NCBI GenBank assembly: GCA_040386535.1
Contig: JAZKFH010000011.1
Location: 1 to 64,000 of the forward strand
Origin: Myxococcota bacterium
Lineage (GTDB): Bacteria > Myxococcota_A > UBA796 > SXON01
Direction: 5' to 3'
Length of the DNA stretch: 64,000 nucleotides
The translations under genes were made by a program, and so were the position numbers. Below the pieces are notes generated by a model. That model had not been told where the DNA came from and ran no database searches. It saw nothing but the letters and a program-made list of their open reading frames with translations. Positions 1-64,000 of the stretch are shown here, piece after piece (positions within the stretch are counted from its first letter, which is position 1; the number at the start of each line of letters is the position of its first letter).

Positions 1-982
1 TACCGGTGGGCAGGACTGGGATTGGAGTGGGTGGAATTGATGGGACGGGACACGGCGCCTGCGCGCGCGCGTCGGCCACGGTGGGGAGGGGCCCTAGCAG
101 CGCGTCTTCCGAGGTCGTGGGGCCCGTCCGCGGCGCGGCCTGCGCGGCGGTCGCGTCGCGCAACGTGGGCGGCCCACCGGCGTAGGTGCTTGTGTTCGTG
201 GCGCGGGCCTCCGACCGCCCGCTCGCGGTCCCTTCTGAGGGGGCCGGGGCATCCGCGGCCCCAGTCGACCCGGCTGTCTCCGCCGCGTGCCCCGCGGTCC
301 CCGTCTCCTCCGATGGCGTCTCGGGACCCCGCTCGAGCACGGCGCCGATCTCCCGCTCCGCGGCGTAGGCCTCGCGCTCCGTCGAGTCCGTGGGGCTCGA
401 CACCCCGTGTTTCCCCGAGAGCCTGCCCTCGTCGTCCTGTTTGACGTGCGTAAGCTCATGGACGAGGAGGCGGTCCCCCGTGCGGGTCCCCGGGGCGAAC
501 TGCCCCTGACCGAAGTAGATGTCGCTCCCGACGGTGAAAGCGTAGGCGTCGATCGCGGCGGCGGCGTGCGCAGCAGGGGCATCCGAATGGATGCGAACGT
601 GCTCGAAGTCGTGCCCGAACGCGGCCTCCATGCGCGCCCGCACGCCGTCCGGGAGCGCGTTGCCGGTGCCCGCCGGGAGGTGGAACCCGCCGCCGCCGCT
701 CGCCCGCACCTGCCGGAGGATCGCCAACATCACGGAGTTCGGCGCCTCGCCCGGCACGGTCGGCGCGATCCCCGCCGCCTGCCCCATCACCGCGGCGCGC
801 ACGACGGGCCCGAACCCGCCCACCTGCGCCCCGGCGAGCGCGGCGCGGACCACCGAGTTCCCGACCGAGCGCTGTAGGGCCGCGACGGCGCTCGGCGTCT
901 CCGAGGCCGACGGGACGGCGCTGGCGCGCCGGAGGGCCTCCGCGACGCGTGTTTTTACTTGCCGCGCGAGTGTCGTGCCCAT
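1..982 (-). CDS. DUF4157 (eCIS core domain) protein, N-terminal part; runs off the left window edge
   Basis: Absent from the ORF track because there is no stop in the window. Manual translation from ATG 982: MGTTLARQVKTRVAEALRR...LQRSVGN...GNALPDGVRARMEAAFGHDFEHVRIHSD...AIDAYAFTVGSDIYFGQGQFAPGTRTGDRLLVHELTHVKQ, a typical DUF4157 with HExxH. The frame is open to position 1. Confidence 0.92.
   Translation of the reverse strand, partial: MGTTLARQVKTRVAEALRRASAVPSASETPSAVAALQRSVGNSVVRAALAGAQVGGFGPVVRAAVMGQAAGIAPTVPGEAPNSVMLAILRQVRASGGGGFHLPAGTGNALPDGVRARMEAAFGHDFEHVRIHSDAPAAHAAAAIDAYAFTVGSDIYFGQGQFAPGTRTGDRLLVHELTHVKQDDEGRLSGKHGVSSPTDSTEREAYAAEREIGAVLERGPETPSEETGTAGHAAETAGSTGAADAPAPSEGTASGRSEARATNTSTYAGGPPTLRDATAAQAAPRTGPTTSEDALLGPLPTVADARAQAPCPVPSIPPTPIPVLPTG
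679..952. repeat. Direct repeat copy 1 (~274 bp; pairs with 5903-6176)
   Basis: Manual alignment gives about 19 mismatches in 274 nt with no gaps; encodes the N-terminus of the DUF4157 protein. Confidence 0.92.
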
Positions 983-1318
983 TGGTCATCCCGACGGCTG
1001 CGTCAGGATAGCGACTCTACTATATGTGATCAACAAGCACCATCAGCGGCTTGTATTTTCGCAGGCGGGATGGACGGACGCGTGGCGCCTCCCTCGCCCG
1101 TGCGGCCGCGCGGTGCGGTCGGCCGCGGCCTCGTTCGGCATGACTGCGAGGGCCATTGATCTGTCACCGCGGCGCCGTGAGGCTCCGCCACCCAGAGCGC
1201 CTCTCAGAAGGGAACGAGGGGGCCAGCCGGAGGCGAGCACCCGCGCGTATTCACGGGCGGTCTGCTCGTGGTCCACCGTTCCGAGCCGCGGCATGCCGTC
1301 CCAGACGGGACAGGGCGG

Positions 1319-1690
1319 CTACCGACCCCACGCCCGACCGCACCCGCGTCGGGGGCATTTCCCCGCGCCACCAAGGCCGCCGACCGCGTCGAGCAGGGTG
1401 CGGGCATCCGGGCCCACACGAACCCGCACGCCGCCGAGGGACGTGCCGAAGCCCGCCTCGAGCGCCGCCTGGTGTGGGAGGGATGCGGCCGCACCGAGGT
1501 GGGTCATGTCCTCGGCCTCGAGCCCCTCCGTTGTCGTCCGCGATCGCTTCCTGGCAGGACGCTTCGCGTCGGCCGCAGCCCCGCGTTCCCCGGCACGTTC
1601 GGGGCCGCCCGCGGCGCTGGCGCACGCGCTCATCCGGTGCCCTTCCACGAGCTTCCTGCCTGCGCTCTCGGCCCTGACCGCCCCATACAC
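1319..1690 (-). pseudogene. Probable degenerate DUF4157 gene fragment
   Basis: LPHQAALEAGFGTSLGGVRVRVGPDARTLLDAVG resembles the start of a DUF4157 domain, but the frame ends before any HExxH. Confidence 0.45.
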
Positions 1691-1967
1691 AACTCGCGCG
1701 ACGGCCGCAGGATGGGTGCAGCGTCGGTGAAGGTCAAGCGCTCCGATCCCCGCCTCGTCGGCAGTTGCATGCGTACGAGCAGCGTCATCCGCAGCAATGT
1801 TTCACGCGATGGCCCCGGCGCGGAGCGTCGGCAGAGAACGGTGGTGAGAGCGCGTGCCCGTGCACCGTGGTTCCGGACGCCCGGGAGAACATGGCCGCTC
1901 TGTTGAGGTTCGAATCATCGGGGTGAGCACGGCATTAATTGAATAGTGGCGCCTTCTCGAGCCGACG

Positions 1968-2876
1968 GTGCCAGGAACGAGCTACCTGATCCGATGCATG
2001 ATACTTGATCCGATGCCAGCAGCACACCTGTACTCGGGACTCGTCTGGGAGGACGCCACGGAAGGTTGCGCTGCGTACCTTGCCGAAAAGGACGCCCACA
2101 CCGCTGTGCTCTTCGTCCACGGCTTCTACGGCCACCCCACCAAAACCTGGGGTGACTTCGTGGCCGCCGCAGACAACGATGGTCGGTTCGACGCCGCTGA
2201 CCTCTTCTTCTGGGGCTACTCCTCCCGAAGTGAGGTGGGTCAAACCGCCAACCGCTTGCACCGGCTGCTGGCCCGGCTCGCCGAAGGTGATCCCAGCCTG
2301 GAATGCGGTCCACCAGTAGAGCATCATCTCCTCCGCGCCCTGAACCGGCAGCCAGGGCGGCCGTATGGAAGGGTCGTTCTGGCCGCCCACTCGCTGGGTG
2401 GTCTGGTTGCGCGGAAGGTACTGCTCCATGCTGCAACTCTGAATCCCCCGCCCGATTGGATGCAGCGGGTTCGGATGACGCTATTTGCGCCGGCCCAGTG
2501 CGGCTCTGTCAATCTCGCCAACGTGACGAAGCTCACCGAGAGCTGGTGGGCCCTCGTCCCGGTGCTGCGTGATGTGGTCAGCCCTCCTCTGCGAGCCCTC
2601 GCCGCCGGGAGTCCTGAGTTGCTGCAACTCCGGGCCGACGTGAGGGCTGCGGTGGGTGCCCGCAAGGCCGGAGCGCTGCCGGCGGAGCCGTTGGTACCGA
2701 GTCGCTTGGTTTGGGGCAAGGAGGACGCCGTCGTGGTGAACGACGTCTTGGATGGGGACCCCGTAGCAATAGAAGAGGACCCCGCCAACGGAAACGGCTT
2801 CCTCAACCACGGGGCCGTGTGTAAGCCCGGCGGCATCTACCTCAACGCCCTGGAGCACGTGTATGCCGCCTTCTGA
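1968..2876 (+). CDS. Alpha/beta-fold hydrolase (esterase/lipase-like); start may be ATG 1998 or 2013
   Basis: VLFVHGFYG oxyanion motif, AHSLGG nucleophile elbow, late Asp (EDAVV) and His (NHGAVCKP). Confidence 0.85.
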   Translation: MPGTSYLIRCMILDPMPAAHLYSGLVWEDATEGCAAYLAEKDAHTAVLFVHGFYGHPTKTWGDFVAAADNDGRFDAADLFFWGYSSRSEVGQTANRLHRLLARLAEGDPSLECGPPVEHHLLRALNRQPGRPYGRVVLAAHSLGGLVARKVLLHAATLNPPPDWMQRVRMTLFAPAQCGSVNLANVTKLTESWWALVPVLRDVVSPPLRALAAGSPELLQLRADVRAAVGARKAGALPAEPLVPSRLVWGKEDAVVVNDVLDGDPVAIEEDPANGNGFLNHGAVCKPGGIYLNALEHVYAAF

Positions 2877-4071
2877 GGCAGCCATCGTTGCTGCGTTTCG
2901 CTCTAGGTTCCTCCCGGAGCGTCTTGTGGAGCCAACGATAGCGGAGTGGCGGACTCGCCAGTGCGCCGGGACCCTCGACCGGGACCTTCGCCACCATCGG
3001 GACGGACCGGTCCAGGACACGAGTCTCGTTAACTTTCGGGCACGCATTGATCTCGTCCTGGGCGGACTAGAATTAGGGTGGGTGGGTGTCGTCGCGCGGG
3101 CGATACCCCTTTCGGCATTAAAGGACTTCGTCGACTTTCTCAACGAACCATCAACTCTCGCGTACTACAGCACGCGCTACCCAGTTCCGCTGCCCCCGCG
3201 CCTCCGTGACGCCCTCGCGGACCTCAGCGGACTCCCTGTGGTGCCCCTCCCGCTCGCCCTCAACCCTGCTCTGGAGGAGTTTTTTTCGCTGTCGCAACGG
3301 GTGCGTACGGACGAGGACGTGGGGGTCTTCCTCGACATGGTGGACGACATATTCCTGGACGATGTGGGGTGGCCAGCGCTCCGGCAAGTCTTGGACTCGG
3401 CGGCCAAGGGCGTGGACTGCGACGGACCCCGCCCGATCGAGGCGCTGATGTTCGAGCGGGAGGGCGAGGAGACAACTCTCGGCTGCGCGCTCCGCGGTGC
3501 AGTGACGTATCTCGGCATCCTCCGTGAACTCGATAGCCTACTTGAGAACGCGCGAATGGCGGATCCAATATTGGCGGAGGCGATGTGGGGCCAACACGCA
3601 TATTGGCTGAAGCAACTTCAGGGGAAAACAGACTTGGTGTCGTTCGCGAACGCCCTTGCCCCGACCATTGGGTGGGTAGAGCTTCTTGCGCGACTCGCCG
3701 CGGACCCGCGCTTGACCCATGAGCGTCGAACGCGGCAGCGGACGAGCCCGAGTGTGCTGGAGATCCGGGGCCTCAAGCTACAAGAGGCACACGACTGGAA
3801 AAAGCGGCTACCCCCGGAGGCCCGCGCCGCGCTGCGCCCGGGCGCGGCTACGGGCAGCGCCAGGACATTCGGGCAACCTTCTGCGCTTGTTCTCACCCTA
3901 ACCCTCGTGCCTCCCGCGATCGACGCCCTGGTCGACATTTGCGCGGGGAAGGAGATTGAGCTTGAGATCTTTCGCCACGGCCCCCATCCCGGGCCCTCCT
4001 CGGTCCGGTACCAAGGAGACCATCCTGCCACGCCGGAGAACGTCCGTGCGTTCCTCGACGATCTCGAATAG
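2863..4071 (+). CDS. Hypothetical protein, possibly two domains
   Basis: 402-aa ORF with natural composition, overlapping the upstream gene by 14 nt; lower GC. Confidence 0.75.
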   Translation: MPPSEAAIVAAFRSRFLPERLVEPTIAEWRTRQCAGTLDRDLRHHRDGPVQDTSLVNFRARIDLVLGGLELGWVGVVARAIPLSALKDFVDFLNEPSTLAYYSTRYPVPLPPRLRDALADLSGLPVVPLPLALNPALEEFFSLSQRVRTDEDVGVFLDMVDDIFLDDVGWPALRQVLDSAAKGVDCDGPRPIEALMFEREGEETTLGCALRGAVTYLGILRELDSLLENARMADPILAEAMWGQHAYWLKQLQGKTDLVSFANALAPTIGWVELLARLAADPRLTHERRTRQRTSPSVLEIRGLKLQEAHDWKKRLPPEARAALRPGAATGSARTFGQPSALVLTLTLVPPAIDALVDICAGKEIELEIFRHGPHPGPSSVRYQGDHPATPENVRAFLDDLE

Positions 4072-4082
4072 CCTGGACTGAC

Positions 4083-5708
4083 ATGGCACCGAGCGCCTGG
4101 ACAGACCTCATTGCGAATCGGGTAACTATTCCGACACTCACCGAGGAGGTGGCTCGGGAGATTCTCATGTGGCGTCGGATACCGGACGAGGTGCTGCATT
4201 CTTGGCTCCACGAGGGGCAGCACCATCTCAGCTTCAGCTCCTACGTGATTGGTGCGGCGGTCGGTCGGGCGACCCGAGCCCTTGAACGGGTCCGCCACGG
4301 GGGGCAGGGTATCGCTGGTAGCAGGGACACTTTTCTCCCCGTCATGTTGGACGTGGCGGCGCTCGAGATCGCAACCATGGCACTCCGGCCGTTGAGTGAG
4401 GGACTCGCACTCTTCGCTGAGCATCATTTGTATCTTGGTCCGGGGGACCTCTCCACCAGCCTGACTCTGCTTCTTCTCCAGTTGGAGTTTCTTCGGTCGG
4501 AGTCTGGCTCGGGGCGGTCCCCAGCGGACACGCTCCGGGCGCGGGTTGAATCCGCAAATGCGGGGATGCGAAGGGCGCGGCTATCCGAGCGCGCGATCGA
4601 GGAAGCAACGGGGTTGATGTTTCGACCACTCGACCTTAGTGATGGCGGGTATTTGCCAGGGTACCTGTGGTTGCTTGCGGCGAGACGGAGACTCATCGAC
4701 TGCGGTGTGACCGCAGCGGCCGACCCGGAGACATTTCTCCACGTAGTTCGGGAGTACTTCTTCTCGGATTATGGAATGGTTGACGCGCTCACGCAGCCCG
4801 TCGCATCGCCGCTTGAACTCGCGGACAGGGTGGTTGACCATCTTACTGCTCGGCTCGCGAGCTTCCCCGAGACTACCCAAGCTGACTGGGAGGTAGCCGT
4901 GGTAGAGCTCCTCTCAAAGAAGGACGCCTTTTTCCAACCCTTCGGATCTCAGGCGCACCTTGGGGTTTCGTCGGCGGTTCAGGCGAGGGCCGAGGCAGCA
5001 TTGAATTCTCTCGACGCCGCGCTAAAGGGTTCCGATGCCATGCTCCTGTCCTTCCTGCTTCGGCAGGTGTTCGTGGGCGGCAGCATGGCCGTAGGCTGCT
5101 CGAACATGGGTGCTGATATGGTAGTGAGCATCGGTTCCATCGGTACCATTAAGTGCAGACCGCTCGATACGGCAACCCCCTGCGTCGGCGCCGGGTCCCT
5201 GACCCTGTACGTGCTCTATGGCTCCGGCAACCATGGGGCCCTGTACGCTGCGATCAAGGTCCGTGGCGAGCTCCAAGCAGTCCTGAACCTCGCGACAGCG
5301 GGGAGCGTGCCAGAAGAAGTACTAAACCTGATTGCTTGTCACGCCCTCGTCGGCGCCACCGACTCTGGGCTCACGACCTTCGTCGAGGGCATCAACAAAC
5401 TACTTTCGGAGGTGCCGGAGTATTCGAATGCCATCGGTAGTGAGCTTGCCGCGCGCGTCGTCGCGGCACACCTTAACTCGCCGGTATTGGCGACGTTTCA
5501 GTTGAGCGGCGCGAATCTCGAGCAGCCGTTTGACCATCTCCCACTGGACCTACTCAGTGGCGCAACATTGGTCGGGCTCTGTCGGTCGGCGGGCCTTGCA
5601 GGGGCGGAGATTGGCGCGCGACTTCGGGCGCTGAATCTCCCGCCGCTGGAGGAAGTTGACGCGCGAGCCTCAGAGCACGGTCTGCTCCGACTGATCACCC
5701 TCGAGTAG
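4083..5708 (+). CDS. Hypothetical protein with N-terminal gluzincin-like Zn-metallopeptidase motif
   Basis: WLHEGQHH (HExxH) followed ~60 aa later by LSEGLALFAE; GGA RBS, 11 nt after the previous stop. Confidence 0.75.
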   Translation: MAPSAWTDLIANRVTIPTLTEEVAREILMWRRIPDEVLHSWLHEGQHHLSFSSYVIGAAVGRATRALERVRHGGQGIAGSRDTFLPVMLDVAALEIATMALRPLSEGLALFAEHHLYLGPGDLSTSLTLLLLQLEFLRSESGSGRSPADTLRARVESANAGMRRARLSERAIEEATGLMFRPLDLSDGGYLPGYLWLLAARRRLIDCGVTAAADPETFLHVVREYFFSDYGMVDALTQPVASPLELADRVVDHLTARLASFPETTQADWEVAVVELLSKKDAFFQPFGSQAHLGVSSAVQARAEAALNSLDAALKGSDAMLLSFLLRQVFVGGSMAVGCSNMGADMVVSIGSIGTIKCRPLDTATPCVGAGSLTLYVLYGSGNHGALYAAIKVRGELQAVLNLATAGSVPEEVLNLIACHALVGATDSGLTTFVEGINKLLSEVPEYSNAIGSELAARVVAAHLNSPVLATFQLSGANLEQPFDHLPLDLLSGATLVGLCRSAGLAGAEIGARLRALNLPPLEEVDARASEHGLLRLITLE

Positions 5709-5819
5709 TCTCCGAGTGCGCTACCGTTCCCCTGCTGGAGGATAGGAGACATCACCCGCTGTAGGCTCCCACCCAGCGGGAGCACGCAGCCGACGGAGGA
5801 GGCGGAGCCCGTGGAGAAG

Positions 5820-5909
5820 CCGGCGCCCCCGTTGAAGCCGGCGCCCATCGCGACGCCGGCGCCCGTCGCGAAGGTGCCGCCCGTCGCGAAGGCGGCGCCC
5901 CCGGTGGAA
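5820..5909. repeat. Degenerate 18-nt tandem repeat, ~5 units (ccggcgcccgtcgcgaag-like)
   Basis: Units read PAPPLK/PAPIAT/PAPVAK/VPPVAK/AAPPVE on the + strand and abut repeat copy 2. Confidence 0.6.
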
Positions 5910-6176
5910 CCCCCCGCCGCCGCTCGTCCGCGCCTGCCGGAGGATCGCCAACATCGCTGAATTCGGCGCCTCCCTCGCAACGATCGGCGCGATCCCCGCC
6001 GCCTGCCCCATCACCGCGGCGCGCACGACGGGCCCGAACCCGTCCACCTGCGCCCCGGCGAGCGCGGCGCGGATCACGGAGTTCCCGACCGAGCGCTGTA
6101 GGGTCGCGACGGCGCTCGGGGCCTCCGAGGCCGACGGGACGGCGCTGGCGCGCCGGAGGGCCTCCGTGACGCGCGT
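5903..6176 (-). pseudogene. Truncated duplicate of the DUF4157 gene 5' region (direct repeat copy 2)
   Basis: Encodes RVTEALRRASAVPS...LQRSVGNSVIRAAL...MLAILRQARTSGGGGFH, then diverges; lacks its own start codon and the DUF4157 domain. Confidence 0.8.
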
Positions 6177-6235
6177 GGCGCGCGAGGCGGAGCGTCGCCC
6201 GAGCCCCGCGCGGAGCTCGAGCGACGCCGTTAAGC

Positions 6236-7369
<1,134 letters not shown>

Positions 7370-7543
7370 TCAGGACCTCCTGACCCACTGTGTCCGACGC
7401 CCTGCCGCCGCAGAATCGGTATGATCCTTACAAGATCGTTCAGCTGAGCCGAACAGTCGTACCGGCGTGACGCGGGTGGGCGTCGGAATTGCATCGGGCC
7501 TCGTGCGGCATGGAATCTTCCGTCCCAATCGAGCCGGGTGTTG

Positions 7544-8185
7544 CTACGCGAGGCGCACGGTAGTCCCGAGATGGCCGTCCGCGACCCGATACCGCCCGGT
7601 GAACGTCGCGCCGGATGGGTAGGGCGGAGCGTGGCGGAGGAGCGTGACGCGAAACGTGCTATCGCCAGCGAGCAGCAGCGTCACGTCGCTGAAGTCGAGA
7701 TAGTGTCGGACGCGGGGGTACACCGCCTTGTAGAAGGCTTCTTTCCCCGAGAAGACGAGACGGTCGGCGACATGTGCCAAGGCGGGGGGGAGCGCCGCGA
7801 ACGCGGCGTGCTCGCGTGGGGAAACGACCAGAAGGGCGACGCCCTCCGGCAAGGGTTCGGCGGGCTCGACATCGATCCCGATGCTGCCGCCGACGTTGGT
7901 GACCGCGACCGCGCACCGGGTCGCGCAGTGGGTGATCGACCCGACCACACCGTCGGGCCAGAGCGGGGCTCCGGCGGCGTCGTTGAGGAGCGGGCCAGGC
8001 CGGACCCCCAATCGTCCGAGGAGGGCCCGCGCGAGCAGGCGACCCGCGGCGTGCTCGCGGCGGCGCTTGTCGACGGCCCCTTCGACGGCAGCCTGCTCCG
8101 CGGAGTGGAGCGTGGCGGGGTCGGCGTCCCGAGGATCCATCTCGGCCACCAGCACGGCGTCGGGGAGGATTGGACGGAGGAGCAT
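7544..8185 (-). CDS. 4'-phosphopantetheinyl transferase (EntD/Npt type)
   Basis: KRRREHAAGR, PLWPDGVVGSITH, IGIDVE and FSGKEAFYKA motifs; divergent from the NRPS operon. Confidence 0.95.
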   Translation of the reverse strand: MLLRPILPDAVLVAEMDPRDADPATLHSAEQAAVEGAVDKRRREHAAGRLLARALLGRLGVRPGPLLNDAAGAPLWPDGVVGSITHCATRCAVAVTNVGGSIGIDVEPAEPLPEGVALLVVSPREHAAFAALPPALAHVADRLVFSGKEAFYKAVYPRVRHYLDFSDVTLLLAGDSTFRVTLLRHAPPYPSGATFTGRYRVADGHLGTTVRLA

Positions 8186-8399
8186 TGGGGGCCGGCCGCG
8201 TCACACACGCGGGAGGAGGTGCCAACGGGAGCGACGGGGGCGGGTGTGTTCGGGCCGTAGTCGGTCCACGTCGCGCCCGCCACGAGCACCAGGGCGGAGG
8301 GTGGGGGCGCGACGGGACAACGTGCCGGCGGCCACGCTCGTCGGCGCCGTTCCCTTGGCGTGCTTGCTCGTTCGGAGCCGCCCAGCCATACTAAAGCGC

Positions 8400-11300
8400 A
8401 TGTCGTTCGAGGGCACCCTCCCGACGCTCGTGGAGCTCGTGCGGGCGAGGGCCAGACACGATCCGCATCGGGTGGTGCTCGTCCCGCTCGTCGATGGCGA
8501 GACGGCCGGCGAGCCCCTCACCTACCAGCAGCTCGACCGGTGCGCGAGCGCCGTCGCCGCCGACCTGGCGCAGCGCTGCCCTCCGGGCTCGCGGGCGCTC
8601 CTCGTCCACCGGAACGGCAGCGACTTCATCATCGCGCTGTTCGCCTGCTTCTATGCCGATGTGATCGCCGTTCCCGCCTACCCGCCCCGCGCCCGGCACG
8701 CGCGTGCACGGCTGAACGCAATCATCAAGGACGCTGAGCCCGCGGTCGTCCTCACGGACGTACCGGCAGACGTGGCGGACCTCCCCCTCCGCCCGGTCGG
8801 TCGGAGTCGAGCGAGCCCACCCTCCGATTCCGACGCGCCGGCCTTGCTCCAGTACACCTCCGGCTCCACTGCCCAACCGAAGGGCGTCTGCGTGACACAC
8901 CGGAACCTGGTCCACAACCAGGCGGCCATCGCGCGTGCGTTCGGACACGACGAAGCGTCGAGCATCGTGAGCTGGCTGCCGGTCTACCACGACATGGGGC
9001 TGAGCAACCTGCTGCAGGCCGTGTACGTCGGGATCCCGTGCTTCCTGATGGCGCCGGCCCACTTTCTCCAGCGGCCCGCGCGTTGGCTGGAGGCGATCGC
9101 GCGGCATCGGGCGACCACCAGCGGAGGGCCCGACTTCGCGTACGAGCTGTGTTCGCGGCGGATCACCCCGGAGCAGCGTCGGCGCCTCGATCTGGGATGC
9201 TGGCGCGTCGCTTACGACGGGTCCGAGCCCGTTCGTGCCCAGACCCTGCAACACTTCGTGGAGACCTTCGGCCCCCAGGGGTTCCGCGCGTCCGCGTTTC
9301 GCCCGTGCTACGGCCTCGCCGAGGCCACGTTGTTGGTCGCCGCGGGCGCCCCGGATTGTGTGGCGCGGATCGAGCGCTTCGAAACCCTGGCGCTGACCGA
9401 GCATCGCGCGGTGGTGGCGGCGCCGGGGCTCGGGCAGGCGCTCGTGAGCTGCGGAAGCGCGCGCGAATGTGAGGTGATCATCGCGGACCCCGACGGCGGG
9501 CGGGCGCTGCCGACCGGGCGCGTCGGGGAGATCTGGGTCCAGGGGCCGAGCGTCGCGGCCGGCTACTGGCAGCGGCCCGAAGAGACGGCGACGGCGTTCG
9601 GCGCCCGCGTGCCTGGACACCCAGGAACCTTCTTGCGAACGGGGGACCTCGGCTTCGTGACCGATGGGGAGCTCTACGTCGCCGGGCGCCTCAAGGATCT
9701 GATCGTCGCTCGCGGCCAGAACCACCACCCGGCGGACATCGAGCGCACCGCGCAGGACACGGACCCGTCGTTGCCCGTGGGTGGGGGCGCGGCGTTCGGG
9801 CTCGACGTGGCCGGCGAGGAGCGTGTCGTCGTGGTGCACGAGGTGGGGCGCGCCACCCTCGACGCCACGGCGCTGACCGGCATCATCCGCCGGCGCATCC
9901 TCGAGGAGCACGGGCTCCAGGTGGCCGCGGTGGTGCTCATCCGACCCGGCACCTTGCCCCGGACGACCAGCGGCAAAGTGCGCCGCGCCGCCTGCCGCGA
10001 CCAATTCGTCGCGGGGACGCTCGTGGTCGTTTCGGAGTGGCGCCCGCCCTCCGAGTCCGTGGCGCCCGACAGCCACCCGCCAGCGCCGACGCCCGACGAG
10101 GTCCTGGATTGGTTCGCCACGACACTCGCCGATCGGCTGGGCGTCCCCGCGGAGACGCTGGATGTGGACCAGCCGCTCGGGCGGTACGCCGTCGACTCCC
10201 TCGCCGCGCTGGATCTCGCCCACCGCGTCACGACCCGCTTCGGGGTGGTGCTCCCGATCGCCACGATTTTCGACCAGTCCAGCATCTCGTCGCTCGCCGC
10301 CGCGGTGTGCCTGACGCTAGAAGCCGCGCCCCCTCGGCCCGATCCAGCGCTCGTGGCACCACCGGTCCACGCCGACGGGGTGCTCACGCGCGGCCAGCGC
10401 GCCATCTGGATCCAGGAGCAGCTGGGAGCGGCCCGCACCGCCAACCTCGTCGCCCGCGCGGCCCGCATCCACGGGCCGCTGGATCCGGAGGCCCTTCGGC
10501 GTGCGTTGCGTCGGCTGGTCGCGCGGCACCCGGCGCTCAGGACCACGTTCGAGGTGGGACCGGACGGTCCCGTGTCACGGACCCATCCGCATCTGACGCT
10601 CGATCTGAAGCTGGACTACGACGCGGGCCCCATCGCCGAGCGCCTGCGCGATCTGGCGCGGCGCCCGTTCGATCTGCAGCAAGGCCCGCTCTTGCGTGTG
10701 CACATGCTTCACGACGAATCTGCCGCCGGCCGCGGAAGCTGGGTCCTGCTCCTGGTCGTCCACCACATCGTGGTGGACTTCTGGTCGTTCGAGGTCATCG
10801 TGGCGGATCTCGCGGCGCTGTACGCGTCAGAACACCGGGGCGCCCCCGCGGTGCTGCGGCCGCCGGGCGCCTGCGCGGCCACCCTCCCTCTCTCCGCTGG
10901 CGAGGCCTCGGCGAAGTATTGGGAGGAGCGGCTCGCGGGGGCGCCGCACGCGAGCGCTCCGCCCGCAGACCTGCTCGCGCCGCGCACGCGCACGCACCAC
11001 GCGGAAGCGGTCCCCCTCGTGCTGGACGAGGCGTTGACCCGACAGTTGGACGTGTTCGCGGCGACGGAGCGGGCCACGCCCTACATGATCCTGCTCGCCT
11101 CGTTGGCCGTGGTGCTCCACCACAACAGCGGCGCGGAGGACGTTGTCGTGGGATCTCCCACGGTCGCGCGTTCCGGGGCCGCGCTCGGGGGCGTCGTCGG
11201 CTGCTTCCTCGACGCGGTCGCGATCCGCGGAGATCTCGCCGGCGATCCATCCTTTCGGCGCGTGGTCCAACGGGTCCGGGAGGCGGTGGTGGGCGCGCTC

Positions 11301-13598
11301 GAGCACCGGGCCGATCCCCACGACCACGTCGGGGAGCACGCTCGGCCCGGGCCGTTCGACGTGCTTCTGGTGTGGCTCGGGGCGCACCACGACGTTGGAA
11401 AGGCGCTCGTCCCGTTTGCGCTGCAGGAGGCCGGCGCGTGCCTGGAGCTCGGTGGGCTCCGGCTCGAGGCGCTGCCCGTCCCATCCCCGAGCGCGCTGTT
11501 CGCCCTGGAGCTGGTGGCGGGCCGGGTCGGTCACGAGGTGCACGGCTCGCTCGCCTACGCCACCGAGCTGTACGCCGCGTCGACCGCGACGCGCCTCGTG
11601 GCGCACCTGTCCCGGGTGCTCCGCACCGGCCTCGATTCGCCCGATCGTCCCCTCTCGGAGCTCTCGCCGGTGGACGAGGCGGAGCAGCGTGTGCTGCTCC
11701 ATCTCGGCGGAAATCCAGAGGCGATCGTCCGGCCCGAGGGGTTGTACGACCGCGTCGCCGCCTGGGCTACCGCCACACCCGATGCGATAGCGCTCACGTT
11801 CGACGGCGCCACACTCACCTATGCCGCGCTGCACGACCGGAGCCGCGCGCTCGCCCATCGCCTCCAACGGCTCGGTGTGTTGCCCGGCCGGCCCATCGCG
11901 GTCCTGCTGGAGGACGGGCCCCTGCAGGTGACCGCCCTCTTGGCCGTCCTGGCGGCGGGTGCGTGCTTCGTTTGTGTAGACATCGGCTACCCGGCGCTCC
12001 GGCTCGAGCGGATCCTGGACGACCTGCGGCCCTCGCACGTCCTCACGTCCGCCACGTGGGCGAATCGGCCCGCGCGGGGTGATGAGCGCACCTGGGTGGT
12101 CATCGGGGAGGAGGACGGGGGGGGCCCGGAGGACGGGCCTCTGCGTGGCGGACGGGGCACGGACGCGGCCTATGTGGTGTACACCTCCGGGTCGGGTGGG
12201 TCTCCAAAGGGGATCGTCCAGTCGCATGCCGCCTTCAACCAGTTTCTGGATTGGCAGATCCAACGCTTCCACATGGGGCCGGGGCAACGGATCGCCCAGT
12301 GGGCAACACTCACCTACGATGCGGCCTACTGCGAGATCTTCGGCGGCCTCTGCTCCGGAGCGACCGTCTGCCTGGCCGTCCCCGCGATGCGCCAGGATCC
12401 GTCGGCGCTCCTCGCGTGGGTCGAGCGCGAGGCGATCACCCTGCTCCAGATGGTGCCGAGCTTCTGGCGTGTCGTGTGGGCGCAGCTCGCCGACCTGCCA
12501 CCCGGCGCGCGGGACCCGCTGCGGAGCCTCGAGTGGCTGCTCCTCGCCGGTGAGGCGCTCCCGGTCGATCTGGCCCGCTCCTGGCTGGCTCGGTATCCGG
12601 CGCACCCCGCCCTCTTCAACCTGTACGGGCCCTCGGAGACAGTGTTGGCGACCTGCTACCCGGTCGAGGCGGTCGGGGAGGCGACCCGCTCGATTCCCAT
12701 CGGCCGCCCGATCGACGGTCGACGGATTTTGCTCCTCACGCCCCACGGCCGCCCCTGCCCGAGAGGGGCGATCGGCGAGATCTACGTGCAGAGCCGCCAC
12801 CTCACAATTGGCTACCACGGGCGGCCGGAGGAGACCGCACGGGCGTGGTTGCCCGCGCCCGGCGCCAGATCCGAGGACGATCGGATGTACCGCACGGGTG
12901 ACCTCGCGCGGTGGACCCCGCAGGGCGAGCTCGAGTTCCACGGACGAATCGACGGCCAGCTGAAGATGCGCGGCGTTCGGGTGGAGCTCGAGGAGGTCGC
13001 CGCCGTGCTCCGCGCCTGCCCCCTGGTGGAGGACGCCGTCGTCGTCGCCGACGAGGATGGCGGCGGGGATCCGCGCATCCTCGCCTACGTGGCGGGGCCA
13101 GCGGCGATCGACCTCGCAGCGTTGCGCGAGGCGGCGCGGCGGATGCTGCCCCCACAGGCCGTTCCGACCGCCTTCGTGCGCCTGGACGCCCTCCCGCGGA
13201 CCCGCACCGGCAAGATCGACCGTCGCGCCCTGCCGCCGCCCGCTCCCGCCGAGCGCTCCGGCCCTGCGGCCTCCTCGGCGCCGTGGACCGACCGGGAGAA
13301 GCTCGTCGCGGCGGTGTGGCAGGAGGTGCTCGGGGTCCAGGCCGTGGGCGTGGACGACCGCTTCATGGACCTCGGCGGGCACTCGCTGAGCGCGATGCAG
13401 GTGGTCGGTCGGCTGCGGCGCCGCGGCTGGGAGCTCCCGCTCGCCAGCGTGTTCGAAGCGCCCAGCGTGGCGGGCATGGCCGCGCGGATCCAGGCAGTCG
13501 AGGGGAGCGTGCCCGACCTCGCACAGATGGTGGACGACATCGAGGCGCTCTCGGACGACGAGGTCGAAGCGCTCCTTTCCGACCCGGAGGGTACATGA
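8400..13598 (+). CDS. NRPS loading protein FAAL-ACP-C-A-T
   Basis: FAAL (LQYTSGSTAQPKGV, SWLPVYHDMGL, CYGLAEATL), ACP (VDSL), C (HHIVVDFWS), A (YTSGSGGSPKG, YGPSET, YRTGDL), T (GGHSL). Start placed at ATG 8400. Confidence 0.95.
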   Translation: MSFEGTLPTLVELVRARARHDPHRVVLVPLVDGETAGEPLTYQQLDRCASAVAADLAQRCPPGSRALLVHRNGSDFIIALFACFYADVIAVPAYPPRARHARARLNAIIKDAEPAVVLTDVPADVADLPLRPVGRSRASPPSDSDAPALLQYTSGSTAQPKGVCVTHRNLVHNQAAIARAFGHDEASSIVSWLPVYHDMGLSNLLQAVYVGIPCFLMAPAHFLQRPARWLEAIARHRATTSGGPDFAYELCSRRITPEQRRRLDLGCWRVAYDGSEPVRAQTLQHFVETFGPQGFRASAFRPCYGLAEATLLVAAGAPDCVARIERFETLALTEHRAVVAAPGLGQALVSCGSARECEVIIADPDGGRALPTGRVGEIWVQGPSVAAGYWQRPEETATAFGARVPGHPGTFLRTGDLGFVTDGELYVAGRLKDLIVARGQNHHPADIERTAQDTDPSLPVGGGAAFGLDVAGEERVVVVHEVGRATLDATALTGIIRRRILEEHGLQVAAVVLIRPGTLPRTTSGKVRRAACRDQFVAGTLVVVSEWRPPSESVAPDSHPPAPTPDEVLDWFATTLADRLGVPAETLDVDQPLGRYAVDSLAALDLAHRVTTRFGVVLPIATIFDQSSISSLAAAVCLTLEAAPPRPDPALVAPPVHADGVLTRGQRAIWIQEQLGAARTANLVARAARIHGPLDPEALRRALRRLVARHPALRTTFEVGPDGPVSRTHPHLTLDLKLDYDAGPIAERLRDLARRPFDLQQGPLLRVHMLHDESAAGRGSWVLLLVVHHIVVDFWSFEVIVADLAALYASEHRGAPAVLRPPGACAATLPLSAGEASAKYWEERLAGAPHASAPPADLLAPRTRTHHAEAVPLVLDEALTRQLDVFAATERATPYMILLASLAVVLHHNSGAEDVVVGSPTVARSGAALGGVVGCFLDAVAIRGDLAGDPSFRRVVQRVREAVVGALEHRADPHDHVGEHARPGPFDVLLVWLGAHHDVGKALVPFALQEAGACLELGGLRLEALPVPSPSALFALELVAGRVGHEVHGSLAYATELYAASTATRLVAHLSRVLRTGLDSPDRPLSELSPVDEAEQRVLLHLGGNPEAIVRPEGLYDRVAAWATATPDAIALTFDGATLTYAALHDRSRALAHRLQRLGVLPGRPIAVLLEDGPLQVTALLAVLAAGACFVCVDIGYPALRLERILDDLRPSHVLTSATWANRPARGDERTWVVIGEEDGGGPEDGPLRGGRGTDAAYVVYTSGSGGSPKGIVQSHAAFNQFLDWQIQRFHMGPGQRIAQWATLTYDAAYCEIFGGLCSGATVCLAVPAMRQDPSALLAWVEREAITLLQMVPSFWRVVWAQLADLPPGARDPLRSLEWLLLAGEALPVDLARSWLARYPAHPALFNLYGPSETVLATCYPVEAVGEATRSIPIGRPIDGRRILLLTPHGRPCPRGAIGEIYVQSRHLTIGYHGRPEETARAWLPAPGARSEDDRMYRTGDLARWTPQGELEFHGRIDGQLKMRGVRVELEEVAAVLRACPLVEDAVVVADEDGGGDPRILAYVAGPAAIDLAALREAARRMLPPQAVPTAFVRLDALPRTRTGKIDRRALPPPAPAERSGPAASSAPWTDREKLVAAVWQEVLGVQAVGVDDRFMDLGGHSLSAMQVVGRLRRRGWELPLASVFEAPSVAGMAARIQAVEGSVPDLAQMVDDIEALSDDEVEALLSDPEGT

Positions 13599-15118
13599 CA
13601 GATTCGGGGGGCACCCACCTCCTTTCGTCCGCCCGTTACACCCTGCACGATCTGCGCAGATTGGTGGACGAGCGGCCCCGCCTCGGCCTCGCGCCCGACG
13701 TTCGCGCGCAGATCGAGGCGGGCGCGCGGTACGTACAGGCGAGGGCGACAGAGGATCGTTACATCTATGGCGTGAACACGGGCTACGGTGCCTTGTGTGA
13801 AACCCGAATCGGCGTGGAGCACCTCGAAGAGCTCCAGCGCCGGCACGTCCTCTCCCACGCGTGTGGTGTCGGGCCCATCGTCCCGGAGCGGATCTCCCGG
13901 CTCGTGATGCTCGTCAAGCTGCTGACCTTCCGCACCGGCCACACGGGGATCTCCGTCGAGACCGTCGACCGGCTGCTGGCACATTGGAACGAGGGCCTCA
14001 TCCCGACCATCCCCAAGCGAGGAACCGTCGGGGCGAGTGGCGATCTGGCCCCCCTCGCGCACATGTCGCTGCCGCTCCTCGGCCTGGGCCAGGTGTACAT
14101 GGACGGTCGCGTCGTCCCGGCGTCGGAGGCCCTCGCGCGGACGGGCTGGGCGCCGCTGCGCCTGCGCGCGAAGGAGGGGCTCGCGCTCACCAACGGCGTC
14201 CAATACATCAACGCGCTGGCGGCGAGCGCCCTGATGGAGATCGGTGACCTCGTGCGGTGCGCCGACGTCATCGCCTCCCTGAGCGTGCAGGGATTCAGCG
14301 CGGCGCGGTTGTTCTACCATCCGAGGTACCACGAGACCTCGTTTCACGAGGACAGGAGGATCGTCGCGGCAAACCTCGGGTCGCTGCTGGACGGGAGCAA
14401 TCACTCCGAGCTGCCCACGTGCAACCGGTCGACACAGGACCCCTATTCGTTCCGATGCATCCCCCAGGTGCACGGCGCCATCCGGCAGACGTTGCGCTTC
14501 ACCTGGCAGGTGATGGAGGACGAATGCAACGGCGTGTCGGACAATCCCCTGTTCTTCCCCGAGGAAGACCTGATCCTGACCGGGGGCAACCTCCACGGGG
14601 AATCCACCGCCTTCAGCACGGATTTCCTCGCGATCGCCGTCAGTGAGCTGGCCAACATCTCCGAGCGGCGCACGTGGCAGCTGCTCTCCGGCCAACGGGG
14701 CTTGCCGAGCTTCCTGGTGGCCAACCCGGGCCTCGACTCCGGGCTCATGGTCGTGCAGTACACCTCCGCTGCACTGGTGAACGAGTGCAAGGTCCTGTCC
14801 ACGCCCGCGAGCGTCGACACGATCCCGACCTGCCAGACCCAGGAGGACAGCGTCAGCATGGGTGGCACCTCCGCGTACAAGCTCGGTCAGATCGTCGAGA
14901 ACTGCGGGACGGTCCTCGCCATCGAGCTGCTCGTCGCCGCGCAGGCGTGTGACCTGAACGGCGGGTTGCGGCTCTCTCCCACGACCCGAGCCATCGTGGA
15001 CGGCCTGCGCCAGCGGGTGCCCTTCCTCTCCGAGGACCGGCTGCTCGCGGACGACATCGAGGCGACCCGCACGTTCTTCGCCGAGCACGCCCGGGCGTGG
15101 TCGACGCTCGTGGCCTGA
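13595..15118 (+). CDS. MIO-dependent aromatic amino acid ammonia-lyase/2,3-aminomutase (HAL-like)
   Basis: YGVNTGYG, GTVGASGDLAPL (ASG forms MIO), QDPYSFRCIPQVHG, DNPL, GGNLHG; ATGA overlap with the NRPS stop. Confidence 0.95.
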   Translation: MTDSGGTHLLSSARYTLHDLRRLVDERPRLGLAPDVRAQIEAGARYVQARATEDRYIYGVNTGYGALCETRIGVEHLEELQRRHVLSHACGVGPIVPERISRLVMLVKLLTFRTGHTGISVETVDRLLAHWNEGLIPTIPKRGTVGASGDLAPLAHMSLPLLGLGQVYMDGRVVPASEALARTGWAPLRLRAKEGLALTNGVQYINALAASALMEIGDLVRCADVIASLSVQGFSAARLFYHPRYHETSFHEDRRIVAANLGSLLDGSNHSELPTCNRSTQDPYSFRCIPQVHGAIRQTLRFTWQVMEDECNGVSDNPLFFPEEDLILTGGNLHGESTAFSTDFLAIAVSELANISERRTWQLLSGQRGLPSFLVANPGLDSGLMVVQYTSAALVNECKVLSTPASVDTIPTCQTQEDSVSMGGTSAYKLGQIVENCGTVLAIELLVAAQACDLNGGLRLSPTTRAIVDGLRQRVPFLSEDRLLADDIEATRTFFAEHARAWSTLVA

Positions 15119-15151
15119 GCGCGTGGCCGTCCCTCGACCTGTTGCACCGGC

Positions 15152-16666
15152 ATGAGCATGGACGACGATGGCGGGCTCGCGGCGAAGCTCGCCCGGCTGC
15201 CCCTGGCGCGGCGGATCCTCCTCGCCCGGCGGCTCGCGGCGGCCGGGGTCGATCCGGAGACGCTCCCGATCCTCCCCGTCGCGCGGCGTGTGGGCGGGGA
15301 GTTCGAGCTCTCGCCGACACAGCAGGGGTTGTGGCTGGCCGAGCGTCTCCATCCGCGGACGGCGGCGCTCAACGTGGCCGTCGCCGCGCGTATCGAGGGG
15401 GCGCTCGACGTGGCGGCGCTGGCGGAGAGCTTCCAACGGCTGGCACGTCGCCACGAGTCCCTCCGCGTCGAGCTCTCCGAGCGGGACGGCCGGCTGTCCG
15501 CCCGTGTGTCCCCCGAGCCCAACACCCACCTCGCCTTCGTCGATCTGACCGTCCTTCCGCCGGCGCTGGGTGAGGAGGATGCGGCGCGACGCTGGCGTGC
15601 GGAGGCCCTGCGCCCCTTCGACCTCAACCACGGGCCGCTGTGGCGCGCCACCCTCCTCCGCCTCGACGCGGGCACCCACGTCATCGTCCTCGTGCTGCAT
15701 CACCTCATCGCCGACAATTGGTCGATGGGGATCGTGGGGCGGGAGCTGGGGAGCTACTACGAGGCGCTCACCACCGGGATCCCGGCGGTGCTCCCCGAGC
15801 TCCCGATCCAGTGTGTCGACCACGCCGCCTGGCAGCGGCGCCGGCTGGCCGAGGGTCGGCTCGACGCGCAGCTCGCGTATTGGAAACGACAGATCCCGGT
15901 GTCGCCAGCGCCCTTGTTTCCGACCGACCACCCTCGTCCGGCGGTCAAGAGCTACCAGGGAGCGCGGGTGCCCCTCGCGTTCCCCTCCTCCCTCGCCGAG
16001 GCGCTCCTCGGCTGGTGCACCCGGGAAGGGGCCACCCTCTCCATGGCCCTGGTGGCGGGCCTGGCAGCGCTGCTGCATCGGTACACGGGCGCGGATCGGG
16101 TCGTGATCGGAACGGACGTCGCCGGGCGGGAGCGCCCCGAGTTGGAAGGCCAGGTGGGGTTCCTCGTCAACCAGGTGGTGCTCCGCCTGGAGACGGGCGG
16201 CAATCCGGTGCCGGCGGAGCTCCTGCGGCGGGTGCGGGGCACGTGCCTGGACGCCTACACGAACCAGGAGGCGCCGTTCCACAAGGTGGTGGAGGTCGTG
16301 AAGCCGCCGCGGTGGCTCGACCGGACGCCGCTGTTCCAGGTCAAGCTGGATCTGTTGACGATCTCCCTGGCGGCGGTGAGCCTGCCCGGGCTCCACGTGA
16401 CCCCCCTGGCGACGGACGGCACCGCGAAGTTCGATCTCGAGTTCGTGCTGTGGCGCAGCGCGGGGGAGCTACACGGCTTCTGCGAGTACAGCACCGACCT
16501 GTTCGAGGCCGTCACCGTCGGCCGCCTGCTTTGCCATTACGAAGGCATCCTCCACCAGATGACGGCCCACCCGGAAGGCCGGATCCTCGACATCCCGCTC
16601 GCGGGCGCAAACGGGTCCGCCGAGCCGCGCTTCGCGGGCAACGAAGAGTTCTGCTTCGATCCGTGA
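15152..16666 (+). CDS. Stand-alone NRPS condensation domain protein
   Basis: LSPTQQGLW, RHESLR, HHLIADNWS, GFLVNQVVLR, AKFDL; no A or T domain. Confidence 0.92.
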   Translation: MSMDDDGGLAAKLARLPLARRILLARRLAAAGVDPETLPILPVARRVGGEFELSPTQQGLWLAERLHPRTAALNVAVAARIEGALDVAALAESFQRLARRHESLRVELSERDGRLSARVSPEPNTHLAFVDLTVLPPALGEEDAARRWRAEALRPFDLNHGPLWRATLLRLDAGTHVIVLVLHHLIADNWSMGIVGRELGSYYEALTTGIPAVLPELPIQCVDHAAWQRRRLAEGRLDAQLAYWKRQIPVSPAPLFPTDHPRPAVKSYQGARVPLAFPSSLAEALLGWCTREGATLSMALVAGLAALLHRYTGADRVVIGTDVAGRERPELEGQVGFLVNQVVLRLETGGNPVPAELLRRVRGTCLDAYTNQEAPFHKVVEVVKPPRWLDRTPLFQVKLDLLTISLAAVSLPGLHVTPLATDGTAKFDLEFVLWRSAGELHGFCEYSTDLFEAVTVGRLLCHYEGILHQMTAHPEGRILDIPLAGANGSAEPRFAGNEEFCFDP

Positions 16667-16681
16667 ACCGCCGGGCGGACG

Positions 16682-18145
16682 GTGGGCGAGCGGGGACACA
16701 CACGCTATACACACTCGAGAACCGAGCCGGGCGCCATCGTGAGTCGCGATCCCATTCCCTGCCACGCCCTCCTCCGTGATCCACGGTCGGAACGTATTCT
16801 TCTCCGTGAAGAAGCCGCGGGTCTGGCGTTGCCGCAGGTCTCGGTCGCCGCGCCCTGGTTCGAGCTGGAGGCGCTCAACGCCGCCTACCACGCGTTGCTT
16901 GGTACCCGGACGACCGTGCTGCGGTGTGTAGAGGGGGATGTAAATACGCGGGAGTCCGCGTTCCGGGTGTACGCGCTCGAGATGCACGACGAGGCTTGGG
17001 AGGCGCGCCCCCCATGGCGCTGGGTCGAGCGCGCCGAGCTCGATGCGGTGGTCCTCGTCGCGCCCGAACAGCGGGCCTGGATCGCCCGGGGGTTCGACGA
17101 TCCCGCGCAGCCACGCCTCGACTCCGCCGGCGTGTCGGCGCTCTGGCCGCCGTGGGCGTGGCCCGGTTGGTTCGCGCGGGCGGAGTCCTTCGTCGCAGCC
17201 GAGCTCGCGCGCTGCGGCCTCGCCGCCACGGCGCCCATCATCCAGGTTCGCGCCTGGCAGCGCTCCTGCGTGCTGCGCGCCGACACCGCGAGCGGTGGCG
17301 CCTTCTTCAAGGCTTCGCCCCGGATGTTCCCGCACGAGGCGGCGGTGGCTGGGCTCCTGGCGGCCCGGTACCCTGACTTCTTCCCGGAAGTGCTCGCGAT
17401 CGACCGCACCGAGGGTTGGATGGTGATGCGCGCCCTGGAGGGCCACACCCTCTCCGAGATCCCCGATCTCGGCCGCTGGGAGGAGGCCGCGCGGTGCCTG
17501 GCACGGTTCCAGTTCGATTGCGCGGCGCACGTCGCCGAGCTGGCCCGCTGCGGCTGTCCCCGGTGGCCGCTCGATCGCATCGCCGATCGTCTGGGGCCCT
17601 TGCTCGCCGACACGGATGCGATGCTGATCGGGACGCCGGAGGGCCTGACGGAGGAAGAGGCACGGGAGCTGCGGGCCCGGCTCCCCGCGCTCCGCAACGC
17701 CTGTGCGCAGCTCGCGGGCGTGCCGGTGCCCGAGTCCTTCGAGCACGGGGATCTCCGCGGCGCGCACATCATCGCGAACGGGGGCGGATACCGGATGTTC
17801 GACCTTTCGGACGGAGCGATCGCGCACCCGTTCTACAGCGCGGTGAGCCTGCTCGACTACGACCGGATCCCGGCGGCCGGAGGCTCGCACGAGGCCGCGC
17901 GGATCCGGCTGCGCGACGCCTACCTCTCCGTGTGGGCGCCCCTCGCGCCGATGGAACGCCTCGTCTCCGCCTTCGAGCAGGCCCGCGTGGTCGCCATCCT
18001 GTACGCGGCGCTCCTCCGGTACGACGTGATCCTGCCCGCGATCCAACCGCGGGAGAACTGGTCGTTCATGATCCCCTATTGGCTGCGCAAGCTCCTCGTT
18101 GCGCTCCGGGAGCGTCCCGACACCGTTGGCTCCCCGTGGCCCTGA
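16682..18145 (+). CDS. Aminoglycoside phosphotransferase (APH)/choline kinase-like protein; start may be GTG 16739
   Basis: FFKA lysine, HEA, HGDLRGAHI (Brenner-like motif), FDLSD, HPF. Confidence 0.85.
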   Translation: MGERGHTRYTHSRTEPGAIVSRDPIPCHALLRDPRSERILLREEAAGLALPQVSVAAPWFELEALNAAYHALLGTRTTVLRCVEGDVNTRESAFRVYALEMHDEAWEARPPWRWVERAELDAVVLVAPEQRAWIARGFDDPAQPRLDSAGVSALWPPWAWPGWFARAESFVAAELARCGLAATAPIIQVRAWQRSCVLRADTASGGAFFKASPRMFPHEAAVAGLLAARYPDFFPEVLAIDRTEGWMVMRALEGHTLSEIPDLGRWEEAARCLARFQFDCAAHVAELARCGCPRWPLDRIADRLGPLLADTDAMLIGTPEGLTEEEARELRARLPALRNACAQLAGVPVPESFEHGDLRGAHIIANGGGYRMFDLSDGAIAHPFYSAVSLLDYDRIPAAGGSHEAARIRLRDAYLSVWAPLAPMERLVSAFEQARVVAILYAALLRYDVILPAIQPRENWSFMIPYWLRKLLVALRERPDTVGSPWP

Positions 18146-19008
18146 CACCCTCCCAGGAGGCGCTCCTCCCCTCCGAGGACGATGTCACGTTCTACGAGCA
18201 GCATGGCTATTACACGTCGGCGCGGATCTACGCGGACGACGAGCTGGACGACGCTGTGTACGGCAGCGAGCGGTACTACGCGGGCGAGCGGGACACCGTG
18301 TTCCCCTTGCGGGGTGGCTACCTCGATTGGCGGCCGGAGGACGGCGAGGGGCTGCGCCAGAACGACTACGTGTCCCTCCAGAACGACGAGATCCGGCGGT
18401 TGGTGGAACACCCGCTCCTGGGCGCGATCGCGGCCCGGCTGTGCCGAGAGACCGAGTCCGTCCGCCTGTTCCACGACCAGCTCGTCTACAAGCCCCCCGG
18501 CGAGCTCGAGGGGACAACCATCGTCGGGTGGCATACCGACCGCGCCTATTGGCGGACGTGTACGTCGGATCGGATGCTCACCGCGTGGATTCCGTTCCAC
18601 GCGGTCGACGCTCGTTCGGGGACCCTCACCGTGATCGACGGCAGCCACCGTTGGGAGGGCGCGGAGCGTCTCCACACCTTTCGCGACAAGGATCTCGCGG
18701 GCCTCGCGTCCCGGATGTTCCCCGCGGGTGCGGGCGTGCGGGAGGTGCCGATGACGCTCGCGCGGGGCGCGGTGAGCTTCCATCATTGCCGGCTGATCCA
18801 CGGCAGCTACCCGAACCGCGGCGTTCGCCCGCGCGTCGCGCTGGCGGTCCACATGCAGGACGCCGCCAATCGTTACATTGCTCACTATGATGCCGCGGGA
18901 AATCCAATCCTGCACATCAACGACACGTTGTGCCGGAAGCGCGCGGACGGCGATCCGGACTATGCCGACAACAACATCTGCCCGGTGGTCTGGGCGAGGG
19001 GAGCCTGA
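18136..19008 (+). CDS. Fe(II)/2-oxoglutarate dioxygenase, PhyH family
   Basis: FYEQHGY, YKPP, WHTD (HxD), TAWIP, GSHRW, HGSYPN..R; the GTG start overlaps the kinase 3' end. Confidence 0.92.
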   Translation: MALTPSQEALLPSEDDVTFYEQHGYYTSARIYADDELDDAVYGSERYYAGERDTVFPLRGGYLDWRPEDGEGLRQNDYVSLQNDEIRRLVEHPLLGAIAARLCRETESVRLFHDQLVYKPPGELEGTTIVGWHTDRAYWRTCTSDRMLTAWIPFHAVDARSGTLTVIDGSHRWEGAERLHTFRDKDLAGLASRMFPAGAGVREVPMTLARGAVSFHHCRLIHGSYPNRGVRPRVALAVHMQDAANRYIAHYDAAGNPILHINDTLCRKRADGDPDYADNNICPVVWARGA

Positions 19009-19032
19009 CGGTTCCCCGCGAGGCGACGTGCC

Positions 19033-22000
19033 ATGGACAAGACGGATCCGACGTTGATCTTCGACGCCCGCCTGAAGGCGGAGCAGGCGTACTGGTTGGG
19101 GCGCCTCCGCCGGGAGCTCGAGGAGACCAACCTCCCCCTGGACTTCAAGCGCTCGAAGATCTACGCACCCAAGCAGGAGTCGCTGCCGTTCGAGATCTCC
19201 GAGGACACGCAGCGGCGCCTGGAGCGTCTCACCGGGGGCTCGCCGCTCCTGACCTACACCGCGCTGCTCGCGGCGCTCCTGGTCGCGCTCCGTCGGTACA
19301 CCGGCAATCACACCGTGGTCGTGGGCAGCCCACCCGCGCGGGTGGACGGGCAGGCCGACCGGGCGAACGTGCTCCCGATCGTGGCGGACCTCGACGACAG
19401 CACCTCGTTCCGCGAGCTGCTCCCCCGGCTTCGTGACACACTGTCCGCGGTGTACGCGCACCAGAACTATCCATTCGGTCGTCTGCTGGAAGACCTCGGG
19501 ATCGTGGCCCCGCCCAGCCGCTGCCCACTTTTTGACGTGGTCGCGTCATCCGCGGCGCTCCACGGTCCCCTGCCGCCCCTGAAGAACGACATCTCCTTCG
19601 TCTTCGTCGGCGCGCCCGGGGCCCTGGCGCTGCAGATCGTGTTCAACGCCCGGGTGCTCCACGCCGACACGGTGGCGGCCTTCGGCCGCAGCGTGTTGTG
19701 CCTCCTCGACGAGATGCTCCGGCGCCCCGCCGATCCGCTGGGCGCGCTCCCGGCGCTCTCCGGCGATCAGGCGCGGGTCCTGGTCGAGGGGTGGAACGGC
19801 ACCCCTGGCGAGACCCGCGATCCCCGGCCGCTCGGCGGCGTCCCGGGGCTGTTCGAGGCCCAGGTCGATCGCACGCCCGATGCCCTGGCCGCGGAACAGG
19901 ACGGGCGCTTCCTCACCTACCGCGTACTGGAGCAGCGCGCGAACCAGCTCGCGCACCACCTTCGTGCCGCCGGTGCGGGGCCCGACGTCCCGATCGGGAT
20001 CGCGATCGCCCCGTCCCTGGACCTCCTCGTGGGCGTGCTCGGGATCCTCAAGGCCGGTGCGGCCTACGTCCCGCTCGACCTCGCCCTGCCGGCGGACCGC
20101 CGCCGGATCGTCGCCGAGGAAGCGGGGGTTCGCATCGTCCTCGTCGCTGGCGAAGGCCCCTCGCCGCTCCCGCCGGGCGTCGCGCGGCTGATCGATCTCG
20201 ACGCCGACCGCGAGGTCATCGCGGCTACCCCCGCCACCCGTATTGCGAGCCCCGATCCGGAGGATCTCGCCTACATCCTGTTCACCTCGGGATCGACGGG
20301 CCGCCCCAAGGGGGTGTGTATGCCACACCGGGCCCTCACCAACCTGCTGGATTGGCAGATCCGGCAATCCACGTGTTCGGAGGGGTCGCGTACGTTGCTG
20401 CGCACCTCCCTCGGTTTTGATGTCAGCTTCCAGGAGATCTTCGCCACCTGGTGCGCCGGGGGCACGCTCGTCGTGGCGTCCGAGGCGATCCGGAGCGACC
20501 CGTGGGGGCTGCCGGCGTTCCTGGAGGCGAAGCAGATCAACCGGGTGTTCCTTCCGTTCATCGGCTTGCAGCAGCTGGCGAAGGGGATGTGCGCCCAGCA
20601 GCGGTTCCCCACGACGCTGCGCGAGGTGATCACCGCGGGCGAGCCGCTGCGCATCACGAGCGCGATCCTCGAGGTGTTCCGACAGCTGGAGGGCTGCTCG
20701 CTGGTGAACCAATATGGTCCCACCGAGACACACGTCGTGACCGCGAATGTACTTGATGGCCCCGCGATCCGTTGGCCGACGCTGCCGTCCATCGGGCGCC
20801 CCATCGCGAACACCCAGGTGTACGTGTTGGATGCGTGGCTGCAGCCGGTGCCCATGGGCGCCGTCGGGGAGCTGTGTGTCGGGGGCGTGGCGGTGGCCCG
20901 GGGGTACGCCGGGCGGCCGGAGCTCACCGAGCGCGCCTTCCCGGTCAATCCCTTCGTTCCGGGGCCAACGGCAGCCGCGGCCCGGCTCTACCGGACCGGG
21001 GATCTCGCGCGTCATCGCCGGAACGGCGAGATCGAGCTCCTCGGGCGTGCCGATCGCCAGGTGAAGATCCGCGGTCACCGGGTGGAGCTGGGCGAGGTCG
21101 AGGCGGCGCTGTGCGTGCATCCCGAGGTCGGCGAGGCGGTGGCGATGGGGACCACCGGTGACGACGGAGACACGCGTCTGGTGGCCTGGGTGGTGCCAGA
21201 GCACGGCCACAGGCCGTCGAGCGCGGCGCTCCGGGCGTACCTCGCCGAGAGGCTCCCCCCCGCGATGATCCCCGCGGCGTTCGTGCGGGTGGACACGCTC
21301 CCGTTGACCTCGACCGGCAAGATCGATCGTGCGGCCCTGCCCGCCCCGGACTGGGCACACCCGGAGATCGAGGATCCGTTCGTCGCGCCCCGGACGCCGG
21401 TCGAGCAGCTCCTCGCCGAGGTCTGGCGGGCGGTCCTGGGGGTCGAGCGCGTGGGGATCGCGGAGAATTTCCTGGAGCTCGGCGGAGACTCGATCCTCGC
21501 GACCCAGGTGGTGGCCCGGGCCCGCGCGGAGGGCGTCGGGATCAGCCTGCGGGACATCTTCCAGCACCAGACGGTCGCGGCGCTGGCCCTGGTCGCAAGC
21601 ACGGCCCGGACCCGTGACGTGACGGCCAGCGGGCCGGCGCCCCTCAGCGCGATCCAACGTTGGTTGCTGGATCGGGAGCTTCCGAACCCGAGCCACTGGA
21701 ACATGAGCGTGTTGTTGCAGACCCGGTTCGCGCACGCGCCCGGGCTCCTCGCGGGCGCCATGCGCGCGGTCGTCGCCCACCACGACGCGCTTCGCCTCCA
21801 GCTCGTCCAGGACGGCGCCGGTTGGCGCCAGGCGGCGGGGCTCTCGGCGCACCAGGCGCTCGCGGTGGTCCACCATGACCTGTCGGCCCTCCCGGCCCAC
21901 GAGCAACCGGGCGTGGTCACGGAGCTCGCCGCCGCCGCACAACGCATGCTCGATCTCCACACCGGGCCGATGGTCGTGATGGCTACGTTCGATCTCGGGG

Positions 22001-23028
22001 CGGAGAGGCCGGGCCGGGTGCTGTTCGCCGCCCACCACCTCGTGATGGACGGGGTGTCGCTCCGGTTCCTCCTGGCCGACGTGGAGACGGCCGCGCGACA
22101 GCTGGCGGGCGGCGAACCGGTGGCGCTGCCGCCGCCGACCGCCCCGTTCCTCCACTGGGCTCGGCTCACCAACGAGCTCGCGCAGTCCCCCCGCCTGCAC
22201 GCGGAGCTCGAGTATTGGGAGCGACGCCCGGCGACCCCTCCCGCGCGCCTCCCGCTGGACCGTCCAGACGGCCCGAACACCGAGGAATCCACACGCACCG
22301 TCGAGCGGTCCCTGGGCGCCGCCGAGACCCGCGCCGTGTTGCACGGCACCCCCGAGGGCATCCGGGACGTCGTCCTCGGCGCGCTGGTGGTCGCCCTGTC
22401 ACGCTTCACCGGATCCCGCGCCGTGCTCGTCGACGTCGAGGGGCACGGCCGCGAAGAGCTGGCCGAGGCGGGAGAGTTCGCGCGCACGGTGGGCTGGTTC
22501 ACGTCGCTCTTTCCGGTCTGCTTCGACATCGGGGACGCCCCCGCGCCGGGCGAGGTGTTGCGCGCCGTTCACGCACGACTCCGCGCGGTTCCCGGCAACG
22601 GCGTCGGCTACGGGCTCCTGCGCCACCTCGCCGGTCCGCAGATCGCGGCACGCCTCGCGGCGTTGCCCGCCGCCGAGGTCAGCTTCAACTATCTCGGGCA
22701 ATTCGACGCGCTGCTCGCCGAGAGCGCGCTGTTCGCCCTGGCTCCGGAGTCCCCCGGCCCGCAGGTCGATCCCCGTGGAGCGCGGACCCACGCGCTCTAC
22801 GTGGAGGGGCGGATCGTGCACGGCCAGCTGCTCCTCTCGTTCCGCTACAGCGCAGCGCTGCACGACGCCGCGACGATGGAGCAGGTGGCGGACCACTGCA
22901 TGGCCGCGCTCGGGGCCATGCGCGCCGATCCGGTCCCCGCGGCGCGCGCGCACACCGCGCGAGTGAGCGCCGCGGATCTGCAGGCCGTCCTCGCGGCGGT
23001 GAGGACCGAGGACCCGAGTGAGCGCTGA
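19033..23028 (+). CDS. NRPS: partial C (interface-like)-A(Pro-like)-T-E
   Basis: N-terminal half C domain lacking HHxxxDG; A code read by eye DVQFIAQVVK; T with GGDSI; E motifs HHLVMDGVS, EGHGRE, RTVGWFT, FNYLGQFD. Confidence 0.95.
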   Translation: MDKTDPTLIFDARLKAEQAYWLGRLRRELEETNLPLDFKRSKIYAPKQESLPFEISEDTQRRLERLTGGSPLLTYTALLAALLVALRRYTGNHTVVVGSPPARVDGQADRANVLPIVADLDDSTSFRELLPRLRDTLSAVYAHQNYPFGRLLEDLGIVAPPSRCPLFDVVASSAALHGPLPPLKNDISFVFVGAPGALALQIVFNARVLHADTVAAFGRSVLCLLDEMLRRPADPLGALPALSGDQARVLVEGWNGTPGETRDPRPLGGVPGLFEAQVDRTPDALAAEQDGRFLTYRVLEQRANQLAHHLRAAGAGPDVPIGIAIAPSLDLLVGVLGILKAGAAYVPLDLALPADRRRIVAEEAGVRIVLVAGEGPSPLPPGVARLIDLDADREVIAATPATRIASPDPEDLAYILFTSGSTGRPKGVCMPHRALTNLLDWQIRQSTCSEGSRTLLRTSLGFDVSFQEIFATWCAGGTLVVASEAIRSDPWGLPAFLEAKQINRVFLPFIGLQQLAKGMCAQQRFPTTLREVITAGEPLRITSAILEVFRQLEGCSLVNQYGPTETHVVTANVLDGPAIRWPTLPSIGRPIANTQVYVLDAWLQPVPMGAVGELCVGGVAVARGYAGRPELTERAFPVNPFVPGPTAAAARLYRTGDLARHRRNGEIELLGRADRQVKIRGHRVELGEVEAALCVHPEVGEAVAMGTTGDDGDTRLVAWVVPEHGHRPSSAALRAYLAERLPPAMIPAAFVRVDTLPLTSTGKIDRAALPAPDWAHPEIEDPFVAPRTPVEQLLAEVWRAVLGVERVGIAENFLELGGDSILATQVVARARAEGVGISLRDIFQHQTVAALALVASTARTRDVTASGPAPLSAIQRWLLDRELPNPSHWNMSVLLQTRFAHAPGLLAGAMRAVVAHHDALRLQLVQDGAGWRQAAGLSAHQALAVVHHDLSALPAHEQPGVVTELAAAAQRMLDLHTGPMVVMATFDLGAERPGRVLFAAHHLVMDGVSLRFLLADVETAARQLAGGEPVALPPPTAPFLHWARLTNELAQSPRLHAELEYWERRPATPPARLPLDRPDGPNTEESTRTVERSLGAAETRAVLHGTPEGIRDVVLGALVVALSRFTGSRAVLVDVEGHGREELAEAGEFARTVGWFTSLFPVCFDIGDAPAPGEVLRAVHARLRAVPGNGVGYGLLRHLAGPQIAARLAALPAAEVSFNYLGQFDALLAESALFALAPESPGPQVDPRGARTHALYVEGRIVHGQLLLSFRYSAALHDAATMEQVADHCMAALGAMRADPVPAARAHTARVSAADLQAVLAAVRTEDPSER

Positions 23029-26000
23029 GAACATCGAGGATCTCCGGGAGCTGTCGGCGATCCAACACGGCACGCTGTTCCACAGCGTGTGGGGGCGGGA
23101 GGTGTATGTCGAGCAGATGGTCTGCACGCTGCGCGGGCCCTTGGATGTGCCGGCCTTCGAGCGGGCCTGGCAGGGGGTGGTCGACGCCCACGACGTGCTC
23201 CGCACCTCGTTCGTCTGGCAGGGCGTGGAGCGCCCGCTCCAGGTGGTGCAACGCCGGGTTGCCCTCGTGCTGGAGCAGCGCGACTGGACCCCCTCCCCAC
23301 CGGGGACTCAAGCCGCGTTGTTGTCCGCCTGGCTCGAAACGGATCGCGCGCGGGGCTTCGATCTCGCCCGGGCCCCGCTCCTGCGCCTCGCCCTGCTGCG
23401 CACCGGCGCCGACGTCCACCACCTCGTCTGGACGCACCACCACATCCTGCTCGATGGGTGGTCGGTCGGGCTCGTGCTGGAGGAGGTGCTCGCGCGGTAC
23501 GAAGGGGAGCGCGGCGGCCCCCCGGCCGAGCTGCGGCGCGGCGTGCCGTTCTCGGCCTACCTCGATTGGATGGAGAGGCGCGGGTCGGGGCCTGCCGAGG
23601 CCTGGTGGCGCCGCACCCTGGCCGGCGCCGGCGAAGCGATCCCGCTCGGAGGGGACGCGGGTTGCCGACCGTTCGGGAGCGGGCCCGTCTCCGAGCAGCG
23701 CCTCACGCTCACCCCGGACGAGACCGCGGCTCTCCACGCCGCCGCGCGCCGACACCGGGTGACACTCGGGACCCTCGCGCACGGCGCCTGGGCGATGCTC
23801 CTGGCGCGGTACAGCGGGGAGGACGAGTGTGTCTTCGGCACGGTCACGTCCACCCGGCCGCCAGACCTGCCGGGCTCGGCCTCGGTGGTCGGGCCGTGCT
23901 TCAACACGCTCCCGGTCCGGATTGCCATGCCCCCGGGGTTGCCGGTGGGGAGTTGGCTCCAGGGGCTGCAGACGGCGCTCGTCGAGCTCCGGCAGCACGA
24001 CCACGTCGCGCTCGCGGACATCCACGCGTGGAGCGGGATTCCCCGCGGCGCCCGGCTGTTCGAGAGCCTCCTGGCCTTCGAGAACTACCCGCTGGCCACC
24101 ACCCTCGGGGGAACGGGATCCAGCCTCGCGTTCACCGATGTCCGCTGGATTGGGAGCACCAACTACCCGCTCGCGGCGATGGTCGTGCCGCGGGCCGAGA
24201 CCACGTTGTGCATCCAACACGACGTGTCCCGGTACTCCGCCGAGACCGCGCGCGCGATGTTGGGCCACTACCGTGCGCTCCTCCTCGGAATGACCCAGCC
24301 GGGCAACATTCCCCTGCGCGCGCTGACGCCTCTCTCCGCCGAGGAGCGGGAGCTTCTCCTGGTGGGCTGGAACCCCACCCGCACGGAGGCTCCGGCGGTG
24401 GGATCGCTGCACCGCCTCTTCGCCGCGCAGGTGGCAAGGACCCCAGCGGCCGTGGCCGTCACCCACTGCGGCGCCGCGCTCTCCTACGGAGAGCTCGACC
24501 GACGTGCCAACCGACTGGCATGGCGGCTCCGCGCCCGCGGGGTGGGGCCGGAGGTCCGCGTCGGCCTGCTCGTGGCGCGCGGCCTCGACCTGCTCGTGGG
24601 CGTATTGGCCATCGCGGAGGCGGGAGGCGCCTTCGTGCCGCTCGATCCGGACCATCCGCCCGAGCGCGTCGGGTGGATCGTTCGGGATGCCCAGCTGGCC
24701 CTCGTCGTGACACAAGAGAATCTGTCCGGACGGCTGCCACCCGAGGTGGATCGAATCGGGTTCGACCCGGACGACACTGCCTCGCCGGGCCCCCTCCCGA
24801 GTGGGGTCGGGCCCGATCACCTGGCGTACGTCCTGTACACCTCGGGCTCGACCGGGGTTCCGAAGGGGGTGATGATCCCCCATCGGGGCCTGGTGAACTA
24901 CCTGGCCTGGGCGGCGCGGGCGTACGCGGTCGCCGAGGGCGTCGGGGCGCCGGTCCACACCTCCGTCGCGTTCGACCTCACGTTCACCGCGCTGCTGGTA
25001 CCGCTGTGCGCGGGACGACGGGTCGATCTGCTCGTCGAGGAGCGTGGCGTGGGCGCCCTCGCCGCGGTTCTGCGGGCGCCCTCCGACTACAGCCTCGTCA
25101 AGCTCACCCCGAGCCACGTCGAGGTCCTCGCGGGCCACGCACTGACGCCACCTTCCGCGCCGGCAACGCGCGCCTTTGTCGTGGGTGGGGAGAGCCTGCG
25201 CCCGGAGCACGTCCGCGCGTTGCGCGCCGCCGCGCCCGGCGCCGTCGTGTACAACGAATACGGACCGACCGAAGCCGTGGTGGGCTGCAGTGTGCACACG
25301 GTGACCGACCTCGTGGACGAGGGGGGCCCGCTGCCGATCGGGCGCCCGATCGACAACACCCGCCTCTACATCCTCGATCGCGACTTTGCCCCCGTGCCCG
25401 TCGGGGTGATCGGGGAGCTGTTCATCGGGGGAGCCGGCCTGGCGCGGGGCTACCTCGGGCAGCCCGGACGCACGGCGGAACGGTTCGTTCCGGATCCGTT
25501 CGGGGACCAGACCGGCGCACGCCTCTACCGGACCGGGGACCGCGCGCGCCGTCGCGTCGACGGGGACATCGAGTTCATCGGCCGCGTGGACGAGCAGGTC
25601 AAGGTGCGCGGCCATCGCGTCGAGCCCGCCGAGATCGAGGCCGCGCTGACACGCCACCCGGCGGTCGCCCAGGCGGTGGTCGTCACGCGCTCCCGGCTCG
25701 AGGGGGCGCATGAGCTGGTGGCCTGTTGGGTGGCGGCAGGGCCGGACGCGCCCGGCCCAGGAGAGCTCCGGAAGTACCTCCTCGACACGCTCCCCGAGCC
25801 GATGGTCCCCGCGCGGTTCGTGCGCGTGGAGCACCTTCCGCTCACGCCGAACGGCAAGGTCGATCGCGCCGCGCTCGCGGCGGCCGGCGGGGAGGAAGTG
25901 GCCGCCGCGAGCGCCCCCTTCGTCGCCCCGCGGGGCCCGACCGAGGAGAGCCTCGCCCGGATCTGGGCCGAGGTGCTGGGGGTCGAGCGGATCGGCCGTG

Positions 26001-29000
26001 ACGATGACTTCTTCGACCTCGGCGGGCACTCCTTGTCGGCGCTCCGGGCCGTGTCACGGATCCGCGGCGCGCTCCACGCGGGGATGGCGCTCTCGTCCCT
26101 GTTCACGGCGCGAACCCTCGCGGCGCTCGCCGCCGTGGTCGACGCCGAGCGGCGCGGCGCGTCCTCTCCCTTCGCGGGTGGCACGACGGACGGTCCGGTA
26201 CCGCGGCGGGCGGAACGCGGCGCCGCCCCCGCCTCCTTGGCGCAGGAGCGGCTGTGGGTGCTCGACCAGCTCCATCCGGGCGTGTACCACGTGTCCGCGG
26301 CGGCGCGGCTCGAGGGCGTGCTCGATGTGGGAGCCCTCGAGCAGGCCGTGCGGGCGGTGGTCGCTCGGCACGACATCCTCCGCGCGCGCTTCGTCGTCTC
26401 GGACGGCGCGTTGGTGCAGGTGAGCGGTCCGGCATCCGGGGCCGCGGCGTTCGTGCTCGAGCGGATCCCGCTCGGCGGCCAGACGCCCGACGCGCGGCGG
26501 GAGGAGGCGCGCGACGCGCTCACGCGGGCCCTGTGCCGCCCCTTCGACCTCGGAACGGGCCCGCTGCTCCGGGCCGGCATCGTGACCGTCGACATACACG
26601 AGCACGAGCTGCTCCTCGCGATGCATCACCTCGTCTGCGACGGGTGGTCCCGCGATGTGTTGGTTCACGAGCTCGCGCTCGCCTACACCGCCGTGCTCCG
26701 CGCCGACCCCGTGCCGCCGCCCGCGCTGCCGGTGCAGTACGCCGACTACGCCGCCTGGCAGCGCGCGCGTGTGGACGCGACGGAGGCCGCGCAGCTCGCC
26801 TGGTGGGTGGCGCAGCTCGAAGGGATCCCCCCGCTGGAGCTGCCGATCGCGCGCCCCCGCCAGCCCGAGCGGCGCTTTCGCGGCGCCCAGCACCCGATCG
26901 TGCTGTCGACGGAGAGCGTTCGTGCCCTCTCCACGTTCTGTCGGGCGCACCGGGAGACCCCCGTCACCGTGCTCCTGTCGGCGTTCGTCGCGCTGCTGCA
27001 CCGCTACACCGGGCAGGACGACATCGGCGTCGGCACCTCCGTCGCGGACCGCGGTCGCCCCGAGCTCGACGCGCTCATCGGCCCCTTCCTCAATACGATC
27101 GTCGTGCGCGGTCGCCCCCGCGCGTCGCTGCCCTTCCGCGCGCTGGCCCAGGCGATCGGCGTGACCCTTCGCGACGCCCAGGCCCACGCGGACATCCCGT
27201 TCGGGCGGGTGGTGCGCGGGCTCGGCGCCGGCCAGGATCCTCGGCGGAACCCCGTCTTCCAGGCCCTGTTCGACCTCCAGGACGCGCCCGACGAGCGGAT
27301 CGAGCTGCCCGGCGTGCGGCTGTTCCCCCTGCGCCTCGACACCGGCACCGCGAAGCTCGACCTGGCCTTGCACCTCTGGGCGTCGCGCGAGGGTTTCCAC
27401 GGGTGGATCGAGTACGACACCGACCTGTTCGAGGGCGTGGCCATCGCGCGCATGGCCTCACACTTCGACCACCTCCTCCGATCCATCGGGGGAGGCGAAG
27501 CCCCGATCGGCGCGCTGCCCATCCTGCCGCCGGCGGAGCGCCGGCAGGTGCTCGTCACCTGGAATGGCCCGAGCGTGGCGTACGCGGGCCCGGAAGCGCT
27601 CCACCGGCTCGTGGAGGCCCAGGTGGTGCGGTCGCCAGACGCGATCGCCGTCGTGTTCGAAGGCGATCGAGTGACGTACCGCGAGCTGGACCGACGCGCG
27701 GATCGGCTGGCTCGGCGGCTCGTGAACGCCGGCGTGGGGCCGGAGTCGATCGTGGGGGTCCACGTCGACCGTTCGCTGGCCCTGGTCGTGGCCCTGCTCG
27801 CCATCCTCAAGGCGGGTGGTGCCTGGCTGCCGCTGGATCCCGACCTGCCGGCGGAGAGGCGAGCGTCCATGACCGCCGACGCCGCCCCTACGATCGTGTT
27901 GCTGGCGGACGGCGCGGACGCGGCCCCGTTCGAGACCGCCACGTTGTACGTGAGCGCCGCCGGGGACTCCGCCACGGAGGGGAGCTCGCCCCTCGTCGCC
28001 ACCTCCCCGACGAACCTAGCCTACGTGATCTACACCTCCGGCTCCACCGGGAAGCCGAAGGGCGTGCAGATCCAGCACGACGGCATCTGCAATCGGCTCG
28101 CGTGGATGCAGGCGGAGTATGGGCTCACTCCCGCGGATCGGGTGCTGCACAAGACCCCCATCGGCTTCGACGTGTCCGTCTGGGAGCTGTTCTGGCCGCT
28201 GATCACGGGCGCGCGGCTGGTCCTGGCCCGGCCCGGGGGGCAGCGGGACCCGCGGTATCTCGCCCAGCTCATCCGCGACGAGGGCGTCACGACCGTCCAC
28301 TTCGTGCCCTCCCTGCTGGCGGCGTTCGTGGAGGAGCCCGCCCTCTCGGACTGCGTGTCCCTCGCGCGGGTGTTCTGCAGCGGCGAGGCGCTCTCGCCCG
28401 ACGTTGCGGCGCGCTTCGCCGCGCGCTCTGAGGCGGCGCTCCACAACCTGTACGGGCCGACCGAGGCCTCCGTCGACGTCACGGCGTGGACCTGGCGGCC
28501 GGGCTCAACCCGCGTGCCCATCGGGTCTCCCATCGCCAACATCCGGATCTACATCCTGGATCCGCGCCTGGAGCCGGTCCCGATCGGCGTGCCGGGGGAG
28601 CTGTACATCGGCGGGATCGGCGTGGCCCGCGGGTACCTCGGGCGGCCCGGGTTGACGGCCGATGCCTTCGTCCCCGACCCGTTCGCGCCGTCGGTCGGCG
28701 GTCGGCTCTACCGCACCGGAGACCGCGCACGCCACCTGCAGGACGGCGCCATCGAGTTCCTCGGGCGCAACGACGACCAGGTCAAGATCCGCGGGGTGCG
28801 CATCGAGCCCGCCGAGATCGAGATGGAGCTCCGCCGCCACGCGGCGGTGGGCGCGTGCGCGGTCGTCGCCCGGCCGCACCCCGCGGGAGGGCTCCGCCTC
28901 ACGGCCTACGTCGTTCCGCGCGCGGGCACGATGCCCCCGGCGGACGTGCTGCGTCGTCACCTCGCCGCGCGGCTGCCCGAAGCGATGATCCCGACCGGGT

Positions 29001-32000
29001 TCGTCTCGGTCGCCACCCTCCCGCGCCAGCCCTCCGGCAAGGTCGACCGCCGCGCCCTCCTCGCGCTCCCCGCCGAGCAGGCGTTCGTCGCGCGCGCCGC
29101 TGTGGTGACGCCGCCGCGAAGCGCGTCGGAGCACGGCCTCGCGCGGATCTGGTGCGCGGTCCTCGGTCTGGACCACGTTGGGGTGCACGACAACTTCTTC
29201 GCCCTGGGAGGGGATTCGATCCGTGGCATCGCCGTCGTGGCGCAGGCGCGGGCCGCGGGGTTCGACGTGACGCTGCGCCGCTTGTTCAACGAGCCGACGA
29301 TCGCGGCGTTGGCGAGCTTCGCGCCGCTCCCCGACACCGCGCCGCTCCCCGACACCGCGCCGCTCCTGGACGGCGCGGAATTCCCGGCTCCAACCGCGCC
29401 GTTCGCCCTCCTCCGCCCGGCCGACCGCGCGCGTGTCCCCGCCGGCATCGAGGACGCCTATCCGCTCACCGCGCTGCAGCTCGGCATGGTGTTCCACGCG
29501 TCGCTGGCGTCCGGCGCGCGCGTCTACCGCAACGTCGACTCGGTCCACCTGCGGGCCCCGTGGGCGCCGGAGCTCCTCCGCGGCGCCGTGCAGAGGCTGG
29601 TCGATCGGCACGGGATCCTGCGCACCTCCTTCGAGGTCCACACCTTCGAGGACGCCGTGCAGCTCGTACACGAGCGGGTCGAGGCGCCCCTGGTCATCGA
29701 GGATCTGCGCGGGCTCACGGCGGAGCAGCAAGAGGCCCGGCTGGACCGATGGTTGCGCGAGCAGGAAGCGCGGGCGTTCGCGCTCGGGGTGCCGCCGCTG
29801 TTCGGCGCGTACGTCCACCGGCGGACGGACGAGACGTTCCAGTTCACGCTGCCCCACCACCACGCCATCCTGGACGGCTGGAGCGTGAGCGCGCTCTGCG
29901 CCGAGCTGATGACGGACTACCTCTCCGCCGTCCGCGGGGAGGCGGCCCCCGCGCCGCCGATCGGTGCGACGTTCCGGGACTACGTCGCCCTCGAGCGCGC
30001 TGCGGTCGACTCCGCGGAGCACCAGGACTACTGGCACACGCTCCTGGCCGATGCGCCCGCGTGTGTCCTGCCCGCCGCCCCGGCCGACCGTGACGAGGGT
30101 TCCGGCGTCGCGCCCGAGCATCGCGAGCACCGGGTGGGCCTGGGGGCCCCGCTTGCCAGCGCCCTTGCAGGCGTGGCGGCAGCCCAGGGCGTGCCGCTCA
30201 AGAGTGTGCTCCTCGCCGCGCACCTCCACGTGGTCCGCCTCCTGACCCACCAGTCCGACGTCGTGACGGGCCTCATCACCGACGGTCGCCCCGAGCTGCC
30301 GGGTGCGGAGCGTGTTCTGGGCCTGTTCCTCAACACGGCGCCGTTCCGCCTGCGCCTCGGCGGGGGAACGTGGGCGGAGCTGGTGAACGCGGTGTTCCAC
30401 GCGGAGCGGGAGGCGCTCCCGTACCGGCGCTTCCCGTTGGCCCTAATGGGGAGCGGGCGGCGGCCCTTGTTCGACACGGCCTTCAACTACACCCACTTTC
30501 ACGTGCTCGCGCCGCTGTCGGGCCTCGACGGGCTCGAGGTCCTCGAGCGGCGCTCGTTCGCGCTCCAGACCTTCCGCTTGATGGCGAACTTCGATCTGGA
30601 CGCCAAGGAGCACACGCTGACGCTCGTCCTCGGCTACGACGCGTGCGCGCTCTCCGACGTGCAGGTCGAGGACGTCGCGGCCTGCTACGCGCGTACGCTG
30701 GCGGAGATCGCGGGGGATCCGCACGGGCAATACGCCGCGACGGGCACCGGAGCGGTCGGCGACGAGGCGCCGGGAACCGCCTCGTCGCGTGCCCCCGCCG
30801 CGTCGGGGCATCGGCAGCCCACTGCCGCGCCGCCCCGCACCCCGATCGAGCGCGTCCTCGCAGGGATCTGGTCGGACCTGCTCCACGTCGATCCGATCGG
30901 GATCGACGAGGACTTCTTCGAGCTCGGAGGCGACTCCCTCGTCGCGATCCGCGTGGTGTCCCGGCTGCGGGATCGGGCCCGGATCGAGCTGTCCCCGAGC
31001 GCGTTGTTCGAGGCGCCCACCATCGCCGCGCTGGCGGCGATGGTGGAGGCAGGCCGCCCCGGAACGGCCTCGCGGTCGATCTCCGTGGTCCCTCACGACG
31101 GGCCGACTGGGCTCTCCCTGGGGCAGCAACCGATGTTCCTGCTGGACACCGCGCTTAGGGGGCTGCCGCTCTTCCACGCGCCGGTGCGGCTCCACGTCGC
31201 CGGGCTGCTGGACATCGCGGCCCTACGACGGAGCTTCGCGCACGTGGCGGAGCGGCACGGGGTGTTGCGCACGACGTTCACGATGCTCGACGGCCGTCCC
31301 GTGCAGCGCGTGCTCCCCGCGATCGAGTTGGAGCTCCCGTGCGTGGATCTGCGCGCCCTCACGGAGCGCGCGCGCGCCGTGGAGGCGGAGCGGCTGGCCT
31401 GGGCCGACGCGGCTCGGCCCTTCGATTTGGCGGGGGGCCCGCCGATCCGCGCGAGCCTGCTCCAGCTGGGGGACCAGGAGCACGTGCTGCTCCTCACGCT
31501 CCACCACCTCGTCAGTGACGGTTGGTCGATGGGCGTGCTCGCGGGCGAGGTGGCCGCGGCGTACGCGGCGTTCGTGTCGGGCGCGCCACCGGCCCTCCCG
31601 CGCCTCCCGCTGCAGTATCGGGACTACGTCGCCTGGCAGGCGGAGCAACTGAAGAACGGCGGGTTCGACGCCGCGCTCGCCTGGTGGATGGACGAGCTGG
31701 CCGCGCCGCTGCCGCCGCTCGCCCTCGGGGGAGCTGTCCCTTCGCCGCGAATGGGCGGCTTCCGACCCGTGGCGATCCCGGTCCAGGTGGGGAGGGAGAC
31801 GACCGAGGGGCTCACCCGCGTGGGTCGGCAGGAGGGCGCCAGCCTGTTCATGGTGCTGCTGGCCGCGTTCGACGTTGTCCTCCATGCCGTCGCCGGCGCA
31901 CGCGACATCCGCGTGGGTACGCTCGTCGCGAATCGGACGTCCTCCGAAACCGAAGGCCTGATCGGGCTTTTCGTCAACACCCTCCTCCTCCGCGTGGATC

Positions 32001-32551
32001 TGTCGGGGGATCCGTCGTTTCGGGAGATCCTCCGCGCCGTCCGCGTGCGCACCCTGGCCGCGTACGATCGGCAGGACGTGCCCTTCGAGGCCGTGGTGCA
32101 CGCGCTCGAGGCCCGCGCTTCCGCGAGCGGTGGCGGCCTCGATCGCGCGACGCTCTTCCAGGCCATGTTCATCCTTCAGAGCGCGCCCATCCCCACGCTC
32201 GACCTGCCCGGCCTCGTCGTGGAGAGTTGGGAGCGCGACGCGCCGCCGCTGATGACATCCTTCGACGTGAAGCTGGTCCTGGAGGAGGTCGCCGGTGGGC
32301 TCGTCGGTTCGCTCGTCTATCGGGAGGCGTTCGTGGAGGAGACCGCCATGACGACGTTGCTGGGCCTGTTCGAGGTCCTGTTGGAAGACGTATCGGGAGG
32401 ATCGGACGAGCAACTGTCGACGTGGCGCCGGTACGCCCGGGCGGTGAATACGACAGAGTTTGCGTCCCCCCTTGACGACGGCCAGCCTGCGGCGGATCCT
32501 CCTCGGGCCCCTGTTTCCAGCGGGCCAAAGAACGTAGGAGGTACCTCATGA
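23018..32551 (+). CDS. NRPS: C-A(Asn)-T-C-A(Ser)-T-C-T-C, no thioesterase
   Basis: C motifs HHHILLDG, HHLVCDG, HHHAILDG, HHLVSDG; A codes DLTKVGEVGK and DVWHFSLVDK; T motifs GGHSL, GGDSI, GGDSL. Confidence 0.95.
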   Translation: MSAENIEDLRELSAIQHGTLFHSVWGREVYVEQMVCTLRGPLDVPAFERAWQGVVDAHDVLRTSFVWQGVERPLQVVQRRVALVLEQRDWTPSPPGTQAALLSAWLETDRARGFDLARAPLLRLALLRTGADVHHLVWTHHHILLDGWSVGLVLEEVLARYEGERGGPPAELRRGVPFSAYLDWMERRGSGPAEAWWRRTLAGAGEAIPLGGDAGCRPFGSGPVSEQRLTLTPDETAALHAAARRHRVTLGTLAHGAWAMLLARYSGEDECVFGTVTSTRPPDLPGSASVVGPCFNTLPVRIAMPPGLPVGSWLQGLQTALVELRQHDHVALADIHAWSGIPRGARLFESLLAFENYPLATTLGGTGSSLAFTDVRWIGSTNYPLAAMVVPRAETTLCIQHDVSRYSAETARAMLGHYRALLLGMTQPGNIPLRALTPLSAEERELLLVGWNPTRTEAPAVGSLHRLFAAQVARTPAAVAVTHCGAALSYGELDRRANRLAWRLRARGVGPEVRVGLLVARGLDLLVGVLAIAEAGGAFVPLDPDHPPERVGWIVRDAQLALVVTQENLSGRLPPEVDRIGFDPDDTASPGPLPSGVGPDHLAYVLYTSGSTGVPKGVMIPHRGLVNYLAWAARAYAVAEGVGAPVHTSVAFDLTFTALLVPLCAGRRVDLLVEERGVGALAAVLRAPSDYSLVKLTPSHVEVLAGHALTPPSAPATRAFVVGGESLRPEHVRALRAAAPGAVVYNEYGPTEAVVGCSVHTVTDLVDEGGPLPIGRPIDNTRLYILDRDFAPVPVGVIGELFIGGAGLARGYLGQPGRTAERFVPDPFGDQTGARLYRTGDRARRRVDGDIEFIGRVDEQVKVRGHRVEPAEIEAALTRHPAVAQAVVVTRSRLEGAHELVACWVAAGPDAPGPGELRKYLLDTLPEPMVPARFVRVEHLPLTPNGKVDRAALAAAGGEEVAAASAPFVAPRGPTEESLARIWAEVLGVERIGRDDDFFDLGGHSLSALRAVSRIRGALHAGMALSSLFTARTLAALAAVVDAERRGASSPFAGGTTDGPVPRRAERGAAPASLAQERLWVLDQLHPGVYHVSAAARLEGVLDVGALEQAVRAVVARHDILRARFVVSDGALVQVSGPASGAAAFVLERIPLGGQTPDARREEARDALTRALCRPFDLGTGPLLRAGIVTVDIHEHELLLAMHHLVCDGWSRDVLVHELALAYTAVLRADPVPPPALPVQYADYAAWQRARVDATEAAQLAWWVAQLEGIPPLELPIARPRQPERRFRGAQHPIVLSTESVRALSTFCRAHRETPVTVLLSAFVALLHRYTGQDDIGVGTSVADRGRPELDALIGPFLNTIVVRGRPRASLPFRALAQAIGVTLRDAQAHADIPFGRVVRGLGAGQDPRRNPVFQALFDLQDAPDERIELPGVRLFPLRLDTGTAKLDLALHLWASREGFHGWIEYDTDLFEGVAIARMASHFDHLLRSIGGGEAPIGALPILPPAERRQVLVTWNGPSVAYAGPEALHRLVEAQVVRSPDAIAVVFEGDRVTYRELDRRADRLARRLVNAGVGPESIVGVHVDRSLALVVALLAILKAGGAWLPLDPDLPAERRASMTADAAPTIVLLADGADAAPFETATLYVSAAGDSATEGSSPLVATSPTNLAYVIYTSGSTGKPKGVQIQHDGICNRLAWMQAEYGLTPADRVLHKTPIGFDVSVWELFWPLITGARLVLARPGGQRDPRYLAQLIRDEGVTTVHFVPSLLAAFVEEPALSDCVSLARVFCSGEALSPDVAARFAARSEAALHNLYGPTEASVDVTAWTWRPGSTRVPIGSPIANIRIYILDPRLEPVPIGVPGELYIGGIGVARGYLGRPGLTADAFVPDPFAPSVGGRLYRTGDRARHLQDGAIEFLGRNDDQVKIRGVRIEPAEIEMELRRHAAVGACAVVARPHPAGGLRLTAYVVPRAGTMPPADVLRRHLAARLPEAMIPTGFVSVATLPRQPSGKVDRRALLALPAEQAFVARAAVVTPPRSASEHGLARIWCAVLGLDHVGVHDNFFALGGDSIRGIAVVAQARAAGFDVTLRRLFNEPTIAALASFAPLPDTAPLPDTAPLLDGAEFPAPTAPFALLRPADRARVPAGIEDAYPLTALQLGMVFHASLASGARVYRNVDSVHLRAPWAPELLRGAVQRLVDRHGILRTSFEVHTFEDAVQLVHERVEAPLVIEDLRGLTAEQQEARLDRWLREQEARAFALGVPPLFGAYVHRRTDETFQFTLPHHHAILDGWSVSALCAELMTDYLSAVRGEAAPAPPIGATFRDYVALERAAVDSAEHQDYWHTLLADAPACVLPAAPADRDEGSGVAPEHREHRVGLGAPLASALAGVAAAQGVPLKSVLLAAHLHVVRLLTHQSDVVTGLITDGRPELPGAERVLGLFLNTAPFRLRLGGGTWAELVNAVFHAEREALPYRRFPLALMGSGRRPLFDTAFNYTHFHVLAPLSGLDGLEVLERRSFALQTFRLMANFDLDAKEHTLTLVLGYDACALSDVQVEDVAACYARTLAEIAGDPHGQYAATGTGAVGDEAPGTASSRAPAASGHRQPTAAPPRTPIERVLAGIWSDLLHVDPIGIDEDFFELGGDSLVAIRVVSRLRDRARIELSPSALFEAPTIAALAAMVEAGRPGTASRSISVVPHDGPTGLSLGQQPMFLLDTALRGLPLFHAPVRLHVAGLLDIAALRRSFAHVAERHGVLRTTFTMLDGRPVQRVLPAIELELPCVDLRALTERARAVEAERLAWADAARPFDLAGGPPIRASLLQLGDQEHVLLLTLHHLVSDGWSMGVLAGEVAAAYAAFVSGAPPALPRLPLQYRDYVAWQAEQLKNGGFDAALAWWMDELAAPLPPLALGGAVPSPRMGGFRPVAIPVQVGRETTEGLTRVGRQEGASLFMVLLAAFDVVLHAVAGARDIRVGTLVANRTSSETEGLIGLFVNTLLLRVDLSGDPSFREILRAVRVRTLAAYDRQDVPFEAVVHALEARASASGGGLDRATLFQAMFILQSAPIPTLDLPGLVVESWERDAPPLMTSFDVKLVLEEVAGGLVGSLVYREAFVEETAMTTLLGLFEVLLEDVSGGSDEQLSTWRRYARAVNTTEFASPLDDGQPAADPPRAPVSSGPKNVGGTS

Positions 32552-32727
32552 GCAACTTGGACGTGCGCCTGGATCCCGCCAACTTCACGAAGCTGAATCC
32601 GCGCGAGCTGGACGAGCTGAACGCGACCGTGAACGCCGAGCTTCTCAAGAATCCGGCGCTGCAGAAGTCGCTTCGTGGCAAGGTGGACGCCTTCTCCGCG
32701 CACCTGAAGAAGACCAAGGAGGGCTGA
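32548..32727 (+). CDS. 59-aa small protein of unknown function (below the ORF-track cutoff)
   Basis: AGGAGG RBS at 32536-32541, ATGA overlap with the NRPS stop, GC3-rich codons: MSNLDVRLDPANFTKLNPRELDELNATVNAELLKNPALQKSLRGKVDAFSAHLKKTKEG. Confidence 0.8.
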   Translation: MSNLDVRLDPANFTKLNPRELDELNATVNAELLKNPALQKSLRGKVDAFSAHLKKTKEG

Positions 32728-32757
32728 CGGCGGCGCCTACGGTCTGGAGGGACGGCG

Positions 32758-34545
32758 ATGTCGCGAGACCCCGATGACTCGCGCCTGGCTCCACCGGGGC
32801 CGTTTCACGAGTCGTGCTACGTGGCGGCCCGGGACGGTACCCGGCTCGCCGTCTTCCTTTTTCGTCCGGCCGAATCCGGTCGCCCGGTCGCCCGGCCACT
32901 GCCCGTGGTCTGGACGCACAACCGGTACCACGCTCAGGGGGCGGCGCCCGAGCGGGTCCGGGCCTGGGAAGAGCACCTTCCCTGGCTGAACCCCGCCGCG
33001 TCGCAGCCCCCGGTCTCGTCGGTGTCGCTGGACGACACCCCGTGGTTGGGGGAGCTGGTGGACAACGGCTACGTCGTCGCGATCGTGGACGCGCGGGGGA
33101 GCGGCGCGTCGTTCGGGACGCGCTCCGGCCCGCTGTCACCGGACGAGGCGCGGGACGCCTACGACCTGACCGAGTGGTTCGCGTCACAGCCGTGGTGCGA
33201 CGGCGCCGTCGGCATGTTCGGGCGCTCGTACATGGGCACGAACCAGATGTTCGCCGCGGCCGCTCCGTCGCCGCACCTGCGCGCCGTCTTCCCCGAGATG
33301 GCCCTGTTCGACCTCTACACCTTCGTGTACTCCGGCGGCGTGTTCCGCCATGACTTCGCCCGGAGCTGGTCCCGGGACGTGGCGCGTCGTGACCGGGAGG
33401 ATCCCGCGGTGCGCGTCGGCGGAGATCCGTCCGGGGCGTTGCTGGCCGAGGCGCGCGCGGTGCACGCGTTCAACCGGGACACCTACGGGATGTTCGCGAA
33501 CCTGCCGCACCGTGACTCGACCGATCTCGAGTCCGGGGAACGCTCGTACGACCTGCGGAACCCCGCGTACGACGGCCACGCGTTGCGAACGCCGAAGATC
33601 CCGGTGTACCTCCTCGCGGGTTGGTACGACCCCTTCGTCCGGGACGCCTTCGCCTGGTTCGTGAACACGCCCGGCGTCCGACGGCTGGTGGTGGGGCCCT
33701 GGGCTCACACCGGGAACCTGGGCTTCGACCTCGCCGCCGAGCACCTGCGTTGGTACGACCGCTGGCTCAAGGGCGCGCCCGATCCCATCGAGGACGAAGC
33801 CCCGCTTCATTTCTATGTCATCGGCGCCCCGGAGGGCGAGCGTTGGCGCGCCGCGTGGTCGTGGCCCCTCCCCGAGGCGCGGCCCCTCGACCTCTACCTG
33901 TGTGCAGGCCCGACGGGGACCGTTCGTTCGTGCAACGACGGGCTGTTGGGCTCCGCCCCGCCGAAAGGTGAGGCCGTGGACGAGTACCGGGTCGACTACA
34001 CGGCCACCTCCGGCACGGCCAGCCGCTGGACCAACGCCTACGGAGGCCCCTTCGGCTACCGGGATCTGCTGTCCAACGACGAAAAGGGCCTCACGTACAC
34101 GACCGGTGCGCTCGAGGCGGATCTCAACGTCGTCGGACATCCCGTCGCGCACGTGTGGGTGTCCTCGTCGGCCGAGGACCTCGACCTCTTCGCCTTTCTC
34201 GAGGAAGTGGGCCCCGACGGCGCCGTCCGCTACGCCTCGGAGGGGGTGCTGCGTGCGTCCCACCGCGCGCTGGCGACGCCCCCCTTCCTCCTCCCCGGCG
34301 GTGTCCCGTTCCATCGGAGCGGGGCGGGGGATGTCGCGCCCCTGCCGCGCCACCCGGTGGAGCTCGTGTTCGACCTGCACCCGATCGCGCGCCGCTTCCC
34401 GCGGGGGCACCGGGTTCGCCTGACACTGACCTGCGCGGACCGTGACAACGCCCTCACCCCCGAGTCTCCGGAACCTCCCCTGGTTCGGATCCATCGGGGC
34501 GAGCAGACGCCGACGCGCCTGGTCCTGCCGGTGGTGCCGGGCTGA
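32758..34545 (+). CDS. CocE/NonD family serine hydrolase (peptidase S15-like)
   Basis: RDGTRLA, DARGSGASFG, GRSYMG nucleophile, GWYD, GPWAH, C-terminal PepX-like domain; GGAGG RBS. Confidence 0.93.
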   Translation: MSRDPDDSRLAPPGPFHESCYVAARDGTRLAVFLFRPAESGRPVARPLPVVWTHNRYHAQGAAPERVRAWEEHLPWLNPAASQPPVSSVSLDDTPWLGELVDNGYVVAIVDARGSGASFGTRSGPLSPDEARDAYDLTEWFASQPWCDGAVGMFGRSYMGTNQMFAAAAPSPHLRAVFPEMALFDLYTFVYSGGVFRHDFARSWSRDVARRDREDPAVRVGGDPSGALLAEARAVHAFNRDTYGMFANLPHRDSTDLESGERSYDLRNPAYDGHALRTPKIPVYLLAGWYDPFVRDAFAWFVNTPGVRRLVVGPWAHTGNLGFDLAAEHLRWYDRWLKGAPDPIEDEAPLHFYVIGAPEGERWRAAWSWPLPEARPLDLYLCAGPTGTVRSCNDGLLGSAPPKGEAVDEYRVDYTATSGTASRWTNAYGGPFGYRDLLSNDEKGLTYTTGALEADLNVVGHPVAHVWVSSSAEDLDLFAFLEEVGPDGAVRYASEGVLRASHRALATPPFLLPGGVPFHRSGAGDVAPLPRHPVELVFDLHPIARRFPRGHRVRLTLTCADRDNALTPESPEPPLVRIHRGEQTPTRLVLPVVPG

Positions 34546-35329
34546 CGGGCGCGTCGGAAGCATACCGGCGTGCAATCCGAAACAACGCCCATCGGAGCTG
34601 GAGGGCAGCGGCGCCCTCCCGCGCGAGCTGGGGCGCACGCGCGGCCAACATCCGCGGCGTCATCCACCACTGGTTGACGGCGATGCACGTCTCCAGGTAC
34701 CGGGCGCGATGCCACCACCCGTACGGGATGAACAGGATGTCCCCTGGCTCGAGCACGGCATCAAAGTCCGGAGGGGGGCGCGGCCCCGGCTGGGCGTCCG
34801 GATAGTCCCAGGTGGCCGAGCACGAGTACCACGTCTGTCGGCACTGATCGGCGGCGGGCACGACGGACGGTGCATAGAGCTCGACCCGCTTGCGGCCGCG
34901 CACCTGCACCAGGAAATTGTGGGCGAAATCGCAGTGTAGCTGCGAAAGCCACCCCGGCGGCCCGATCCAGTAGTTCGTGTGGGAGAGCGCGCGGATCGCG
35001 CCGGTCGGAGGGAAGCGGGTGTGCTCCTTCAACGCGGGGATGTGCCTTCCCAGGTCGACCGTACCGAGGAAGCCGGCATCCAGCGCGTCCCCGTGCCCCA
35101 GTTGCTCGAGAAACGCGGCGAGCGTGGTGTCACGCGTGGCGAAGCCGTCCGAAACGCTCATGCCACCGAGGGAGACCGTGACGGGCAACGCGCCGTGTGT
35201 GCCAGCCAACCAATCCAGGGACCAGAGGGAGGCCGACGGCCAGTCCTTGGCGCCGCCCTCCAGGACGAAGGGGCGTCCACGTTTCGTTTGCACCATCGGG
35301 TTCGAAGCTCCTGCGAGGGACGTGCGCAT
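34454..35329 (-). CDS. JmjC/cupin-like (Cupin_8) 2OG oxygenase; start may be ATG 35296
   Basis: WIGPPG, LHCD (HxD), NFLVQVRGRKRV, LEPGDILFIPYGWWH. Confidence 0.88.
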   Translation of the reverse strand: MRTSLAGASNPMVQTKRGRPFVLEGGAKDWPSASLWSLDWLAGTHGALPVTVSLGGMSVSDGFATRDTTLAAFLEQLGHGDALDAGFLGTVDLGRHIPALKEHTRFPPTGAIRALSHTNYWIGPPGWLSQLHCDFAHNFLVQVRGRKRVELYAPSVVPAADQCRQTWYSCSATWDYPDAQPGPRPPPDFDAVLEPGDILFIPYGWWHRARYLETCIAVNQWWMTPRMLAARAPQLAREGAAALQLRWALFRIARRYASDAPVSPAPPAGPGASASARPDGSEPGEVPETRG

Positions 35330-35392
35330 GAAGGCATGCTCATGACCCTGTGCCGACAGGCATGATAATCGAGCGAGACGACGGGAGACTCG

Positions 35393-35599
35393 ATGCCGGA
35401 CGCGACCTACGCCGTGGTCATCAACCACGAGGAGCAGTACTCGGTCTGGGCCGCCGACCGGGAGCCTCCCCCCGGATGGCGCGTCGTCGGCGTGACGGGG
35501 ACGAAGGACGAGTGTCTCGCCCACATCGAACGGGTGTGGACCGACATGCGGCCGGCGAGCCTTCGCGGGGCGGCGTCGGGGTTCAATTCGGCGGAGTGA
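35393..35599 (+). CDS. mbtH: MbtH-like protein
   Basis: [33 protein letters not shown] signature. Confidence 0.97.
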
Positions 35600-35748
35600 A
35601 CGGAGCGGGGCGATGGCGTCGGAGCGGGGCAGGTGACCATCGTCTCAATCCGAGCGCTCCCGTCCCGCGCCCTCCGCCTACGATCCCCACCACGAGCGCC
35701 GATCACGCGATCACCTCGAACGGGATCGTAATGTTCAATTCCCTCGGG

Positions 35749-35766
35749 ATCCCGTTGGGATCACCA
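35749..35766 (+). other. tRNA 3'-end-like fragment (possible att site)
   Basis: ATCCCGTTGGGATCACCA resembles a T-stem/acceptor/CCA end (tRNA-Glu-like), with no matching 5' half upstream; a terminator follows. Confidence 0.4.
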
Positions 35767-35775
35767 ACTCCAGAT

Positions 35776-35805
35776 AAGCCGCCGCAAGGCGGCTTTTCGC
35801 TTTTT
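35776..35805 (+). terminator. Rho-independent terminator
   Basis: AAGCCGCC-GCAA-GGCGGCTT hairpin followed by TTCGCTTTTT. Confidence 0.8.
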
Positions 35806-35910
35806 GGAGTGGGTGGGTTGTCGCGACGTGGCTTCGCAAAGATGCGACCGTTTCCTGGGTCGCAGTACCGAGGGAGCTCGGGCCCACGGACAGCGGCCGC
35901 GGCCCCGCCC

Positions 35911-36486
35911 TCACTCCCCCCGGCACACCCGCCCTGCAGCGGCCGCCGCGCTCGCCAACGCCGCGATCAGGGCGCCGCGGGCGATCGATCTGCCGCGCAG
36001 GTGGGCGTGCTCCGCCGCGGGCCGGTCGAACGAGCGCAGCAGGTGTGCCCGCTGCTCGTCCACGTAGGCGTAGAGCCGCGCGGGCGCATCCGCGGGGTTC
36101 GTCCACCGCGGCGGCGTGGCGACCGGGAACCACGTGGCCCAGGGCGACTCCATGTCGCGGAGTACGGCCAGGCGTACGCGGTCGCCGTCCGGCTCCAGGA
36201 GGATCCAGGAGGCCACGTCATCCTGGGCCGAGCGCAGCAGCGCGGGGAGCCCGAGCGAGAGGCGGTGAGCGGCCTCCGCCGCCATTCGCTCCATCAGGTC
36301 GAGCGGGGCCCAACCGGCGCGCTCCCACGGCACCCCGTCGGTCGGCACGAGGCGGAGGCCGACCTCGTCGAAGTCGGGCGTCCACTCTGGCTTGAGCTCC
36401 CGCCACTCGGACAGGGTCAGGGTGCTCGCCGGCTGCTCGTCCCAGTCGGACTCGGCGGGGTCGTGGACGAGGATCTCGAACACCAT
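35911..36486 (-). CDS. Hypothetical protein, candidate immunity protein
   Basis: 191-aa acidic, Trp-rich ORF starting 6 nt after the stop of a toxin-tip-like remnant; GAGG RBS. Confidence 0.7.
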   Translation of the reverse strand: MVFEILVHDPAESDWDEQPASTLTLSEWRELKPEWTPDFDEVGLRLVPTDGVPWERAGWAPLDLMERMAAEAAHRLSLGLPALLRSAQDDVASWILLEPDGDRVRLAVLRDMESPWATWFPVATPPRWTNPADAPARLYAYVDEQRAHLLRSFDRPAAEHAHLRGRSIARGALIAALASAAAAAGRVCRGE

Positions 36487-36492
36487 GCGCCC

Positions 36493-36807
36493 TCACTTCG
36501 ACTTGAACAGCCAGACGATCGCCTTCATCGCGTCTTCACCAAGGCTCACTACGTCGGGGCCGGCCTTCGGGTAGAACGAGACCATCCCGTTGGTCCCACC
36601 CTCGAGGGTCACGCGCACCTCGAACGTTATTCCCGCCCACGATGATGTCGTCGACGGCGCTGGTGCCCGGCGCGATCCGCGCGACCAGCGTCGGGACGCC
36701 CGGCGTCTGCAGATCGCCGAACGAGGTGACGGTCGCGATGGTCTGCCCGTTGGGGAGGAGGCCCTGCGACTGCTTCACGTTGCTGGTGACGACGGCGAAG
36801 CCCTCCC
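36493..36807 (-). pseudogene. Frameshifted 3' remnant of a larger gene, possibly a polymorphic toxin C-terminus
   Basis: EGFAVVTSNVKQSQGLLPNGQ...AVDDIIVG, then after a frame change near 36630 GITFEVRVTLEGGTNGMVSFYPKAGPDVVSLGEDAMKAIVWLFKSK*; no start codon. Confidence 0.5.
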
Positions 36808-36880
36808 GGACGAAGGACGAGTGTTCCGCCCACATCGCCCGGGTGTGGACCGACATGCGGCCGGCGCGCCTTCGCGGGGC
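36808..36880 (+). repeat. Partial duplicate of the mbtH 3' half (direct repeat of 35499-35571)
   Basis: 68/73 nt identical by manual alignment; encodes [23 protein letters not shown]. Confidence 0.9.
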
Positions 36881-36964
36881 CGAGGCGGGATTTCTCCCGA
36901 AGGCTGTTGACCCCGGGGAGGACCGCAAGGAGGCGTCGTGTGACGACAAGCTACCATCCCCCCA

Positions 36965-38041
36965 ATGCTCCTCCTCCTGACCCTCGCCTGCACCCCCCCG
37001 CCCCCCGACGACACCGCCACCGCCATCGACTGGGCCGCGCCCGGCCCGTGGACCGCCGGCACCGCGCCCTTCTCCCTGACCGTGGAGGGCCGCGACGCGC
37101 CCGTGCCCGCGCGGGTGTGGTACCCGGCCGCGCCGTCGGAGGGGGACTCCTCGCTGGACGCCCTGGTCACCGACGAGGCCGACCGCGCCACGCTCGCCGG
37201 CCTCCTCGCCGCCGCGCCGCCGGGATGCCCGGCCCTGCGCACCTCGGCCGTCATCGCCCCGCCAGCCGCCGACCTCGACGCCGCGCCGCTCGTCGCGTTC
37301 TCGCATTGTCACACCTGCCTCGGGCTCTCCGGCGCCACGATCGCCGCGCATCTCGCCAGCCACGGCGTCGTCGTGGTCGCGCCGGATCACACCGGCAACA
37401 CGCTGTTCGATCTGCTCGACGGCGACGGCGGTTCCCTCGACGAGGAGACGCTCGCCCAACGTGCACGCGACGTGTCCGCCGCCATCGACGTGGCGCTCGC
37501 GGGCGGGCTCGACGGGCCGCCGATCGATCCGTCTCGCGTCGGGGTGCTCGGCCACAGCTTCGGGGCGATCACCGCGGGCCGTGTGCTCGCCACCGACGCC
37601 CGCGTGCGCGCGGCCATGACCATGGGCGCGCCGCTCGACAACCCGCTGATCTCCGGCGTCGACGCGGCGTCCGTGACGGAGCCGGTGCTCCAGCTGCTCC
37701 TGGAGGAGGACCACAGCGTCGGCGCCGCCGGCAACCTGCTCATCGAGGCCAACCACGACGAATTGGGCGGCCCCGCCTGGCTCGCGCGGCTGCCCGACGG
37801 CGGGCATTGGTCCGTCTCTGATTTGTGCGGCGTGATCGAGGGCTTCCTGCCGGGCTGCGGCGAGGACACCCGTCAAGACGGCGGCGCCCCCTTCACCTAC
37901 GTCCCGGCGGACGACGGCCGTGCCGCAGCCGCCGCGCTCGCCGCCGCCTTCTTCGCCGCCACGCTCGACGGTGACGCTGCAGCGGAGGCGTGGTTGGCCA
38001 CGCCGGACACGCGTGCGGGGGTGTCGGTGGAGGAGCGGTAA
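36965..38041 (+). CDS. Lipoprotein alpha/beta hydrolase (PAF-acetylhydrolase/dienelactone hydrolase-like)
   Basis: MLLLLTLAC lipobox, VWYPA, LASHGVVVVAPDH, GHSFG, GGHWSVSDLC. Confidence 0.9.
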   Translation: MLLLLTLACTPPPPDDTATAIDWAAPGPWTAGTAPFSLTVEGRDAPVPARVWYPAAPSEGDSSLDALVTDEADRATLAGLLAAAPPGCPALRTSAVIAPPAADLDAAPLVAFSHCHTCLGLSGATIAAHLASHGVVVVAPDHTGNTLFDLLDGDGGSLDEETLAQRARDVSAAIDVALAGGLDGPPIDPSRVGVLGHSFGAITAGRVLATDARVRAAMTMGAPLDNPLISGVDAASVTEPVLQLLLEEDHSVGAAGNLLIEANHDELGGPAWLARLPDGGHWSVSDLCGVIEGFLPGCGEDTRQDGGAPFTYVPADDGRAAAAALAAAFFAATLDGDAAAEAWLATPDTRAGVSVEER

Positions 38042-38084
38042 GGGTCCCCAACCCACCCCCGCCCCAACGCGTTACCCCCACCCG

Positions 38085-40283
38085 ATGAACCTCGCCGTCG
38101 CGACGGAGGCGCTCGACCGTTGGCTGGAGCGTGTGTGTGACGCCGAGCGGCGGCGCGCGGAGCGGCTTCACGACGGGGTGCAGGCCGGGTGGGACGCGGT
38201 GCGCGCCCAGCTCGCGCCGGCCCTCGACACGCTCGCGGAGGAGCCGTCCGCCGCGCTCCCGCTCCCCGACGCGATCGCCCGCCTGCCGCTTGCGCCGCTC
38301 GATCGGGAGGTCCTGTGGATCCTCCTCGCTCCGTGGCTGGAGCCCCGCTACGGCGCGGTGTACCGCGTGCTGCAGGACGACCTGACGGAGCGCGGCGTCA
38401 CCGAGCGCTTGCTGGTGCGGGTGTTGGGCCGGGGGCCGGCGGTGATGGCGCGGCTGCTCGCGGACGCGCCGCTGCTGGAGGGCGGGTGGGTGCAGGCTGG
38501 CCTGTCCGCGGGGCCGCTGACGCGCCCGTTCGAGGTGGCCCCGGAGGTGCGCGTGGCGCTGCTCGGCGGGCCGGTGCCGGCCCGCTTCGAAGGCGCGCCC
38601 GTCGAGGCGCCCGGGGAGGCGCGGGGGCCAGCGCCGGAGTGGCAGGTGCGGCACGGGCTCTCGCCGTGGGTGGTGCCGGACGGGGCGCTGCGCGTGGCCC
38701 CCACGCGGCTGGACCGGGCGGCGCTGCTGCGCGCGTGGCGGCTCGCCATCGCCCACGATCGGGCGCTGGAGCTGGACCTGGGGCGCTTGTCCACGGCGGA
38801 GGCCGAGGCGCTCGCGCTGGAGGCGTGGTCGCTGGCCGCGGTGATGGGCACCGCGGTGCGGCTGCGCACGCCCGAGCCGGTGCCGCTGCCGGTGCTGCAC
38901 CAGGGGCTCGCGGCCGCGGCGTGGCCGGCGCGCCGGGACGCGTGGCGGGCGCTCGGGCAGGGAGAGGCGGCCGCGGGCCGGCTGGCGGGATGGAGGCTGG
39001 ATCCGGGCGAGATCACCGCGCTCGGCGCGCGCCTGCCGACCGCGGACGAGCCGGAGCTGCACGACACCGCGGCGCGGCTGCTCGCGGTGCCCATCCCCCA
39101 CGGCCGGCGCGTGAGCCCGCTGCGGAGCCTGGACGATCTCGTGCTGCGCGCGGAGACGCGGGAGGCGCTGGGCCGGCTGGCGTGGTTCCTGCGCGAGCGC
39201 GACCGGCTCGCGGCGCTCGACGGACTGGAGGCGCGCTTCCGGCTGCGGCGGGGGCCGCTGATCCTGTTCTCGGGCCGCTCGGGCACGGGCAAGACGGTCG
39301 CGGCGGAGGGGGTGGCGCGCGCGGCGCAGCGGCCGCTCGTCGTGGTGGATCTGTCGCGCCTCGTGTCGAAGTACATCGGGGAGACCGAGAAGAACATCGA
39401 CACGATCCTGTCGGCCGCGGAGCGCTCGGGGGTGGTGCTGTTCTTCGACGAGGCGGACGCGCTCTTCGCGCAGCGGACCGAGGTGTCGTCTTCGAACGAC
39501 CGCTTCGCGAACCTGGAGGTGGGGTACCTGCTGCAGCGCGTGGAGGTGCACGAGGGGCCGGTGATCCTCGCCACCAACCTGCGCCAGACCATCGACGAGG
39601 CGTTCCTGCGGCGCATGAGCTACCGCATCGAGTTCCCGCTGCCCGACGCCGAAGAGCGCGCGGCGTTGTGGGCGGCGATGGTGGGCGAGCGGGAGGGGGT
39701 CTCGCTCGGCGCGCTCGCGCAACGGCACCGGCTCGCCGGCGGCGACATCCGCAACGCGTCGCTCAAAGCGATGCTGCTGGCGGAGCAGGAGCAGAGCCCG
39801 CTCACGACGAACCACCTGGAGCGCGCCGTTCAGCTCGAGCTGTTGGAGCTCGGGCGCCTCGCCCGGCGCGAGAACGCCCCGAGCGATCGCGGCCCGGCGC
39901 TGCGCGCGCAGCTCGTGCGCCTGGAGCAGACGTTGGAGGCGAGCCTCAAGGCGCGTTTCCCGCGCGAGGTGCACCTGCTGCACGGATCGCCGACGCGGGA
40001 GGCGCTCGCGGGCCGCCGCCCGGCGGTGTCGCTCTCCGTGTTCCGCATGGCGCACGCCACCGCGGCGCTGAAGGTGGGGATCATCGTGTCGGCGTGGTCG
40101 CAGCGGGCCGAGGAGGAGAACGAGCTGCTCGCGGCCGCCGCCGCCGCCCTCGCCGACGCGCGGAGCTGGCTGCGCGTGCAGGAGAGCCACGACTTCGAGC
40201 TCCTCCACCGCTTCTGGTCGAGCCACGGCCAGCCGATCCGCGCGTCGCTGGTGGTCGACCTGGAGGTCGCCGAGGAGCCCTGA
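38085..40283 (+). CDS. eCIS-type AAA+ ATPase (Afp15/Pvc15-like) with C-terminal Pvc16/DUF4255-like domain
   Basis: Walker A GRSGTGKT, DLSRLVSKYIGETEKN, Walker B LFFDEADALF, DRFANLEVGYLLQR, DEAFLRR; N-terminal EPRYGAVYRVLQDD motif. Confidence 0.92.
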   Translation: MNLAVATEALDRWLERVCDAERRRAERLHDGVQAGWDAVRAQLAPALDTLAEEPSAALPLPDAIARLPLAPLDREVLWILLAPWLEPRYGAVYRVLQDDLTERGVTERLLVRVLGRGPAVMARLLADAPLLEGGWVQAGLSAGPLTRPFEVAPEVRVALLGGPVPARFEGAPVEAPGEARGPAPEWQVRHGLSPWVVPDGALRVAPTRLDRAALLRAWRLAIAHDRALELDLGRLSTAEAEALALEAWSLAAVMGTAVRLRTPEPVPLPVLHQGLAAAAWPARRDAWRALGQGEAAAGRLAGWRLDPGEITALGARLPTADEPELHDTAARLLAVPIPHGRRVSPLRSLDDLVLRAETREALGRLAWFLRERDRLAALDGLEARFRLRRGPLILFSGRSGTGKTVAAEGVARAAQRPLVVVDLSRLVSKYIGETEKNIDTILSAAERSGVVLFFDEADALFAQRTEVSSSNDRFANLEVGYLLQRVEVHEGPVILATNLRQTIDEAFLRRMSYRIEFPLPDAEERAALWAAMVGEREGVSLGALAQRHRLAGGDIRNASLKAMLLAEQEQSPLTTNHLERAVQLELLELGRLARRENAPSDRGPALRAQLVRLEQTLEASLKARFPREVHLLHGSPTREALAGRRPAVSLSVFRMAHATAALKVGIIVSAWSQRAEEENELLAAAAAALADARSWLRVQESHDFELLHRFWSSHGQPIRASLVVDLEVAEEP

Positions 40284-40382
40284 CCGCCGGACCGCCCGCG
40301 CCGCCGGACCCCGGGCGTTCGCGAGTAACTTCTGTCGCGAATGGGTCGCGACCCGGAGGCGCTCGCACGTTAGCGGGTGACG

Positions 40383-43300
40383 ATGTACCGGGCGGTCGAA
40401 GCGCGGGCGCCCTCCCTCCCTACGCCCGCCGCGGAGGGGGTGGACGGCCGCCCGCTGAGCGCGCGCCCCGGCGGGGACGTGCTGCCCGGCGGCGCCGCCC
40501 AGGCCGCGGGGGAAGCATTGCGCCGCCGCCGCGCGACGCCGGGCGCCCAGGAGCTCTCGGCCAAGGAGAGGGAAGCCAAGGAGCGCGCGGGCGCCGGCGA
40601 AGCGGATCAGCACGCCGGCCAGCTCCCCGCGGAGGAGCGGCGCGGGGAGCACGCGCGGGGGCCCGACGGGGCGGGGACAGACGGCGTGGGGCCGGAAGAC
40701 GCCGCGGGTCCCGACGGCGCGGCGCCGGACGCGCTGGGTCCGGACGGAGTGGCGCCGGACGATCGCGATGCGCAGGTGCCCGTCGAGCCGATCCGCGCGC
40801 CCGAACCCCCGAAGGCGCCGCGCACGGTGGACGAGCGGGCGAAGAAGGCCGAGGCCGACCTGGACGAGCGGGTCGACGAGGTCGAGGCGCTCGAGCTGGT
40901 CGAGGATCCGTCGGTGGAGAGCCCCGAAGACGCGACCGCGAAGGTCCCCGACGTGGAGGCGCCCGCCCCGGAGGAGCCCGCGGCGGCGGCCCTCCCCGAC
41001 CGGGGCGGCGGCGCCGCCACCATCGCCGCGTGGCAGGGGCGCGTGGAGGCCTCCGCCGACGGGATGCCGCCCACGGACATGCCCGCGCCGACCACCTACA
41101 CGGCCCCGATCCGCCAGGGCGGCGGCGCGGTGTCGAAGAAGTGGGAGGCGAAGAAGGAGAAGCTCCCAGAGCAGGCGAAGAAGGCCTTCACGACGAAGAA
41201 GGTGCCGACGCTGGAGGAGCTGCCCCCCATCGCGTCGCCGTTCCCGGTGGACGGGGCGAAGGAGAAGGTCGAGGCCAAGGGGGTGCGCAAGCTTCCCGAT
41301 CAGGCCCTGCCCGCGCTCGTCAAGTCGCCGAACGGGTTCCTGCCGGTGGTGGGGGCGGCACCGGTGGACACCCGCCTGCCCCCGGTGGCGCCGCCCGTCG
41401 GCGTGCCGGCGGTGGGCTCGAAGTCGCCGGTCGCGGCGGTCAACGCGATGGCGGCCGCGGTCCCCACGCCCCAGCCGACGGACGCCGGCGCGGTGGTGAC
41501 CGGCACGGATCGTGCGCCCACCTACACCATCGATCCCGCCCATCACGACACGATCGCCAGCGTGCTCGCGAACATCTACGTCGAGGCGCAGACCCGGGCG
41601 GAGGCCGTGGTCAAGTCGGCGCGGGAGGGCGCGTTCCCCGGCAAGGTGCTCGGCACGCGTTTCTGTTTCCCCGAGATCGCGGCGCCCAGGATCGTCGCGG
41701 AGAAGACCTGGCTGGAGGCGGAGCTCGGCCGCGTGGCCGACGCCGCGAAGATCGGCCGCGACACGCTCGACCAGAAGATCGAGGCGCGCAAGGTGGCGCT
41801 CGTGGAGGCGAAGACCGCGGGGGTGGAGGCCGTGTCGACCAGCTCGACCACGGTGACGACCCAGGTGAACCGCACCGCGGCCGACACCAAGGCGACCATC
41901 GCGTCGCTCCGCAGCCAGTGGGACACCCACTTCGACGACGTGGCGGCGCAGGCGAAGGGCGGGGTGGATCCCAAGGTCGTGCGCGCCGAGGAGCAGCGCT
42001 TCGCCGGGCAGCTCCGCACCTACGCCGCCGACCACATCGTCGCGTTCGAGGGTGTCGCGCGCGAGCGGAAGCGCAAGCTCGAGGTGGCGCGGGACGGCCA
42101 GTACGAGGCCTACCAGAAGGCCGCGCTGGCCGACGAGAGTGACGCCGCCCAGGCGAGCGTGCCCGAGCTGTCCGAAGCTATGACCGAGTGGGTGAAGGAG
42201 CGGCGCACGGAGGTCTACAAGGCCGTCGAGGCGCTCAAGGAGGGCACCACCACCACGGTGGAGACGTGGAAGTCCGAGATGCGCACCGCGCGCGACGAGT
42301 CGGTGGCGATGGTGCAGGTGTGGGCGGACGGCCGGATCGGCCGGGAGCGCGGCTGGTTGGACAGCCTGCTCTCGCGGCTGTTCGACGCCATCTCCGCCAA
42401 GCACGAGGAGACCGAGGCCTTCGAGGCGATGGAGACAGAGGCCACGGTGGGCGAGCTGGCCCAGGACCTCCAGATGCTCGAGGCGCTCAAGACGGGCGGC
42501 TACGACGCGCTGGACGTCGACGAGAAGTCGAGGCTCCAGCGCACGGACGCCGAGGGGGCCGCGCTCACCGGCACGTTCTTCGGCGAGGGCACGAAGGGCG
42601 ACACGGCGGCGGCGCTCACCGCCTCGCTCGGCGCGCGCCTCTCCCGCCGCCGGGTGGCGCCGCTCCGCGAAGCCTTCGTCTCCGAGGTCATGGGCATGAC
42701 CGACGCCACGCGCTGGCGCGAGGTCGACCTGCTCGCCGCCGCGGAGAGCCCCGGCTTCTCGGCCGCCGAGCGCGCGGACGAGCTTCACAAGGCGTTCGAC
42801 TACACCTGGGGCACGGACGAGGACCGTGCGTACGACGGGGTGAAGGGCCTGACCGCGCTCGGCGGCAAGGCGGTGCGGCTCGCGTACCGGGCGCGGTGGA
42901 AGGAGGATCTGGACGCGCGCATCGCCTCGGAGATGTCCGACGAGGACAAGGACCGCGTGATGTTCGGCCTGGACGCGAAGCAGGCCGAGGCCGACGCCGC
43001 CGCGCTCCGCGACGCGTGCGAGGGCGCGGGAACGGACGAGGCGCTCATCAACCGCGTCCTCCGCAACAAGTCGCCCGAGGAGCGCATCGCCATCCACGCC
43101 GCCTACCGGCAGCGCTACAACGAGGACCTCGACGGGCGCCTGAAGAGCGAGCTCGACGACGGCTTCTCCAGCATCGACGACTGGCGCATCACCGAAGCGC
43201 ACCTGGAGGGGAAGACCGACAAGGCGGACGCCATCGAGATCAAGGGGGCGCGCAACGCCTTCTGGGGCCCGGACCGCGACAAGATCGACGCCGTCTACAC

Positions 43301-46300
43301 GCGGATGCACGAGGAGGTCACGGCCGAGGGCGACAAGAACGGCAAGACCTCGGCCGAGATCGACGCGGAGATCCGCAAGCGCTCGGGCAAGATCCAGGAC
43401 GAGTACAAGACCGAGACGAAGAAGGATCTCAAGGCGGATCTGGAGGCCGCCTTCGCTCCGCCGCCGCCGCAGTACCAGTCCGGGCCCCACGGCCAGCAGT
43501 ACCAGGGCACGTACTACGCCGCCCGCCGCGATCTGGTGATCGGCATGGTCGACGGCGATCGCACCAAGGTCGACGCCGCGAAGATCCAGATCGAGCGCAC
43601 CAGCCTCTACGCGGAAGACGACAGTATCAGCAAGGTGCTCGAGCAGCAGTACGAGCGGGCGTACACCCGGGAGCGTCGCGACGCGCTGGCGCAGTGGCGG
43701 ACGGGCCACGACGGCCGCAGCCCCAACGACACGGAGATGAAGGACCTCGAGAAGGTCATCGTCGAGAAGGCGAAGCTCACCAGCGCGCAGAGCATGACCG
43801 CGCTCGGGCAGCGCGTCACCACCGCGTACGGAGGCGGCAACTTCCCCGACATCATCGCCGATCTGACCCAGGGCTGGGGCGAGACCAAGGCGCTGGCGCT
43901 CCTGGAGGGGAACGGGAGGCTGGAGGACTGGCAGAAGTTCGAGTTCGCCACCCGCGGCGGAGGCACGGACGAGGACGCGCTCAAGGCGCTGTTCAAGGGC
44001 AAGTCGAAAGAGGAGATCAAGGCGCTCGAGGCCGAGTGGAAGCGGAACACCACCAGCGATCTCGACAGCTTCGAGGCGGTGATCGCGGACGAGACCTCCG
44101 GCCGGCTCAAGCAGGATCTGCTCCTCGACAACGAGTTTGGCGGCAAGCCGGAGACGCCGGAAGACGCCATCGCCAAGAGCCGGCGGAAGATGGAGTACGA
44201 GGCGCGCACCGGCGGCGTGACCACCGACGACTTCGGTCGGCAGCACAAGACCGAGGAGTACCAGGTCATCGAGGAGGACCTCGCCCACCTCGAGAACATC
44301 CAGGCCGCGTACAAGGAGGCCCTGGACTCGGACGATCCGGCCCAGAAACACGCGGCGACCCTCGCGTGGCAGAGCGGCGTCGCGAGCCTCGACAGCGCGG
44401 TGCAGACCAACCGCCACATGGTGGACCAGCGCACCGAGGTGGTGGCCCAGGTCGTCTCCATCGTCGTGATGGTGGTGGTGATGGTGGTGCTCACCGCCGT
44501 GGCCGAGTTCTTCACGGCGGGCGCGGCCACCCCGGCGGTGGCGGCGATGTGGGTCGCGGCGATCGGGGGGATCTCCGCGCTGGCGGGCGGGCTGGCCGCG
44601 ATGGCGGTGAAGGCGTCGATCAAGGGCGACGCGTACGGCGCGGACGAGTGGGGCCCGGATCTCGCGCTGGCGCTGGTGGACGCGGTGGTCTCCGCCGCCA
44701 CCGCCGGGGTGGGCGGAAAGATCCTCAAGTCGGCGAAGGGCGCCGCGGAGGTGGCGAAGACCGGGGGCAAGCTCACCGGCCGCGCCGCCGTGCTCGCGCC
44801 GCTCGGCCGGATGGCGGAGGGCGGGCTCGGCAGCCGCATGACCGCGCACTTCATCGCCGAGGGCGCCGAGGGCTTCGCCCAGTCGCTGCCGACCGCTCTC
44901 TTGGGCACGGCGATGAACGAGAACGTGCTCAAGGGCAACCCGCTCCTGAACATGCTCGAGGGGGCGGGGATGGGGGTGGGCCTCGGCACCGTCCTCTCGG
45001 GCGGCCTTGGCGCGCTCGGTGGCACGAAGGTGATCCGCCCGGTCGACGCGGTGCCCCCCCGGGCGGCGACCGGCACGCACACCTCGCTGGTGGACGCCAG
45101 CGCCGTCGATCTCGCCGCGATGGAGGCGAAGTATCTCCACGAGAACCCGAGCCTCGGGAAGGCCGACTTCCGCCGGGACTACGACGCGCTGTTGATGAAG
45201 CAGGCGGAATTCGACCCCGTGGTGCGGCAGAAGCTCGAAGCGCAGCTCCGCGACGACATCACCGACCTGCTCCCGCCGCACCACCGCGCCGCCTTCGGGG
45301 ACACCCCGGTGGAGATGTGGGACACCAGGCGCTTCGAGGCGTTCACGGGCAGCGGCACCAGCGACGCGGTGGTGATCCTCAAGGACGGGCGTCCCACCGT
45401 GATCGTGAAGCAGGGGGCCTCGCCGCACGCGCTGGCAGAAGAGGGCTTCCACCTCGTCCAGTCGCTCCAGGGCAAACACGCCGGGCGCCTCGCCGACATC
45501 GACGAGGGGAGGCTCGCCAACTGGGGCCGGCTCGACGTGCGCGAGAAGATCCCCATCTACCGATCGAAGCTGGAGCTCGAGATCGAGGCGCAGGCGGCGA
45601 TGATCGACGCGTTGCAGGATCGTGTGGCGGCGGGCGGGCGGCTCAGCGAGCGCCTCGCCGTCGCGCAGCAGACGCTGCTCCGCCTCAAGGAGCGCGCCCG
45701 CCAGCTCGACCGCCTCGGCCCGTTCCAGCGGACGCTGATGGCGTGGGGCGTGCTGCCGCCGCCGCGGTGGCTCGACGAGCCGGCCCGCCTGTTCTCCAAG
45801 CTCGCCCGCCAGGACAAGGCGCACCTCGAAGCCGCCGCGCTGCTGGACGCGGCGGACGTGAACGGCGTCGTGACCACCGAGGCGCGCAAACAGCTCGCCG
45901 ATCTGTACAAGAACGCGACCACCGCCGCGGGGCGGAAGGGGCCCTTCGTCGACGTGCTGGCCGCGGTCGCGGGGATGGACCCGAAGACGGCGGTGGCGTT
46001 CCTCGAAGCGGCGGGGCCGGTGCTGGGCCGCAGCGGGGCGAAGGGGGACATCGGGAAGGTCCTGAAGAAGGCGGCCGTGTCGGCCGATCCCGCGGCGGCC
46101 GCCCGGCTCGCCCAGCACGCGCCGTTCGCCGTGGTCGAGAAGCTGCTCGACCGGGCGGCGCGCACCCGGGCCGGCCGCGCCGAGATGATCGGGGCGGCCG
46201 AGCGCCTCGCCGCGGCGATGGGCGCGACCAGCTTCCGCAAGAAGCCGTGGGACCAGCTGGTCAAGACCTTCGACACCGACCCGGCCAAGGCCATCGAGCT

Positions 46301-47915
46301 GGCGGCGATCGTGAAGCGCGCGGGGCTCTCGGACGTGCAGGTGGTGGCGGTGGTGGAGCGCGCTGGCGGGCTCTCCAAGGCCAAGCTCGGCGAGCTCACC
46401 CTGGCGGCGGACTACGTCGGCGTGCTCGCCGCCAACCCGACGCAACACGCCGCGCTGATCGAGGCGCTCACGCGGATGAAGGGCAAGGATTTTGCCGGCT
46501 TCGCGGACGCGGTGCACAACCTGCACGGCAACCCGCAGATCCTGCCCGACGCCTTCGCCAACCTCGTGCGGCTCGGGGCCGACGGGAAGCTCGATCTCCA
46601 CTGGCTCGGTGGGCTGGTCAACCCCCACGCCCCGGGCGGCCCGCGGCTCCACGGCTGGATCGTGGACGATCTCGCGCGGGACGCCAACACGCCCTGGACC
46701 AAGCTCCAGACCCGGGTCGGCAAGATGCGCGGGTTCTACGGCCAGGGCGTGGGGACGCTCCGCGGCCTCGTCGGCGAGATCTACGCAAAGCACCTCGTGC
46801 CGGACCACCCGATCCTCGGGAAGGATCTCCTCGAGCTGCTCGAGCAGGTCACCGACGGCGCCGCGGGCAAACGCCCGGATCTCGTCGCCCGGTACCGGGA
46901 CGGCTCCTTCCGCGCCATCGAGGTGAAGACCTGGTCCAAGGAGTTCTGGGGCAGCGCGTTGCAGGCGTACGAGCTGGCCGCCGTGCACGGGCTGGAGAAG
47001 GCCAAGGCGATGCGGCCCGAGCTCGACTTCGGCGCCATCGAACACATGATGGCGCAGCTGCGCAACGGCGCGCACACGCTGGAGGTGCCCGGCAGCACGA
47101 AGCGCCTCGCCCCGGGGCTGATGGTCACGTCCGACTGGAAGGTGGCCCAGTCCTTCGAGGGCCTCGCGGGCACGGGCATGGCGCGGCTCCAGAAGGAGCT
47201 CGACGGGCTCGGCGTGGGCGTCCACATGATGGGCCAGCAGCAGGTGGACGCGTTCGCGCAGGACCTGGTCCGCCAGTTCTCGAAGGCGGCGCCGATCGAC
47301 CGGTCGATCCCCCTGTCCACGCGCAGCCAGCGCCCGTTCTTCCCGCCAAAGGGGCCGAAGACGGTGACGGCGGACGCGGGGGCGGTCGGCGCGGCCACCC
47401 CCGACCCGAGCGTGCCCGCCGCCGTGGTGCCCGTCACGGTGGTGCCCGCCACCGTGGTGCCCGTCGTGCCGGTGCCGGTCACGCATCCGGTGGTGCTGGA
47501 GGGCGCCGCCGACTTCCCCCACGAGAGCGCCCAGGCCACGCGGTTCGCGCAGGCGGAAGGAGGCGGGAAGGTCCGCTTCCTCGGGGGTTCGTCCCAGGGG
47601 ATCGAGGGCTACTTCACGCCCCCGGGCTCGACCGTCGAGATCCCGATCTCGCTCAAAGACTTCTCCGCCACCGGGAAGCTCCGGAACATCCTGGGCCGGA
47701 TAAACGCAAACGCCGCGCAGGTGAAGGCCGCCGGGCACGCGGGGCCCACCGTGCTGCACGTGCGGATGTCGAACACGACGGTCGCCGAGCTGGAGGCGTT
47801 CATCGCGGGCGGGCCGATCGGTCGCATGGGCACCGAGGGCGTGTTCAGTCGGCTGATTTTCGAGGGGTCGGACGGGATCGTGGACGTGACGGCGGCGGGT
47901 GTGAAGAGGAGGTAG
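40383..47915 (+). CDS. Large polymorphic-toxin-like protein (annexin-like repeats, hydrophobic segment, two nuclease-like C-terminal domains); GTG 40377 is an alternative start
   Basis: GTDE annexin-like repeats, VVSIVVMVVVMVVLTAV hydrophobic stretch, KRPDLV...AIEVKTW PD-(D/E)xK motif, terminal GIEG...PISLK domain; strong GC3 bias. Confidence 0.88.
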   Translation: MYRAVEARAPSLPTPAAEGVDGRPLSARPGGDVLPGGAAQAAGEALRRRRATPGAQELSAKEREAKERAGAGEADQHAGQLPAEERRGEHARGPDGAGTDGVGPEDAAGPDGAAPDALGPDGVAPDDRDAQVPVEPIRAPEPPKAPRTVDERAKKAEADLDERVDEVEALELVEDPSVESPEDATAKVPDVEAPAPEEPAAAALPDRGGGAATIAAWQGRVEASADGMPPTDMPAPTTYTAPIRQGGGAVSKKWEAKKEKLPEQAKKAFTTKKVPTLEELPPIASPFPVDGAKEKVEAKGVRKLPDQALPALVKSPNGFLPVVGAAPVDTRLPPVAPPVGVPAVGSKSPVAAVNAMAAAVPTPQPTDAGAVVTGTDRAPTYTIDPAHHDTIASVLANIYVEAQTRAEAVVKSAREGAFPGKVLGTRFCFPEIAAPRIVAEKTWLEAELGRVADAAKIGRDTLDQKIEARKVALVEAKTAGVEAVSTSSTTVTTQVNRTAADTKATIASLRSQWDTHFDDVAAQAKGGVDPKVVRAEEQRFAGQLRTYAADHIVAFEGVARERKRKLEVARDGQYEAYQKAALADESDAAQASVPELSEAMTEWVKERRTEVYKAVEALKEGTTTTVETWKSEMRTARDESVAMVQVWADGRIGRERGWLDSLLSRLFDAISAKHEETEAFEAMETEATVGELAQDLQMLEALKTGGYDALDVDEKSRLQRTDAEGAALTGTFFGEGTKGDTAAALTASLGARLSRRRVAPLREAFVSEVMGMTDATRWREVDLLAAAESPGFSAAERADELHKAFDYTWGTDEDRAYDGVKGLTALGGKAVRLAYRARWKEDLDARIASEMSDEDKDRVMFGLDAKQAEADAAALRDACEGAGTDEALINRVLRNKSPEERIAIHAAYRQRYNEDLDGRLKSELDDGFSSIDDWRITEAHLEGKTDKADAIEIKGARNAFWGPDRDKIDAVYTRMHEEVTAEGDKNGKTSAEIDAEIRKRSGKIQDEYKTETKKDLKADLEAAFAPPPPQYQSGPHGQQYQGTYYAARRDLVIGMVDGDRTKVDAAKIQIERTSLYAEDDSISKVLEQQYERAYTRERRDALAQWRTGHDGRSPNDTEMKDLEKVIVEKAKLTSAQSMTALGQRVTTAYGGGNFPDIIADLTQGWGETKALALLEGNGRLEDWQKFEFATRGGGTDEDALKALFKGKSKEEIKALEAEWKRNTTSDLDSFEAVIADETSGRLKQDLLLDNEFGGKPETPEDAIAKSRRKMEYEARTGGVTTDDFGRQHKTEEYQVIEEDLAHLENIQAAYKEALDSDDPAQKHAATLAWQSGVASLDSAVQTNRHMVDQRTEVVAQVVSIVVMVVVMVVLTAVAEFFTAGAATPAVAAMWVAAIGGISALAGGLAAMAVKASIKGDAYGADEWGPDLALALVDAVVSAATAGVGGKILKSAKGAAEVAKTGGKLTGRAAVLAPLGRMAEGGLGSRMTAHFIAEGAEGFAQSLPTALLGTAMNENVLKGNPLLNMLEGAGMGVGLGTVLSGGLGALGGTKVIRPVDAVPPRAATGTHTSLVDASAVDLAAMEAKYLHENPSLGKADFRRDYDALLMKQAEFDPVVRQKLEAQLRDDITDLLPPHHRAAFGDTPVEMWDTRRFEAFTGSGTSDAVVILKDGRPTVIVKQGASPHALAEEGFHLVQSLQGKHAGRLADIDEGRLANWGRLDVREKIPIYRSKLELEIEAQAAMIDALQDRVAAGGRLSERLAVAQQTLLRLKERARQLDRLGPFQRTLMAWGVLPPPRWLDEPARLFSKLARQDKAHLEAAALLDAADVNGVVTTEARKQLADLYKNATTAAGRKGPFVDVLAAVAGMDPKTAVAFLEAAGPVLGRSGAKGDIGKVLKKAAVSADPAAAARLAQHAPFAVVEKLLDRAARTRAGRAEMIGAAERLAAAMGATSFRKKPWDQLVKTFDTDPAKAIELAAIVKRAGLSDVQVVAVVERAGGLSKAKLGELTLAADYVGVLAANPTQHAALIEALTRMKGKDFAGFADAVHNLHGNPQILPDAFANLVRLGADGKLDLHWLGGLVNPHAPGGPRLHGWIVDDLARDANTPWTKLQTRVGKMRGFYGQGVGTLRGLVGEIYAKHLVPDHPILGKDLLELLEQVTDGAAGKRPDLVARYRDGSFRAIEVKTWSKEFWGSALQAYELAAVHGLEKAKAMRPELDFGAIEHMMAQLRNGAHTLEVPGSTKRLAPGLMVTSDWKVAQSFEGLAGTGMARLQKELDGLGVGVHMMGQQQVDAFAQDLVRQFSKAAPIDRSIPLSTRSQRPFFPPKGPKTVTADAGAVGAATPDPSVPAAVVPVTVVPATVVPVVPVPVTHPVVLEGAADFPHESAQATRFAQAEGGGKVRFLGGSSQGIEGYFTPPGSTVEIPISLKDFSATGKLRNILGRINANAAQVKAAGHAGPTVLHVRMSNTTVAELEAFIAGGPIGRMGTEGVFSRLIFEGSDGIVDVTAAGVKRR

Positions 47916-47918
47916 GCG

Positions 47919-49085
47919 ATGAGCGTGGATCTGGACATCGCGCCGATGCGTTCGGACGCGCCCACGTGGGCGGCGGTGGCCGAGGCGTGGGCGCGGCGCG
48001 TCGGCGATCCACGCCTGCTCGGCCCGGACCCGAAGTTGTGCCGCTTCGGCGACACGGTGGCGGTGCCGCCGAACACACTCCTGGTCCCGCCGGCCCACTA
48101 CTTCCTCACCCTGCCCGCGCCCTCGACCCTGTCGCTGTCGGTGAGGCCGAACGAAGGAAACCTGGACGAAGCGGAGTACCTCGAGGACTACGGGCGGAAC
48201 CTGGCGCCGGCGCAGCTCGCGGAGCTGACGGAGGGCTGGCGCCGCACCGGCCGCTCCTACGGGATCAGCTCGCTCGGCGGGCGATCCACGCACGAGCCCG
48301 AGCTGTTCCTCGCCCTGGCCTGCGCCCTCGCCGACGTGTCCGACGGGCGCGTGATCGTGATGAACGACGGCATCCTCACCCTCGGGGTGGGGGTGTACAC
48401 GGCGAACGAGTTCGCGGCGGCGCGGTGGCCGCGCGCGGGCGTGCGTCCCGACGTGGCGCCGTGGGCCTGCGTGTACTGCGGCGATCCGGTGCTGCCGCTC
48501 CACGGGCAGCACTGCCGCTTCGAGCCGGGCGTCCCCCTGCCACCCGGGCCCGGGCACGCGCACCTGCGCTGCGCCCGCGAGGCCGGGCACCTCGACGCGT
48601 GGGCCGCGCACTGGCTCCAGCCCGACCCCACCGTGGCGCCGCCCGGCCGGATCTGGCGCGCCGCCGGCGTGACCCTGCAGCTGGAGCCGGACACCGGCCT
48701 GCTCGCCGCCTTCGGGCCGTGGGGGCGCACCGCGGCCTCGCCCGCGCAGTGGCGGGCCCGCCGGGGTGTGGAGGGCGGCGCCGCGCTCTTCCGGGGGCAC
48801 GCCATCGAGCTCGACCTCGCCGCGTTCCCCGACGCGGACCGCGCGCTGGCGGTCGACCTGCCGCACCAGTTCCCCATCCCCCTGCTCACCCTGTTCGACC
48901 TCGTGGGCGGCGGCGCCCACCTGGCGCACCCGGAGCTGCTCGCGCAGGGCACGTTGAGCCCGCCCAAACCCGAGGCGCGGCGCGGCACCACGTGGCCCCT
49001 GTTCGTCAGCTACCACGAGTTCGTCTCCCGGGAGCTGGACGTGGCGCTGTCCGAGGTGCTCCCACAACTCGCCGGGCAGCCGTGA
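47919..49085 (+). CDS. Hypothetical protein, candidate two-domain immunity protein
   Basis: Starts 3 nt after the toxin stop with a GGAGG RBS; the second half begins with WACVYCGD...HAHLRC. Confidence 0.78.
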   Translation: MSVDLDIAPMRSDAPTWAAVAEAWARRVGDPRLLGPDPKLCRFGDTVAVPPNTLLVPPAHYFLTLPAPSTLSLSVRPNEGNLDEAEYLEDYGRNLAPAQLAELTEGWRRTGRSYGISSLGGRSTHEPELFLALACALADVSDGRVIVMNDGILTLGVGVYTANEFAAARWPRAGVRPDVAPWACVYCGDPVLPLHGQHCRFEPGVPLPPGPGHAHLRCAREAGHLDAWAAHWLQPDPTVAPPGRIWRAAGVTLQLEPDTGLLAAFGPWGRTAASPAQWRARRGVEGGAALFRGHAIELDLAAFPDADRALAVDLPHQFPIPLLTLFDLVGGGAHLAHPELLAQGTLSPPKPEARRGTTWPLFVSYHEFVSRELDVALSEVLPQLAGQP

Positions 49086-50380
49086 AGCTCCTCCCCACGC
49101 AGCCCTGGGCGCAGCTCGGCGCGGAGCTCCGCCGCCGCGGGTGGAAGTGGGAGAACGAGAGCCAGCTGCCGCCGCTCGTGCCCGGTGAGCCGGAGTGGGT
49201 GGACTACGTCCATCCGCGGGCCCGGCTGCACGCCTCGTTCGACCCCGCCCTCGATCTGCGCGTGATCGACGCCGAGGGCGATCCCGGCGTGCTCGCGGAG
49301 CTGCTCGCCCTGCCCCGGCTCGACAGCGCCGCCCTCGCCGCGCTCCTCGCCGCCTCCGACGTGGGCGCGGTGCTGCGCGGGCTCTTCGGGGCGCGCGCGC
49401 TCGCCGCCGTGGAGCTCTTCCCCGCCATCGACACGCTCCGTCGCCACCCGGACCCGGTGGTCGCGCGCGCGGCCGCCGACGTGGCCGCGGAGCTCGGCCG
49501 GGCGGCGGTCGGCGCCGCGGTCGATCTGCTCGCCGCCGCGCGCGCGGAGCGGCCCCTCGAATCGCCGCTGTTCCGCGGCCAGTCCCTCGCGCGGCGCCGG
49601 CAGATCCTGCGCTGGCTCGGCGTGGACCGACGCGGCGTGAACGACGCGATCGCCGACGCTCTGCGCGCCGCGGCCGCCGACGAGGACCTGGAGGTGCGGG
49701 TGACGGCGGCGATGGTCGCCGCGCGCCTCGGGAGCCCGGGGCTGGTGCCCGTTCCGCCCGAGGCCGCGGTCCTCCTCGCGCGTTTCCCGGCGCTCCAGGA
49801 GTGGCGGGCCGCGCGCCTCCCCGACACCGCGGGGGACGACCCGGAGCTCCTCACCCTCCACGCCCTGCTCGAGCCCGTGCCGGAGCCGCCGCCGCCGCCC
49901 CGCCTTCCGCCCTGGCTCGATCGCGACGCGGGGCAGCTCGTGCTCCGCAAGTCGCGCCTCCCCGTGGTGCTCGTCCCCTCGGTTCCACACTGGCTCGGCG
50001 CGCCGGGGCGTGCGGACCACCCCGCCCGCCGCGAGCGCCTGCCGCCGTTCGTGGTGCTCCGCGACGCGCTGCCCTCTCACGGGTGGACCGACGTGCTGGC
50101 CGCCCGGGAGGGGCTGTCGGGCACCGAGAACATCCCGCTGCGGGTGCCCGACGAGGCCCAGTGGGAGGCCGCGGTGCGCGGGCCGGACGGGCGGCCGCAC
50201 GTGGCGGGCGTGTGGGCGTCGGGGCCCGCCACGGGCGCGTGGGGCGCGCGGGTGGAGGCGCCGTGGGAGTGGACGGACGCGGGCGTGCTGCGCCACGCCA
50301 CCGGCGACCTCGGGGAGCGCCGCGCCGCCGCCCCCGACGAGCGCGCCGGCCTGCGGCTCGTGGCGCCGTTCCTGCTCTGA
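49082..50380 (+). CDS. Hypothetical protein with HEAT-like repeats and degenerate FGE-sulfatase (SUMF1)-like C-terminus
   Basis: GTGA overlap start; HPDPVVARAA and DEDLEVRVTAA HEAT-like motifs; LRVPDEAQWEAAVRGPDGR...WEWT. Confidence 0.75.
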   Translation: MKLLPTQPWAQLGAELRRRGWKWENESQLPPLVPGEPEWVDYVHPRARLHASFDPALDLRVIDAEGDPGVLAELLALPRLDSAALAALLAASDVGAVLRGLFGARALAAVELFPAIDTLRRHPDPVVARAAADVAAELGRAAVGAAVDLLAAARAERPLESPLFRGQSLARRRQILRWLGVDRRGVNDAIADALRAAAADEDLEVRVTAAMVAARLGSPGLVPVPPEAAVLLARFPALQEWRAARLPDTAGDDPELLTLHALLEPVPEPPPPPRLPPWLDRDAGQLVLRKSRLPVVLVPSVPHWLGAPGRADHPARRERLPPFVVLRDALPSHGWTDVLAAREGLSGTENIPLRVPDEAQWEAAVRGPDGRPHVAGVWASGPATGAWGARVEAPWEWTDAGVLRHATGDLGERRAAAPDERAGLRLVAPFLL

Positions 50381-50414
50381 GGGCCGCGCCGGGGCGCGTC
50401 CGCCGGGCGTAGTG

Positions 50415-51101
50415 TCAGGGCCGCGCGTCGTCCCCGAGCCGCCCGATGGGCACCCCCTCGAGCCGGATCGGGGCGCCCGCGGACCCTGGCGGTACGGCCG
50501 CGCGCCCGTCGGCACCGGTGACCAGCTCGTGCTCTCCCACCTGGATGTTCGCGCCCACGCCGGGCTGCCCCGTGTCGTCGCGAAGCAGGACCACGCTGCC
50601 GTCCTCCGCCGCCCACACGACGGGCCGGCGCACCCGCGCCTCGACCGTCGGCCGGAGCACCACCCGCGCGCCCGCGGCGGTGCGCCCCACCACGCGCGCG
50701 GTGCAGCGGACGAGCTCGCCGGTCACGACGTGCGCGACCACCGCGGTGGTGGCCCCGTCGTCCCACTCCACCTCCCAGCCGTCCACGAGGCCGTCGACCA
50801 CCACCTCGAAACGGACGTGCGAAGCAACGCTCCACACCGCGCGGGGGCCGACGATACCGGCCTCCGGAGGCAGCACGACGGGCTCGAGCCTGGCCCACGC
50901 GGCGAGCAGCGCGGCGGCGAGGTGCGCGGCCTCGGGCTCCGCCAGCCCCGCGACCGCGGCGTCGGGACGCGCGAGCCGTTCGAGCAGGGGGCGGGCGGCG
51001 GCGAAGCGGGGGGCGGCCAGGAGCGTGGGCCAGGCCTCGGGCGCACGCGCCACGAGCGCCCGCACGACCCGCGACAGCTGGACGTGGGCGGGGATGTTCA
51101 T
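50415..51101 (-). CDS. Hypothetical protein, last gene of the eCIS structural operon
   Basis: ATGA overlap with the upstream gene; beta-rich C-terminus (VTGADGRAAV). Confidence 0.65.
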   Translation of the reverse strand: MNIPAHVQLSRVVRALVARAPEAWPTLLAAPRFAAARPLLERLARPDAAVAGLAEPEAAHLAAALLAAWARLEPVVLPPEAGIVGPRAVWSVASHVRFEVVVDGLVDGWEVEWDDGATTAVVAHVVTGELVRCTARVVGRTAAGARVVLRPTVEARVRRPVVWAAEDGSVVLLRDDTGQPGVGANIQVGEHELVTGADGRAAVPPGSAGAPIRLEGVPIGRLGDDARP

Positions 51102-52150
51102 GCGAGCCGCCAGAGCACACGATCGCGCCACGTGCGCTTCAGGCGCGTGCTGGTGCGCCCGGGAGAGCGGAGCGCGGGCGCCAGGACGCCGTCGTCCGGT
51201 TCTTCGAGCGCGGGGGCGGTGACGACAACCTCCGGCGCCGGGGGCGGCGTGGCGGCGAGGTCGGGAGCGCGCGGCGCGAGGGACGGCGGAGGCGGGGCGC
51301 CTTCGGGAGGGGGCGCGCCGGGGGGACGGGGTGCCCGCGCCGCGACGGGCATCGGGAGCGGGGGCGGGGTGCGCGGCGCGCCGGGGATCGGGGCGAGCCG
51401 GGCGCGGCGCACGGTCGGGCTCGCGGTTGCGTTCGCGGCGCGTGCACGGGGGGAGGAGGCCGGAGCGTCCCGCCGGGTGGGCGGCGGCATCGGCGGCGCC
51501 GCGATCGTGGCGGACCGGCGCCGGGGCCGAGGCGGCGCGGGCGCCGCGGGAAGGACGGTCGCGCGCAGCTCGAGGGGCGGGCGGGCCTCGATCTCGACGC
51601 GGCGCGCGGGCGCGGGGGCGGGCGGATCATCGCGGGTCGTCGCGACACGGGAGGCGTTCGGCAGCGACGGCGCGAGCGCGGTCCGAGGTGCCGCAGGCAG
51701 AGCGACGGGGGACGGGGGGCGGCCCGCCGACGGCCCGATCGCCCGCGCCGGCGCGATCTCGACAGAAGTCGGGCGTGTCGCATCAGCGGGACGCACGAGC
51801 CCCTCGGGCGGACGGGCAGCGGAGGGGCGTACGTCCGCGGGCGGCGCGCGGCGCGATGGGGCGTCGATCCGCGCGACCGGAACCGGTAGCGGACGGGGCA
51901 CGGGCGCCGCCAGCGCGAGCGTCACGGCCGCCGCGGGTGACGCCACGGACCGGGAGGCGGTTTCCCCCGGCGCCGGCGCCCTGGGCAGCGGCGGCGCCGG
52001 CCGGGGCTCGATCGACCACTGGCCGCGGCTGCCCGGCGGCCCCGGATCCACGATGAGCTCGAGCTCCCGCAAGAGCCCGAGCAGGTCCCACAGATCGTCG
52101 CGTGTGGCGTCGTCACGCGTGCTTTCGACACCGGCGGCGTCGTCGCTCAT
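51098..52150 (-). CDS. Pro/Ala-rich low-complexity hypothetical protein
   Basis: Translationally coupled at both ends (ATGA overlaps); ordered-looking N- and C-terminal tips. Confidence 0.6.
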   Translation of the reverse strand: MSDDAAGVESTRDDATRDDLWDLLGLLRELELIVDPGPPGSRGQWSIEPRPAPPLPRAPAPGETASRSVASPAAAVTLALAAPVPRPLPVPVARIDAPSRRAPPADVRPSAARPPEGLVRPADATRPTSVEIAPARAIGPSAGRPPSPVALPAAPRTALAPSLPNASRVATTRDDPPAPAPARRVEIEARPPLELRATVLPAAPAPPRPRRRSATIAAPPMPPPTRRDAPASSPRARAANATASPTVRRARLAPIPGAPRTPPPLPMPVAARAPRPPGAPPPEGAPPPPSLAPRAPDLAATPPPAPEVVVTAPALEEPDDGVLAPALRSPGRTSTRLKRTWRDRVLWRLA

Positions 52151-54168
52151 GCGTGCATCTCCAGCCACTGCCGCAGGGTGCGGGCGGCGGCGGCCATCTC
52201 CGCCTCGCGCACCACCGTCGGCGCCTGCGGAGGGCGGCCCACGGCCGAGCGCGCGTCGGGATCGAACACGGTGGGCAGCAGGAAGCCGGAGGCGAGGCTG
52301 CGCGGGCCGAAGCCGGCGAAGTCGCGTCGCAAGGTCGGGTTCGCCACGGCCACGGGCAGGTTCACCGGCAACACCGTCACGATCACGATCTCCGGGCCGT
52401 CACAGCAGCTGAAGTCCGTCTCCCCGCCGGTGGCCCACGCGGCGAACGTGCTCACCTCGATGTCGACCACCTCCACCGCCGTCTGCCACGCGGTGCCCTC
52501 GGCGTCGCCCCGCAAGAGCAGCATCTCGCCCGGGCGCGCGAAACACGCATCCCAGGCCGCGCCCGACGGCGCCACGAGCGACGACCCCGCCGTGAGCGGC
52601 ACGACGAGCGTGGTGGCGCGGGGGCTCACGGTGGCGGCCCAGGCGGCGCTCCGCGGCGGCGCGGTGACGACGGCCGCTGGCGTGGGGAGCAGGTCGTCCA
52701 CGAACCCGCTCACCTGCCCGCCGCGGAGCAGGCGCAGGCGGGTCCACAACGCGCGGAAGCCGAGGATGAGCCCGTCCCGCGCCCGATCGTCGGCCCAGCC
52801 GCGGCGCACCTCGGCCGCGGAGAGGGTCACCGCGCCGCTCACCGGCGCGCCCGCGGCGGACAGGCCGCTGATCCCGGTGGGCGACGACGCGATCGACAAC
52901 CACAGCGCGGTCGTGCGGACCACGGTCTGGCCGTCTGCCGTCTCGCTGCCCGTCACGAGGGTGAGCGCGCCGCGCGCCGCCGCCCGCCCGTCTACCGCGA
53001 GGAGCTGGCCCGGCCGGAGCGCGGCCGTGCTCGCGGGCGAACACACGAGCTTGCGGGAGGCGTAGGTCGCGGTCCGCCCGGGCAGCAGCGCCCCGAGAAA
53101 ACCCGCGCCGGTCTGCCCGGCCAACGCCCCTCCGAGGCCGGCGGCGATCCGGTCGAGGAAGGGATCGAGCACGCGGCGCAGGCGACGCTCGCGGCGGCCG
53201 TACCACGCGATCTTGGCGGTCCACGCCCAGGTGAGCGTGGACTCCATCGCGCGCAGCGCGCGGAGCGTGCCGTCCGGGTAGCCGATGCGGTCGCCGGTGA
53301 GCTCGTCGAGCCGCTCGGTGACGACGTGCCCGGGGGCGAGCGGCGCCACCTGCGACGCGAACATCCAGAGCGTCGCGCGGTCGGGGGCGCCCTCCTTCGT
53401 GGTGGGATCGACGTAGTACGCGGCGAGGCGCCGGTACGCGCTCGCCATCCCCCGCGCGGTCGCGGGCGAGCACACCGACGTGTCGGGCACGTCGTCGGCG
53501 ATGGTGTCGAGGATCGCCGCGAGGCGGGAACACCCGGCGGCGGGGCCGTTGAGCATCTCGGACGGGATGCCGGTCCCGGGGTGGTACCAGGCCGACGCGT
53601 CGGAGGCGGCCGTGCCGTCCGCGGGGCGCGGGGCGTCCTGGATCTCCTCGTCGGCCTCGTCCAGCCGGGCCTGCCACAACGTCCACCACGCCGTGTCGAG
53701 GTCGTAGTCCCCCGCCTCGGCGGCGTCCTCGCGCGCGTCCACCGGGAACAGCCCCTCGTCCGGCCACGCGGCGGCGGTGGGCGGGGCGGACGGAGACGCG
53801 GACCAGAACGGATCGTCGGGGAGGCTCGGGCAGGTGAACGTCTGGAGCACGTTCTGTTCGTCGAGGTACTTGAACAGCGCCACCGCCGGGGTCACGTAGA
53901 CGACAAAGTCGCTCTCGCCGTCCCAGCCGCGCGGGTTCGCCACCGCCTGCTCGTGCTCCCAGGGCCCGGGCGGCTTCCACTTCGAGACGTACCCGGACTG
54001 CCGCCACCGCTCGTCCACACACACCCGCGCGAGCTGGTACAGCGCCGAAAAGGCGCGCGCGGTGTCCGCGTCCTTGCGACGCGCGTCCTGCACCTGGTTG
54101 ACGAACAGCTCGAGCACCTTCCAGGTGTGCTCCCAGAGCTGCACCTCCTCCGTGAGGGTCACGCTCAA
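52147..54168 (-). CDS. Hypothetical protein (eCIS operon)
   Basis: Natural-looking sequence from LSVTLTEEVQLWEHTW; TTGA overlap with the upstream stop (GTG 54162 is an alternative start). Confidence 0.75.
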   Translation of the reverse strand: MSVTLTEEVQLWEHTWKVLELFVNQVQDARRKDADTARAFSALYQLARVCVDERWRQSGYVSKWKPPGPWEHEQAVANPRGWDGESDFVVYVTPAVALFKYLDEQNVLQTFTCPSLPDDPFWSASPSAPPTAAAWPDEGLFPVDAREDAAEAGDYDLDTAWWTLWQARLDEADEEIQDAPRPADGTAASDASAWYHPGTGIPSEMLNGPAAGCSRLAAILDTIADDVPDTSVCSPATARGMASAYRRLAAYYVDPTTKEGAPDRATLWMFASQVAPLAPGHVVTERLDELTGDRIGYPDGTLRALRAMESTLTWAWTAKIAWYGRRERRLRRVLDPFLDRIAAGLGGALAGQTGAGFLGALLPGRTATYASRKLVCSPASTAALRPGQLLAVDGRAAARGALTLVTGSETADGQTVVRTTALWLSIASSPTGISGLSAAGAPVSGAVTLSAAEVRRGWADDRARDGLILGFRALWTRLRLLRGGQVSGFVDDLLPTPAAVVTAPPRSAAWAATVSPRATTLVVPLTAGSSLVAPSGAAWDACFARPGEMLLLRGDAEGTAWQTAVEVVDIEVSTFAAWATGGETDFSCCDGPEIVIVTVLPVNLPVAVANPTLRRDFAGFGPRSLASGFLLPTVFDPDARSAVGRPPQAPTVVREAEMAAAARTLRQWLEMHA

Positions 54169-55463
54169 ACCGGGCCTCCCTTGGACATGCGGACGTCCCG
54201 CTGCACGAGATCGTCGTAACGTTGGCGCTGCTCCTCGACCGAGGCCTCGAGCTGCGCCACGGCGGGGGCGACCGCCTTCTCCACCGCGGCCGCGGTGCGC
54301 GCGTACTCGGCCTCCCACACCTCGCCGAACGCCGCCGCGCTCGCTTCGAGGTTCCCCTTCTGCCCGAGCAGGATCCACAGCGGGGTGACCGCGGTCATGC
54401 CGGGCCCGGCGGCCAGGAGGCACACGGCGCCCATGTAGCCGCCGGGGGGGCGGTTCTGGGCGCTGTCGAAGGCGGTGGTCAGCCCCGGCACGCCCTGGGT
54501 GGTCGACACGGCGAGGGCATAGAACCCGGTCGCCTGGAGCTGCTCGAGGAAGGTGATGACCGCCTGGATGGCCTCGGCGATGTCGAGGAGCACCTGCACC
54601 TTGGTGCGGAGCGCCTCGATCAACTTCTTGATGAGCCCGATGAGGTTGTCGACATCGCGGAGCAGCCCCTCGAGCTTCGACGCGAGGTCCGTGAGCTTGC
54701 GCAAGACGGGGAACAGGTCCGCGAGGGTGCGGCTCTCCCAGTCGGGGGCCACCGACTCCGCGTAGAGGGCCTGGCCGTCGGGATCGGGGGTGTTCGGCGC
54801 GGCCTTCCAGTTCTCGAACGCGGCGACGAAGGGCCGGATGCTCAGCAGCTTTCCGAGCAGATACAGCAGGTTGCGCAACACTTCGGGGTTGGCCGCCGCC
54901 GCGGCGAGGAACACCGCCTCGATCGTGGCGCCGGTGGAGACCTGGGGGCGGTCCTCGTCCCCCACGTCGTCGAAGGAGGCCCGGAACGTCGCGGCCCACG
55001 CGGCGTACGCGTCGGGGGCGGGCGGGGGCGGCGGCTCCTCCTGGAAGCCCGCCACGAAGGTCTTGACCGGCGTGGTGGGGTACCCGAGGGACGCCCACCC
55101 GGGCCAGGCGCTGGTGATTCCGGGCGCGTGGGCGAAGGCGTACACCCCCGTCGCGAGCAGATCGTCGATGATCTTCTTGAGGATGGCCACGGCCGCCATC
55201 ACCAGCGCGGTGATGGGGTTGGGCATGGCGAGCAGGATGGCGGCGATGATGTCGAGCACCGTCGCGATGGCCTGGAGCACGCCCACGACCGTGTCGATGA
55301 CGGGCTTGGCGCCCTTGGCCATGTCGCCGACGCCGGGGATGTCCCCGAGGGTCAGCGACTCCCAACGCAGCCCGCCGCCGGCGTCCACGGGGGCGCCGTC
55401 CGGATCGCAGCAGGCCGCCTGGAGGGCGGCCGCGTCAGGCGTAGCGACGCCGTGGGTTGACAC
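54165..55463 (-). CDS. Hypothetical helical protein with two amphipathic/hydrophobic segments (eCIS operon)
   Basis: 432-aa ORF with strong GC3 bias, coupled to its neighbours. Confidence 0.82.
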   Translation of the reverse strand: MSTHGVATPDAAALQAACCDPDGAPVDAGGGLRWESLTLGDIPGVGDMAKGAKPVIDTVVGVLQAIATVLDIIAAILLAMPNPITALVMAAVAILKKIIDDLLATGVYAFAHAPGITSAWPGWASLGYPTTPVKTFVAGFQEEPPPPPAPDAYAAWAATFRASFDDVGDEDRPQVSTGATIEAVFLAAAAANPEVLRNLLYLLGKLLSIRPFVAAFENWKAAPNTPDPDGQALYAESVAPDWESRTLADLFPVLRKLTDLASKLEGLLRDVDNLIGLIKKLIEALRTKVQVLLDIAEAIQAVITFLEQLQATGFYALAVSTTQGVPGLTTAFDSAQNRPPGGYMGAVCLLAAGPGMTAVTPLWILLGQKGNLEASAAAFGEVWEAEYARTAAAVEKAVAPAVAQLEASVEEQRQRYDDLVQRDVRMSKGGPV

Positions 55464-55626
55464 GGGCTTGCTCCTTCGGGTCGGGGACGAGGCTGGTGAG
55501 CGCTTCGACCTGCTCGGTCTGCTGCGCCGCCACCACGGCGGCGGCGTCCTCGACGTTCTTCTTCGCGGTCCTCAAACGGGCGATGAGCTCGGACAGGTCG
55601 AGGGGGGTCCACACGGGTTCGGCCAT
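55435..55626 (-). CDS. Small coiled-coil-like hypothetical protein
   Basis: 63 aa, starts 3 nt after the spike gene stop. Confidence 0.65.
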   Translation of the reverse strand: MAEPVWTPLDLSELIARLRTAKKNVEDAAAVVAAQQTEQVEALTSLVPDPKEQARVNPRRRYA

Positions 55627-55629
55627 CGC

Positions 55630-56865
55630 TCACCCCACCGGCAGGCGCTTGACGAGCGCGAACAACGACCAGTCCATGAGCGGGGTCAACGTGGCCCACA
55701 CGTCGAGCGCCGGGCCGTAGCCGGGCATCGTCAACGGGTTCACCGCCTTCATGATCTGGCTCATCATCGTGAGGTGGAGCATCAGCCCGTCGCCGATGAC
55801 CACGGGGGAGGTCGCCAACAGGCCGCCGAGCTGGAGGAACCCGAGCTTGGTGTTGATGGAGATGTTGCCGATGGCCGCGTCGATGGAGATCGCGGTGAGG
55901 GAAGGCGGGAGCAGCGGAGGCCCGGCGGCGATGCTGACGCCGGTGCCGCCGAGCATGTTGAGCGAGGAGGCCGCGGTCAGGCCGATCCCGCCGCCCGCGG
56001 ACAGGTCGATGGTGCCGCCTGTCTTGAGAACCTCGGCGCCGTCGAGCTCGCGGGCGTGGGTGCCCTTGATGCGCTCGACCGTGCCCGTCGCATCCACCGT
56101 GCGCACGTAGCGGTCGGTCCCGATCTCCTCGCGGAAGTCGCCCCCGACGCGCACCGTGCGGTTGTCGAGCACCTCGAGCAGGTCGTTGCGCTCCACCAGC
56201 GTGGTGCGCGAGCCGGTGGTGCGCGTGGTGTCGTCGCGGTCCACCCGCGTGGTGCGCGCGCCGCGGACGACCGTGCGCTGGTTGTGGAGCAGCTCGTCGA
56301 GCCCCGAGGAGGTGAGGACCACGCGGTTGCCGGAGGCGTCGCGGATCTCGAGGCGCGGCTCGCGGCCGTCCGTCATGCGGTCGTCCAGCACGATGATGTG
56401 CCCCGTGGCCGACTTCCAGACGCGCACGCCGGGGGTGGCCACCTCGCTCGGGGTGCCGGTGGTGGGCACCTCCGACGGTGCCGGGGGCGGCTCGGCCTGC
56501 CCGGCGGGCGTCGGGAAGGCGCGCCGTACGGGGCGGGCGGTGGAGTCGGGCTGGCCCCGATCTTCGGCCGTCGGCGCGCCCCACCACGTGCCGGTCCAGA
56601 TCGGGCGCGACAGGTCGCCGGCCTCGAACTCGATCCACACGGCGGCGCCCGGATCGGGGATGGTGAAGAACCCCTGGTCGGGCCCGGCGTACGGCGCGCA
56701 CGGGAGCGCCCAGCCGGTCGGCGCGTCGCCGAGGAGGCGGGGGACGATCGCGCGGATGCGCCCCTGCTGTTTCGGGTCGTCCACCTCGGTCACGTAGCCG
56801 CGGTACTTGCCGTAGTACCGGTTCTCCAGGCGATCGACGAGGCGTTCGAGCAGCTCGTCGGTCAC
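55630..56865 (-). CDS. Phage baseplate assembly protein V / gp5-VgrG-like spike
   Basis: YYGKYRGYVTEVDDPKQQGRIRAIVP, WALPCAPYAG, VWIEFEAGDLSRPIWTG OB-fold, KSATGH, beta-repeat tail; GTGA overlap start. Confidence 0.92.
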   Translation of the reverse strand: MTDELLERLVDRLENRYYGKYRGYVTEVDDPKQQGRIRAIVPRLLGDAPTGWALPCAPYAGPDQGFFTIPDPGAAVWIEFEAGDLSRPIWTGTWWGAPTAEDRGQPDSTARPVRRAFPTPAGQAEPPPAPSEVPTTGTPSEVATPGVRVWKSATGHIIVLDDRMTDGREPRLEIRDASGNRVVLTSSGLDELLHNQRTVVRGARTTRVDRDDTTRTTGSRTTLVERNDLLEVLDNRTVRVGGDFREEIGTDRYVRTVDATGTVERIKGTHARELDGAEVLKTGGTIDLSAGGGIGLTAASSLNMLGGTGVSIAAGPPLLPPSLTAISIDAAIGNISINTKLGFLQLGGLLATSPVVIGDGLMLHLTMMSQIMKAVNPLTMPGYGPALDVWATLTPLMDWSLFALVKRLPVG

Positions 56866-57074
56866 GACACCCCCGCCGAGCGCGCGTCGTACGGGCGCAG
56901 CATGGAGATGTCGGTGAGGCGCACGTGCGCGCGGGACACCCCGTCGGGGGCGATCAGCTCCACCACGTCGTCCTCGATGGTGCCCACCCGGCCCACGTGG
57001 ACATGGCCCTGGGTCGTGTAGACGTACACCCGCAGGTTGCGGTAGGTCCGCTCGAGCAGCTCGCGGACGTTCAC
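56862..57074 (-). CDS. Small Sm/LSm-like beta-barrel hypothetical protein
   Basis: Helix followed by VYVYTTQGHVHVGRVGTIEDDVVEL..AHVRLTDI; coupled on both sides. Confidence 0.7.
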   Translation of the reverse strand: MNVRELLERTYRNLRVYVYTTQGHVHVGRVGTIEDDVVELIAPDGVSRAHVRLTDISMLRPYDARSAGVS

Positions 57075-57400
57075 CGCTGGCCCACGCGCAACGCGAAGCG
57101 CTGGGCGAGCTCCAGGTGGCGCGCGCCGGACTGCTCCTCCTGGACCAAGCGCTCCGTCGCGAGGCGGGAATGCCCGGCGCGCACGCGCTCCTCCAGCGTG
57201 TCGGGGGTGGGCAGCGCCCGCGTGATGCGCCCGCGGAGCGCCTCGGCGAGGGCGGTGCGCGCCTGGGCGGTCGCGACGAGGCCACGCACGTGCTCGTGCA
57301 CCCCCGCGACATCCCCGACGGGGAGCGTGGCGACGAGGCGCGGCCCGTCCACCCGCGGGGTGGCGGCGGGCTGGCGGTTGGTGCGGAAGAAGTCAGCCAT
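57071..57400 (-). CDS. Hypothetical helical protein
   Basis: 109 aa, starts 9 nt after the upstream stop, GTGA overlap downstream. Confidence 0.7.
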   Translation of the reverse strand: MADFFRTNRQPAATPRVDGPRLVATLPVGDVAGVHEHVRGLVATAQARTALAEALRGRITRALPTPDTLEERVRAGHSRLATERLVQEEQSGARHLELAQRFALRVGQR

Positions 57401-57409
57401 GGGGGTCCC

Positions 57410-60400
57410 CTAAGGGTTGAGCTCGACGGAGCCGTCCGCGCCGACGACCAGGACGCCCGCGGTGGTGGCGTTGCCCATCGCCGCGACCTTGGTGCCGCCG
57501 ACGACGACGAGGGAGTAGCGTGCCGCGCTTGCGCCGGACACGGTCGCGAGGGCCGGACCGCTCGACTCGATGCGGGTGAGGATGGCGGCCAGGGCATCCG
57601 CGGCGGCGGGCGCGCTGGGCGTGGGGGTGCCGGTGGGGGTGGTGGGCGGCGTGCCGGAGGCGCTGGACGCCGACTCGACGGCCCGCCCCGCCGATCCGGC
57701 GAGGCCCCGGGTCAGGACGGTGGAGAGCTTCGACACCGGCTGATCCCGCGCCAGGAACAAGCTCGCGAGCTTGTTCTCCCGCGGCGCGGGGGCCCCCGCG
57801 GTCGCCGTCTCCGACGCCTTCGCGAGCAACGGGATGAACACCATGCTGCCGGACGGGGTGGGCGATCCGGGGCCGGCCCCGCCCGCGCCGCCCGTCGGCA
57901 GCGTGTACTGCACGAGCGGCTGCCTGATGACGCCCAGCACCTCGGCGAGCTCCTTGGGATGGAGCGGCACGGACACGGTGGTCCCGTCCGCGAGGGGCAC
58001 GCCCACCGACACGTTGGAGGGCCGCATCGGCCGCACCGGCGCCGCCACGGGCTCGGCGCCGAGGATGACGTTCGCCGAGGCGGTCACCGGGGCGTCGTCC
58101 GCCACGATGAGCACGACGTTGACCGCGTTTCCGGCCTGGCACCGGTTGCCGACGAACACGGTCGCGTCCGTATGGCGCAGGTAGGCCGCGCCGGTCCGGC
58201 CCTCGCTCCGCAGCGAGTTTCCGGTGACGGTGGTGGAGAGGACATCGGCGCCCTCGCCGAGCGCGAGCAGGGCCGGGCCGGGCGAGGACAGGTCGTTCCC
58301 CTCGATGTGGATGGAGCGCCACGCCGGGGGCGGGCTGAACCGGATGATGGGCAGCGGGCGCCGGACGAAGTCGAGCAGCCCGGGCCGCACCAGGGCGGTG
58401 TCGAACGTGTACGCGCGGGCGGGCGCCGCCTTGATCGACGGGCTCACCCGCAGCGAGCGGTTGATGGCTTGTCCGCTGCCGATGATCTGCTTGAAGCCGC
58501 CGAGCTCCACGTCGTGCGTGGGGCCGGCCACCTCCGGCTTCGCGGGCATCGCCGCTTTCACCGGCTCCACGGTGAGGAACGCCGCGCGGCAGAGCCGCTC
58601 GACCAGGGTGGCGCTCCCGGGCGTCTCGAGCACGAGCACCAGCGCCGCCCCGCCGCCCCCACCGCCGCCGTGGCGGAGCACGTTGCCGGTGACGGTGAGG
58701 TCGCCGCGCCATTCGAGGTGCGCCTCGTGCAGCAGCGAGCCGGGCGTGTCGTTGCCGTTGCCCTGGCTGCGGTTGCCCTGGACGACGAGCTGCCCGCTGC
58801 CCCGCGCGCGGAGCATGGCCTGGGGCCCCTCGAGCAGGCCCGCGCCGCCCTCGCCGCCCGACCCCTGCACCTGGTTCTGGGCGAGCGTGACCTGGCTGTT
58901 CCCGTCGGTCACCGCCTCGATCCCGGTCAACACGGCGCCGCGCACCTGGTTGTCGAGGATGTCGAGGTGCCCGCCCTCGGTCGAGCCGCCGCCGAGCGCG
59001 TGGGCGGTGCCGCCGGCGGTCGCCACGCCGTTGACCACCTGATCGATCACGTTCCGCGTGATGCGCACGCTCGCGCCACCCCCCACGACCAGCACGCCGT
59101 GCGCCGGCGAGAACCGGCCGCGTGCGTCGAGGCGCAGCGACTCGGCCAGATCGGTGGCGCTCGCGGCCGCCATGTCCTCCAGCCGCGCGCGCAGGCCCCC
59201 CAGCAGCTCCTCGCGCGTGCTCGTGGCCTTGAGCGTCTCGCGGACCGAGACGGAGAGCAGGCGCGTGGCGGCGGCGCCGTCCAACACGCGGCGCGCGGAC
59301 GCGGGCGCATCCGCGATGCCGGGCTCCAGCGCCGCGGTCATCGTCTCGAGCAGCACCTCGGTGGCGCCGACCTCGTCGGAGTCGAGGGTGGACTTCCGCG
59401 CGACCAGCCCGAGATCCCGCGCCATCAGGTGCAGGGCGCCCGCCGGGTTCGCGCCGCCCGAGCGGTTGATGACGTGCTCGGCGTTCAGGTCGACCGTGGC
59501 CTTGGCCGCGGTGAGGGTGGCAGCGTCGGTCCCCGCGCCCTGCGCCGCGAGCTCGAGCCGCGCCCGGTACTGGGTCACCTCCTCGCGCGTGGCGGGCTCG
59601 TCCAGCCGCCGGAGGATCCACGCCCCGAGGCCGGCGAGGCGCTTCGACGCCAGGGGCCCCGCGCCGCTCGCGGGGTCGTCCACGGGCGCGAGGAGGCTCC
59701 GGATGGCCAGCCGCGACACGACCGGCGGGCGCACCGGGAGGCGCGTCACGGGGGCGACGACGCGGGACACCCGGTTCTCGGCGATCTCGACCTCCGTGCA
59801 CGCGCACGTGGCGATGCCCGCGGTGCGCACCTCGACGGCGGCCGACGCGAGCGGGGAGCCCACGCCGTCGACCTGGTTGCCCCACACCTGCACCCCGTCC
59901 GCGCGGCACACGGCGATCGCAGCGCGCAACGTCTGGAGCTCCGCGCGGCGGAGCGCGCCGTCCAGGCCGCCGCGGACGGAGCCGCCCAGCGCCACGATCG
60001 CGCCCAAGAGCGCGTGCGACCGGGACAGGTCCGTCGCGTCCGGCGTGGCGGCGAGCCGGCGGGACAGCTCGGCGTCCACCTCGGCGAGCTCCGCGAGCAC
60101 GCTCTCTCGCGAGAGCCCGCCGTCGGCGAAGGGGGCGCGCGCCACGTCCTCGATGACGTTGTCCGCGATGACCAGCTCGCCCGCGGCGGCGCTGGTGCCG
60201 AGCACGCGCACCGCGGCGTCGCCCAGCTTGCGCACCCGGTTGTCGCAGATCCGGACGCCGCGGATCACCTGGGGCCCGCCGACCGCGATGCCGATGTCCA
60301 GGCTGGCGGCGCCGACACCCGACAGGTCGTTGCCGTTGACCTCCACGGCGTCCACCGACGGGCCCGGATCGCCGTCGTCCAGCCCGTCGCCGACGAGCAC

Positions 60401-63400
60401 CGCCGCGCGCAGGCCGAACGGACTGGTGGGCGAGGCGACCAGCTTCACCCGGTTGCCGAGCACCGCGATCTCGGAGCCCGCGACCACGATGCCGGCGAGC
60501 AGGGGCCCCCGCGCGGCGGCCATGTTCACGTCGTTGCCGACGACGTCCACGCCGGCGCCAGACACCTGGATCCCCGCCAGGGACGCGCCCCGGACGCGGT
60601 TGTCCGCGACGCGCGAACGTTCCCGCAATCGCACACCTGCGACGGCACGCTCCACCACGCCGATGCCGAGGAGGAACCCCTCCACCGTGTTCTCGGAGAT
60701 CTCCACCGAAGACGCGGACCCCTCGGTGAGGATCACGCCCGCCGTGGCGTCGCCGAGGCCGTCGAGGGTCGAGCGTGTCACGCGGAGGCCGTCCACGCGC
60801 AAGCCGGCCAGGGGCGCGACGCGCAGGGCCGCCCGCGTGAGGAAGGGCGCGTACGGGAGGGCCGCCACGCCGACCCGCGCGCGGATGCGGCAACCGGTGA
60901 CCGAGGCGTCCTCGATGCTCCCGGTGGCGAGCAGGCCGATGCCGGCGGGGCTCGCCGAGCGCGTGACCAGCGCGCAGTCCTCGATCCGCACCGCGCGCGA
61001 GTCGCAGAGGGTGATCACGCCGTGGGGCAGCGCCGCGAGGGCCGCGAGCAGCGGGGCCGCCTCCGCGACCGACTCGAGGTTCTGCCCGGGGAAGCGGCGT
61101 TGCAGCTGGCGGAGCTGCTGGTAGGTCGCGAGCACGCGCGCCGAGGCACGGCCCTTGCCGGCGTACACGGTGGGCAGGAGCGTGGCGACTTCGTCCAGCA
61201 GATCGGGCTCCGCGTCCCCCCCGCCGACGTCGCCGGGGTCGAGCGGCCGCGCGCCGGTGGCCGAGGGCTCCGACTGGGCGCGGCCGATGCGCGTCACCTC
61301 CGACGGATCCTCCACCATGCGGAGGGACTCCACGCGCACGTCCTCGCATTGATCGAGGTAGAAGGCGCCGCCCGCGCCGGTCACCAGCAGCTCGGTGCCC
61401 TCGCCCTCGCCGAGGATGCGGACGTGCTTGAGCCCGGCGATCACCACGGGGTGCTCCAGGCGGTAGCGGCCGCGCCGGATGTAGATCGTGCCCCCGGCGT
61501 CCGCCGGCGCCTCCTGCCCGTCGATCCGCAGCCGGAGCAGGCGGAGGGCCTCGGCCAGCGCCTCGTCGCCGGTCACGCCCTCGTCCAGGAGCTGGTCGAC
61601 GTCGCCGTGGCTGAACCGCCCGTCGCCTACGACGACGGTGAACGGGCCCTTCCCGTGCTCCTCCGTCTCCAGCTCGATCAGGCGGTCGCGCACGTCCGCG
61701 AGCGGCATCCAGCGAGGGCGGAGGTCCTCGAACACGCGCGTGCCGTCCGCGCCGGGGGTGATGCGCGCGAGGGGCACCGCGTGGTGGACGGGGCCCATCA
61801 CGGCCCGGTCGGTGAGGGTCTCCACCACGCCGCGGCTCGTCCCGTCGGCGAGGTGGATCCGCACGGTGAAGCACCAGTACTCGCCCGGCCGGAAGTCCGT
61901 GCCGCGGAGCGCGAACCGCAGCCCGTCGGGCAGGTTGTAGCAGACGCCGGTCTTGAGCCGGTCCGCGCCGTCCCAGCGCCGCAGGGCCGCGCGCCGGGTC
62001 GGGCTCGCCTCCCACGGCAGGGCGCCGCCGGCGTCGAGCGCGGGATCGGTCGCGAGCAGCGAGCCCGGCCCGTCGAAGATCACCGCCCCCGTGCCGGCCT
62101 CCACCGATCGGACGCGACGGAGCACGGCGGGGTGCGCGCCGCCCGGATCGCGCCGGGTCCACTCGTCCTCGACGACCACGAGGTCGCCCGGGCGCAGCCG
62201 CGCCGCGTCGCCCATCTGCACCACCACGCGGTCCGCCCCCGCCGCGGAGGTCTCCACGAGGGGGAAGACCGTCGCGCCGTTGTCGCGGGCCCACGCGATG
62301 ACCGGCGCGGGGCCGCCCACCAGCACCTCCACGCGCACGAACAGGTGCTCGCTCCCGCGGTAGCCCTCGCCGACGGACGCGGTCTCGGTGAACAGGCAGC
62401 GGTCGCGGCAGGGGTTGAAGTGCTCCACGCCGTAGCGCTCGGCCATCCCCATCGGCACGTTGGTGGTCAGGCGCCCGTCGCCCACCGCGCTCGGCGGCGT
62501 GGCGTCATCCACGGCCACGTTCGTACGCACGCGCACCTGTTGGACGAGGCGCAGGCGCGTGGTGGTGTCGAGCCCCTCCATCGCCGGCTCGAGGATCCCC
62601 GGGTCGTCCAGGGCGGTGACGGCGCGCTCCCACACGTCGAGAAACACGAAGTGCGCGCGCGCGGGCGCCAGGTCGGGGAGCGCGGCGGCGCCGGGCAGAT
62701 CGGGCTGATCGAGGTACCGCAGATCGCCGTCGTTCCAGGCGCGCACGCCGTCGACGTAGATCCGGCCGGGCGTCGTGCCGTCGCCACCGCCCACGACGAA
62801 GTCTCCCGTGCCGAGCGCGGGGGCCACGCCCCGGAGCCCGTCGATCCAGACGCGGGCGCGCGGCGGGAGCCCCGTGAGCCCCCAGCCGGTCAGGCGTCGC
62901 GAGGGCAGCCCGGCGGTCGCGAGGTTGACCTCGATGCGGGTCCAGCGCCGCTCCAGGGAGACGAGGCCGGTGGGGACGGTGACCGCGGCGCCGCCCTCGG
63001 CGCGCAGCCACACCTGCACGTCGGTGAGCTCGTCGTCGGCGGGCGGGCGCTCGAACCGAACGAACAGGACGAGGCGACGGATGGGGAAACCCGGCGCGAT
63101 CGTGTCGAGGTCTCGGGCGGCGAAGGTGCGGCGCACGCCGCGGTGCCCGTGGACGAGCAGCACGTAGGGGAGCCCGGCGTGCTCGCGGCGGTCGAGGCGG
63201 AGCTCGGAGCGGATGAGCCGGTCGTCGTCGGCGGCGAGCCCGTCGCCTTGCCAGCCCGTACGCCCCACAGGGTCGAGGAGGAACAGATCGCCCACGCGGA
63301 AGCCGTCGTCCGGGCTTCCGTGCACCACGTCGCCGCCGCGATCCCGCGTGTCGCGGGTGCGGAGGTGGACCTCCTCGTTCCAGTCGGCGTCCAGCACGGG

Positions 63401-63475
63401 CCGGCCCATCTGCTGGAACACCCCCGTGTCGCGACGCGTGGCGTCGAAGCGGGAGCGGGAGATGTAGGTCTTCAT
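57410..63475 (-). CDS. DUF6519-like protein with right-handed parallel beta-helix repeats (eCIS-associated, ~2021 aa)
   Basis: MKTYISRSRFD..GVFQQMGRPVLDADWNE, GRIYVDG, FLDVWERAVTALDDP..EPAMEGLDTTTR, and many I..N.V PbH-type repeats. Confidence 0.9.
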   Translation of the reverse strand: MKTYISRSRFDATRRDTGVFQQMGRPVLDADWNEEVHLRTRDTRDRGGDVVHGSPDDGFRVGDLFLLDPVGRTGWQGDGLAADDDRLIRSELRLDRREHAGLPYVLLVHGHRGVRRTFAARDLDTIAPGFPIRRLVLFVRFERPPADDELTDVQVWLRAEGGAAVTVPTGLVSLERRWTRIEVNLATAGLPSRRLTGWGLTGLPPRARVWIDGLRGVAPALGTGDFVVGGGDGTTPGRIYVDGVRAWNDGDLRYLDQPDLPGAAALPDLAPARAHFVFLDVWERAVTALDDPGILEPAMEGLDTTTRLRLVQQVRVRTNVAVDDATPPSAVGDGRLTTNVPMGMAERYGVEHFNPCRDRCLFTETASVGEGYRGSEHLFVRVEVLVGGPAPVIAWARDNGATVFPLVETSAAGADRVVVQMGDAARLRPGDLVVVEDEWTRRDPGGAHPAVLRRVRSVEAGTGAVIFDGPGSLLATDPALDAGGALPWEASPTRRAALRRWDGADRLKTGVCYNLPDGLRFALRGTDFRPGEYWCFTVRIHLADGTSRGVVETLTDRAVMGPVHHAVPLARITPGADGTRVFEDLRPRWMPLADVRDRLIELETEEHGKGPFTVVVGDGRFSHGDVDQLLDEGVTGDEALAEALRLLRLRIDGQEAPADAGGTIYIRRGRYRLEHPVVIAGLKHVRILGEGEGTELLVTGAGGAFYLDQCEDVRVESLRMVEDPSEVTRIGRAQSEPSATGARPLDPGDVGGGDAEPDLLDEVATLLPTVYAGKGRASARVLATYQQLRQLQRRFPGQNLESVAEAAPLLAALAALPHGVITLCDSRAVRIEDCALVTRSASPAGIGLLATGSIEDASVTGCRIRARVGVAALPYAPFLTRAALRVAPLAGLRVDGLRVTRSTLDGLGDATAGVILTEGSASSVEISENTVEGFLLGIGVVERAVAGVRLRERSRVADNRVRGASLAGIQVSGAGVDVVGNDVNMAAARGPLLAGIVVAGSEIAVLGNRVKLVASPTSPFGLRAAVLVGDGLDDGDPGPSVDAVEVNGNDLSGVGAASLDIGIAVGGPQVIRGVRICDNRVRKLGDAAVRVLGTSAAAGELVIADNVIEDVARAPFADGGLSRESVLAELAEVDAELSRRLAATPDATDLSRSHALLGAIVALGGSVRGGLDGALRRAELQTLRAAIAVCRADGVQVWGNQVDGVGSPLASAAVEVRTAGIATCACTEVEIAENRVSRVVAPVTRLPVRPPVVSRLAIRSLLAPVDDPASGAGPLASKRLAGLGAWILRRLDEPATREEVTQYRARLELAAQGAGTDAATLTAAKATVDLNAEHVINRSGGANPAGALHLMARDLGLVARKSTLDSDEVGATEVLLETMTAALEPGIADAPASARRVLDGAAATRLLSVSVRETLKATSTREELLGGLRARLEDMAAASATDLAESLRLDARGRFSPAHGVLVVGGGASVRITRNVIDQVVNGVATAGGTAHALGGGSTEGGHLDILDNQVRGAVLTGIEAVTDGNSQVTLAQNQVQGSGGEGGAGLLEGPQAMLRARGSGQLVVQGNRSQGNGNDTPGSLLHEAHLEWRGDLTVTGNVLRHGGGGGGGAALVLVLETPGSATLVERLCRAAFLTVEPVKAAMPAKPEVAGPTHDVELGGFKQIIGSGQAINRSLRVSPSIKAAPARAYTFDTALVRPGLLDFVRRPLPIIRFSPPPAWRSIHIEGNDLSSPGPALLALGEGADVLSTTVTGNSLRSEGRTGAAYLRHTDATVFVGNRCQAGNAVNVVLIVADDAPVTASANVILGAEPVAAPVRPMRPSNVSVGVPLADGTTVSVPLHPKELAEVLGVIRQPLVQYTLPTGGAGGAGPGSPTPSGSMVFIPLLAKASETATAGAPAPRENKLASLFLARDQPVSKLSTVLTRGLAGSAGRAVESASSASGTPPTTPTGTPTPSAPAAADALAAILTRIESSGPALATVSGASAARYSLVVVGGTKVAAMGNATTAGVLVVGADGSVELNP

Positions 63476-64000
63476 GGCGTTCTCCGGAGCGCGCGGGCGC
63501 GCTCGGTGAGGCTGCGATCGTCGTGCAGGGCGAGCATCCCCATCGGGATCGACTCGTCCGTGCGGCGCGCGAGCTCGTCGAGGCGTTCGGCCTGGTCGTG
63601 CCACGCGCCGGGGGTGCGGCCCTCGTCGGCTTGCGCGAGCAGGCGCGGATCGTCGGCGAGGCGCAGGTAGAGGGGATCCTCGGGGAGGACCGAGAGGAAG
63701 TTCGGCGGCACCGTGGTGCACCGGTAGATCTGGGGCGCGCGTCGGGTAGCGGGCGCCACGCTGTGGCGGATCCAGCCGACGTCGGGCCGATCCACGTCCA
63801 CCGCGCCGCTGAGCACGCAGGAGGACGCCCGGAGCTCGCCGGCCTCGATGCGCCCGCGGACCGTGCAGTGGCGCAGGCGCACGTCCGCGCCGCCGGCCAC
63901 GATCGCGGCGCCACCCCCGCCATCGCCACCCCCGCCATCGAACGTGCAGCCCGCGGCCACAAACCGGACCCACGGCGGCAGCTCCACCGCGCCCACGAGG
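63472..64000 (-). CDS. C-terminal part of an eCIS tail/baseplate-associated protein; starts beyond the right edge
   Basis: LRHCTVRG..LRASSCVLSG, GWIRHS, P.F.S....PLYLRL, ADEGRTPGAW..ERLDEL...ESIPMG; this type of gene usually precedes DUF6519 genes; ATGA overlap. Confidence 0.75.
   Translation of the reverse strand, partial: LVGAVELPPWVRFVAAGCTFDGGGGDGGGGAAIVAGGADVRLRHCTVRGRIEAGELRASSCVLSGAVDVDRPDVGWIRHSVAPATRRAPQIYRCTTVPPNFLSVLPEDPLYLRLADDPRLLAQADEGRTPGAWHDQAERLDELARRTDESIPMGMLALHDDRSLTERARALRRTP

Follow-up and report, generated by a model that had tools for sequence, protein, structure and literature searches.

A low-GC island of a Myxococcota bacterium encodes a predicted zinc metallopeptidase and a partner that remotely resembles EACC1

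EACC1 is a small protein that is cut by its protease to give a toxic C-terminal fragment of 7.1 kDa, and this fragment permeabilises liposomes (10.1101/2025.11.14.688446). Kaur et al. first proposed that EACC1 acts as a sensor in the membrane and turns on its protease, and pairs of a zincin and a small precursor are also on record there (PMC7159879). A protease-activated alpha/beta hydrolase has been published as well (LcHydrolase-LcCaspase), in which Arg-Gly is the cut motif (10.1101/2025.11.14.688446). Here, we compare these systems with three plus-strand genes of the window, a stretch of 64,000 nucleotides from a Myxococcota bacterium (contig JAZKFH010000011.1).

Gene A (positions 1968-2876) encodes 302 amino acids, or 287 when started at 2013 as in an alternative database call; gene B (2863-4071) encodes 402 and gene C (4083-5708) encodes 541. 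By ORF coordinates, the end of A overlaps the start of B by 14 nt, a gap of 11 nt separates B from C, and no frameshift was seen in any of the three. A preliminary description of this DNA had noted the coupling of the genes, their lower GC content and an AT-rich tract upstream, and all three features were confirmed. GC is 64.8% in A, 64.2% in B and 61.8% in C, giving 63.3% for the island against 71.5% for the genome, and only 8 of 2355 equal-length genome segments are as low. Eleven of the 12 bases at 1934-1945, upstream of A, are A or T. No sigma-70 consensus promoter was found at the locus (shuffle mean 0.5), and promoters and terminators there did not rise above shuffled sequence.

A 274-nt direct repeat (93% identity) flanks the island on both sides. 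Its left copy (679-952, minus strand) is the 5′ part of an eCIS_core (DUF4157) gene that runs from 982 past position 1 of the window, and its right copy (5903-6176, minus strand), at the other edge of the insert, is a truncated duplicate of this 5′ segment. No syntenic empty site was found in same-genus genomes, and the WD40 flank was present in one of five, in a different context. A joint between 767 and 5842 extends for just 20 letters on one side and was rejected as evidence of excision. In a public run, one contig matches 913-6013 without differences; this run may be the window's own source and is not independent, and by this contig the fusion within B (see below) shows no visible assembly error. 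Since GC is low, C was not found in 60 related genomes and phyla are mixed in the protease tree, the proposal that the island was acquired horizontally is supported.

The product of gene C carries a HExxH motif (HEGQH; 4209-4223, plus strand) and a downstream Glu, E106 (4398-4400), the predicted third ligand. Both had been pointed out earlier, and none of the 120 aligned relatives departs from H43, E44, H47 or E106. The family comprises 458 representatives of near-constant length (~570 aa). In the AF2 model of C (pLDDT 84.5, pTM 0.89), HExxH and E106 both lie on helices, and two candidate sensors can be seen, a central OB-like beta domain (residues ~329-402) and a C-terminal helix-turn-helix-like domain (~480-540). 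Structural matches to residues 1-268 were weak, many of the top ones being gluzincin-type peptidases (Z 4.1-5.8). The best was DUF885-like 3o0y (Z 5.8, rmsd 4.2, 158 residues aligned), and others included M32 (Z 4.9), ACE (4.4) and M30 (4.3). Foldseek gave no match to C at E 0.001 among PDB and viral structures; Hsp70 matches were rejected (TM ~0.1). Sequence searches of the PDB and a single-sequence viral scan gave no match, word-index searches with B and C retrieved only the queries themselves, and the ESM Atlas search yielded unnamed clusters with C and no usable match with B. Pfam matched none of 21 family members, PADLOC models matched none of 14 protease homologues, and no NCBIfam or PHROG model matched the window's C. 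Taken together, we predict that C is a zinc metallopeptidase of a previously unmodelled family, and the model hints weakly at a gluzincin-like fold.

Gene B joins two domains in frame. Its C-terminal domain (3739-4071, plus strand; residues 293-402), a predicted substrate and latent pore former, was recognized by profile HMM as belonging to a family of EACC1-like partner proteins. With a partner HMM built without B, it ranked first of 73,806 genome segments (E 0.07), and phmmer matched it to the partner of locus L005 at E 4e-5. The partner family (31 sequences) has a (F/H/Y)-G-(E/D)-(P/L) loop, which in B is F336-G337-Q338-P339 (3868-3879); motif counts and the complex model described below place the predicted cut at G337|Q338, within one residue. 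Directly after it comes a hydrophobic helix of 19 residues (3883-3939; residues 341-359) with a Kyte-Doolittle value of 1.85, and values of at least 1.6 were obtained for 29 of 31 partner-family members and 12 of 14 EACC1 proteins. The window copy has Gln at the motif position where 28 of 31 sequences have Glu or Asp, and it lacks both the conserved Trp and the basic patch.

The N-terminal part of B (~290 residues; 2863-3738, plus strand) is an orphan domain that is predicted to be all-helical. It was not found in 400 genomes of the phylum, and the fusion occurs in the window only among the loci examined. A 57-residue genome match to it contains three stops and was rejected, as was a likeness, noted by eye, to ORFs downstream of the hydrolase relatives L083 and L090, which failed shuffling. 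Modelled from its single sequence, B has a low pLDDT (48.8), and this poor model matches generic helical bundles only. A former start may survive as the in-frame TTG at 3712.

The protease and partner families are tightly and reciprocally linked. A partner of 120-140 aa adjoins the protease in 42 of 52 loci from eight phyla, or in 32 of 42 when nine Nocardia and three Streptomyces loci are merged, and is missing from 10 of the 52. In 401 genomes of one phylum, a reciprocal search found both families in the same two genomes, adjacent to each other, one of these being the seed genome. Divergence of the two families was correlated with a Mantel rho of 0.22 (as high in 46 of 5000 permutations, kinship not removed), and nearest neighbors agreed in 14 of 28 cases. 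At L013 and L022, the protease is apparently full-length and no partner was found in the locus or elsewhere in the genome. In a quickly built protease tree, from which 14 loci were excluded as redundant or truncated, phyla are mixed and no branch is longer than those of the window protease and L051 (2.97 each). The window copy is therefore a divergent member of the protease-partner family. A second protein, with a hydrophobic hairpin, may pair with the protease in one supported clade (L020, L039 and L049), and at L015 the protease is perhaps paired with a subtilase.

The distribution of the pair is very patchy and crosses phyla. The pair was present in three of the four plasmid records examined among the seven that carry the protease, and at L099 the pair lies inside a phage head-tail region, on the opposite strand. 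There was no match in 50,697 records of isolated phages. In agreement with the preliminary description, which recognized no named system, PADLOC-DB 2.0.0 (named anti-phage systems) matched none of the three window proteins. Few credible PADLOC matches were obtained for 233 neighboring ORFs at 42 loci (mREase_II at L014, PDC-S65 at L023, PDC-S17 at L040 and a LeoA-like protein at L003), as a raw count without a background set; 'mad3' matches were rejected as ABC-type ATPases or transporters. Protease neighborhoods hold mainly ordinary metabolic and transport genes, and no conserved regulator or tailoring enzyme was found near the protease. Linkage of the pair to defence islands is thus weak. 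The conserved core is a rare, mobile pair of C and its partner, and gene A and the N-terminal domain of B are local additions.

A predicted complex of B and C scored 0.76, and the best of three controls scored 0.00; 116 of 157 solved pairs and 2 of 215 mismatched pairs reach the mark in the benchmark, which is a rough guide for our own alignments. The alignments had the window's own B and C as first rows, the runs share at least 87% of contacts, and partner pLDDT was at least 73. The F-G-Q-P loop contacts H43, E44, H47 and E106 of C (expected error 1.1-1.4 A), so that HExxH and E106 meet the same partner residues, and the predicted cut falls before the hydrophobic helix, leaving a C-terminal product of 65 residues. 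This modelled placement on the active site would fit a substrate or an inhibitor alike.

Based on these observations, we lean, with some reserve, towards a metalloprotease-gated, EACC1-like suicide module that is probably anti-phage. C would be held inactive until its C-terminal part, OB-like or HTH-like, receives a signal of infection or stress. Once activated, it would cut B at about G337|Q338 and remove an autoinhibitory N-terminal piece. The freed fragment of 65 residues, hydrophobic helix first, would oligomerise in the membrane, and this oligomer would kill the cell, resulting in abortive infection. We consider it probable that C binds and cleaves its cognate partner. That the partner is a membrane-damaging death effector is reasonably likely, and the chances of an anti-phage role for the pair are about even. 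If this proposal is true, a zinc metallopeptidase would be a third catalytic class in protease-effector immunity, two families without a model in the libraries scanned would receive a function, and trigger sensing by OB-like or HTH-like domains would be new biology. A bolder and rather improbable extension is that the family is an immunity metalloprotease hub with swapped death effectors (mostly an EACC1-like pore, also the hydrophobic-hairpin protein and perhaps the subtilase), and that in the window a single cut in B frees the pore fragment together with an orphan domain, the latter turning on the serine hydrolase.

The loop in the active site is equally suited to toxin-antitoxin logic. C would then be the toxin, a protease that attacks a host or phage protein, and the partner would be an inhibitor or sensor anchored in the membrane, with a loop that obstructs the active site until a trigger removes it. 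The first proposal for EACC1 (PMC7159879) points the same way, and so may the proteases of L013 and L022; these partner-less proteases also count against a protease tolerated only with its inhibitor. In the tested EACC1 system, however, it is the small protein that is cleaved and acts as the toxin (10.1101/2025.11.14.688446), and the cut-site position and fragment size predicted here agree with EACC1, making this reading rather unlikely. We give a little less credence still to regulated proteolysis outside defence, in which C would process the small protein to a signalling or membrane peptide, as a precursor-peptidase pair or stress switch, and nothing is killed. Metabolic and transport neighbors and the recorded zincin-precursor pairs (PMC7159879) would suit it, but the very patchy, cross-phylum spread (2 of 401 genomes), the occurrence within a phage region as well as on plasmids, and the lack of a conserved regulator or tailoring enzyme nearby argue against it. 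It is unlikely, though worth serious consideration, that the family is real and the window's copy has decayed, B having arisen by accident when an unrelated gene came to be read through into a degenerate partner, at a locus that has lost its function. The long branch, the lost Trp and Glu/Asp, a fusion seen at no other locus, the truncated DUF4157 fragments nearby and the possible old start at 3712 favor decay; nevertheless, C and A retain every catalytic residue, no frameshift interrupts the genes, and the complex score came from alignments headed by the window's own B and C.

Gene A has weak matches to Abhydrolase_6, PGAP1 and DUF676, and the serine hydrolase triad described earlier, S142 (AHSLGG), D253 and H281, is invariant in five of five aligned relatives. 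No support was obtained for a conserved system of three genes, as first envisaged, with the hydrolase activated by the protease: hydrolase homologues were found at none of the protease loci (0 of 52), and protease and partner at none of the hydrolase-related loci (0 of 10; three are close full-length relatives, one of them on a 1-kb contig). For the hydrolase, this is the lack of co-occurrence that the preliminary description had named as refuting its proposal. The more general idea of a protease-gated, conflict-type system gained support; the hydrolase as its conserved target did not, and the conserved partner turned out to be the C-terminal domain of B. The same counts make it very unlikely that the three genes act together locally, with C cleaving B or A and the freed N-terminal domain of B, or cut A, turning on the hydrolase as a second effector. 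Tight coupling, common low GC, the in-frame fusion and the published protease-activated alpha/beta hydrolases would be in keeping with such action. Orphan ORFs of ~300 aa also follow the hydrolase in two of the three close relatives, but they are not detectably similar to B (at least 431 of 1000 shuffles score as high). Gene A is a local accessory gene outside the conserved pair. Like LcHydrolase, it encodes a serine hydrolase of ~300 aa near a protease gene; unlike it, A has no Arg-Gly dipeptide, differs by eye, shows no linkage to the protease family at other loci, and its neighboring protease is not a caspase.

Like the gluzincins (M32 carboxypeptidase, DUF885, ACE, M30, M36, M1 and M61), C has HExxH followed on a later helix by a Glu, but it carries additional OB-like and HTH-like domains and the matches are weak (Z 5.8 or less). 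For the partner, profile-profile comparison with EACC1 (hhalign) gave 88.8% at E 2.5e-6, and 80% with trimmed alignments lacking the window row; reversed controls stayed at 1.5-1.8%. PF19953 matched 8 of 31 partner-family members weakly at E up to 1 (best E 0.0011), the family did not reach its cut-off of 23.6 bits, and the window's B domain had no match. In both EACC1 and the partner, alpha/beta elements flank one hydrophobic helix, and the partner, as in EACC1-caspase systems, is mostly encoded 5′ of the protease and is patchy and Actinomycetota-rich. The predicted cut likewise falls just upstream of the helix and leaves ~65 residues; by eye, EACC1 is cut 24 residues before a conserved Trp, and the G|E of the partner family lies 22 before it. 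These profiles and layouts suggest a resemblance, albeit a remote one. In contrast to EACC1 systems, which use an N-terminal caspase or cNMP cyclase with variable C-terminal domains, the present family has a HExxH...E metallopeptidase of near-constant length (~570 aa) without the variable sensor fusions of EACC1 proteases. The partner family has a G-E-P motif instead of the caspase Asp site, some clades have the opposite gene order, and the window's partner is fused to an orphan domain. Proteases of bacterial gasdermin and Pepco modules are of cysteine or serine types. These modules are comparable in inferred logic alone, that of proteolysis-gated pore formation, and such pores would parallel gasdermin-type cell death. 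A pairing of a metalloprotease with EACC1 was not found in the literature searched, where EACC1 goes together with caspase-type proteases and protease-gated EACC1 logic is known so far with cysteine proteases.

We take gene C (4083-5708, + strand) to be a zinc endopeptidase of predicted activity that carries candidate sensor domains. Both HEGQH and EGLALFAE, noted in the preliminary description, are present in C, which matched no model in Pfam, PADLOC, NCBIfam or PHROG. An exhaustive HMMER search yielded a family that, clustered at 50%, has 458 representatives, most of them 550-600 aa long. When window C was aligned with 119 of 149 listed relatives, picked as near full-length, H43, E44, H47, P103, E106, R166, L191, G193 and G476 were invariant; retention of N12 in 112 of the 120 sequences supports the ATG at 4083 as the start. 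The AF2 model was confident (pLDDT 84.5, pTM 0.89). A wide structural search with this model was weak (best Z 5.8), with gluzincin-type peptidases recurrent among the top rows for residues 1-268. Residues 330-395 resembled OB-like barrels and residues 480-540 HTH-type DNA-binding domains.

The C family is linked to a small EACC1-like partner. A GTDB scan for C relatives gave 52 loci in 8 phyla, a sample because it relied on a single motif pattern. Model-free ORF clustering found one neighbor cluster, a protein of 120-140 aa encoded immediately next to the protease, at 38 of these loci; profiles raised the count to 40 and later 42, L050 only at E 0.0016. After nine Nocardia and three Streptomyces loci were each reduced to one, the partner was present in 32 of 42. 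The 10 remaining loci comprised three with another partner, one with a subtilase, four incomplete (L029, L044, L045 and L052, which are cut short, interrupted by gaps or placed at the end of a contig) and two with none found. In a set of 401 genomes from a single phylum, the two families matched the same two genomes, adjacently, one being the seed genome. Their pairwise identities co-varied modestly (Mantel rho 0.22, 46/5000, 28 loci). The window partner is residues 293-402 of B (2863-4071, +), a segment that was the top match among 73,806 six-frame genome segments to a partner HMM built without it, at E 0.07 only.

Other arrangements were also observed. Immediately upstream of the protease at L020 (5478-6077), L039 (307-780) and L049 (7171-7821) lies a second partner type with an R-W/Y-V-I-R/K-N-E/Q-D motif, paired hydrophobic helices and no Pfam match; the three proteases, drawn from two phyla, group as a single clade (SH-aLRT 97), which is suggestive of an effector swap. 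At L015, where an EACC1-like partner is absent, a subtilase gene (Peptidase_S8, 6663-7907) ends 4 nt upstream of the protease homologue, a possible protease cascade. A conserved third gene of ~190 aa and no known family precedes the pair at L006 (6904-7515), L014 (6982-7569) and L038 (7010-7555), forming one clade from three phyla. Within L051 (1649-9928), a 1964-aa RHS/YD-repeat protein with SpvB-like domains is encoded immediately upstream of the pair.

Modeling supports binding of B293-402 to C in a substrate-like pose. The complex scored 0.76 vs 0.00 for the best control; 116 of 157 solved pairs and 2 of 215 mismatched ones attained the score mark, figures that apply only approximately to our own alignments. 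Contact agreement among runs was at least 87% and partner pLDDT at least 73. The contacts defined best are those of B residues F336, G337 and Q338 with C residues H43, E44, H47 and E106, and a predicted cut after G337 would leave a 65-residue fragment.

The lower GC and coupling of three genes reported previously were confirmed: A (1968-2876), B and C are + strand ORFs with 63.3% GC. Across the genome, which has 71.5% GC, no more than 8 of 2355 windows of the same length were as GC-poor. The insert is flanked by a 274-nt direct repeat (679-952 and 5903-6176, - strand; 93% identical), both copies corresponding to the 5' portion of an eCIS_core/DUF4157 gene, and no integrase ORF was seen between them. 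That gene (2-982, -) extends past the contig end, 5903-6176 is a truncated duplicate of this 5' portion, and a third remnant was judged by eye at 1319-1690 (-); the region resembles a recombination hotspot. A public contig matches 913-6013 with zero differences, possibly from the same source sample. A phosphopantetheinyl transferase gene adjoins the island, and by inspection a big NRPS-like ORF begins nearby (both within 7544-13598). A putative lipoprotein (6236-7369, -) has a DT-repeat linker and a WD40 match; the related genome G006 holds a 67%-identical relative in a different context.

The proposed serine hydrolase triad is borne out in A by the motif AHSLGG and by S142, D253 and H281, invariant in five aligned relatives; alpha/beta-hydrolase Pfam matches were weak. 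A homologue of A was found at none of the 52 protease loci, both core genes were absent from 10 hydrolase-related loci (only three being close relatives of A), and relatives of B1-290 were undetectable by the searches made. Thus the triplet is a local assembly, and the protease-activated hydrolase first envisaged, conceivable only as a one-off in the window, is improbable. That the window copy has decayed is conceivable given its divergence, and we consider it unlikely. After close relatives of A, overlapping orphan ORFs of ~300 aa occur at L083 (2060-2968) and L090 (622-1599, with a TIR gene nearby); their similarity to B, or to each other, was not significant.

A defense role for the C-partner pair is favored by its rarity, the mixing of phyla in a quick protease tree, the EACC1 precedent, plasmid copies (partner in three of four examined, of seven records; one adjoins integrases) and the pair at L099, which sits on the opposite strand within a phage head-tail region that includes major head and tape-measure genes. 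Against it stand the PADLOC matches among 233 neighbor ORFs at 42 loci (ORFs called by heuristic, without a background set), of which few were credible and several were ABC ATPases, and zero matches in isolated phage records. Conflict-flavored neighbors include SIR2_2-like (L004, 9828-10682), PDC-S17 (L040, 6502-7068), caspase (L022, 9642-11654), CHAT-NTPase-TPR (L052, 8643-12062) and Hsp70-like (L012, 2206-4035) proteins.

Full-text searches, subscription papers apart, returned no metalloprotease-EACC1 pairing; figures and supplements (e.g. the EACC1 architectures of Evans et al.) could list one. None was found by term in DefensePredictor (10.1101/2025.01.08.631726) or in the accessible parts of Evans et al. 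(10.1101/2025.11.14.688446), Kaur et al. 2021 (PMC8195603), 10.64898/2026.10.19.760177 and 10.1101/2025.01.08.631966. The covered part of the Kaur source data gave 0 matches, and the remainder could list the pairing.

Eight of 31 partner members matched Pfam EACC1, weakly. Against 14 strong EACC1 members gathered from genomes, profile-profile comparison gave 88.8%, and trimmed alignments without the window row gave 80% vs <2% for reversed controls. Evans et al. (10.1101/2025.11.14.688446) show that EACC1 is cleaved by a caspase at Asp49, which yields a toxic C-terminal fragment of 7.1 kDa that makes liposomes leak. EACC1 and the partner family share a single hydrophobic helix, preceded in the latter by (F/H/Y)-G-(E/D)-(P/L), and the predicted B fragment is identical in length to that of EACC1 (114 minus 49). 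In contrast, the gene beside EACC1 encodes a caspase or cNMP cyclase according to Kaur et al. 2020 (PMC7159879), whereas the window pair has the predicted zinc endopeptidase C instead. Taken together, the C-partner pair falls outside the EACC1-caspase system, although it most likely works in a similar way.

Follow-up and report, generated by a model that had tools for sequence, protein, structure and literature searches.

A histidine ammonia-lyase-like MIO enzyme coupled to an NRPS adenylation domain: a candidate histidine 2,3-aminomutase

The window, by which we mean the whole 64,000-nucleotide stretch of DNA analysed here, encodes a MIO enzyme resembling histidine ammonia-lyase (HAL) in the midst of the NRPS genes of a lipopeptide cluster. 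What is an enzyme of this type doing on a peptide assembly line, and what does it supply to the adenylation (A) domain encoded just upstream? The first part of the answer is strongly supported by sequence comparison, which predicts an enzyme of HAL type with a role outside histidine catabolism and a functional link to the A domain of module 1 (A1). The second part is close to an even bet: with a probability of roughly 0.5, the enzymes of this clade would be histidine 2,3-aminomutases supplying beta-histidine to the NRPS through a dedicated A domain.

Layout of the gene cluster

The cluster in the window comprises the following features.

8400..13598, + strand: NRPS1, with Pfam domains in the order FAAL-ACP-C-A1-T
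near 10185-10211: Ser of the NRPS1 ACP
10761-10781: HHIVVDF of the NRPS1 condensation (C) domain
about 11715-13301, + strand: A1 adenylation domain of NRPS1, in the A-domain lineage accompanying the MIO clade
13281-13502: T domain of NRPS1
13595..15118, + strand: gene for the HAL-like MIO enzyme, 507 aa (PF00221, 545 bits)
15152..16666, + strand: stand-alone C domain (PF00668, 267.8 bits)
16682..18145, + strand: putative APH-family phosphotransferase-like protein (in the ESM Atlas, APH (PF01636) clusters match with a feature score of 0.99 and a structure TM of 0.88)
18150..19008, + strand: PhyH-type Fe/2-oxoglutarate dioxygenase (PF05721, 73.5 bits), start codon not fixed
19033..23028, + strand: NRPS2, a degenerate C remnant-A2-T-C/E-type domain (TIGR01720 match)
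23018..32551, + strand: NRPS3, C-A3-T-C-A4-T-C-T-C, in which one C-T module lacks an A domain and a C domain comes last
32758..34545, + strand: CocE/NonD (S15) family hydrolase
34454..35524, - strand: Cupin_8/JmjC-type oxygenase

FAAL models are the best match for the N-terminal 654 aa of NRPS1, though their scores lie under the cut-offs. The ATG of the MIO gene (13595) overlaps the TGA of NRPS1 (13596-13598), with GGAGG 7 nt upstream, and this ATGA overlap couples translation of the MIO gene to NRPS1. The stand-alone C domain is probably that of module 2, and a C domain opens the gene following the MIO gene in nine loci of the MIO clade described below. Searches of Pfam and NCBIfam with the 16682..18145 protein gave zero matches, and its APH-like assignment from the model-based comparison is a lead only. 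The pocket codes of A2 (DVQFIAQVVK), A3 (DLTKVGEVGK) and A4 (DVWHFSLVDK) are ones that we take to be Pro-like, Asn/Asp-like and Ser-like, respectively. The domain search of NRPS3 found no TE.

The MIO enzyme and its clade

The window enzyme has its fold, the Ala-Ser-Gly triad and a Ser-His pair in common with HutH (EC 4.3.1.3; TIGR01225), and the HAL of Pseudomonas putida (PpHAL; PDB 1B8F/1GKM) is its best solved relative at 346 bits. The motif VLSHACGVG, which the initial annotation had picked out, is encoded at 13847-13873 and places the pair at Ser87-His88. Ser-His is the HAL signature, whereas PAL/TAL-type enzymes have Phe-Leu or His-Leu there and Gln at the Glu414 position. Further motifs are YGVNTGYG (Tyr58), GASGDL (residues 146-151, with the MIO triad at 147-149), NGVQYIN (Asn200), QDPYSFRC (Gln281, Tyr284, Arg287), GGNLHGES (Leu333) and QEDSVSM (Glu417); the triad that forms the MIO is present in 16/16 full-length clade members. 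On alignment to PpHAL, the equivalents of Tyr53, His83, Asn195, Gln277, Tyr280, Arg283 and Glu414 are all kept. An eighth residue differs, with Phe329 replaced by Leu333, and Leu is found at this position across most of the clade, while no clade member departs from the Ser-His pair or from the Glu414 equivalent. All eight are catalytic or binding residues of HAL. A study of GkHAL describes the equivalents of seven of these HAL residues as essential and gives their roles, and its mutant at the Tyr280 equivalent could not be expressed (PMC11432326).

Several differences from HutH lie near the active site and are specific to the clade: the Phe329Leu change, NGVQYIN in place of the NGTQ... of ordinary HALs, PTCQ(L/T)QED (PTCQLQED in one form) in place of PTSANQED, and Cys-Glu after the Tyr loop. 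Identity of the window enzyme to hut-operon HALs is about 40-45%. The enzyme passed the HAL subfamily model NF006871 (561.7 against a cut-off of 524) and fell about 7 bits short of the hutH equivalog TIGR01225 (531.8 against 539.15). It scored 348.6 against a cut-off of 501 with the TAM model TIGR03832, and 327 against 800 and 157.7 against 1250 with the PAM models TIGR04475 and TIGR04473, all three of which cover Tyr and Phe enzymes only; TAL and PAL scores were likewise far under their cut-offs.

These enzymes form a tight, discrete HAL-like clade. A 50%-identity library yielded one full-length representative at 684 bits, with the next match at 438 bits; a subfamily HMM gave 541-974 for 18 clade loci and no more than 488 for 67 other HAL-like ORFs (66 loci); and a branch with 100% support divides it from the other sequences of a tree. 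The clade is horizontally spread. Acidobacteriota among its carriers were examined directly in this analysis, and databases assign others to Myxococcota, Chloroflexota, Actinomycetota and a betaproteobacterium; at 90% identity its members make up more than 120 clusters. Culturable carriers with database names include Lentzea fradiae, Stigmatella sp., Polyangium sp. and Chromobacterium vaccinii, and among the matches listed is a 65%-identical homologue from C. vaccinii. Searches of 32 further genomes from the family and 400 from the phylum found no clade members. The MIO enzyme does have matches in 30 of those 32 family genomes, at 37-41% identity, and these are other HAL-like proteins; 23 of the 30 genomes have a second HAL-like match, adjacent among the matches listed, a pairing seen also in genome G000, whose own HAL-like pair lies on contig C33. 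A search of species genomes with the single MIO protein as query returned one locus only (L007), while a plasmid collection held zero clade members (best matches hutH at 45% or less) and yielded nothing useful with A1 as query. Among 401 genomes from the phylum, none gave a TIGR03832 score over the cut-off.

Genomic context separates the clade from other HALs. An NRPS context is seen for 17 of 18 clade loci, or 18 of 19 with an additional NRPS-flanked case (G545), most of these contexts being short metagenome contigs; among the other HAL loci, the corresponding count is 0 of 65, with hut genes present at 21 of the 65. Neither hutU nor hutI adjoins any of the 18 clade loci. The initial annotation had seen no further hut genes in the window, and hutU is indeed absent from it, with the only PF01175 match of the genome on contig C24. 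In another carrier (G421), a separate hutH, 44% identical to the window enzyme, sits inside a hutI-hutC-hutU operon. Thus, as a member of a discrete clade that was not found in 32 sister and 400 phylum genomes and lies in an NRPS context with hutU elsewhere, the MIO enzyme is not a housekeeping HutH.

The coupled adenylation domain

The positions of the A1 pocket code were placed by GrsA numbering; A1 has the A4 motif TYDAAYCE at 12312-12335. GrsA residues D235, A236, A301, I330 and C331 are confirmed in section 2.3 of a review of A-domain features. The code reads D-A-C-Q-L-A-L-L-A-K, close to the DACQLAL(L)AK proposed earlier, and YGPSETVLAT is encoded at 12624-12653 as had been noted. The claim built on the latter motif fared less well. 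A1 had been said to have a loop one residue shorter than those of the other three A domains, as in beta-amino-acid adenylation enzymes, but A2 has the same spacing by both MAFFT and hmmalign and only A3 and A4 are longer by one; Thr-, Gln- and Pro-type A domains of related loci also share the spacing of A1. HMMER places a one-residue gap right after YGPSE of A1 against both LgrA A domains and aligns A1 to 8xjz without a gap. The place of the loop indel therefore depends on the alignment, and the spacing is common to Thr, Gln and Pro types as well.

Comparison with known beta-amino-acid A domains is mixed. Section 2.3 of the same review gives as markers Phe231 and Ser299 in VinN, against Ala236 and Ala301 in GrsA, and Val236 in engineered TycA. 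A1 keeps Asp235, as do the VinN-type enzymes (VinN, IdnL1, CmiS6, HitB) and engineered beta-Phe TycA, and also Lys517; the three residues that follow YGPxE in its loop, T-V-L, are hydrophobic, as in the X-L-V of engineered TycA. It differs from the VinN type in being an in-line NRPS domain with Ala, not a bulky residue, at 236 and with Ala at 301, although type-2 relatives carry Val at 236. With its loop common to the Pro-type A2, and both a bulky residue at 236 and Ser at 301 absent, the loop argument for a beta-amino-acid A domain is not supported. The best solved relatives of A1 are ordinary NRPS A domains (LgrA, 469 bits), as against 146-162 bits for VinN-type chains. With C, Q, L, A, L, L and A lining it, the A1 pocket is hydrophobic and offers imidazole no acidic residue, which counts against beta-histidine as the substrate.

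The stronger evidence on A1 comes from its relatives. The A domain closest to the MIO gene could be read in 11 loci from several phyla and belongs to one lineage in 10 of them; because enzyme clade and A-domain lineage co-occur in this way we regard the two as functionally coupled. The code DACQLALLAK is shared by the window, L026, L038 and, over the 9 of its 10 positions that can be read, L029; L046 and L118 have one-letter variants. Overall identity to A1 among these same- or near-code domains, L118 left out of the comparison, is 34-47%, and recurrence of the code despite such low identity is more than chance. Three A-code types accompany sub-clades of the MIO enzyme. MIO enzyme and A-domain lineage are thus a two-part cassette that is co-inherited.

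The coupled A domain stands behind a C domain in the window, L026, L029 (where the module has an inserted methyltransferase domain) and L118, and in L007, with the C domain at the C-terminus of the upstream protein; HHxxxD is intact in the three readable C domains, those of the window, L026 and L007. Every MIO-adjacent A domain that could be read at these positions retains Asp235 and Lys517. Since Asp235 is kept and the A domain follows a C domain in these five loci, its substrate should carry an amine. Against such a requirement, the coupled A domain is the start of the assembly line in L038, L046, L032 and possibly L030, a position that urocanate or another acid lacking an amine would suit as well.

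Proposed function and its alternatives

From the HAL-type pocket and the coupled A domain we infer histidine as the substrate and mutase over lyase chemistry. An aminomutase is favoured over a urocanate-forming lyase because the substrate of the coupled A domain should have an amine. In the proposed route, L-histidine would be bound by the retained HAL pocket of the MIO enzyme, and its amine would be taken onto the MIO and put back at C3, the reaction of a 2,3-aminomutase. The beta-histidine so formed would be adenylated by A1 and loaded on the accompanying T domain, after which the starter C domain would N-acylate it with a fatty acid from the FAAL-ACP and the Pro-, Asn/Asp- and Ser-type modules would extend the chain. 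Of the original proposal, a His-type or other non-Tyr/Phe aminomutase feeding the NRPS, the HAL type and the NRPS coupling (10 of 11 loci) have thus stood, while the aminomutase chemistry is something we infer from Asp235, Lys517 and the C domain in five loci.

Precedent is found in SgcC4 (C-1027), CmdF (chondramide), MxvJ (myxovalargin), AdmH (andrimid) and HabB (habitasporin), MIO enzymes encoded, as here, beside an NRPS. The window enzyme has the same fold as SgcC4 and AdmH, at 222-271 bits. These five act on Tyr or Phe, whereas the window clade is of HAL type; assembly-line Tyr/Phe MIO aminomutases have pairs of the His-Leu or Phe-Leu type. For HabB (PMC9802438) and MxvJ (PMC9853869), the reports describe the MIO enzyme beside the NRPS as essential for the beta-amino-acid residue. 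The window clade resembles such aminomutases in being encoded beside an assembly line with a dedicated A domain. Two considerations weigh against the mutase reading: lyase is the default chemistry of the HAL fold, and we know of no sequence signature that distinguishes mutases from lyases.

The first alternative, which we rank below a histidine aminomutase and consider unlikely, is that secondary metabolism has taken over a genuine histidine ammonia-lyase, whose urocanate the coupled A domain would activate as an acyl block. Retention of every HAL catalytic residue bar Phe329, now Leu, passage of the NF006871 cut-off and the starter position of the A domain in L038, L046 and L032 all agree with it, and an ammonia-lyase with a ligase is a familiar route to aryl-acrylate starters, as in flexirubin and enterocin. 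However, a substrate activated behind a C domain needs a nucleophile to take the acyl group, and urocanate is without one; this bears on the window, L026, L029, L118 and L007, and HHxxxD is intact in the three readable cases (window, L026 and L007). The amino-binding Asp235 is moreover kept in every lineage member, and a FAAL domain that could load an acid adjoins the MIO gene in the window only; in G421 a FAAL-type domain opens the cluster, about 26 kb upstream of the MIO gene. Loading of urocanate by the FAAL itself was considered and rejected, given that fatty-acyl-AMP ligase models match this domain best and that it lies outside the conserved cassette.

We give similarly little credence to a MIO enzyme, whether aminomutase or lyase, that acts on something other than histidine (a modified His or another aromatic amino acid), in which the HAL-like residues would be ancestral baggage. 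The hydrophobic A1 pocket, the clade-specific changes near the active site and the pairing of three A-code types with MIO sub-clades would be consistent with this; the fact that neither the selectivity pair Ser-His nor the counterpart of Glu414 varies in the clade argues against it, as do TAM, PAM, TAL and PAL scores far under their cut-offs. Finally, an ordinary hutH paralogue lying beside the NRPS by chance with no role there, which would suit the annotation of all named database relatives among the 120 matches listed as histidine ammonia-lyase, is all but refuted by the NRPS context of the clade (18 of 19 loci against 0 of 65), the overlap of the MIO start with the NRPS1 stop codon, the location of hut genes elsewhere in the genome and co-inheritance with one A-domain lineage.

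A broader form of the aminomutase reading is more tentative, its odds slightly short of even: the first histidine 2,3-aminomutase and a beta-histidine-specific A domain would be a mobile cassette inserted into many NRPS pathways, among them lipopeptides, siderophore-like clusters with TonB receptors and peptide amides. The three A-code types tracking the MIO sub-clades may correspond to distinct stereo- or regio-isomers.

To our knowledge, Phe and Tyr are the only amino acids for which MIO aminomutases have been described. Our literature search for histidine aminomutases, beta-histidine or NRPS-linked HALs found only one paper touching the topic, a 2022 review of the MIO family, according to which no sign of a histidine aminomutase is to be seen in genomes (PMC9002059); a search for the A1 pocket-code strings gave nothing relevant. 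A concrete, conserved and widely distributed candidate for this enzyme and its cognate A domain has now been identified, reducing the open question of a histidine aminomutase to a two-protein bench test. Should the enzyme be a lyase instead, an NRPS-dedicated supply of urocanate with its own A-domain lineage would also be undescribed. If the aminomutase reading is true, beta-histidine, a metal-binding beta-amino acid, would join the list of NRPS building blocks, genome miners would gain a specificity code, and the histidine ammonia-lyase annotation of the named relatives of the clade would be corrected. It would also provide a biocatalyst for beta-heteroaryl amino acids and point to an unseen class of beta-histidine-containing natural products.

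Layout of the NRPS cluster

The window covers the first 64 kb of a contig 140 kb long, from a genome of 72% G+C, and contains the following cluster.

Features of the NRPS cluster
8400-13598, +, NRPS1: FAAL-ACP-C-A1-T (Pfam/NCBIfam and domain HMMs)
13595-15118, +, MIO enzyme (PF00221, 545 bits)
15152-16666, +, stand-alone C domain
16682-18145, +, APH-type phosphotransferase-like protein, 487 aa (ESM Atlas feature score 0.99, TM 0.88; a lead only)
end 19008, +, PhyH-type dioxygenase
19033-23028, +, NRPS2: C remnant, A2-T, C/E-type domain with a TIGR01720 match
23018-32551, +, NRPS3: C-A3-T-C-A4-T-C-T-C
32758-34545, +, CocE/NonD (S15) hydrolase
34454-35524, - (opposite to the cluster), cupin_8/JmjC oxygenase

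The ATG of the MIO gene at 13595 overlaps the TGA of NRPS1 at 13596 (ACATGACAG), with GGAGG just upstream. The 487-aa protein had no match in Pfam or NCBIfam and, on the structural lead, may act as a kinase in self-resistance or in phosphorylation of the product. NRPS3 ends in C-T-C (29441-32551, +), with a last module lacking an A domain, no thioesterase and the CocE/NonD hydrolase next, which is an unusual arrangement for loading and release. Beyond the cluster, the window holds an eCIS-core-domain protein (2-982, -), an AAA ATPase (37920-40283), a 2512-aa annexin-repeat protein (40377-47915), a 2187-aa DUF6519/beta-helix protein (57410-63973, -) and a stretch of lower G+C (64%; 2001-6000) holding three ORFs without family matches.

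A discrete clade of HAL-like enzymes in NRPS loci

The MIO enzyme scored above the cut-off of the NCBI-curated HAL subfamily model (561.7; cut-off 524), just below that of the hutH equivalog model (531.8; 539.15) and far below those for Tyr aminomutase (348.6; 501) and Phe aminomutase (327; 800). Its top solved relative was Pseudomonas putida HAL (346 bits), with SgcC4 at about 270 bits and AdmH at 222 bits. Relative to the P. putida enzyme, Phe329 is replaced by Leu, whereas the ASG triad and the equivalents of Tyr53, Asn195, Gln277, Tyr280, Arg283 and Glu414 are retained, as is the Ser-His pair that led the initial annotation to a HAL-type enzyme, a view that is strongly supported. In Geobacillus HAL, activity was lost when the residues equivalent to Tyr53, His83, Asn195 and Glu414 were mutated (PMC11432326).

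Of the genome's three PF00221 genes, the two besides the window's are tandem neighbours on contig C33; the urocanase gene is on contig C24. Two HAL-like matches were present in 23 of the 32 other family genomes (adjacent in the matches listed, like the C33 pair) and a single one in 7 more, all sharing 37-41% identity with the window enzyme; the window-type enzyme was found in none of the 32, nor in a sample of 400 further genomes of the phylum. In another genome, G421, an ordinary hutH (44% identity to the window enzyme) lies in an operon with hutI, a GntR-type regulator and hutU, separate from the NRPS-embedded copy. By this evidence, the window enzyme is not the housekeeping enzyme. The C33 pair (29651-32481; locus L005:7469-10698, minus strand) differs in its motifs: Ser-Ser-Gly with SHAAGVG in the first copy, and GHCAGVG with Ala-Ala-Gly instead of the MIO-forming Ala-Ser-Gly in the second, which should therefore be incapable of MIO formation. 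The neighbours tested for this pair included no hut genes.

Database relatives at 63-73% identity were all labelled histidine ammonia-lyase, and those named came from Myxococcota, Chloroflexota, Acidobacteriota, Actinomycetota and Chromobacterium vaccinii. Among 50%-identity representatives, the clade was a single full-length protein (684 bits) followed by two fragments, the next match scoring 438 bits at 45% identity. An HMM built from 14 clade sequences gave 541-974 for 18 loci, namely the window, L007 and 16 from metagenomes (the lowest three being cut or truncated genes), and at most 488 for 67 further HAL-like ORFs, which came from 66 loci. A maximum-likelihood tree of 95 rows set the clade apart by a branch with 100% SH-aLRT support and showed P0006 as sister of the window enzyme; this tree held no characterised TAM/PAM sequences, so that the place of the clade relative to known aminomutases is outside its scope. 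The available loci were annotated with Pfam and with HMMs made from the window's own domains, the window being restricted to its first 40 kb.

Gene context of HAL-like loci
Clade loci (n = 18): NRPS A, C or T domains in 17; hutU or hutI in 0
Other HAL loci (n = 65): NRPS A, C or T domains in 0; hutU or hutI in 21 (20 of 64 without L022, the second HAL of G421)

The lone clade locus without NRPS domains is L034, a 1.7-kb contig with no flanks. Beyond the 18 counted loci, G545, one of two matches among 401 Acidobacteriota genomes searched, has the order T, MIO, C-A-T-C. The gene after the MIO gene in L028 (3325-8658) encodes C-A-T-TE with a Gly-type code and a luciferase-like monooxygenase inserted in the A domain, much like the MtaG-type module responsible for terminal amide formation. 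Two loci look like siderophore clusters: L046 encodes a TonB receptor together with FecR and an ECF sigma factor, and L032 a Lys/Orn N-monooxygenase.

The coupled adenylation domain

Pocket positions were read off core motifs and placed with GrsA numbering. The GrsA identities D235, A236, A301, I330 and C331 agree with review PMC11253843. The reported motifs YGPSETVLAT (12624-12653) and, in the MIO enzyme, VLSHACGVG (13847-13873) were both found, and the approximate A1 code DACQLAL(L)AK is read here as DACQLALLAK. A2, A3 and A4 read DVQFIAQVVK, DLTKVGEVGK and DVWHFSLVDK, which from code tables we take to be Pro-like, Asn/Asp-like and Ser-like, respectively. An unusual code was present in the MIO-nearest A domain of every readable locus.

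Codes of MIO-nearest A domains
DACQLALLAK: window, L026, L038; also L029 (nine positions readable)
DACQMALLAK: L046
DAAQLALLAK: L118
DVCQMV(I/V)AAK: L030, L032
DAPH(L/F)ALLVK: L031, L033
DGLHMVLLTK: L007
DARSLSQMVK: L036 (truncated MIO gene)

In a tree restricted to the 40 A domains with 430 or more residues (five shorter fragments left out), 10 of 11 MIO-adjacent domains formed one group (local support 84), the branch separating the remaining NRPS-type A domains having support of 96, and none of 500 label shuffles was as tight. The six top matches of A1 were all MIO-adjacent domains, and no other A domain matched it at E 1e-80 in its own genome or 32 sister genomes. Domains with the same code share only 34-47% overall identity with A1; thus the pocket stays constant as the scaffold diverges, with enzyme and A domain moving together. 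The simplest reading would be that the coupled A domain activates the product of the MIO enzyme. In L036, the MIO gene (7638-8699) is truncated to 354 codons and its neighbouring A domain is the sole MIO-adjacent one outside the dedicated lineage. A domains with the code VAWLTSLSNK, lacking Asp235, occur at L038:15265-16848, L046:14972-16549 and L036:12831-14384, directly following the MIO-coupled starter module in the first two, and may take a substrate without an amino group.

The proposal that A1 is a VinN-like beta-amino-acid domain, based on a loop one residue shorter than in the other three A domains, was not established. The spacing of A2 is equal in alignments, and related loci have Thr-, Gln- and Pro-type domains that share it; HMMER placed a one-residue gap right after YGPSE against both LgrA domains, and aligned A1 gap-free with 8xjz. 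Section 2.3 of PMC11253843 gives as marks of VinN-type domains the shorter loop and bulkier residues at positions 236 and 301, whereas A1 has Ala at both. The closest solved structures were ordinary NRPS domains (LgrA, 469 bits), with VinN-type chains at 146-162 bits.

Reaction and predicted product

We put at roughly 0.5 the probability that the MIO enzyme is a mutase making beta-histidine for the coupled A domain. Lyase activity, the default chemistry of HAL, would instead supply urocanate, and could suit L038 and L046, whose assembly lines start with the coupled A domain, and L032, where it is a stand-alone A-T (L030 being open at the contig end). However, the coupled A domain lies behind a C domain of the same protein in the window, L026, L029 (with a methyltransferase inserted in the module) and L118, and in L007 a C domain ends the upstream protein, followed by the MIO gene and the coupled A domain. 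The HHxxxD motif of the preceding C domain is intact in the window, L026 and L007, and in the window this domain stands after FAAL-ACP, the usual layout to N-acylate a first amino acid. Asp235 and Lys517 are also kept in every member of the coupled lineage. Urocanate, which lacks an amine, would therefore be unfit for these positions, and its supply by a lyase is unlikely. As a proteinogenic substrate would require no dedicated MIO enzyme, these features favour a beta-amino acid, and more specifically beta-histidine in view of the retained HAL pocket. The hydrophobic A1 pocket counts against a mutase making beta-histidine, as does the lack of a known sequence rule that tells MIO mutases from lyases. 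Another substrate for the MIO enzyme is about as unlikely as the supply of urocanate. A coincidental NRPS neighbourhood, given the 17 of 18 clade loci with NRPS domains, is very improbable indeed.

In the inferred product, the residue derived from the MIO enzyme, X1, would carry a fatty acyl chain. Next would come a Pro-type residue, maybe epimerised in view of the TIGR01720 match (a family linked to E domains), and then Asn/Asp-type and Ser-type residues. The A-less C-T module would take one more unit, loaded in trans, and the chain would be released either by the terminal C domain or by the CocE/NonD hydrolase. Tailoring or resistance may be the role of the two oxygenases (PhyH and JmjC) and of the APH-like kinase.

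In the literature searched, with subscription papers outside its scope, neither a histidine aminomutase nor a natural product containing beta-histidine was described, and these pocket codes did not appear. MIO enzymes feeding NRPS lines are already known, and the window clade fits that kind, with a function predicted from its genes.

Follow-up and report, generated by a model that had tools for sequence, protein, structure and literature searches.

Condensation domains that dehydrate a carrier-bound seryl residue have been described from several NRPS. AlbB-C2 (PMC10880069) and AzeB-C2 (bioRxiv 10.64898/2026.07.17.738954) both act on serine held on a carrier (T) domain. AmbE is a T1-CmodAA-T2-TE protein without an A domain, in which dehydration takes place on T1 and is followed by transthioesterification to T2 (PMC10880069). 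The precedent is two-edged, since T2 of AmbE can also be loaded in trans, namely with alanine by AmbB (PMC8968710). With LgnD, dehydration required a donor of the type GGDSx, and LCL domains use another type of carrier (PMC10880069). The same source places NocB M5C within the DCL domains and AmbE-C2, AlbB-C2/3 and LgnD-C2 in a separate dehydrating clade. The motif [K/R]SVLLAAH has been described as specific for CmodAA domains (PMC11342130).

The condensation domain considered here, C3, is encoded in the window, i.e., the whole stretch of 64,000 nucleotides from a Myxococcota bacterium (contig JAZKFH010000011.1) that was analysed. C3 is a member of the known dehydrating family, in an uncommon terminus without A domain or TE and with a rare third His. 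It resembles McyA-C (microcystin, 8JBR), AlbB-C2 (albopeptide), AzeB-C2 and Crz1-C2 (corallorazine) in its clade, in the [K/R]SVLLAAH helix, in a Ser donor on GGDSI and in the lack of an E domain; these four are followed by an A domain, whereas C3 is not. From dehydrating CmodAA domains it differs also by the His before HH (F or E in 222/279 homologues) and by Asp at the position of AmbE H1632. AmbE (methoxyvinylglycine, 7R9X), the second-best structural match, has an A-less CmodAA domain followed directly by a carrier, as C3 has, but its donor is a modified Glu instead of Ser, release is by a TE and not by an LCL domain, and the identity is 32%. Bleomycin synthesis has a split Ser-T-C / T-C layout, which is similar to the region of C3. 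NocB M5C (nocardicin beta-lactam synthetase), compared by its published description, is like C3 in HHHxxxDG, Ser donor, GGDSI, lack of E and a dehydroalanine (Dha) intermediate (predicted for C3); however, it is DCL-derived with its own A-T-TE, whereas C3 is excluded from the DCL domains and is without A or TE. BlmVI-C2 (bleomycin) and TnaC-C3 (theonellamide) belong to the same family as C3 and use Ser-derived Dha, but BlmVI-C2 lacks both His and in TnaC-C3 the second His is followed by Cys, while C3 keeps HHAILDG (PMC11342130).

The gene cluster and its HAL-like enzyme

The cluster (7544-35599) and the domains of its terminal NRPS which are of interest here are as follows:

7544..8185, minus strand: 4'-phosphopantetheinyl transferase (PPTase)
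8400..13598, plus strand: starter NRPS, FAAL-ACP-C-A(code DACQLALLAK)-T
13595..15118, plus strand: MIO enzyme of a distinct histidine-ammonia-lyase (HAL) subfamily of NRPS/PKS clusters
15152..16666, plus strand: stand-alone LCL-type C domain
16682..18145, plus strand: protein with APH-like phosphotransferase fold
18136..19008, plus strand: Fe/2OG dioxygenase of the PhyH family; its likely substrate is the residue held on the carrier of the following gene
19033..23028, plus strand: NRPS, half C (C-lobe only, interface-domain-like)-A(Pro/Pip-type code)-T(GGDSI)-E
23018..32551, plus strand: NRPS of 3177 aa, DCL-A(Asn-type)-T-LCL-A(Ser)-T-CmodAA-T-LCL
29123..29332, plus strand: T2, carrier of the Ser module and donor to C3, GGDSI (E/CmodAA-donor type)
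29432..30727, plus strand: C3, CmodAA dehydrating-type condensation domain, with PHHHAILDG (29852-29878) and KSVLLAAH (30200-30223)
30728..30841, plus strand: linker of 38 residues in the usual place of an A domain
30842..31057, plus strand: T3, A-less carrier, GGDSL, with a body like that of LCL-donor carriers
31103..32437, plus strand: C4, terminal condensation domain of the LCL clade, intact HHLVSDG, predicted release step
32548..32727, plus strand: ORF of 59 aa that overlaps the stop codon of the NRPS and is preceded by AGGAGG
32758..34545, plus strand: CocE/NonD (peptidase S15) hydrolase
34454..35524, minus strand: JmjC/cupin-8 oxygenase, the listed start probably lying upstream of the true one
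35393..35599, plus strand: MbtH-like protein

Codes of A domains were read by alignment and by eye as DACQLALLAK, DVQFIAQVVK, which we take to be Pro/Pip-like, and DLTKVGEVGK (Asn-like). The DACQ code was absent from the available parts of PMC12283262 and one supplement. The half C of 19033..23028 matched LCL domains in their C-terminal lobe only, which is what an interface domain next to a hydroxylase should show (PMC13638107). The genes from 15152 to 23028 are similar to the interface-domain/Fe-2OG modules of myxoglucamide (MxgA-Ox, MxgB-I) in the order of C domain, dioxygenase and a protein in which a partial C without motif precedes A-T; unlike these, the window has a stand-alone PhyH dioxygenase and a predicted Pro/Pip-like substrate, and the interface identity is putative, by likeness. 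Family and atlas searches found no family for the ORF of 59 aa. GC3 was 0.85-0.91 in the nine main cluster genes versus 0.93-0.96 in four flanking genes, and no match to C3 at E<=1e-40 was obtained in 32 family relatives, which is consistent with horizontal gain of the cluster. Apart from that of a near-identical strain (P0004's), the searches gave no further copy of the complete cluster.

The HAL-like enzyme scored 561.7 bits as histidine ammonia-lyase, above the PRK09367 cut-off, and 348.6 as tyrosine aminomutase; its 120 best homologues had 63-99% identity. The SH and QE motifs were invariant in 38 aligned members of the subfamily, with Leu for the Phe of GGNFH of P. putida HAL; catalytic roles are assumed by us for these positions. 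All eight subfamily loci read outside the window adjoin NRPS genes, and six carry an A domain of the window's first-module type, the other two being on contigs of 12 and 23 kb. Five of these six A domains were included in a tree and formed one clade with the first-module A domain (support 99, long branches). The pairing is not strict, since a member of this clade on a Streptomyces plasmid had no HAL within the 41 kb read. The subfamily was present in 4/401, 1/401 and 3/368 (overlapping sets) and in 2/181 other genomes, where the NRPS/PKS layout differed; scans of metagenomes yielded nothing and then mostly ordinary HALs, and a viral scan was empty. The same genome contains two other HAL-like stretches (contig C33) and a urocanase (contig C24). 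A contig of 298,625 bases is listed both for P0302 (DACQ-type A plus CmodAA) and for the HAL P0143, which is suggestive only. Since acylation by the first module requires an amine, an aminomutase giving beta-histidine would fit better than urocanate; DACQLALLAK presumably resembles the codes of beta-tyrosine-activating domains. A histidine aminomutase route, consisting of the HAL-subfamily enzyme and a dedicated clade of A domains, could be considered, although we regard it as doubtful.

Class of C3 and the value of GGDSI and HHH as markers

T2 carries GGDSI at 29207 (its Ser at 29216), and domain calls gave no E domain between T2 and C3. C3 starts with EDAYPLTALQLGMVFH (EDAYPL at 29450; D of DAYPL at 29453) and contains PHHHAILDGWS, with HHHAILDG at 29855. 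These features, on which the earlier note had based its reading, were all found again by motifs and domain calls, as was HHH in the first C domain of the same NRPS (HHHILLDG at 23435), which it had given as a caveat. The latter domain, C1, is a true DCL according to the 58-row tree described below and domain calls; C3 is not downstream of E, and its reading as a canonical DCL after E was rejected, there being no upstream E which would give a D-donor. The A domain just upstream of C3 has the Ser code DVWHFSLVDK, one residue apart from DVWHLSLVDK, which is given as a Ser/Dha-activating code (PMC12283262). A beta-hydroxy donor (Ser) on a GGDSI carrier without E is therefore predicted, as for CmodAA domains. 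The end of the protein reads Ser-A-T-CmodAA-T-LCL, C3 leading directly to T3 and C4, with neither an A domain after C3 nor a TE. C4 was placed in the LCL clade by tree and motif (HHLVSDG intact), and the body of T3 was judged by eye to be similar to LCL-donor carriers.

By its sequence C3 is a CmodAA (dehydrating-family) condensation domain, and the term "DCL-like", as used in the earlier note, has to be replaced. In a sequence search against solved structures the best matches were McyA (8JBR, E 8e-108) and AmbE-CmodAA (7R9X, 7.9e-56), with McyB (2.4e-38), PvdL (6e-32), TycB (1.3e-29) and SrfA-C (about 1e-28) ranking lower; NocB C5 was absent among these PDB matches. An AlphaFold model of C3, built from an alignment of 27 sequences (mean pLDDT 87.8), retrieved 8JBR first (TM 0.90) and 7R9X second with Foldseek, but SrfA-C domains were close behind by TM-score and the fold alone therefore separates the classes weakly. 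C3 contains exact KSVLLAAH (K2395, H2402) and the conserved CmodAA residues T2417, E2463 and R2470/R2471. A loose form of the motif was present in 225/280 CmodAA-like, 0/35 DCL and 0/597 LCL domains collected here, a count which is partly circular, since the classes were set by the best BLAST match to the window's own domains. Two trees were constructed (FastTree with 97 rows, IQ-TREE quick tree with 58 rows) from subsampled homologues labelled by context, none of them biochemically characterised, with the DCL clade including C1 and post-E domains; in both, C3 fell into the CmodAA clade with a support of 100 and was separate from the DCL, dual E/C, LCL and E domains. Forcing C3 together with 13 DCL rows was worse by 112.9 log-likelihood units (AU p 0.0003). 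DCL membership is ruled out by the PDB ranking, the trees and the AU test. The phylogeny of C domains, which the earlier note had proposed, has thus, among these context-labelled homologues, put C3 into the dehydrating clade and not with canonical DCL/LCL or dual E/C domains. A dual E/C identity was also rejected, since C3 stands outside the dual clade and is without the N-terminal motif HH[I/L]xxxxGD, for which only P0087, P0265, P0386 and P0391 were positive.

GGDSI without a following E domain is real but ordinary, being the usual state before CmodAA domains: among profile-search matches, carriers in this place had GGDSI in 103/122 and GGHSL in 0/122 cases, versus GGHSL in 377/388 carriers between A and LCL. 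A search for the GGDSI DNA pattern in 151 genomes of the genus Nocardia gave >1000 matches, which were not sortable to NocB. HHH occurs in 15/60 DCL domains directly after E and is hence no marker of NocB chemistry; as a diagnostic motif it was discarded. The upstream A codes of CmodAA-clade domains were classified as Ser/Thr in 69 cases, and many were Asn-like or other; since some of these domains do not follow Ser/Thr, the clade does not fix the reaction.

Within the CmodAA domains HHH is rare (3/279 homologues). P0357, one of the three, is likewise downstream of a Ser module and has PHHH; it is also the only one of 279 homologues that has P2279, C2294 and Q2517 in common with C3. P0501, another of the three, has the same CmodAA-T-LCL layout. 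A constrained clade of C3, P0357 and P0501 was not rejected (p 0.70) and scored 14 units above the free search, which is no proof of such a clade. D2422 aligns with AmbE H1632, where 147/165 homologues have N or H and 2/165 have D; R2171 is found where 147/165 keep His, and Q2517/T2518 (QT) stand against the consensus TN. The activity of C3 may be altered by these departures. The position of AmbE H1632 is that of a contributing residue, which is not universal across the family.

The junction between C3 and T3

Profile-search matches showed an A domain after CmodAA in 121/128 cases, T in 4, the end of the protein in 2 and another CmodAA in 1. The absence of the A domain after C3 had escaped the earlier note. 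The C-A linker is cleanly absent at the junction. P0004, from another assembly and 95.8% identical to the NRPS, keeps the same junction without A; T3 and C4 differ from it at 1/72 and 11/445 positions (98.6% and 97.5%), no more than the other domains. One contig spans 28028-33000 with flat depth and zero differences, although the sequencing run may be the window's own source. An assembly artefact is disfavoured by the layout of P0004 and this contig, and is unlikely. Other A-less CmodAA-T units have GGDSL, like T3 (P0434, P0437, P0456, P0488), GGHSL (P0280, P0340) or GGDSI (P0255, P0270). Searching the genome for Pfam thioesterases yielded three weak matches, none on this contig; its AMP-binding domains, five in number, are all inside multidomain genes, none being a stand-alone A domain. 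Concerning a CmodAA terminus without A and TE, the literature search surfaced, besides a code survey, only the paper on legonmycin translocation; such cases may be listed in supplements to the primary work on AmbE and on the evolution of C domains.

Fate of the seryl chain

Membership of C3 in the CmodAA family makes dehydration of Ser to dehydroalanine likely and, judging from family chemistry, C3 probably removes the water from serine that is held on T2 as a thioester. Dehydration, as suggested in the earlier note, is therefore retained for a domain of the McyA/AmbE/AlbB kind, but the route by NocB is not. C3 would dehydrate the seryl end of the T2-bound lipopeptide to dehydroalanine and, with no A domain following, the chain would be passed unextended from T2 to T3. 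Such a thioester transfer, given dehydration, would appear slightly favoured from the AmbE precedent and the types of carriers. T3 would serve as an adaptor between a dehydratase-type and an LCL-type donor, and the carrier requirement known from LgnD provides a reason for its existence. C4 would then release the chain onto a free or internal amine. The predicted product is fatty acyl-X-(hydroxy?)-D-Pro/Pip-L-Asn-Dha-NH-R, with X supplied via the HAL-like enzyme; its acyl end may be trimmed by the CocE/NonD hydrolase. The architecture of AmbE together with the LgnD carrier rule favours this order of dehydration, transfer and release onto an amine, to which as a whole we give an even chance. The amide-forming His and Asp residues of C3 are all intact, which is not obviously needed for pure transfer and counts against the model.

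The main rival is loading of T3 by another A domain, which could be the one for Asn or for Ser within this protein or belong to a module in trans; C3 would dehydrate Ser and then form a peptide bond, adding one residue before release by C4. The intact HHxxxDG would be explained in this way, and there are precedents in the loading of AmbE T2 with Ala by AmbB (PMC8968710) and in the reuse of a single module proposed for poly-Dha in solanimycin (PMC10204066). Furthermore, some of the A-less CmodAA-T units elsewhere have an E domain downstream (P0255), and this implies that such a T bears a residue. However, the cluster is without a stand-alone A domain, and later work on AMB gave Ala-AMB and not a tripeptide (PMC10880069, PMC8968710). 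Loading of T3 is possible, but in our view rather unlikely.

Alternatively, C3 could form Dha only transiently and then couple its beta-carbon to a nucleophile, by a side-chain cross-link or a conjugate addition; if the first residue derives from histidine, its imidazole could serve, comparable to the histidinoalanine bridge of theonellamide. Members of the CmodAA family are capable of side-chain conjugation (TnaC-C3, FclJ-C2) or conjugate addition (BlmVI-C2), but the conjugating domains have Cys or have lost His in HHxxxDG (PMC11342130), a trait which is absent from C3 with its intact HHHAILDG. The triad P2279, C2294 and Q2517, shared with P0357 (1/279), also post-Ser and with PHHH, counts in favour; still, P0357 is the top sharer of rare residues only marginally (12 vs 11). 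P0357 and the HAL-subfamily member P0146 are both recorded on a JGI contig of 119,416 bases, a circumstantial match that shows neither the same cluster nor a function, and CmodAA was found in 0/8 HAL-subfamily loci within the stretches read. Such an addition is improbable. The same holds for a wider proposal, in which the PHHH sub-lineage of CmodAA would be an A-less terminus for dehydration and cross-linking: a histidine 2,3-aminomutase of the HAL subfamily would feed beta-histidine to the DACQ-type A domain, C3 would add the imidazole (or an amine, leading to a convergent beta-lactam) to its Dha, and C4 would release the bridged lipopeptide.

C3 could also be a relic of a deletion, or the cluster incomplete, C3 having lost its A domain, with the line stalling or C3 no longer dehydrating. 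The cleanly missing C-A linker, several changed consensus residues, the lack of a visible acceptor module for C4 and a genome completeness of 91.6% would agree with this. Yet all genes of the cluster are intact and contiguous with those for PPTase and MbtH, the layout is kept in the 96%-identical P0004, where T3 and C4 are conserved, CmodAA(HHH)-T-LCL recurs in P0501, and P0434, P0437, P0456 and P0488 have CmodAA-T(GGDSL); there is little probability of a relic. The beta-lactam chemistry which the earlier note had considered, requiring here a convergent NocB-style reaction within CmodAA (dehydration, Michael addition of a T3-held amine and closure of a four-membered ring, using the extra His), is very improbable in spite of the HHHxxxDG spacing, the GGDSI donor and the rarity of HHH in CmodAA (3/279), since NocB M5C is a DCL member and C3 is not, HHH is frequent in plain post-E DCL domains (15/60), and there is neither an A domain for the amine partner nor a TE.

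A tempting assignment as beta-lactam synthetase is thus corrected: GGDSI plus HHH is no mark of NocB chemistry, and KSVLLAAH separates the cases cleanly. The family of C3 is known; uncommon is its terminus without A and TE and with a third His. The T-CmodAA-T-C fragment offers a compact case, in a single protein, for the unsettled fate of the carrier after an A-less dehydrating domain (transfer, extension in trans or conjugate addition), and bears also on the question of whether a third His alters the outcome. A review of 2022 found no genome evidence for a histidine aminomutase (PMC9002059), and the cluster would be a direct test case for this activity. The likely role of the segment is the capping of a lipopeptide with a reactive dehydroalanine, which would then be handed on for release.

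The HAL subfamily and its cassette

The HAL-like MIO enzyme of the window belongs to a distinct subfamily, in which a Phe-to-Leu change in GGNFH is invariant and to which the motif CQxQED also belongs. Members are contained in NRPS/PKS clusters of several phyla (the window; genomes G120, G220, G330, G334, G561, G1126 and G1128; locus L043), where they tend to co-occur with a clade of A domains of the DACQ type. The subfamily in these clusters is a candidate histidine aminomutase.

Window 13595-15118 (+), HAL-like gene
Window 11736-13235, DACQ-type A domain
G220:C1:4166500-4200800, cassette with HAL-like enzyme
G334:C1:4651000-4682000, cassette with HAL-like enzyme
G120:C1:5949600-5980000, cassette with HAL-like enzyme
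G1128:C19:92000-120000, cassette with HAL-like enzyme

The recurrent, uncharacterised cassette consists of C-A(Gly)-T-C-A(DACQ)-T, a PKS, the HAL-like enzyme and a C-A-T module into which a domain resembling a luciferase-type monooxygenase is inserted; a probable Asp/Asn beta-hydroxylase is often found with it. A similar gene set on a Streptomyces plasmid (L156) is without HAL.

Accessory genes and surroundings

Window 16682-18145 (+), APH-like phosphotransferase, within the operon
Window 32548-32727 (+), 59-aa ORF, ribosome site AGGAGG
Window 6236-7369 (-), lipoprotein-like host gene, left edge of the cluster
Window 1968-5708 (+), three genes with a lower GC content, about 64%
Window 40377-47915 (+), non-NRPS ORF, 2512 aa
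Window 57410-63973 (-), non-NRPS ORF, about 2190 aa
G000:C5:113000-127000, second FAAL-NRPS, degenerate-looking

The phosphotransferase, whose motif reads HGDLRGAH instead of the usual HGDLxxxN, may have a tailoring or self-protection role. The 59-aa ORF overlaps the NRPS stop directly after the terminal C domain and is conserved in the 96%-identical strain; a family was sought for it and none was found. Its product might serve for docking or as an acceptor peptide.

The lipoprotein-like gene encodes a long DT/DA repeat, and its end is WD40-like. The three lower-GC genes, one an alpha/beta hydrolase and two without a Pfam match, form a separate, foreign-looking island. Both very large ORFs have coding-like GC3. 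The A codes of the second FAAL-NRPS are without the conserved Asp.

Other CmodAA architectures

In an NRPS of a Coxiellaceae MAG (L039:3002-12406), a single A domain is followed by four tandem CmodAA-like domains, separated by GGDSI carriers alone, a possible poly-dehydroamino-acid line. Stand-alone proteins were of the types CmodAA-T(GGDSL) (P0434, P0437, P0456; 524-528 aa) and T(GGDSI)-CmodAA (P0467, P0468, P0471; 529-536 aa), which are sister groups in the tree (support 95). P0280 and P0340 are NRPSs in which a CmodAA domain comes after each of two Asn-type modules; both proteins end with an A-less T. In P0250, P0264, P0325 and P0362, domains of a CmodAA-like sub-clade are repeated in almost every module after varied A codes, which suggests an epimerising rather than a dehydrating role.

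Follow-up and report, generated by a model that had tools for sequence, protein, structure and literature searches.

The short reading frame at 32548..32727 of the window, by which is meant the whole 64,000-nt stretch of DNA analysed here, is judged from its sequence to be a real gene, and its 59-aa product (P0001) founds a family of small proteins, rare and as yet without a name, that are predicted to be all-helical. The gene overlaps the end of an NRPS gene whose product terminates in a bare C domain, and a homologue is carried by Nannocystis exedens DSM 71, whose final NRPS closes with a C domain from the same clade. We favour, with a probability of about 0.38, a reading in which the small protein would serve as a non-catalytic partner of the remodelled acceptor face of this terminal C domain and would thereby aid product release. 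The parts of the window cluster, read from Pfam and NCBIfam searches and from motifs, are as follows:

7544..8185, minus strand: 4'-phosphopantetheinyl transferase
7881..13598, plus strand: FAAL-ACP-C-A-T initiation enzyme, with a start likely near 8400
13595..15118, plus strand: MIO aromatic amino acid lyase/aminomutase, best match histidine ammonia-lyase
15152..16666, plus strand: stand-alone C domain
16682..18145, plus strand: ORF without annotation and without a family from Pfam or NCBIfam, presumably kinase-like, a label that we take from its HGD motif alone
18136..19008, plus strand: PhyH dioxygenase, start approximate (the ORF spans 17416-19008)
19033..23028, plus strand: NRPS with half-C, A (Pro-type code), T and E-type domain
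23018..32551, plus strand: NRPS C-A(Asn code)-T-C-A(Ser code)-T-C-T-C, 3177 aa, with no TE or reductase
31100..32425, plus strand: terminal LCL-type C domain of this NRPS, with HHLVSDG intact and PMF in place of the RLW gate motif
32536..32541, plus strand: Shine-Dalgarno sequence AGGAGG
32548..32727, plus strand: small-protein gene
32758..34545, plus strand: CocE/NonD hydrolase (S15, X-Pro dipeptidyl-peptidase fold), 30 nt 3' of the small gene and with its own GGAGG
34454..35524, minus strand: Cupin_8/JmjC oxygenase ORF
35393..35599, plus strand: MbtH-like protein (PF03621, 5e-21)

The Pfam and NCBIfam searches revealed neither a TE nor a reductase anywhere in this cluster; the assembly line closes with a C domain in which the HHxxxDG motif is intact, and no TE, R or further module follows it. 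On code-to-substrate meanings that we assume to hold here, the A-domain codes read as unknown, Pro-type, Asn and Ser. A scan of the genome identified one further C-domain locus only.

Coding evidence and family of the small protein

An earlier note on this DNA had described an AGGAGG ribosome-binding site, an ATGA overlap and a 59-aa product ending in HLKKTKEG, and all three are borne out by reading of the sequence: the Shine-Dalgarno sequence stands 6 nt 5' of the ATG, and this start codon (32548-32550) overlaps the TGA (32549-32551) of the 3177-aa NRPS. An ATGA overlap is found also at the NRPS1/lyase junction of the same operon, and thus represents the usual junction style of the operon and nothing special to the small gene. 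GC content at the first, second and third codon positions of the small ORF is 0.61, 0.34 and 0.90, and by a codon model for which 2,738 long genes from this genome served as the training set its frame scores 0.58 per codon, compared with -0.14 to -1.90 for the five other frames. A score equal to or above that of the small gene is reached by 11 of the 10,167 genomic ORFs of 50-70 aa, and 2 of these 11 also have an AGGAGG. Codon adaptation of the small gene (0.66) falls within the range of ten genes of the cluster (0.62-0.70) and below the values of two flanking genes (0.76 and 0.78), so that the small gene likely came in with the cluster. The locus is covered without changes by sequencing run X1, which is possibly the assembly's own source; contigs from runs X2-X5 do not extend over the small gene.

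When 1.84 billion representatives were searched with phmmer without filtering, 7 proteins were matched. Besides the query itself, these were four of 56-59 aa, with identities of 38-52%, and two of very great length (titin, MBG), the latter dropped as they were without a scored stretch. With a profile built from the phmmer matches and the N. exedens homologue, the family comprises 15 clusters, 14 of them free proteins of 54-61 aa and one a protein of 86 aa with an N-terminal extension. Conservation in the family alignment spans the whole length of the protein: L4, D9 and E31 do not vary, 14 of the 15 members keep E22, P36 and Q39, and hydrophobic residues recur at heptad or helical spacing, a pattern more typical of a surface for binding than of a catalytic site. 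In the AlphaFold2 model the protein forms four helices, two of them short and two long (mean pLDDT 81.6, pTM 0.47). Structural searches with such a short helical model are little informative, and yielded no PDB match at E<=0.001 with Foldseek and no match with a Z of at least 5 with VIA-align (best Z 4.7). Comparisons of the family with Pfam, NCBIfam and PDB sequences likewise gave no significant match (best E 0.011, 0.017 and 0.33, respectively, and scattered), a single-sequence word search with P0001 returned the query alone, the ESM Atlas gave no usable match to P0001 or P0133, and a tblastn search of plasmids with P0132 gave none. Nothing on the small family or on either cluster was found in the literature covered, which consisted mostly of the main text of papers free of subscription.

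The earlier note had also held the protein to be neither MbtH-like nor T-like, and at the level of sequence matches and motifs this assessment is supported. Neither P0001 nor any of 12 relatives matches PF03621, P0001 contains no Trp, and P0001 and its relatives have no PP-binding match and no conserved Ser motif of the kind found in carrier proteins. Tests for a RiPP precursor of the Nif11/NHLP type gave no leader match in Pfam or NCBIfam, and no RiPP maturase is present among the annotated cluster genes. The small proteins of 14 of the 15 clusters stand alone, lacking the fusion to an NRPS or PKS terminus by which an NRPS docking domain would be recognized, and a length-unrestricted search together with the fetched loci revealed no credible match in a long protein. 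An apparent fusion, P0145 (373 aa), was rejected as a clustering artefact, being the small chain of carbamoyl-phosphate synthase. The possibility that the reading frame is a frameshifted tail of the NRPS also was rejected, because the homologues stand free.

The family is rare and patchy among the genomes searched, all of which were taken as samples. P0001 found a match in 1 of 401 genomes of its own phylum (its own genome), searches around N. exedens recovered the small protein in 1 of 301 and 1 of 73 genomes (in both cases N. exedens itself), and searches of other samples gave 0/6, 0/31, 0/201, 0/201 and 0/5 genomes. Acidobacteriota matches (6/401, E 1e-4 to 1e-3) were rejected as a helix of what we take, from recognisable sequence, to be alanyl-tRNA synthetase.

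Terminal C domains and the Nannocystis exedens cluster

The closest named relative of the window CocE protein, at 57% identity, is encoded by N. exedens DSM 71, and the same genome carries the sole named homologue of the small protein (33% identity). The N. exedens cluster codes for an assembly line of the order FAAL-ACP-C-A-MT-T / C-A-T / KS-AT-ACP-aminotransferase(AmT)-C / C*-A-T-C-A-T-C, as well as PhyH, a haem-oxygenase-like enzyme, a methyltransferase, a convergently oriented CocE (57%) and an MbtH-like protein (62%). Its final NRPS ends in a bare C domain with HHIIGDG intact, and a type II TE gene is the sole TE gene present. The A-domain codes of the window and N. exedens clusters predict different peptides.

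In N. exedens the small gene is situated at the cluster edge, where it heads a divergent unit with the type II TE and MbtH genes, ~24 kb from the terminal C domain and just downstream of a 10-of-12 sigma-70 match (0.1 expected). This gap and the promoter-like site indicate that cluster membership is kept but translational coupling is not, and the coupling to the terminal C domain described in the earlier note is accordingly not shared by N. exedens. The expectation that the gene would be conserved beside similar NRPSs did find support in the sole other readable context, that of N. exedens, a FAAL-NRPS-PKS cluster with a terminal C domain of the same clade, CocE, PhyH and MbtH. Context is readable for these 2 of the 15 family clusters, and there is one indirect hint: the same longest-contig figure, 4833 bp, is given for the homologue P0138 and the CocE protein P0012, with 0.014 such matches expected. 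This shared figure, from metadata alone, hints at a third context in which the small gene would be co-located with CocE; the other 12 clusters are without readable context. As a separate observation, the position of the N. exedens small gene, distant from the terminal C domain and grouped with TEII and MbtH, is one from which its product may serve another enzyme.

The terminal C domains of the two clusters are sisters in trees of 54 and 27 C domains (SH-aLRT 98 and 97, respectively, in quick trees with SH-aLRT as the only support measure, no bootstrap, and the N. exedens row flagged for odd composition), and the pair is separate from the internal high-GC C domains of each cluster. Against this grouping, pairwise identity between the two is 38-39%, no higher than that with some internal LCL domains. 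The pair share 24 positions that are rare among the other 24 aligned domains. In FscG C3, according to the accessible part of the report on that domain, R2577 acts as the gate of the acceptor channel and W2579 as a contact to the acceptor PCP (PMC8097023). When these residues are mapped by way of the 7KVW alignment, the R-L-W of the first helix is seen to be replaced by P-M-F in the window domain and by S-M-F in that of N. exedens; among other domains with a residue there, 22 of 23 retain the W and 14 of 23 the R. Both terminal C domains also are without parts of the PTDRP, TAKF and EYxTDLF motifs, and both keep HHxxxDG. The acceptor side is thus remodelled, as would fit an acceptor of some kind other than a carrier protein. 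A co-folding run of the small protein with the terminal C domain scored 0.03 against a mark of 0.32, and is not counted for or against binding. Loss of the RLW motif, it may be added, is a change also to be expected of a terminal C domain that takes a small amine without a protein partner.

The CocE protein was matched at E<=1e-40 in 1 of 154 genomes of its own order (its own genome); a search of another family gave 0 of 138 genomes. Close CocE relatives are also present in Sorangium clusters (WP_437785442.1, WP_437909554.1). Examination of 160 CocE loci revealed 10 with C-domain matches, including four with a full FAAL (N. exedens among them) and three with a FAAL fragment at the locus edge, and the small-gene profile gave no match in the CocE loci with C-domain matches. 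Among the nine named genomes with NRPS-linked CocE loci, of which G498 was searched with a single protein alone and the others with the profile, the small gene is present in one, N. exedens; none of the C domains of the other named CocE genomes falls in the terminal-C clade of the tree. Proteins of the Blastocatellia genome that end in a C domain were rejected as true ends in the cases checked, as a further module follows.

Candidate roles of the small protein

The two clusters are predicted to make different peptides, yet both have kept the terminal-C clade, the small protein and the CocE clade, and because the A codes differ the shared components look like a termination cassette. In the mechanism that we favour, the small protein would dock at the acceptor face of the terminal C domain, replacing the absent downstream module, and docking would support release of the lipopeptide onto an amine by aminolysis. 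With release of this kind, CocE would work at the acyl end of the product, and the Pro-type code at module 2 of both clusters would fit the X-Pro peptidase fold of this enzyme. The earlier note had envisaged CocE as trimming an NRPS-protein conjugate. That the CocE clade is present also in clusters without the small gene, mostly with FAAL, argues against this suggestion and makes it more likely that CocE works on the lipid end. A partner role for the small protein is placed first on three grounds, namely a conservation pattern like that of a binding surface, the lack of a fixed nucleophile, and the analogy of glidonin, in which a terminal amine-adding C domain relies for its stability on downstream domains that are missing here.

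The small protein could itself be the covalent acceptor, as the earlier note had proposed, with the terminal C domain transferring the lipopeptide to its N-terminal amine or to a Lys in its flexible C-terminal tail and a hydrolase perhaps cutting later. In its favour are the absence of a TE, R or downstream module from both clusters, the single other C-domain locus in the genome of the window, the remodelled acceptor gate of a conserved C clade, and the standing of the small gene as the sole conserved unknown gene; the position of the N. exedens gene, first behind its sigma-70 match, is compatible with a stoichiometric demand. A Lys is present within the last 8 residues of all 15 family members and at column 54 in 12 of them, and an alpha-amine is available in every member, but Lys-rich C-termini are common among small bacterial proteins, the other 3 members have Q, T or V at column 54, and column 43, a Lys in 13 members, is R in P0001. 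Across the 15 members no column is uniformly Lys, Ser, Thr or Cys, the N-termini vary (MS, ML, MQ) with 1-5 residues preceding the invariant Leu and the first predicted helix starting at residue 3, and members of the CocE clade are found where the small protein is absent. We regard the acceptor role as unlikely. Its broader formulation, in which a dedicated terminal-C clade would offload FAAL-initiated lipopeptides onto a conserved ribosomal mini-protein that takes the place of the final carrier protein and is acylated at the N-terminus or the Lys-rich tail, appears to us similarly doubtful. We are equally hesitant about a partnership with CocE, PhyH, FAAL/ACP or TEII, or a regulatory role in the cluster, in place of an interaction with the terminal C domain. 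CocE is the best-conserved enzyme shared by the clusters (57%) and lies 30 nt downstream of the small gene in the window, the contig figure common to P0138 and P0012 (metadata only) would fit such a pairing, and in N. exedens the small gene is upstream of TEII and MbtH; against a pairing with CocE, its close relatives in 8 other named genomes occur without the small gene, and 120 CocE proteins examined include no fusion to it.

A self-protective function, in which the small protein would bind the product or its target, was raised earlier in the form of a product-binding resistance or chaperone protein. Such a function would suit a small, acidic-faced and cluster-linked protein, and a faint resemblance to the part of the TacA antitoxins that binds the toxin (Pfam E 0.045 for one member; PDB E 0.53; hhalign 14%) could be read in its favour. 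The likeness, however, is one of amphipathic helix pattern with the DNA-binding half absent, and the idea is weakened by the different peptides that the A codes of the two clusters predict; we consider it improbable. That the gene is a mere passenger without a role in the pathway would agree with its varying position within the cluster, but is very hard to reconcile with its retention in two distant clusters that differ in peptide and gene order, and it was not found in sampled genomes without such clusters.

The small gene defines a candidate family linked to a distinct terminal-C clade. It may be overlooked in gene prediction and when such clusters are cloned, and its omission is a possible reason for their failure to be expressed in a heterologous host. 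If the small protein is a binding partner of the terminal C domain, it would constitute a new release co-factor for NRPSs. If it is an acceptor, it would exemplify an NRPS-protein hybrid release mechanism in myxobacteria and a new route of NRPS-to-protein modification, useful for site-specific lipopeptide ligation. N. exedens DSM 71 (proteins PCC68475.1 and WP_218163382.1) is a cultured strain, in which both the partner and the acceptor readings are directly testable.

Comparison with known systems

To our knowledge, few families of small stand-alone NRPS accessory proteins have been described besides the MbtH-like proteins. P0001 shares with the latter (PF03621) its small size (~60-70 aa for MbtH-like proteins), its stand-alone form and, if the favoured reading is correct, an accessory action on NRPSs by binding. 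It differs in having no Pfam match and no Trp and in being predicted all-helical, and a true MbtH-like protein is encoded separately in both clusters. The docking and COM domains of NRPSs are short helical interaction elements, and PEARL scaffolds and selidamides are peptides of ribosomal origin to which acyl or aminoacyl groups are attached; in contrast to these, the small protein is encoded by a free-standing gene, with no RiPP maturase and no leader/core pattern. NRPS C-domain-mediated lipidation of ribosomal proteins has reportedly been observed in actinomycetes, although no account of it came up in the literature covered here. With TacA/DUF1778 (PF08681), the likeness is confined to residues 11-52, which weakly match the C-terminal helices (template positions 44-81 of 84; score 19.5, with 17.2 the highest among shuffled sequences), and the ribbon-helix-helix half is lacking. 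No GNAT toxin is adjacent, the neighbours being NRPS and CocE in the window and TEII and FAAL in N. exedens, and with an hhalign probability of 14% homology to TacA was not accepted.

The terminal C domains themselves have the fold family and catalytic motif of the LCL domain FscG C3 (7KVW), but the gate Arg and PCP-contact Trp described for FscG in the accessible part of its report are replaced here. A parallel, so far as the accessible part of the glidonin study describes it, is the glidonin NRPS, also a lipopeptide line whose last catalytic step is carried out by a C domain with an intact HHxxxDG. In that system, the terminal C domain (module 13) adds putrescine and is stabilised by downstream A*-T domains (PMC10587159), whereas the terminal C domains of the window and N. 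exedens clusters are accompanied by a separate small protein, which that part of the study does not describe for glidonin, are bare, and form a clade of their own.

CocE relatives in other NRPS loci

The CocE clade, which comprises relatives of the S15-fold hydrolase encoded after the small gene, is found as an N-terminal fusion to an NRPS in five actinobacterial loci, with a CocE-C-A-T-TE-like architecture in L015 (9439-15081) and a CocE-C...T architecture in L016, L018, L022, and L023. Judged from these predicted architectures, CocE would constitute a domain of the assembly line in the five loci. In the CocE loci L084 (4943-11818) and L028 (1-11851), the NRPS instead carries a T domain last and CocE follows directly or close by; because of these T-ended NRPSs and their adjoining CocE genes, CocE may serve in trans for release or deacylation in some clusters.

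A search of 401 Acidobacteriota genomes with the alignment-based profile of the small-protein family returned weak matches only (L169-L174), and these were rejected as relatives, as each corresponds to the same helix of alanyl-tRNA synthetase. The likeness of this helix to the family probably reflects a common amphipathic pattern.

Modules and surroundings of the window cluster

13595-15118, within the NRPS operon: MIO enzyme, nearest to histidine ammonia-lyase
about 29450-31050, + strand: C-T module lacking an A domain, directly downstream of the Ser module
36810-36893, + strand: partial second MbtH-like copy, within an unrelated-looking frame
2001-6000: region with a GC content of 0.64 vs about 0.73 and three ORFs, one of them alpha/beta hydrolase-like
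55630-63973, - strand: phage-baseplate/VgrG-like gene (Phage_base_V, Gp5 trimer) adjoining a 2187-aa DUF6519 beta-helix protein

The first A domain (in 7881-13598) has the code DACQLALLAK, which is similar to beta-amino-acid codes, and the MIO enzyme could be an aminomutase providing a beta-amino acid, possibly beta-histidine. In the C-domain tree, the C domain of the A-less module falls within the DCL-like group on a long branch, and no E domain precedes it; a dehydrating or dual C domain and a trans-loaded module are candidate readings. The second MbtH-like copy shares 82% identity with the MbtH encoded at 35393 over residues 37-64 of the latter and is possibly a duplication scar at the edge of the cluster. 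The VgrG-like and DUF6519 genes likely represent a contractile injection system locus.

Candidate tailoring genes

L167:7084-9678 (Nannocystis exedens cluster), after the terminal C domain: PhyH, haem-oxygenase-like diiron enzyme, and methyltransferase
window 16682-19008, + strand: kinase-like unannotated ORF and PhyH, upstream of the NRPS with the Asn module

The three N. exedens genes are predicted to form an uncharacterised tailoring set, here in a cultured strain. For the kinase-like ORF of the window, family searches yielded no match; its position together with PhyH ahead of the Asn-module NRPS is reminiscent of how phospho-hydroxyasparagine is formed in CDA.
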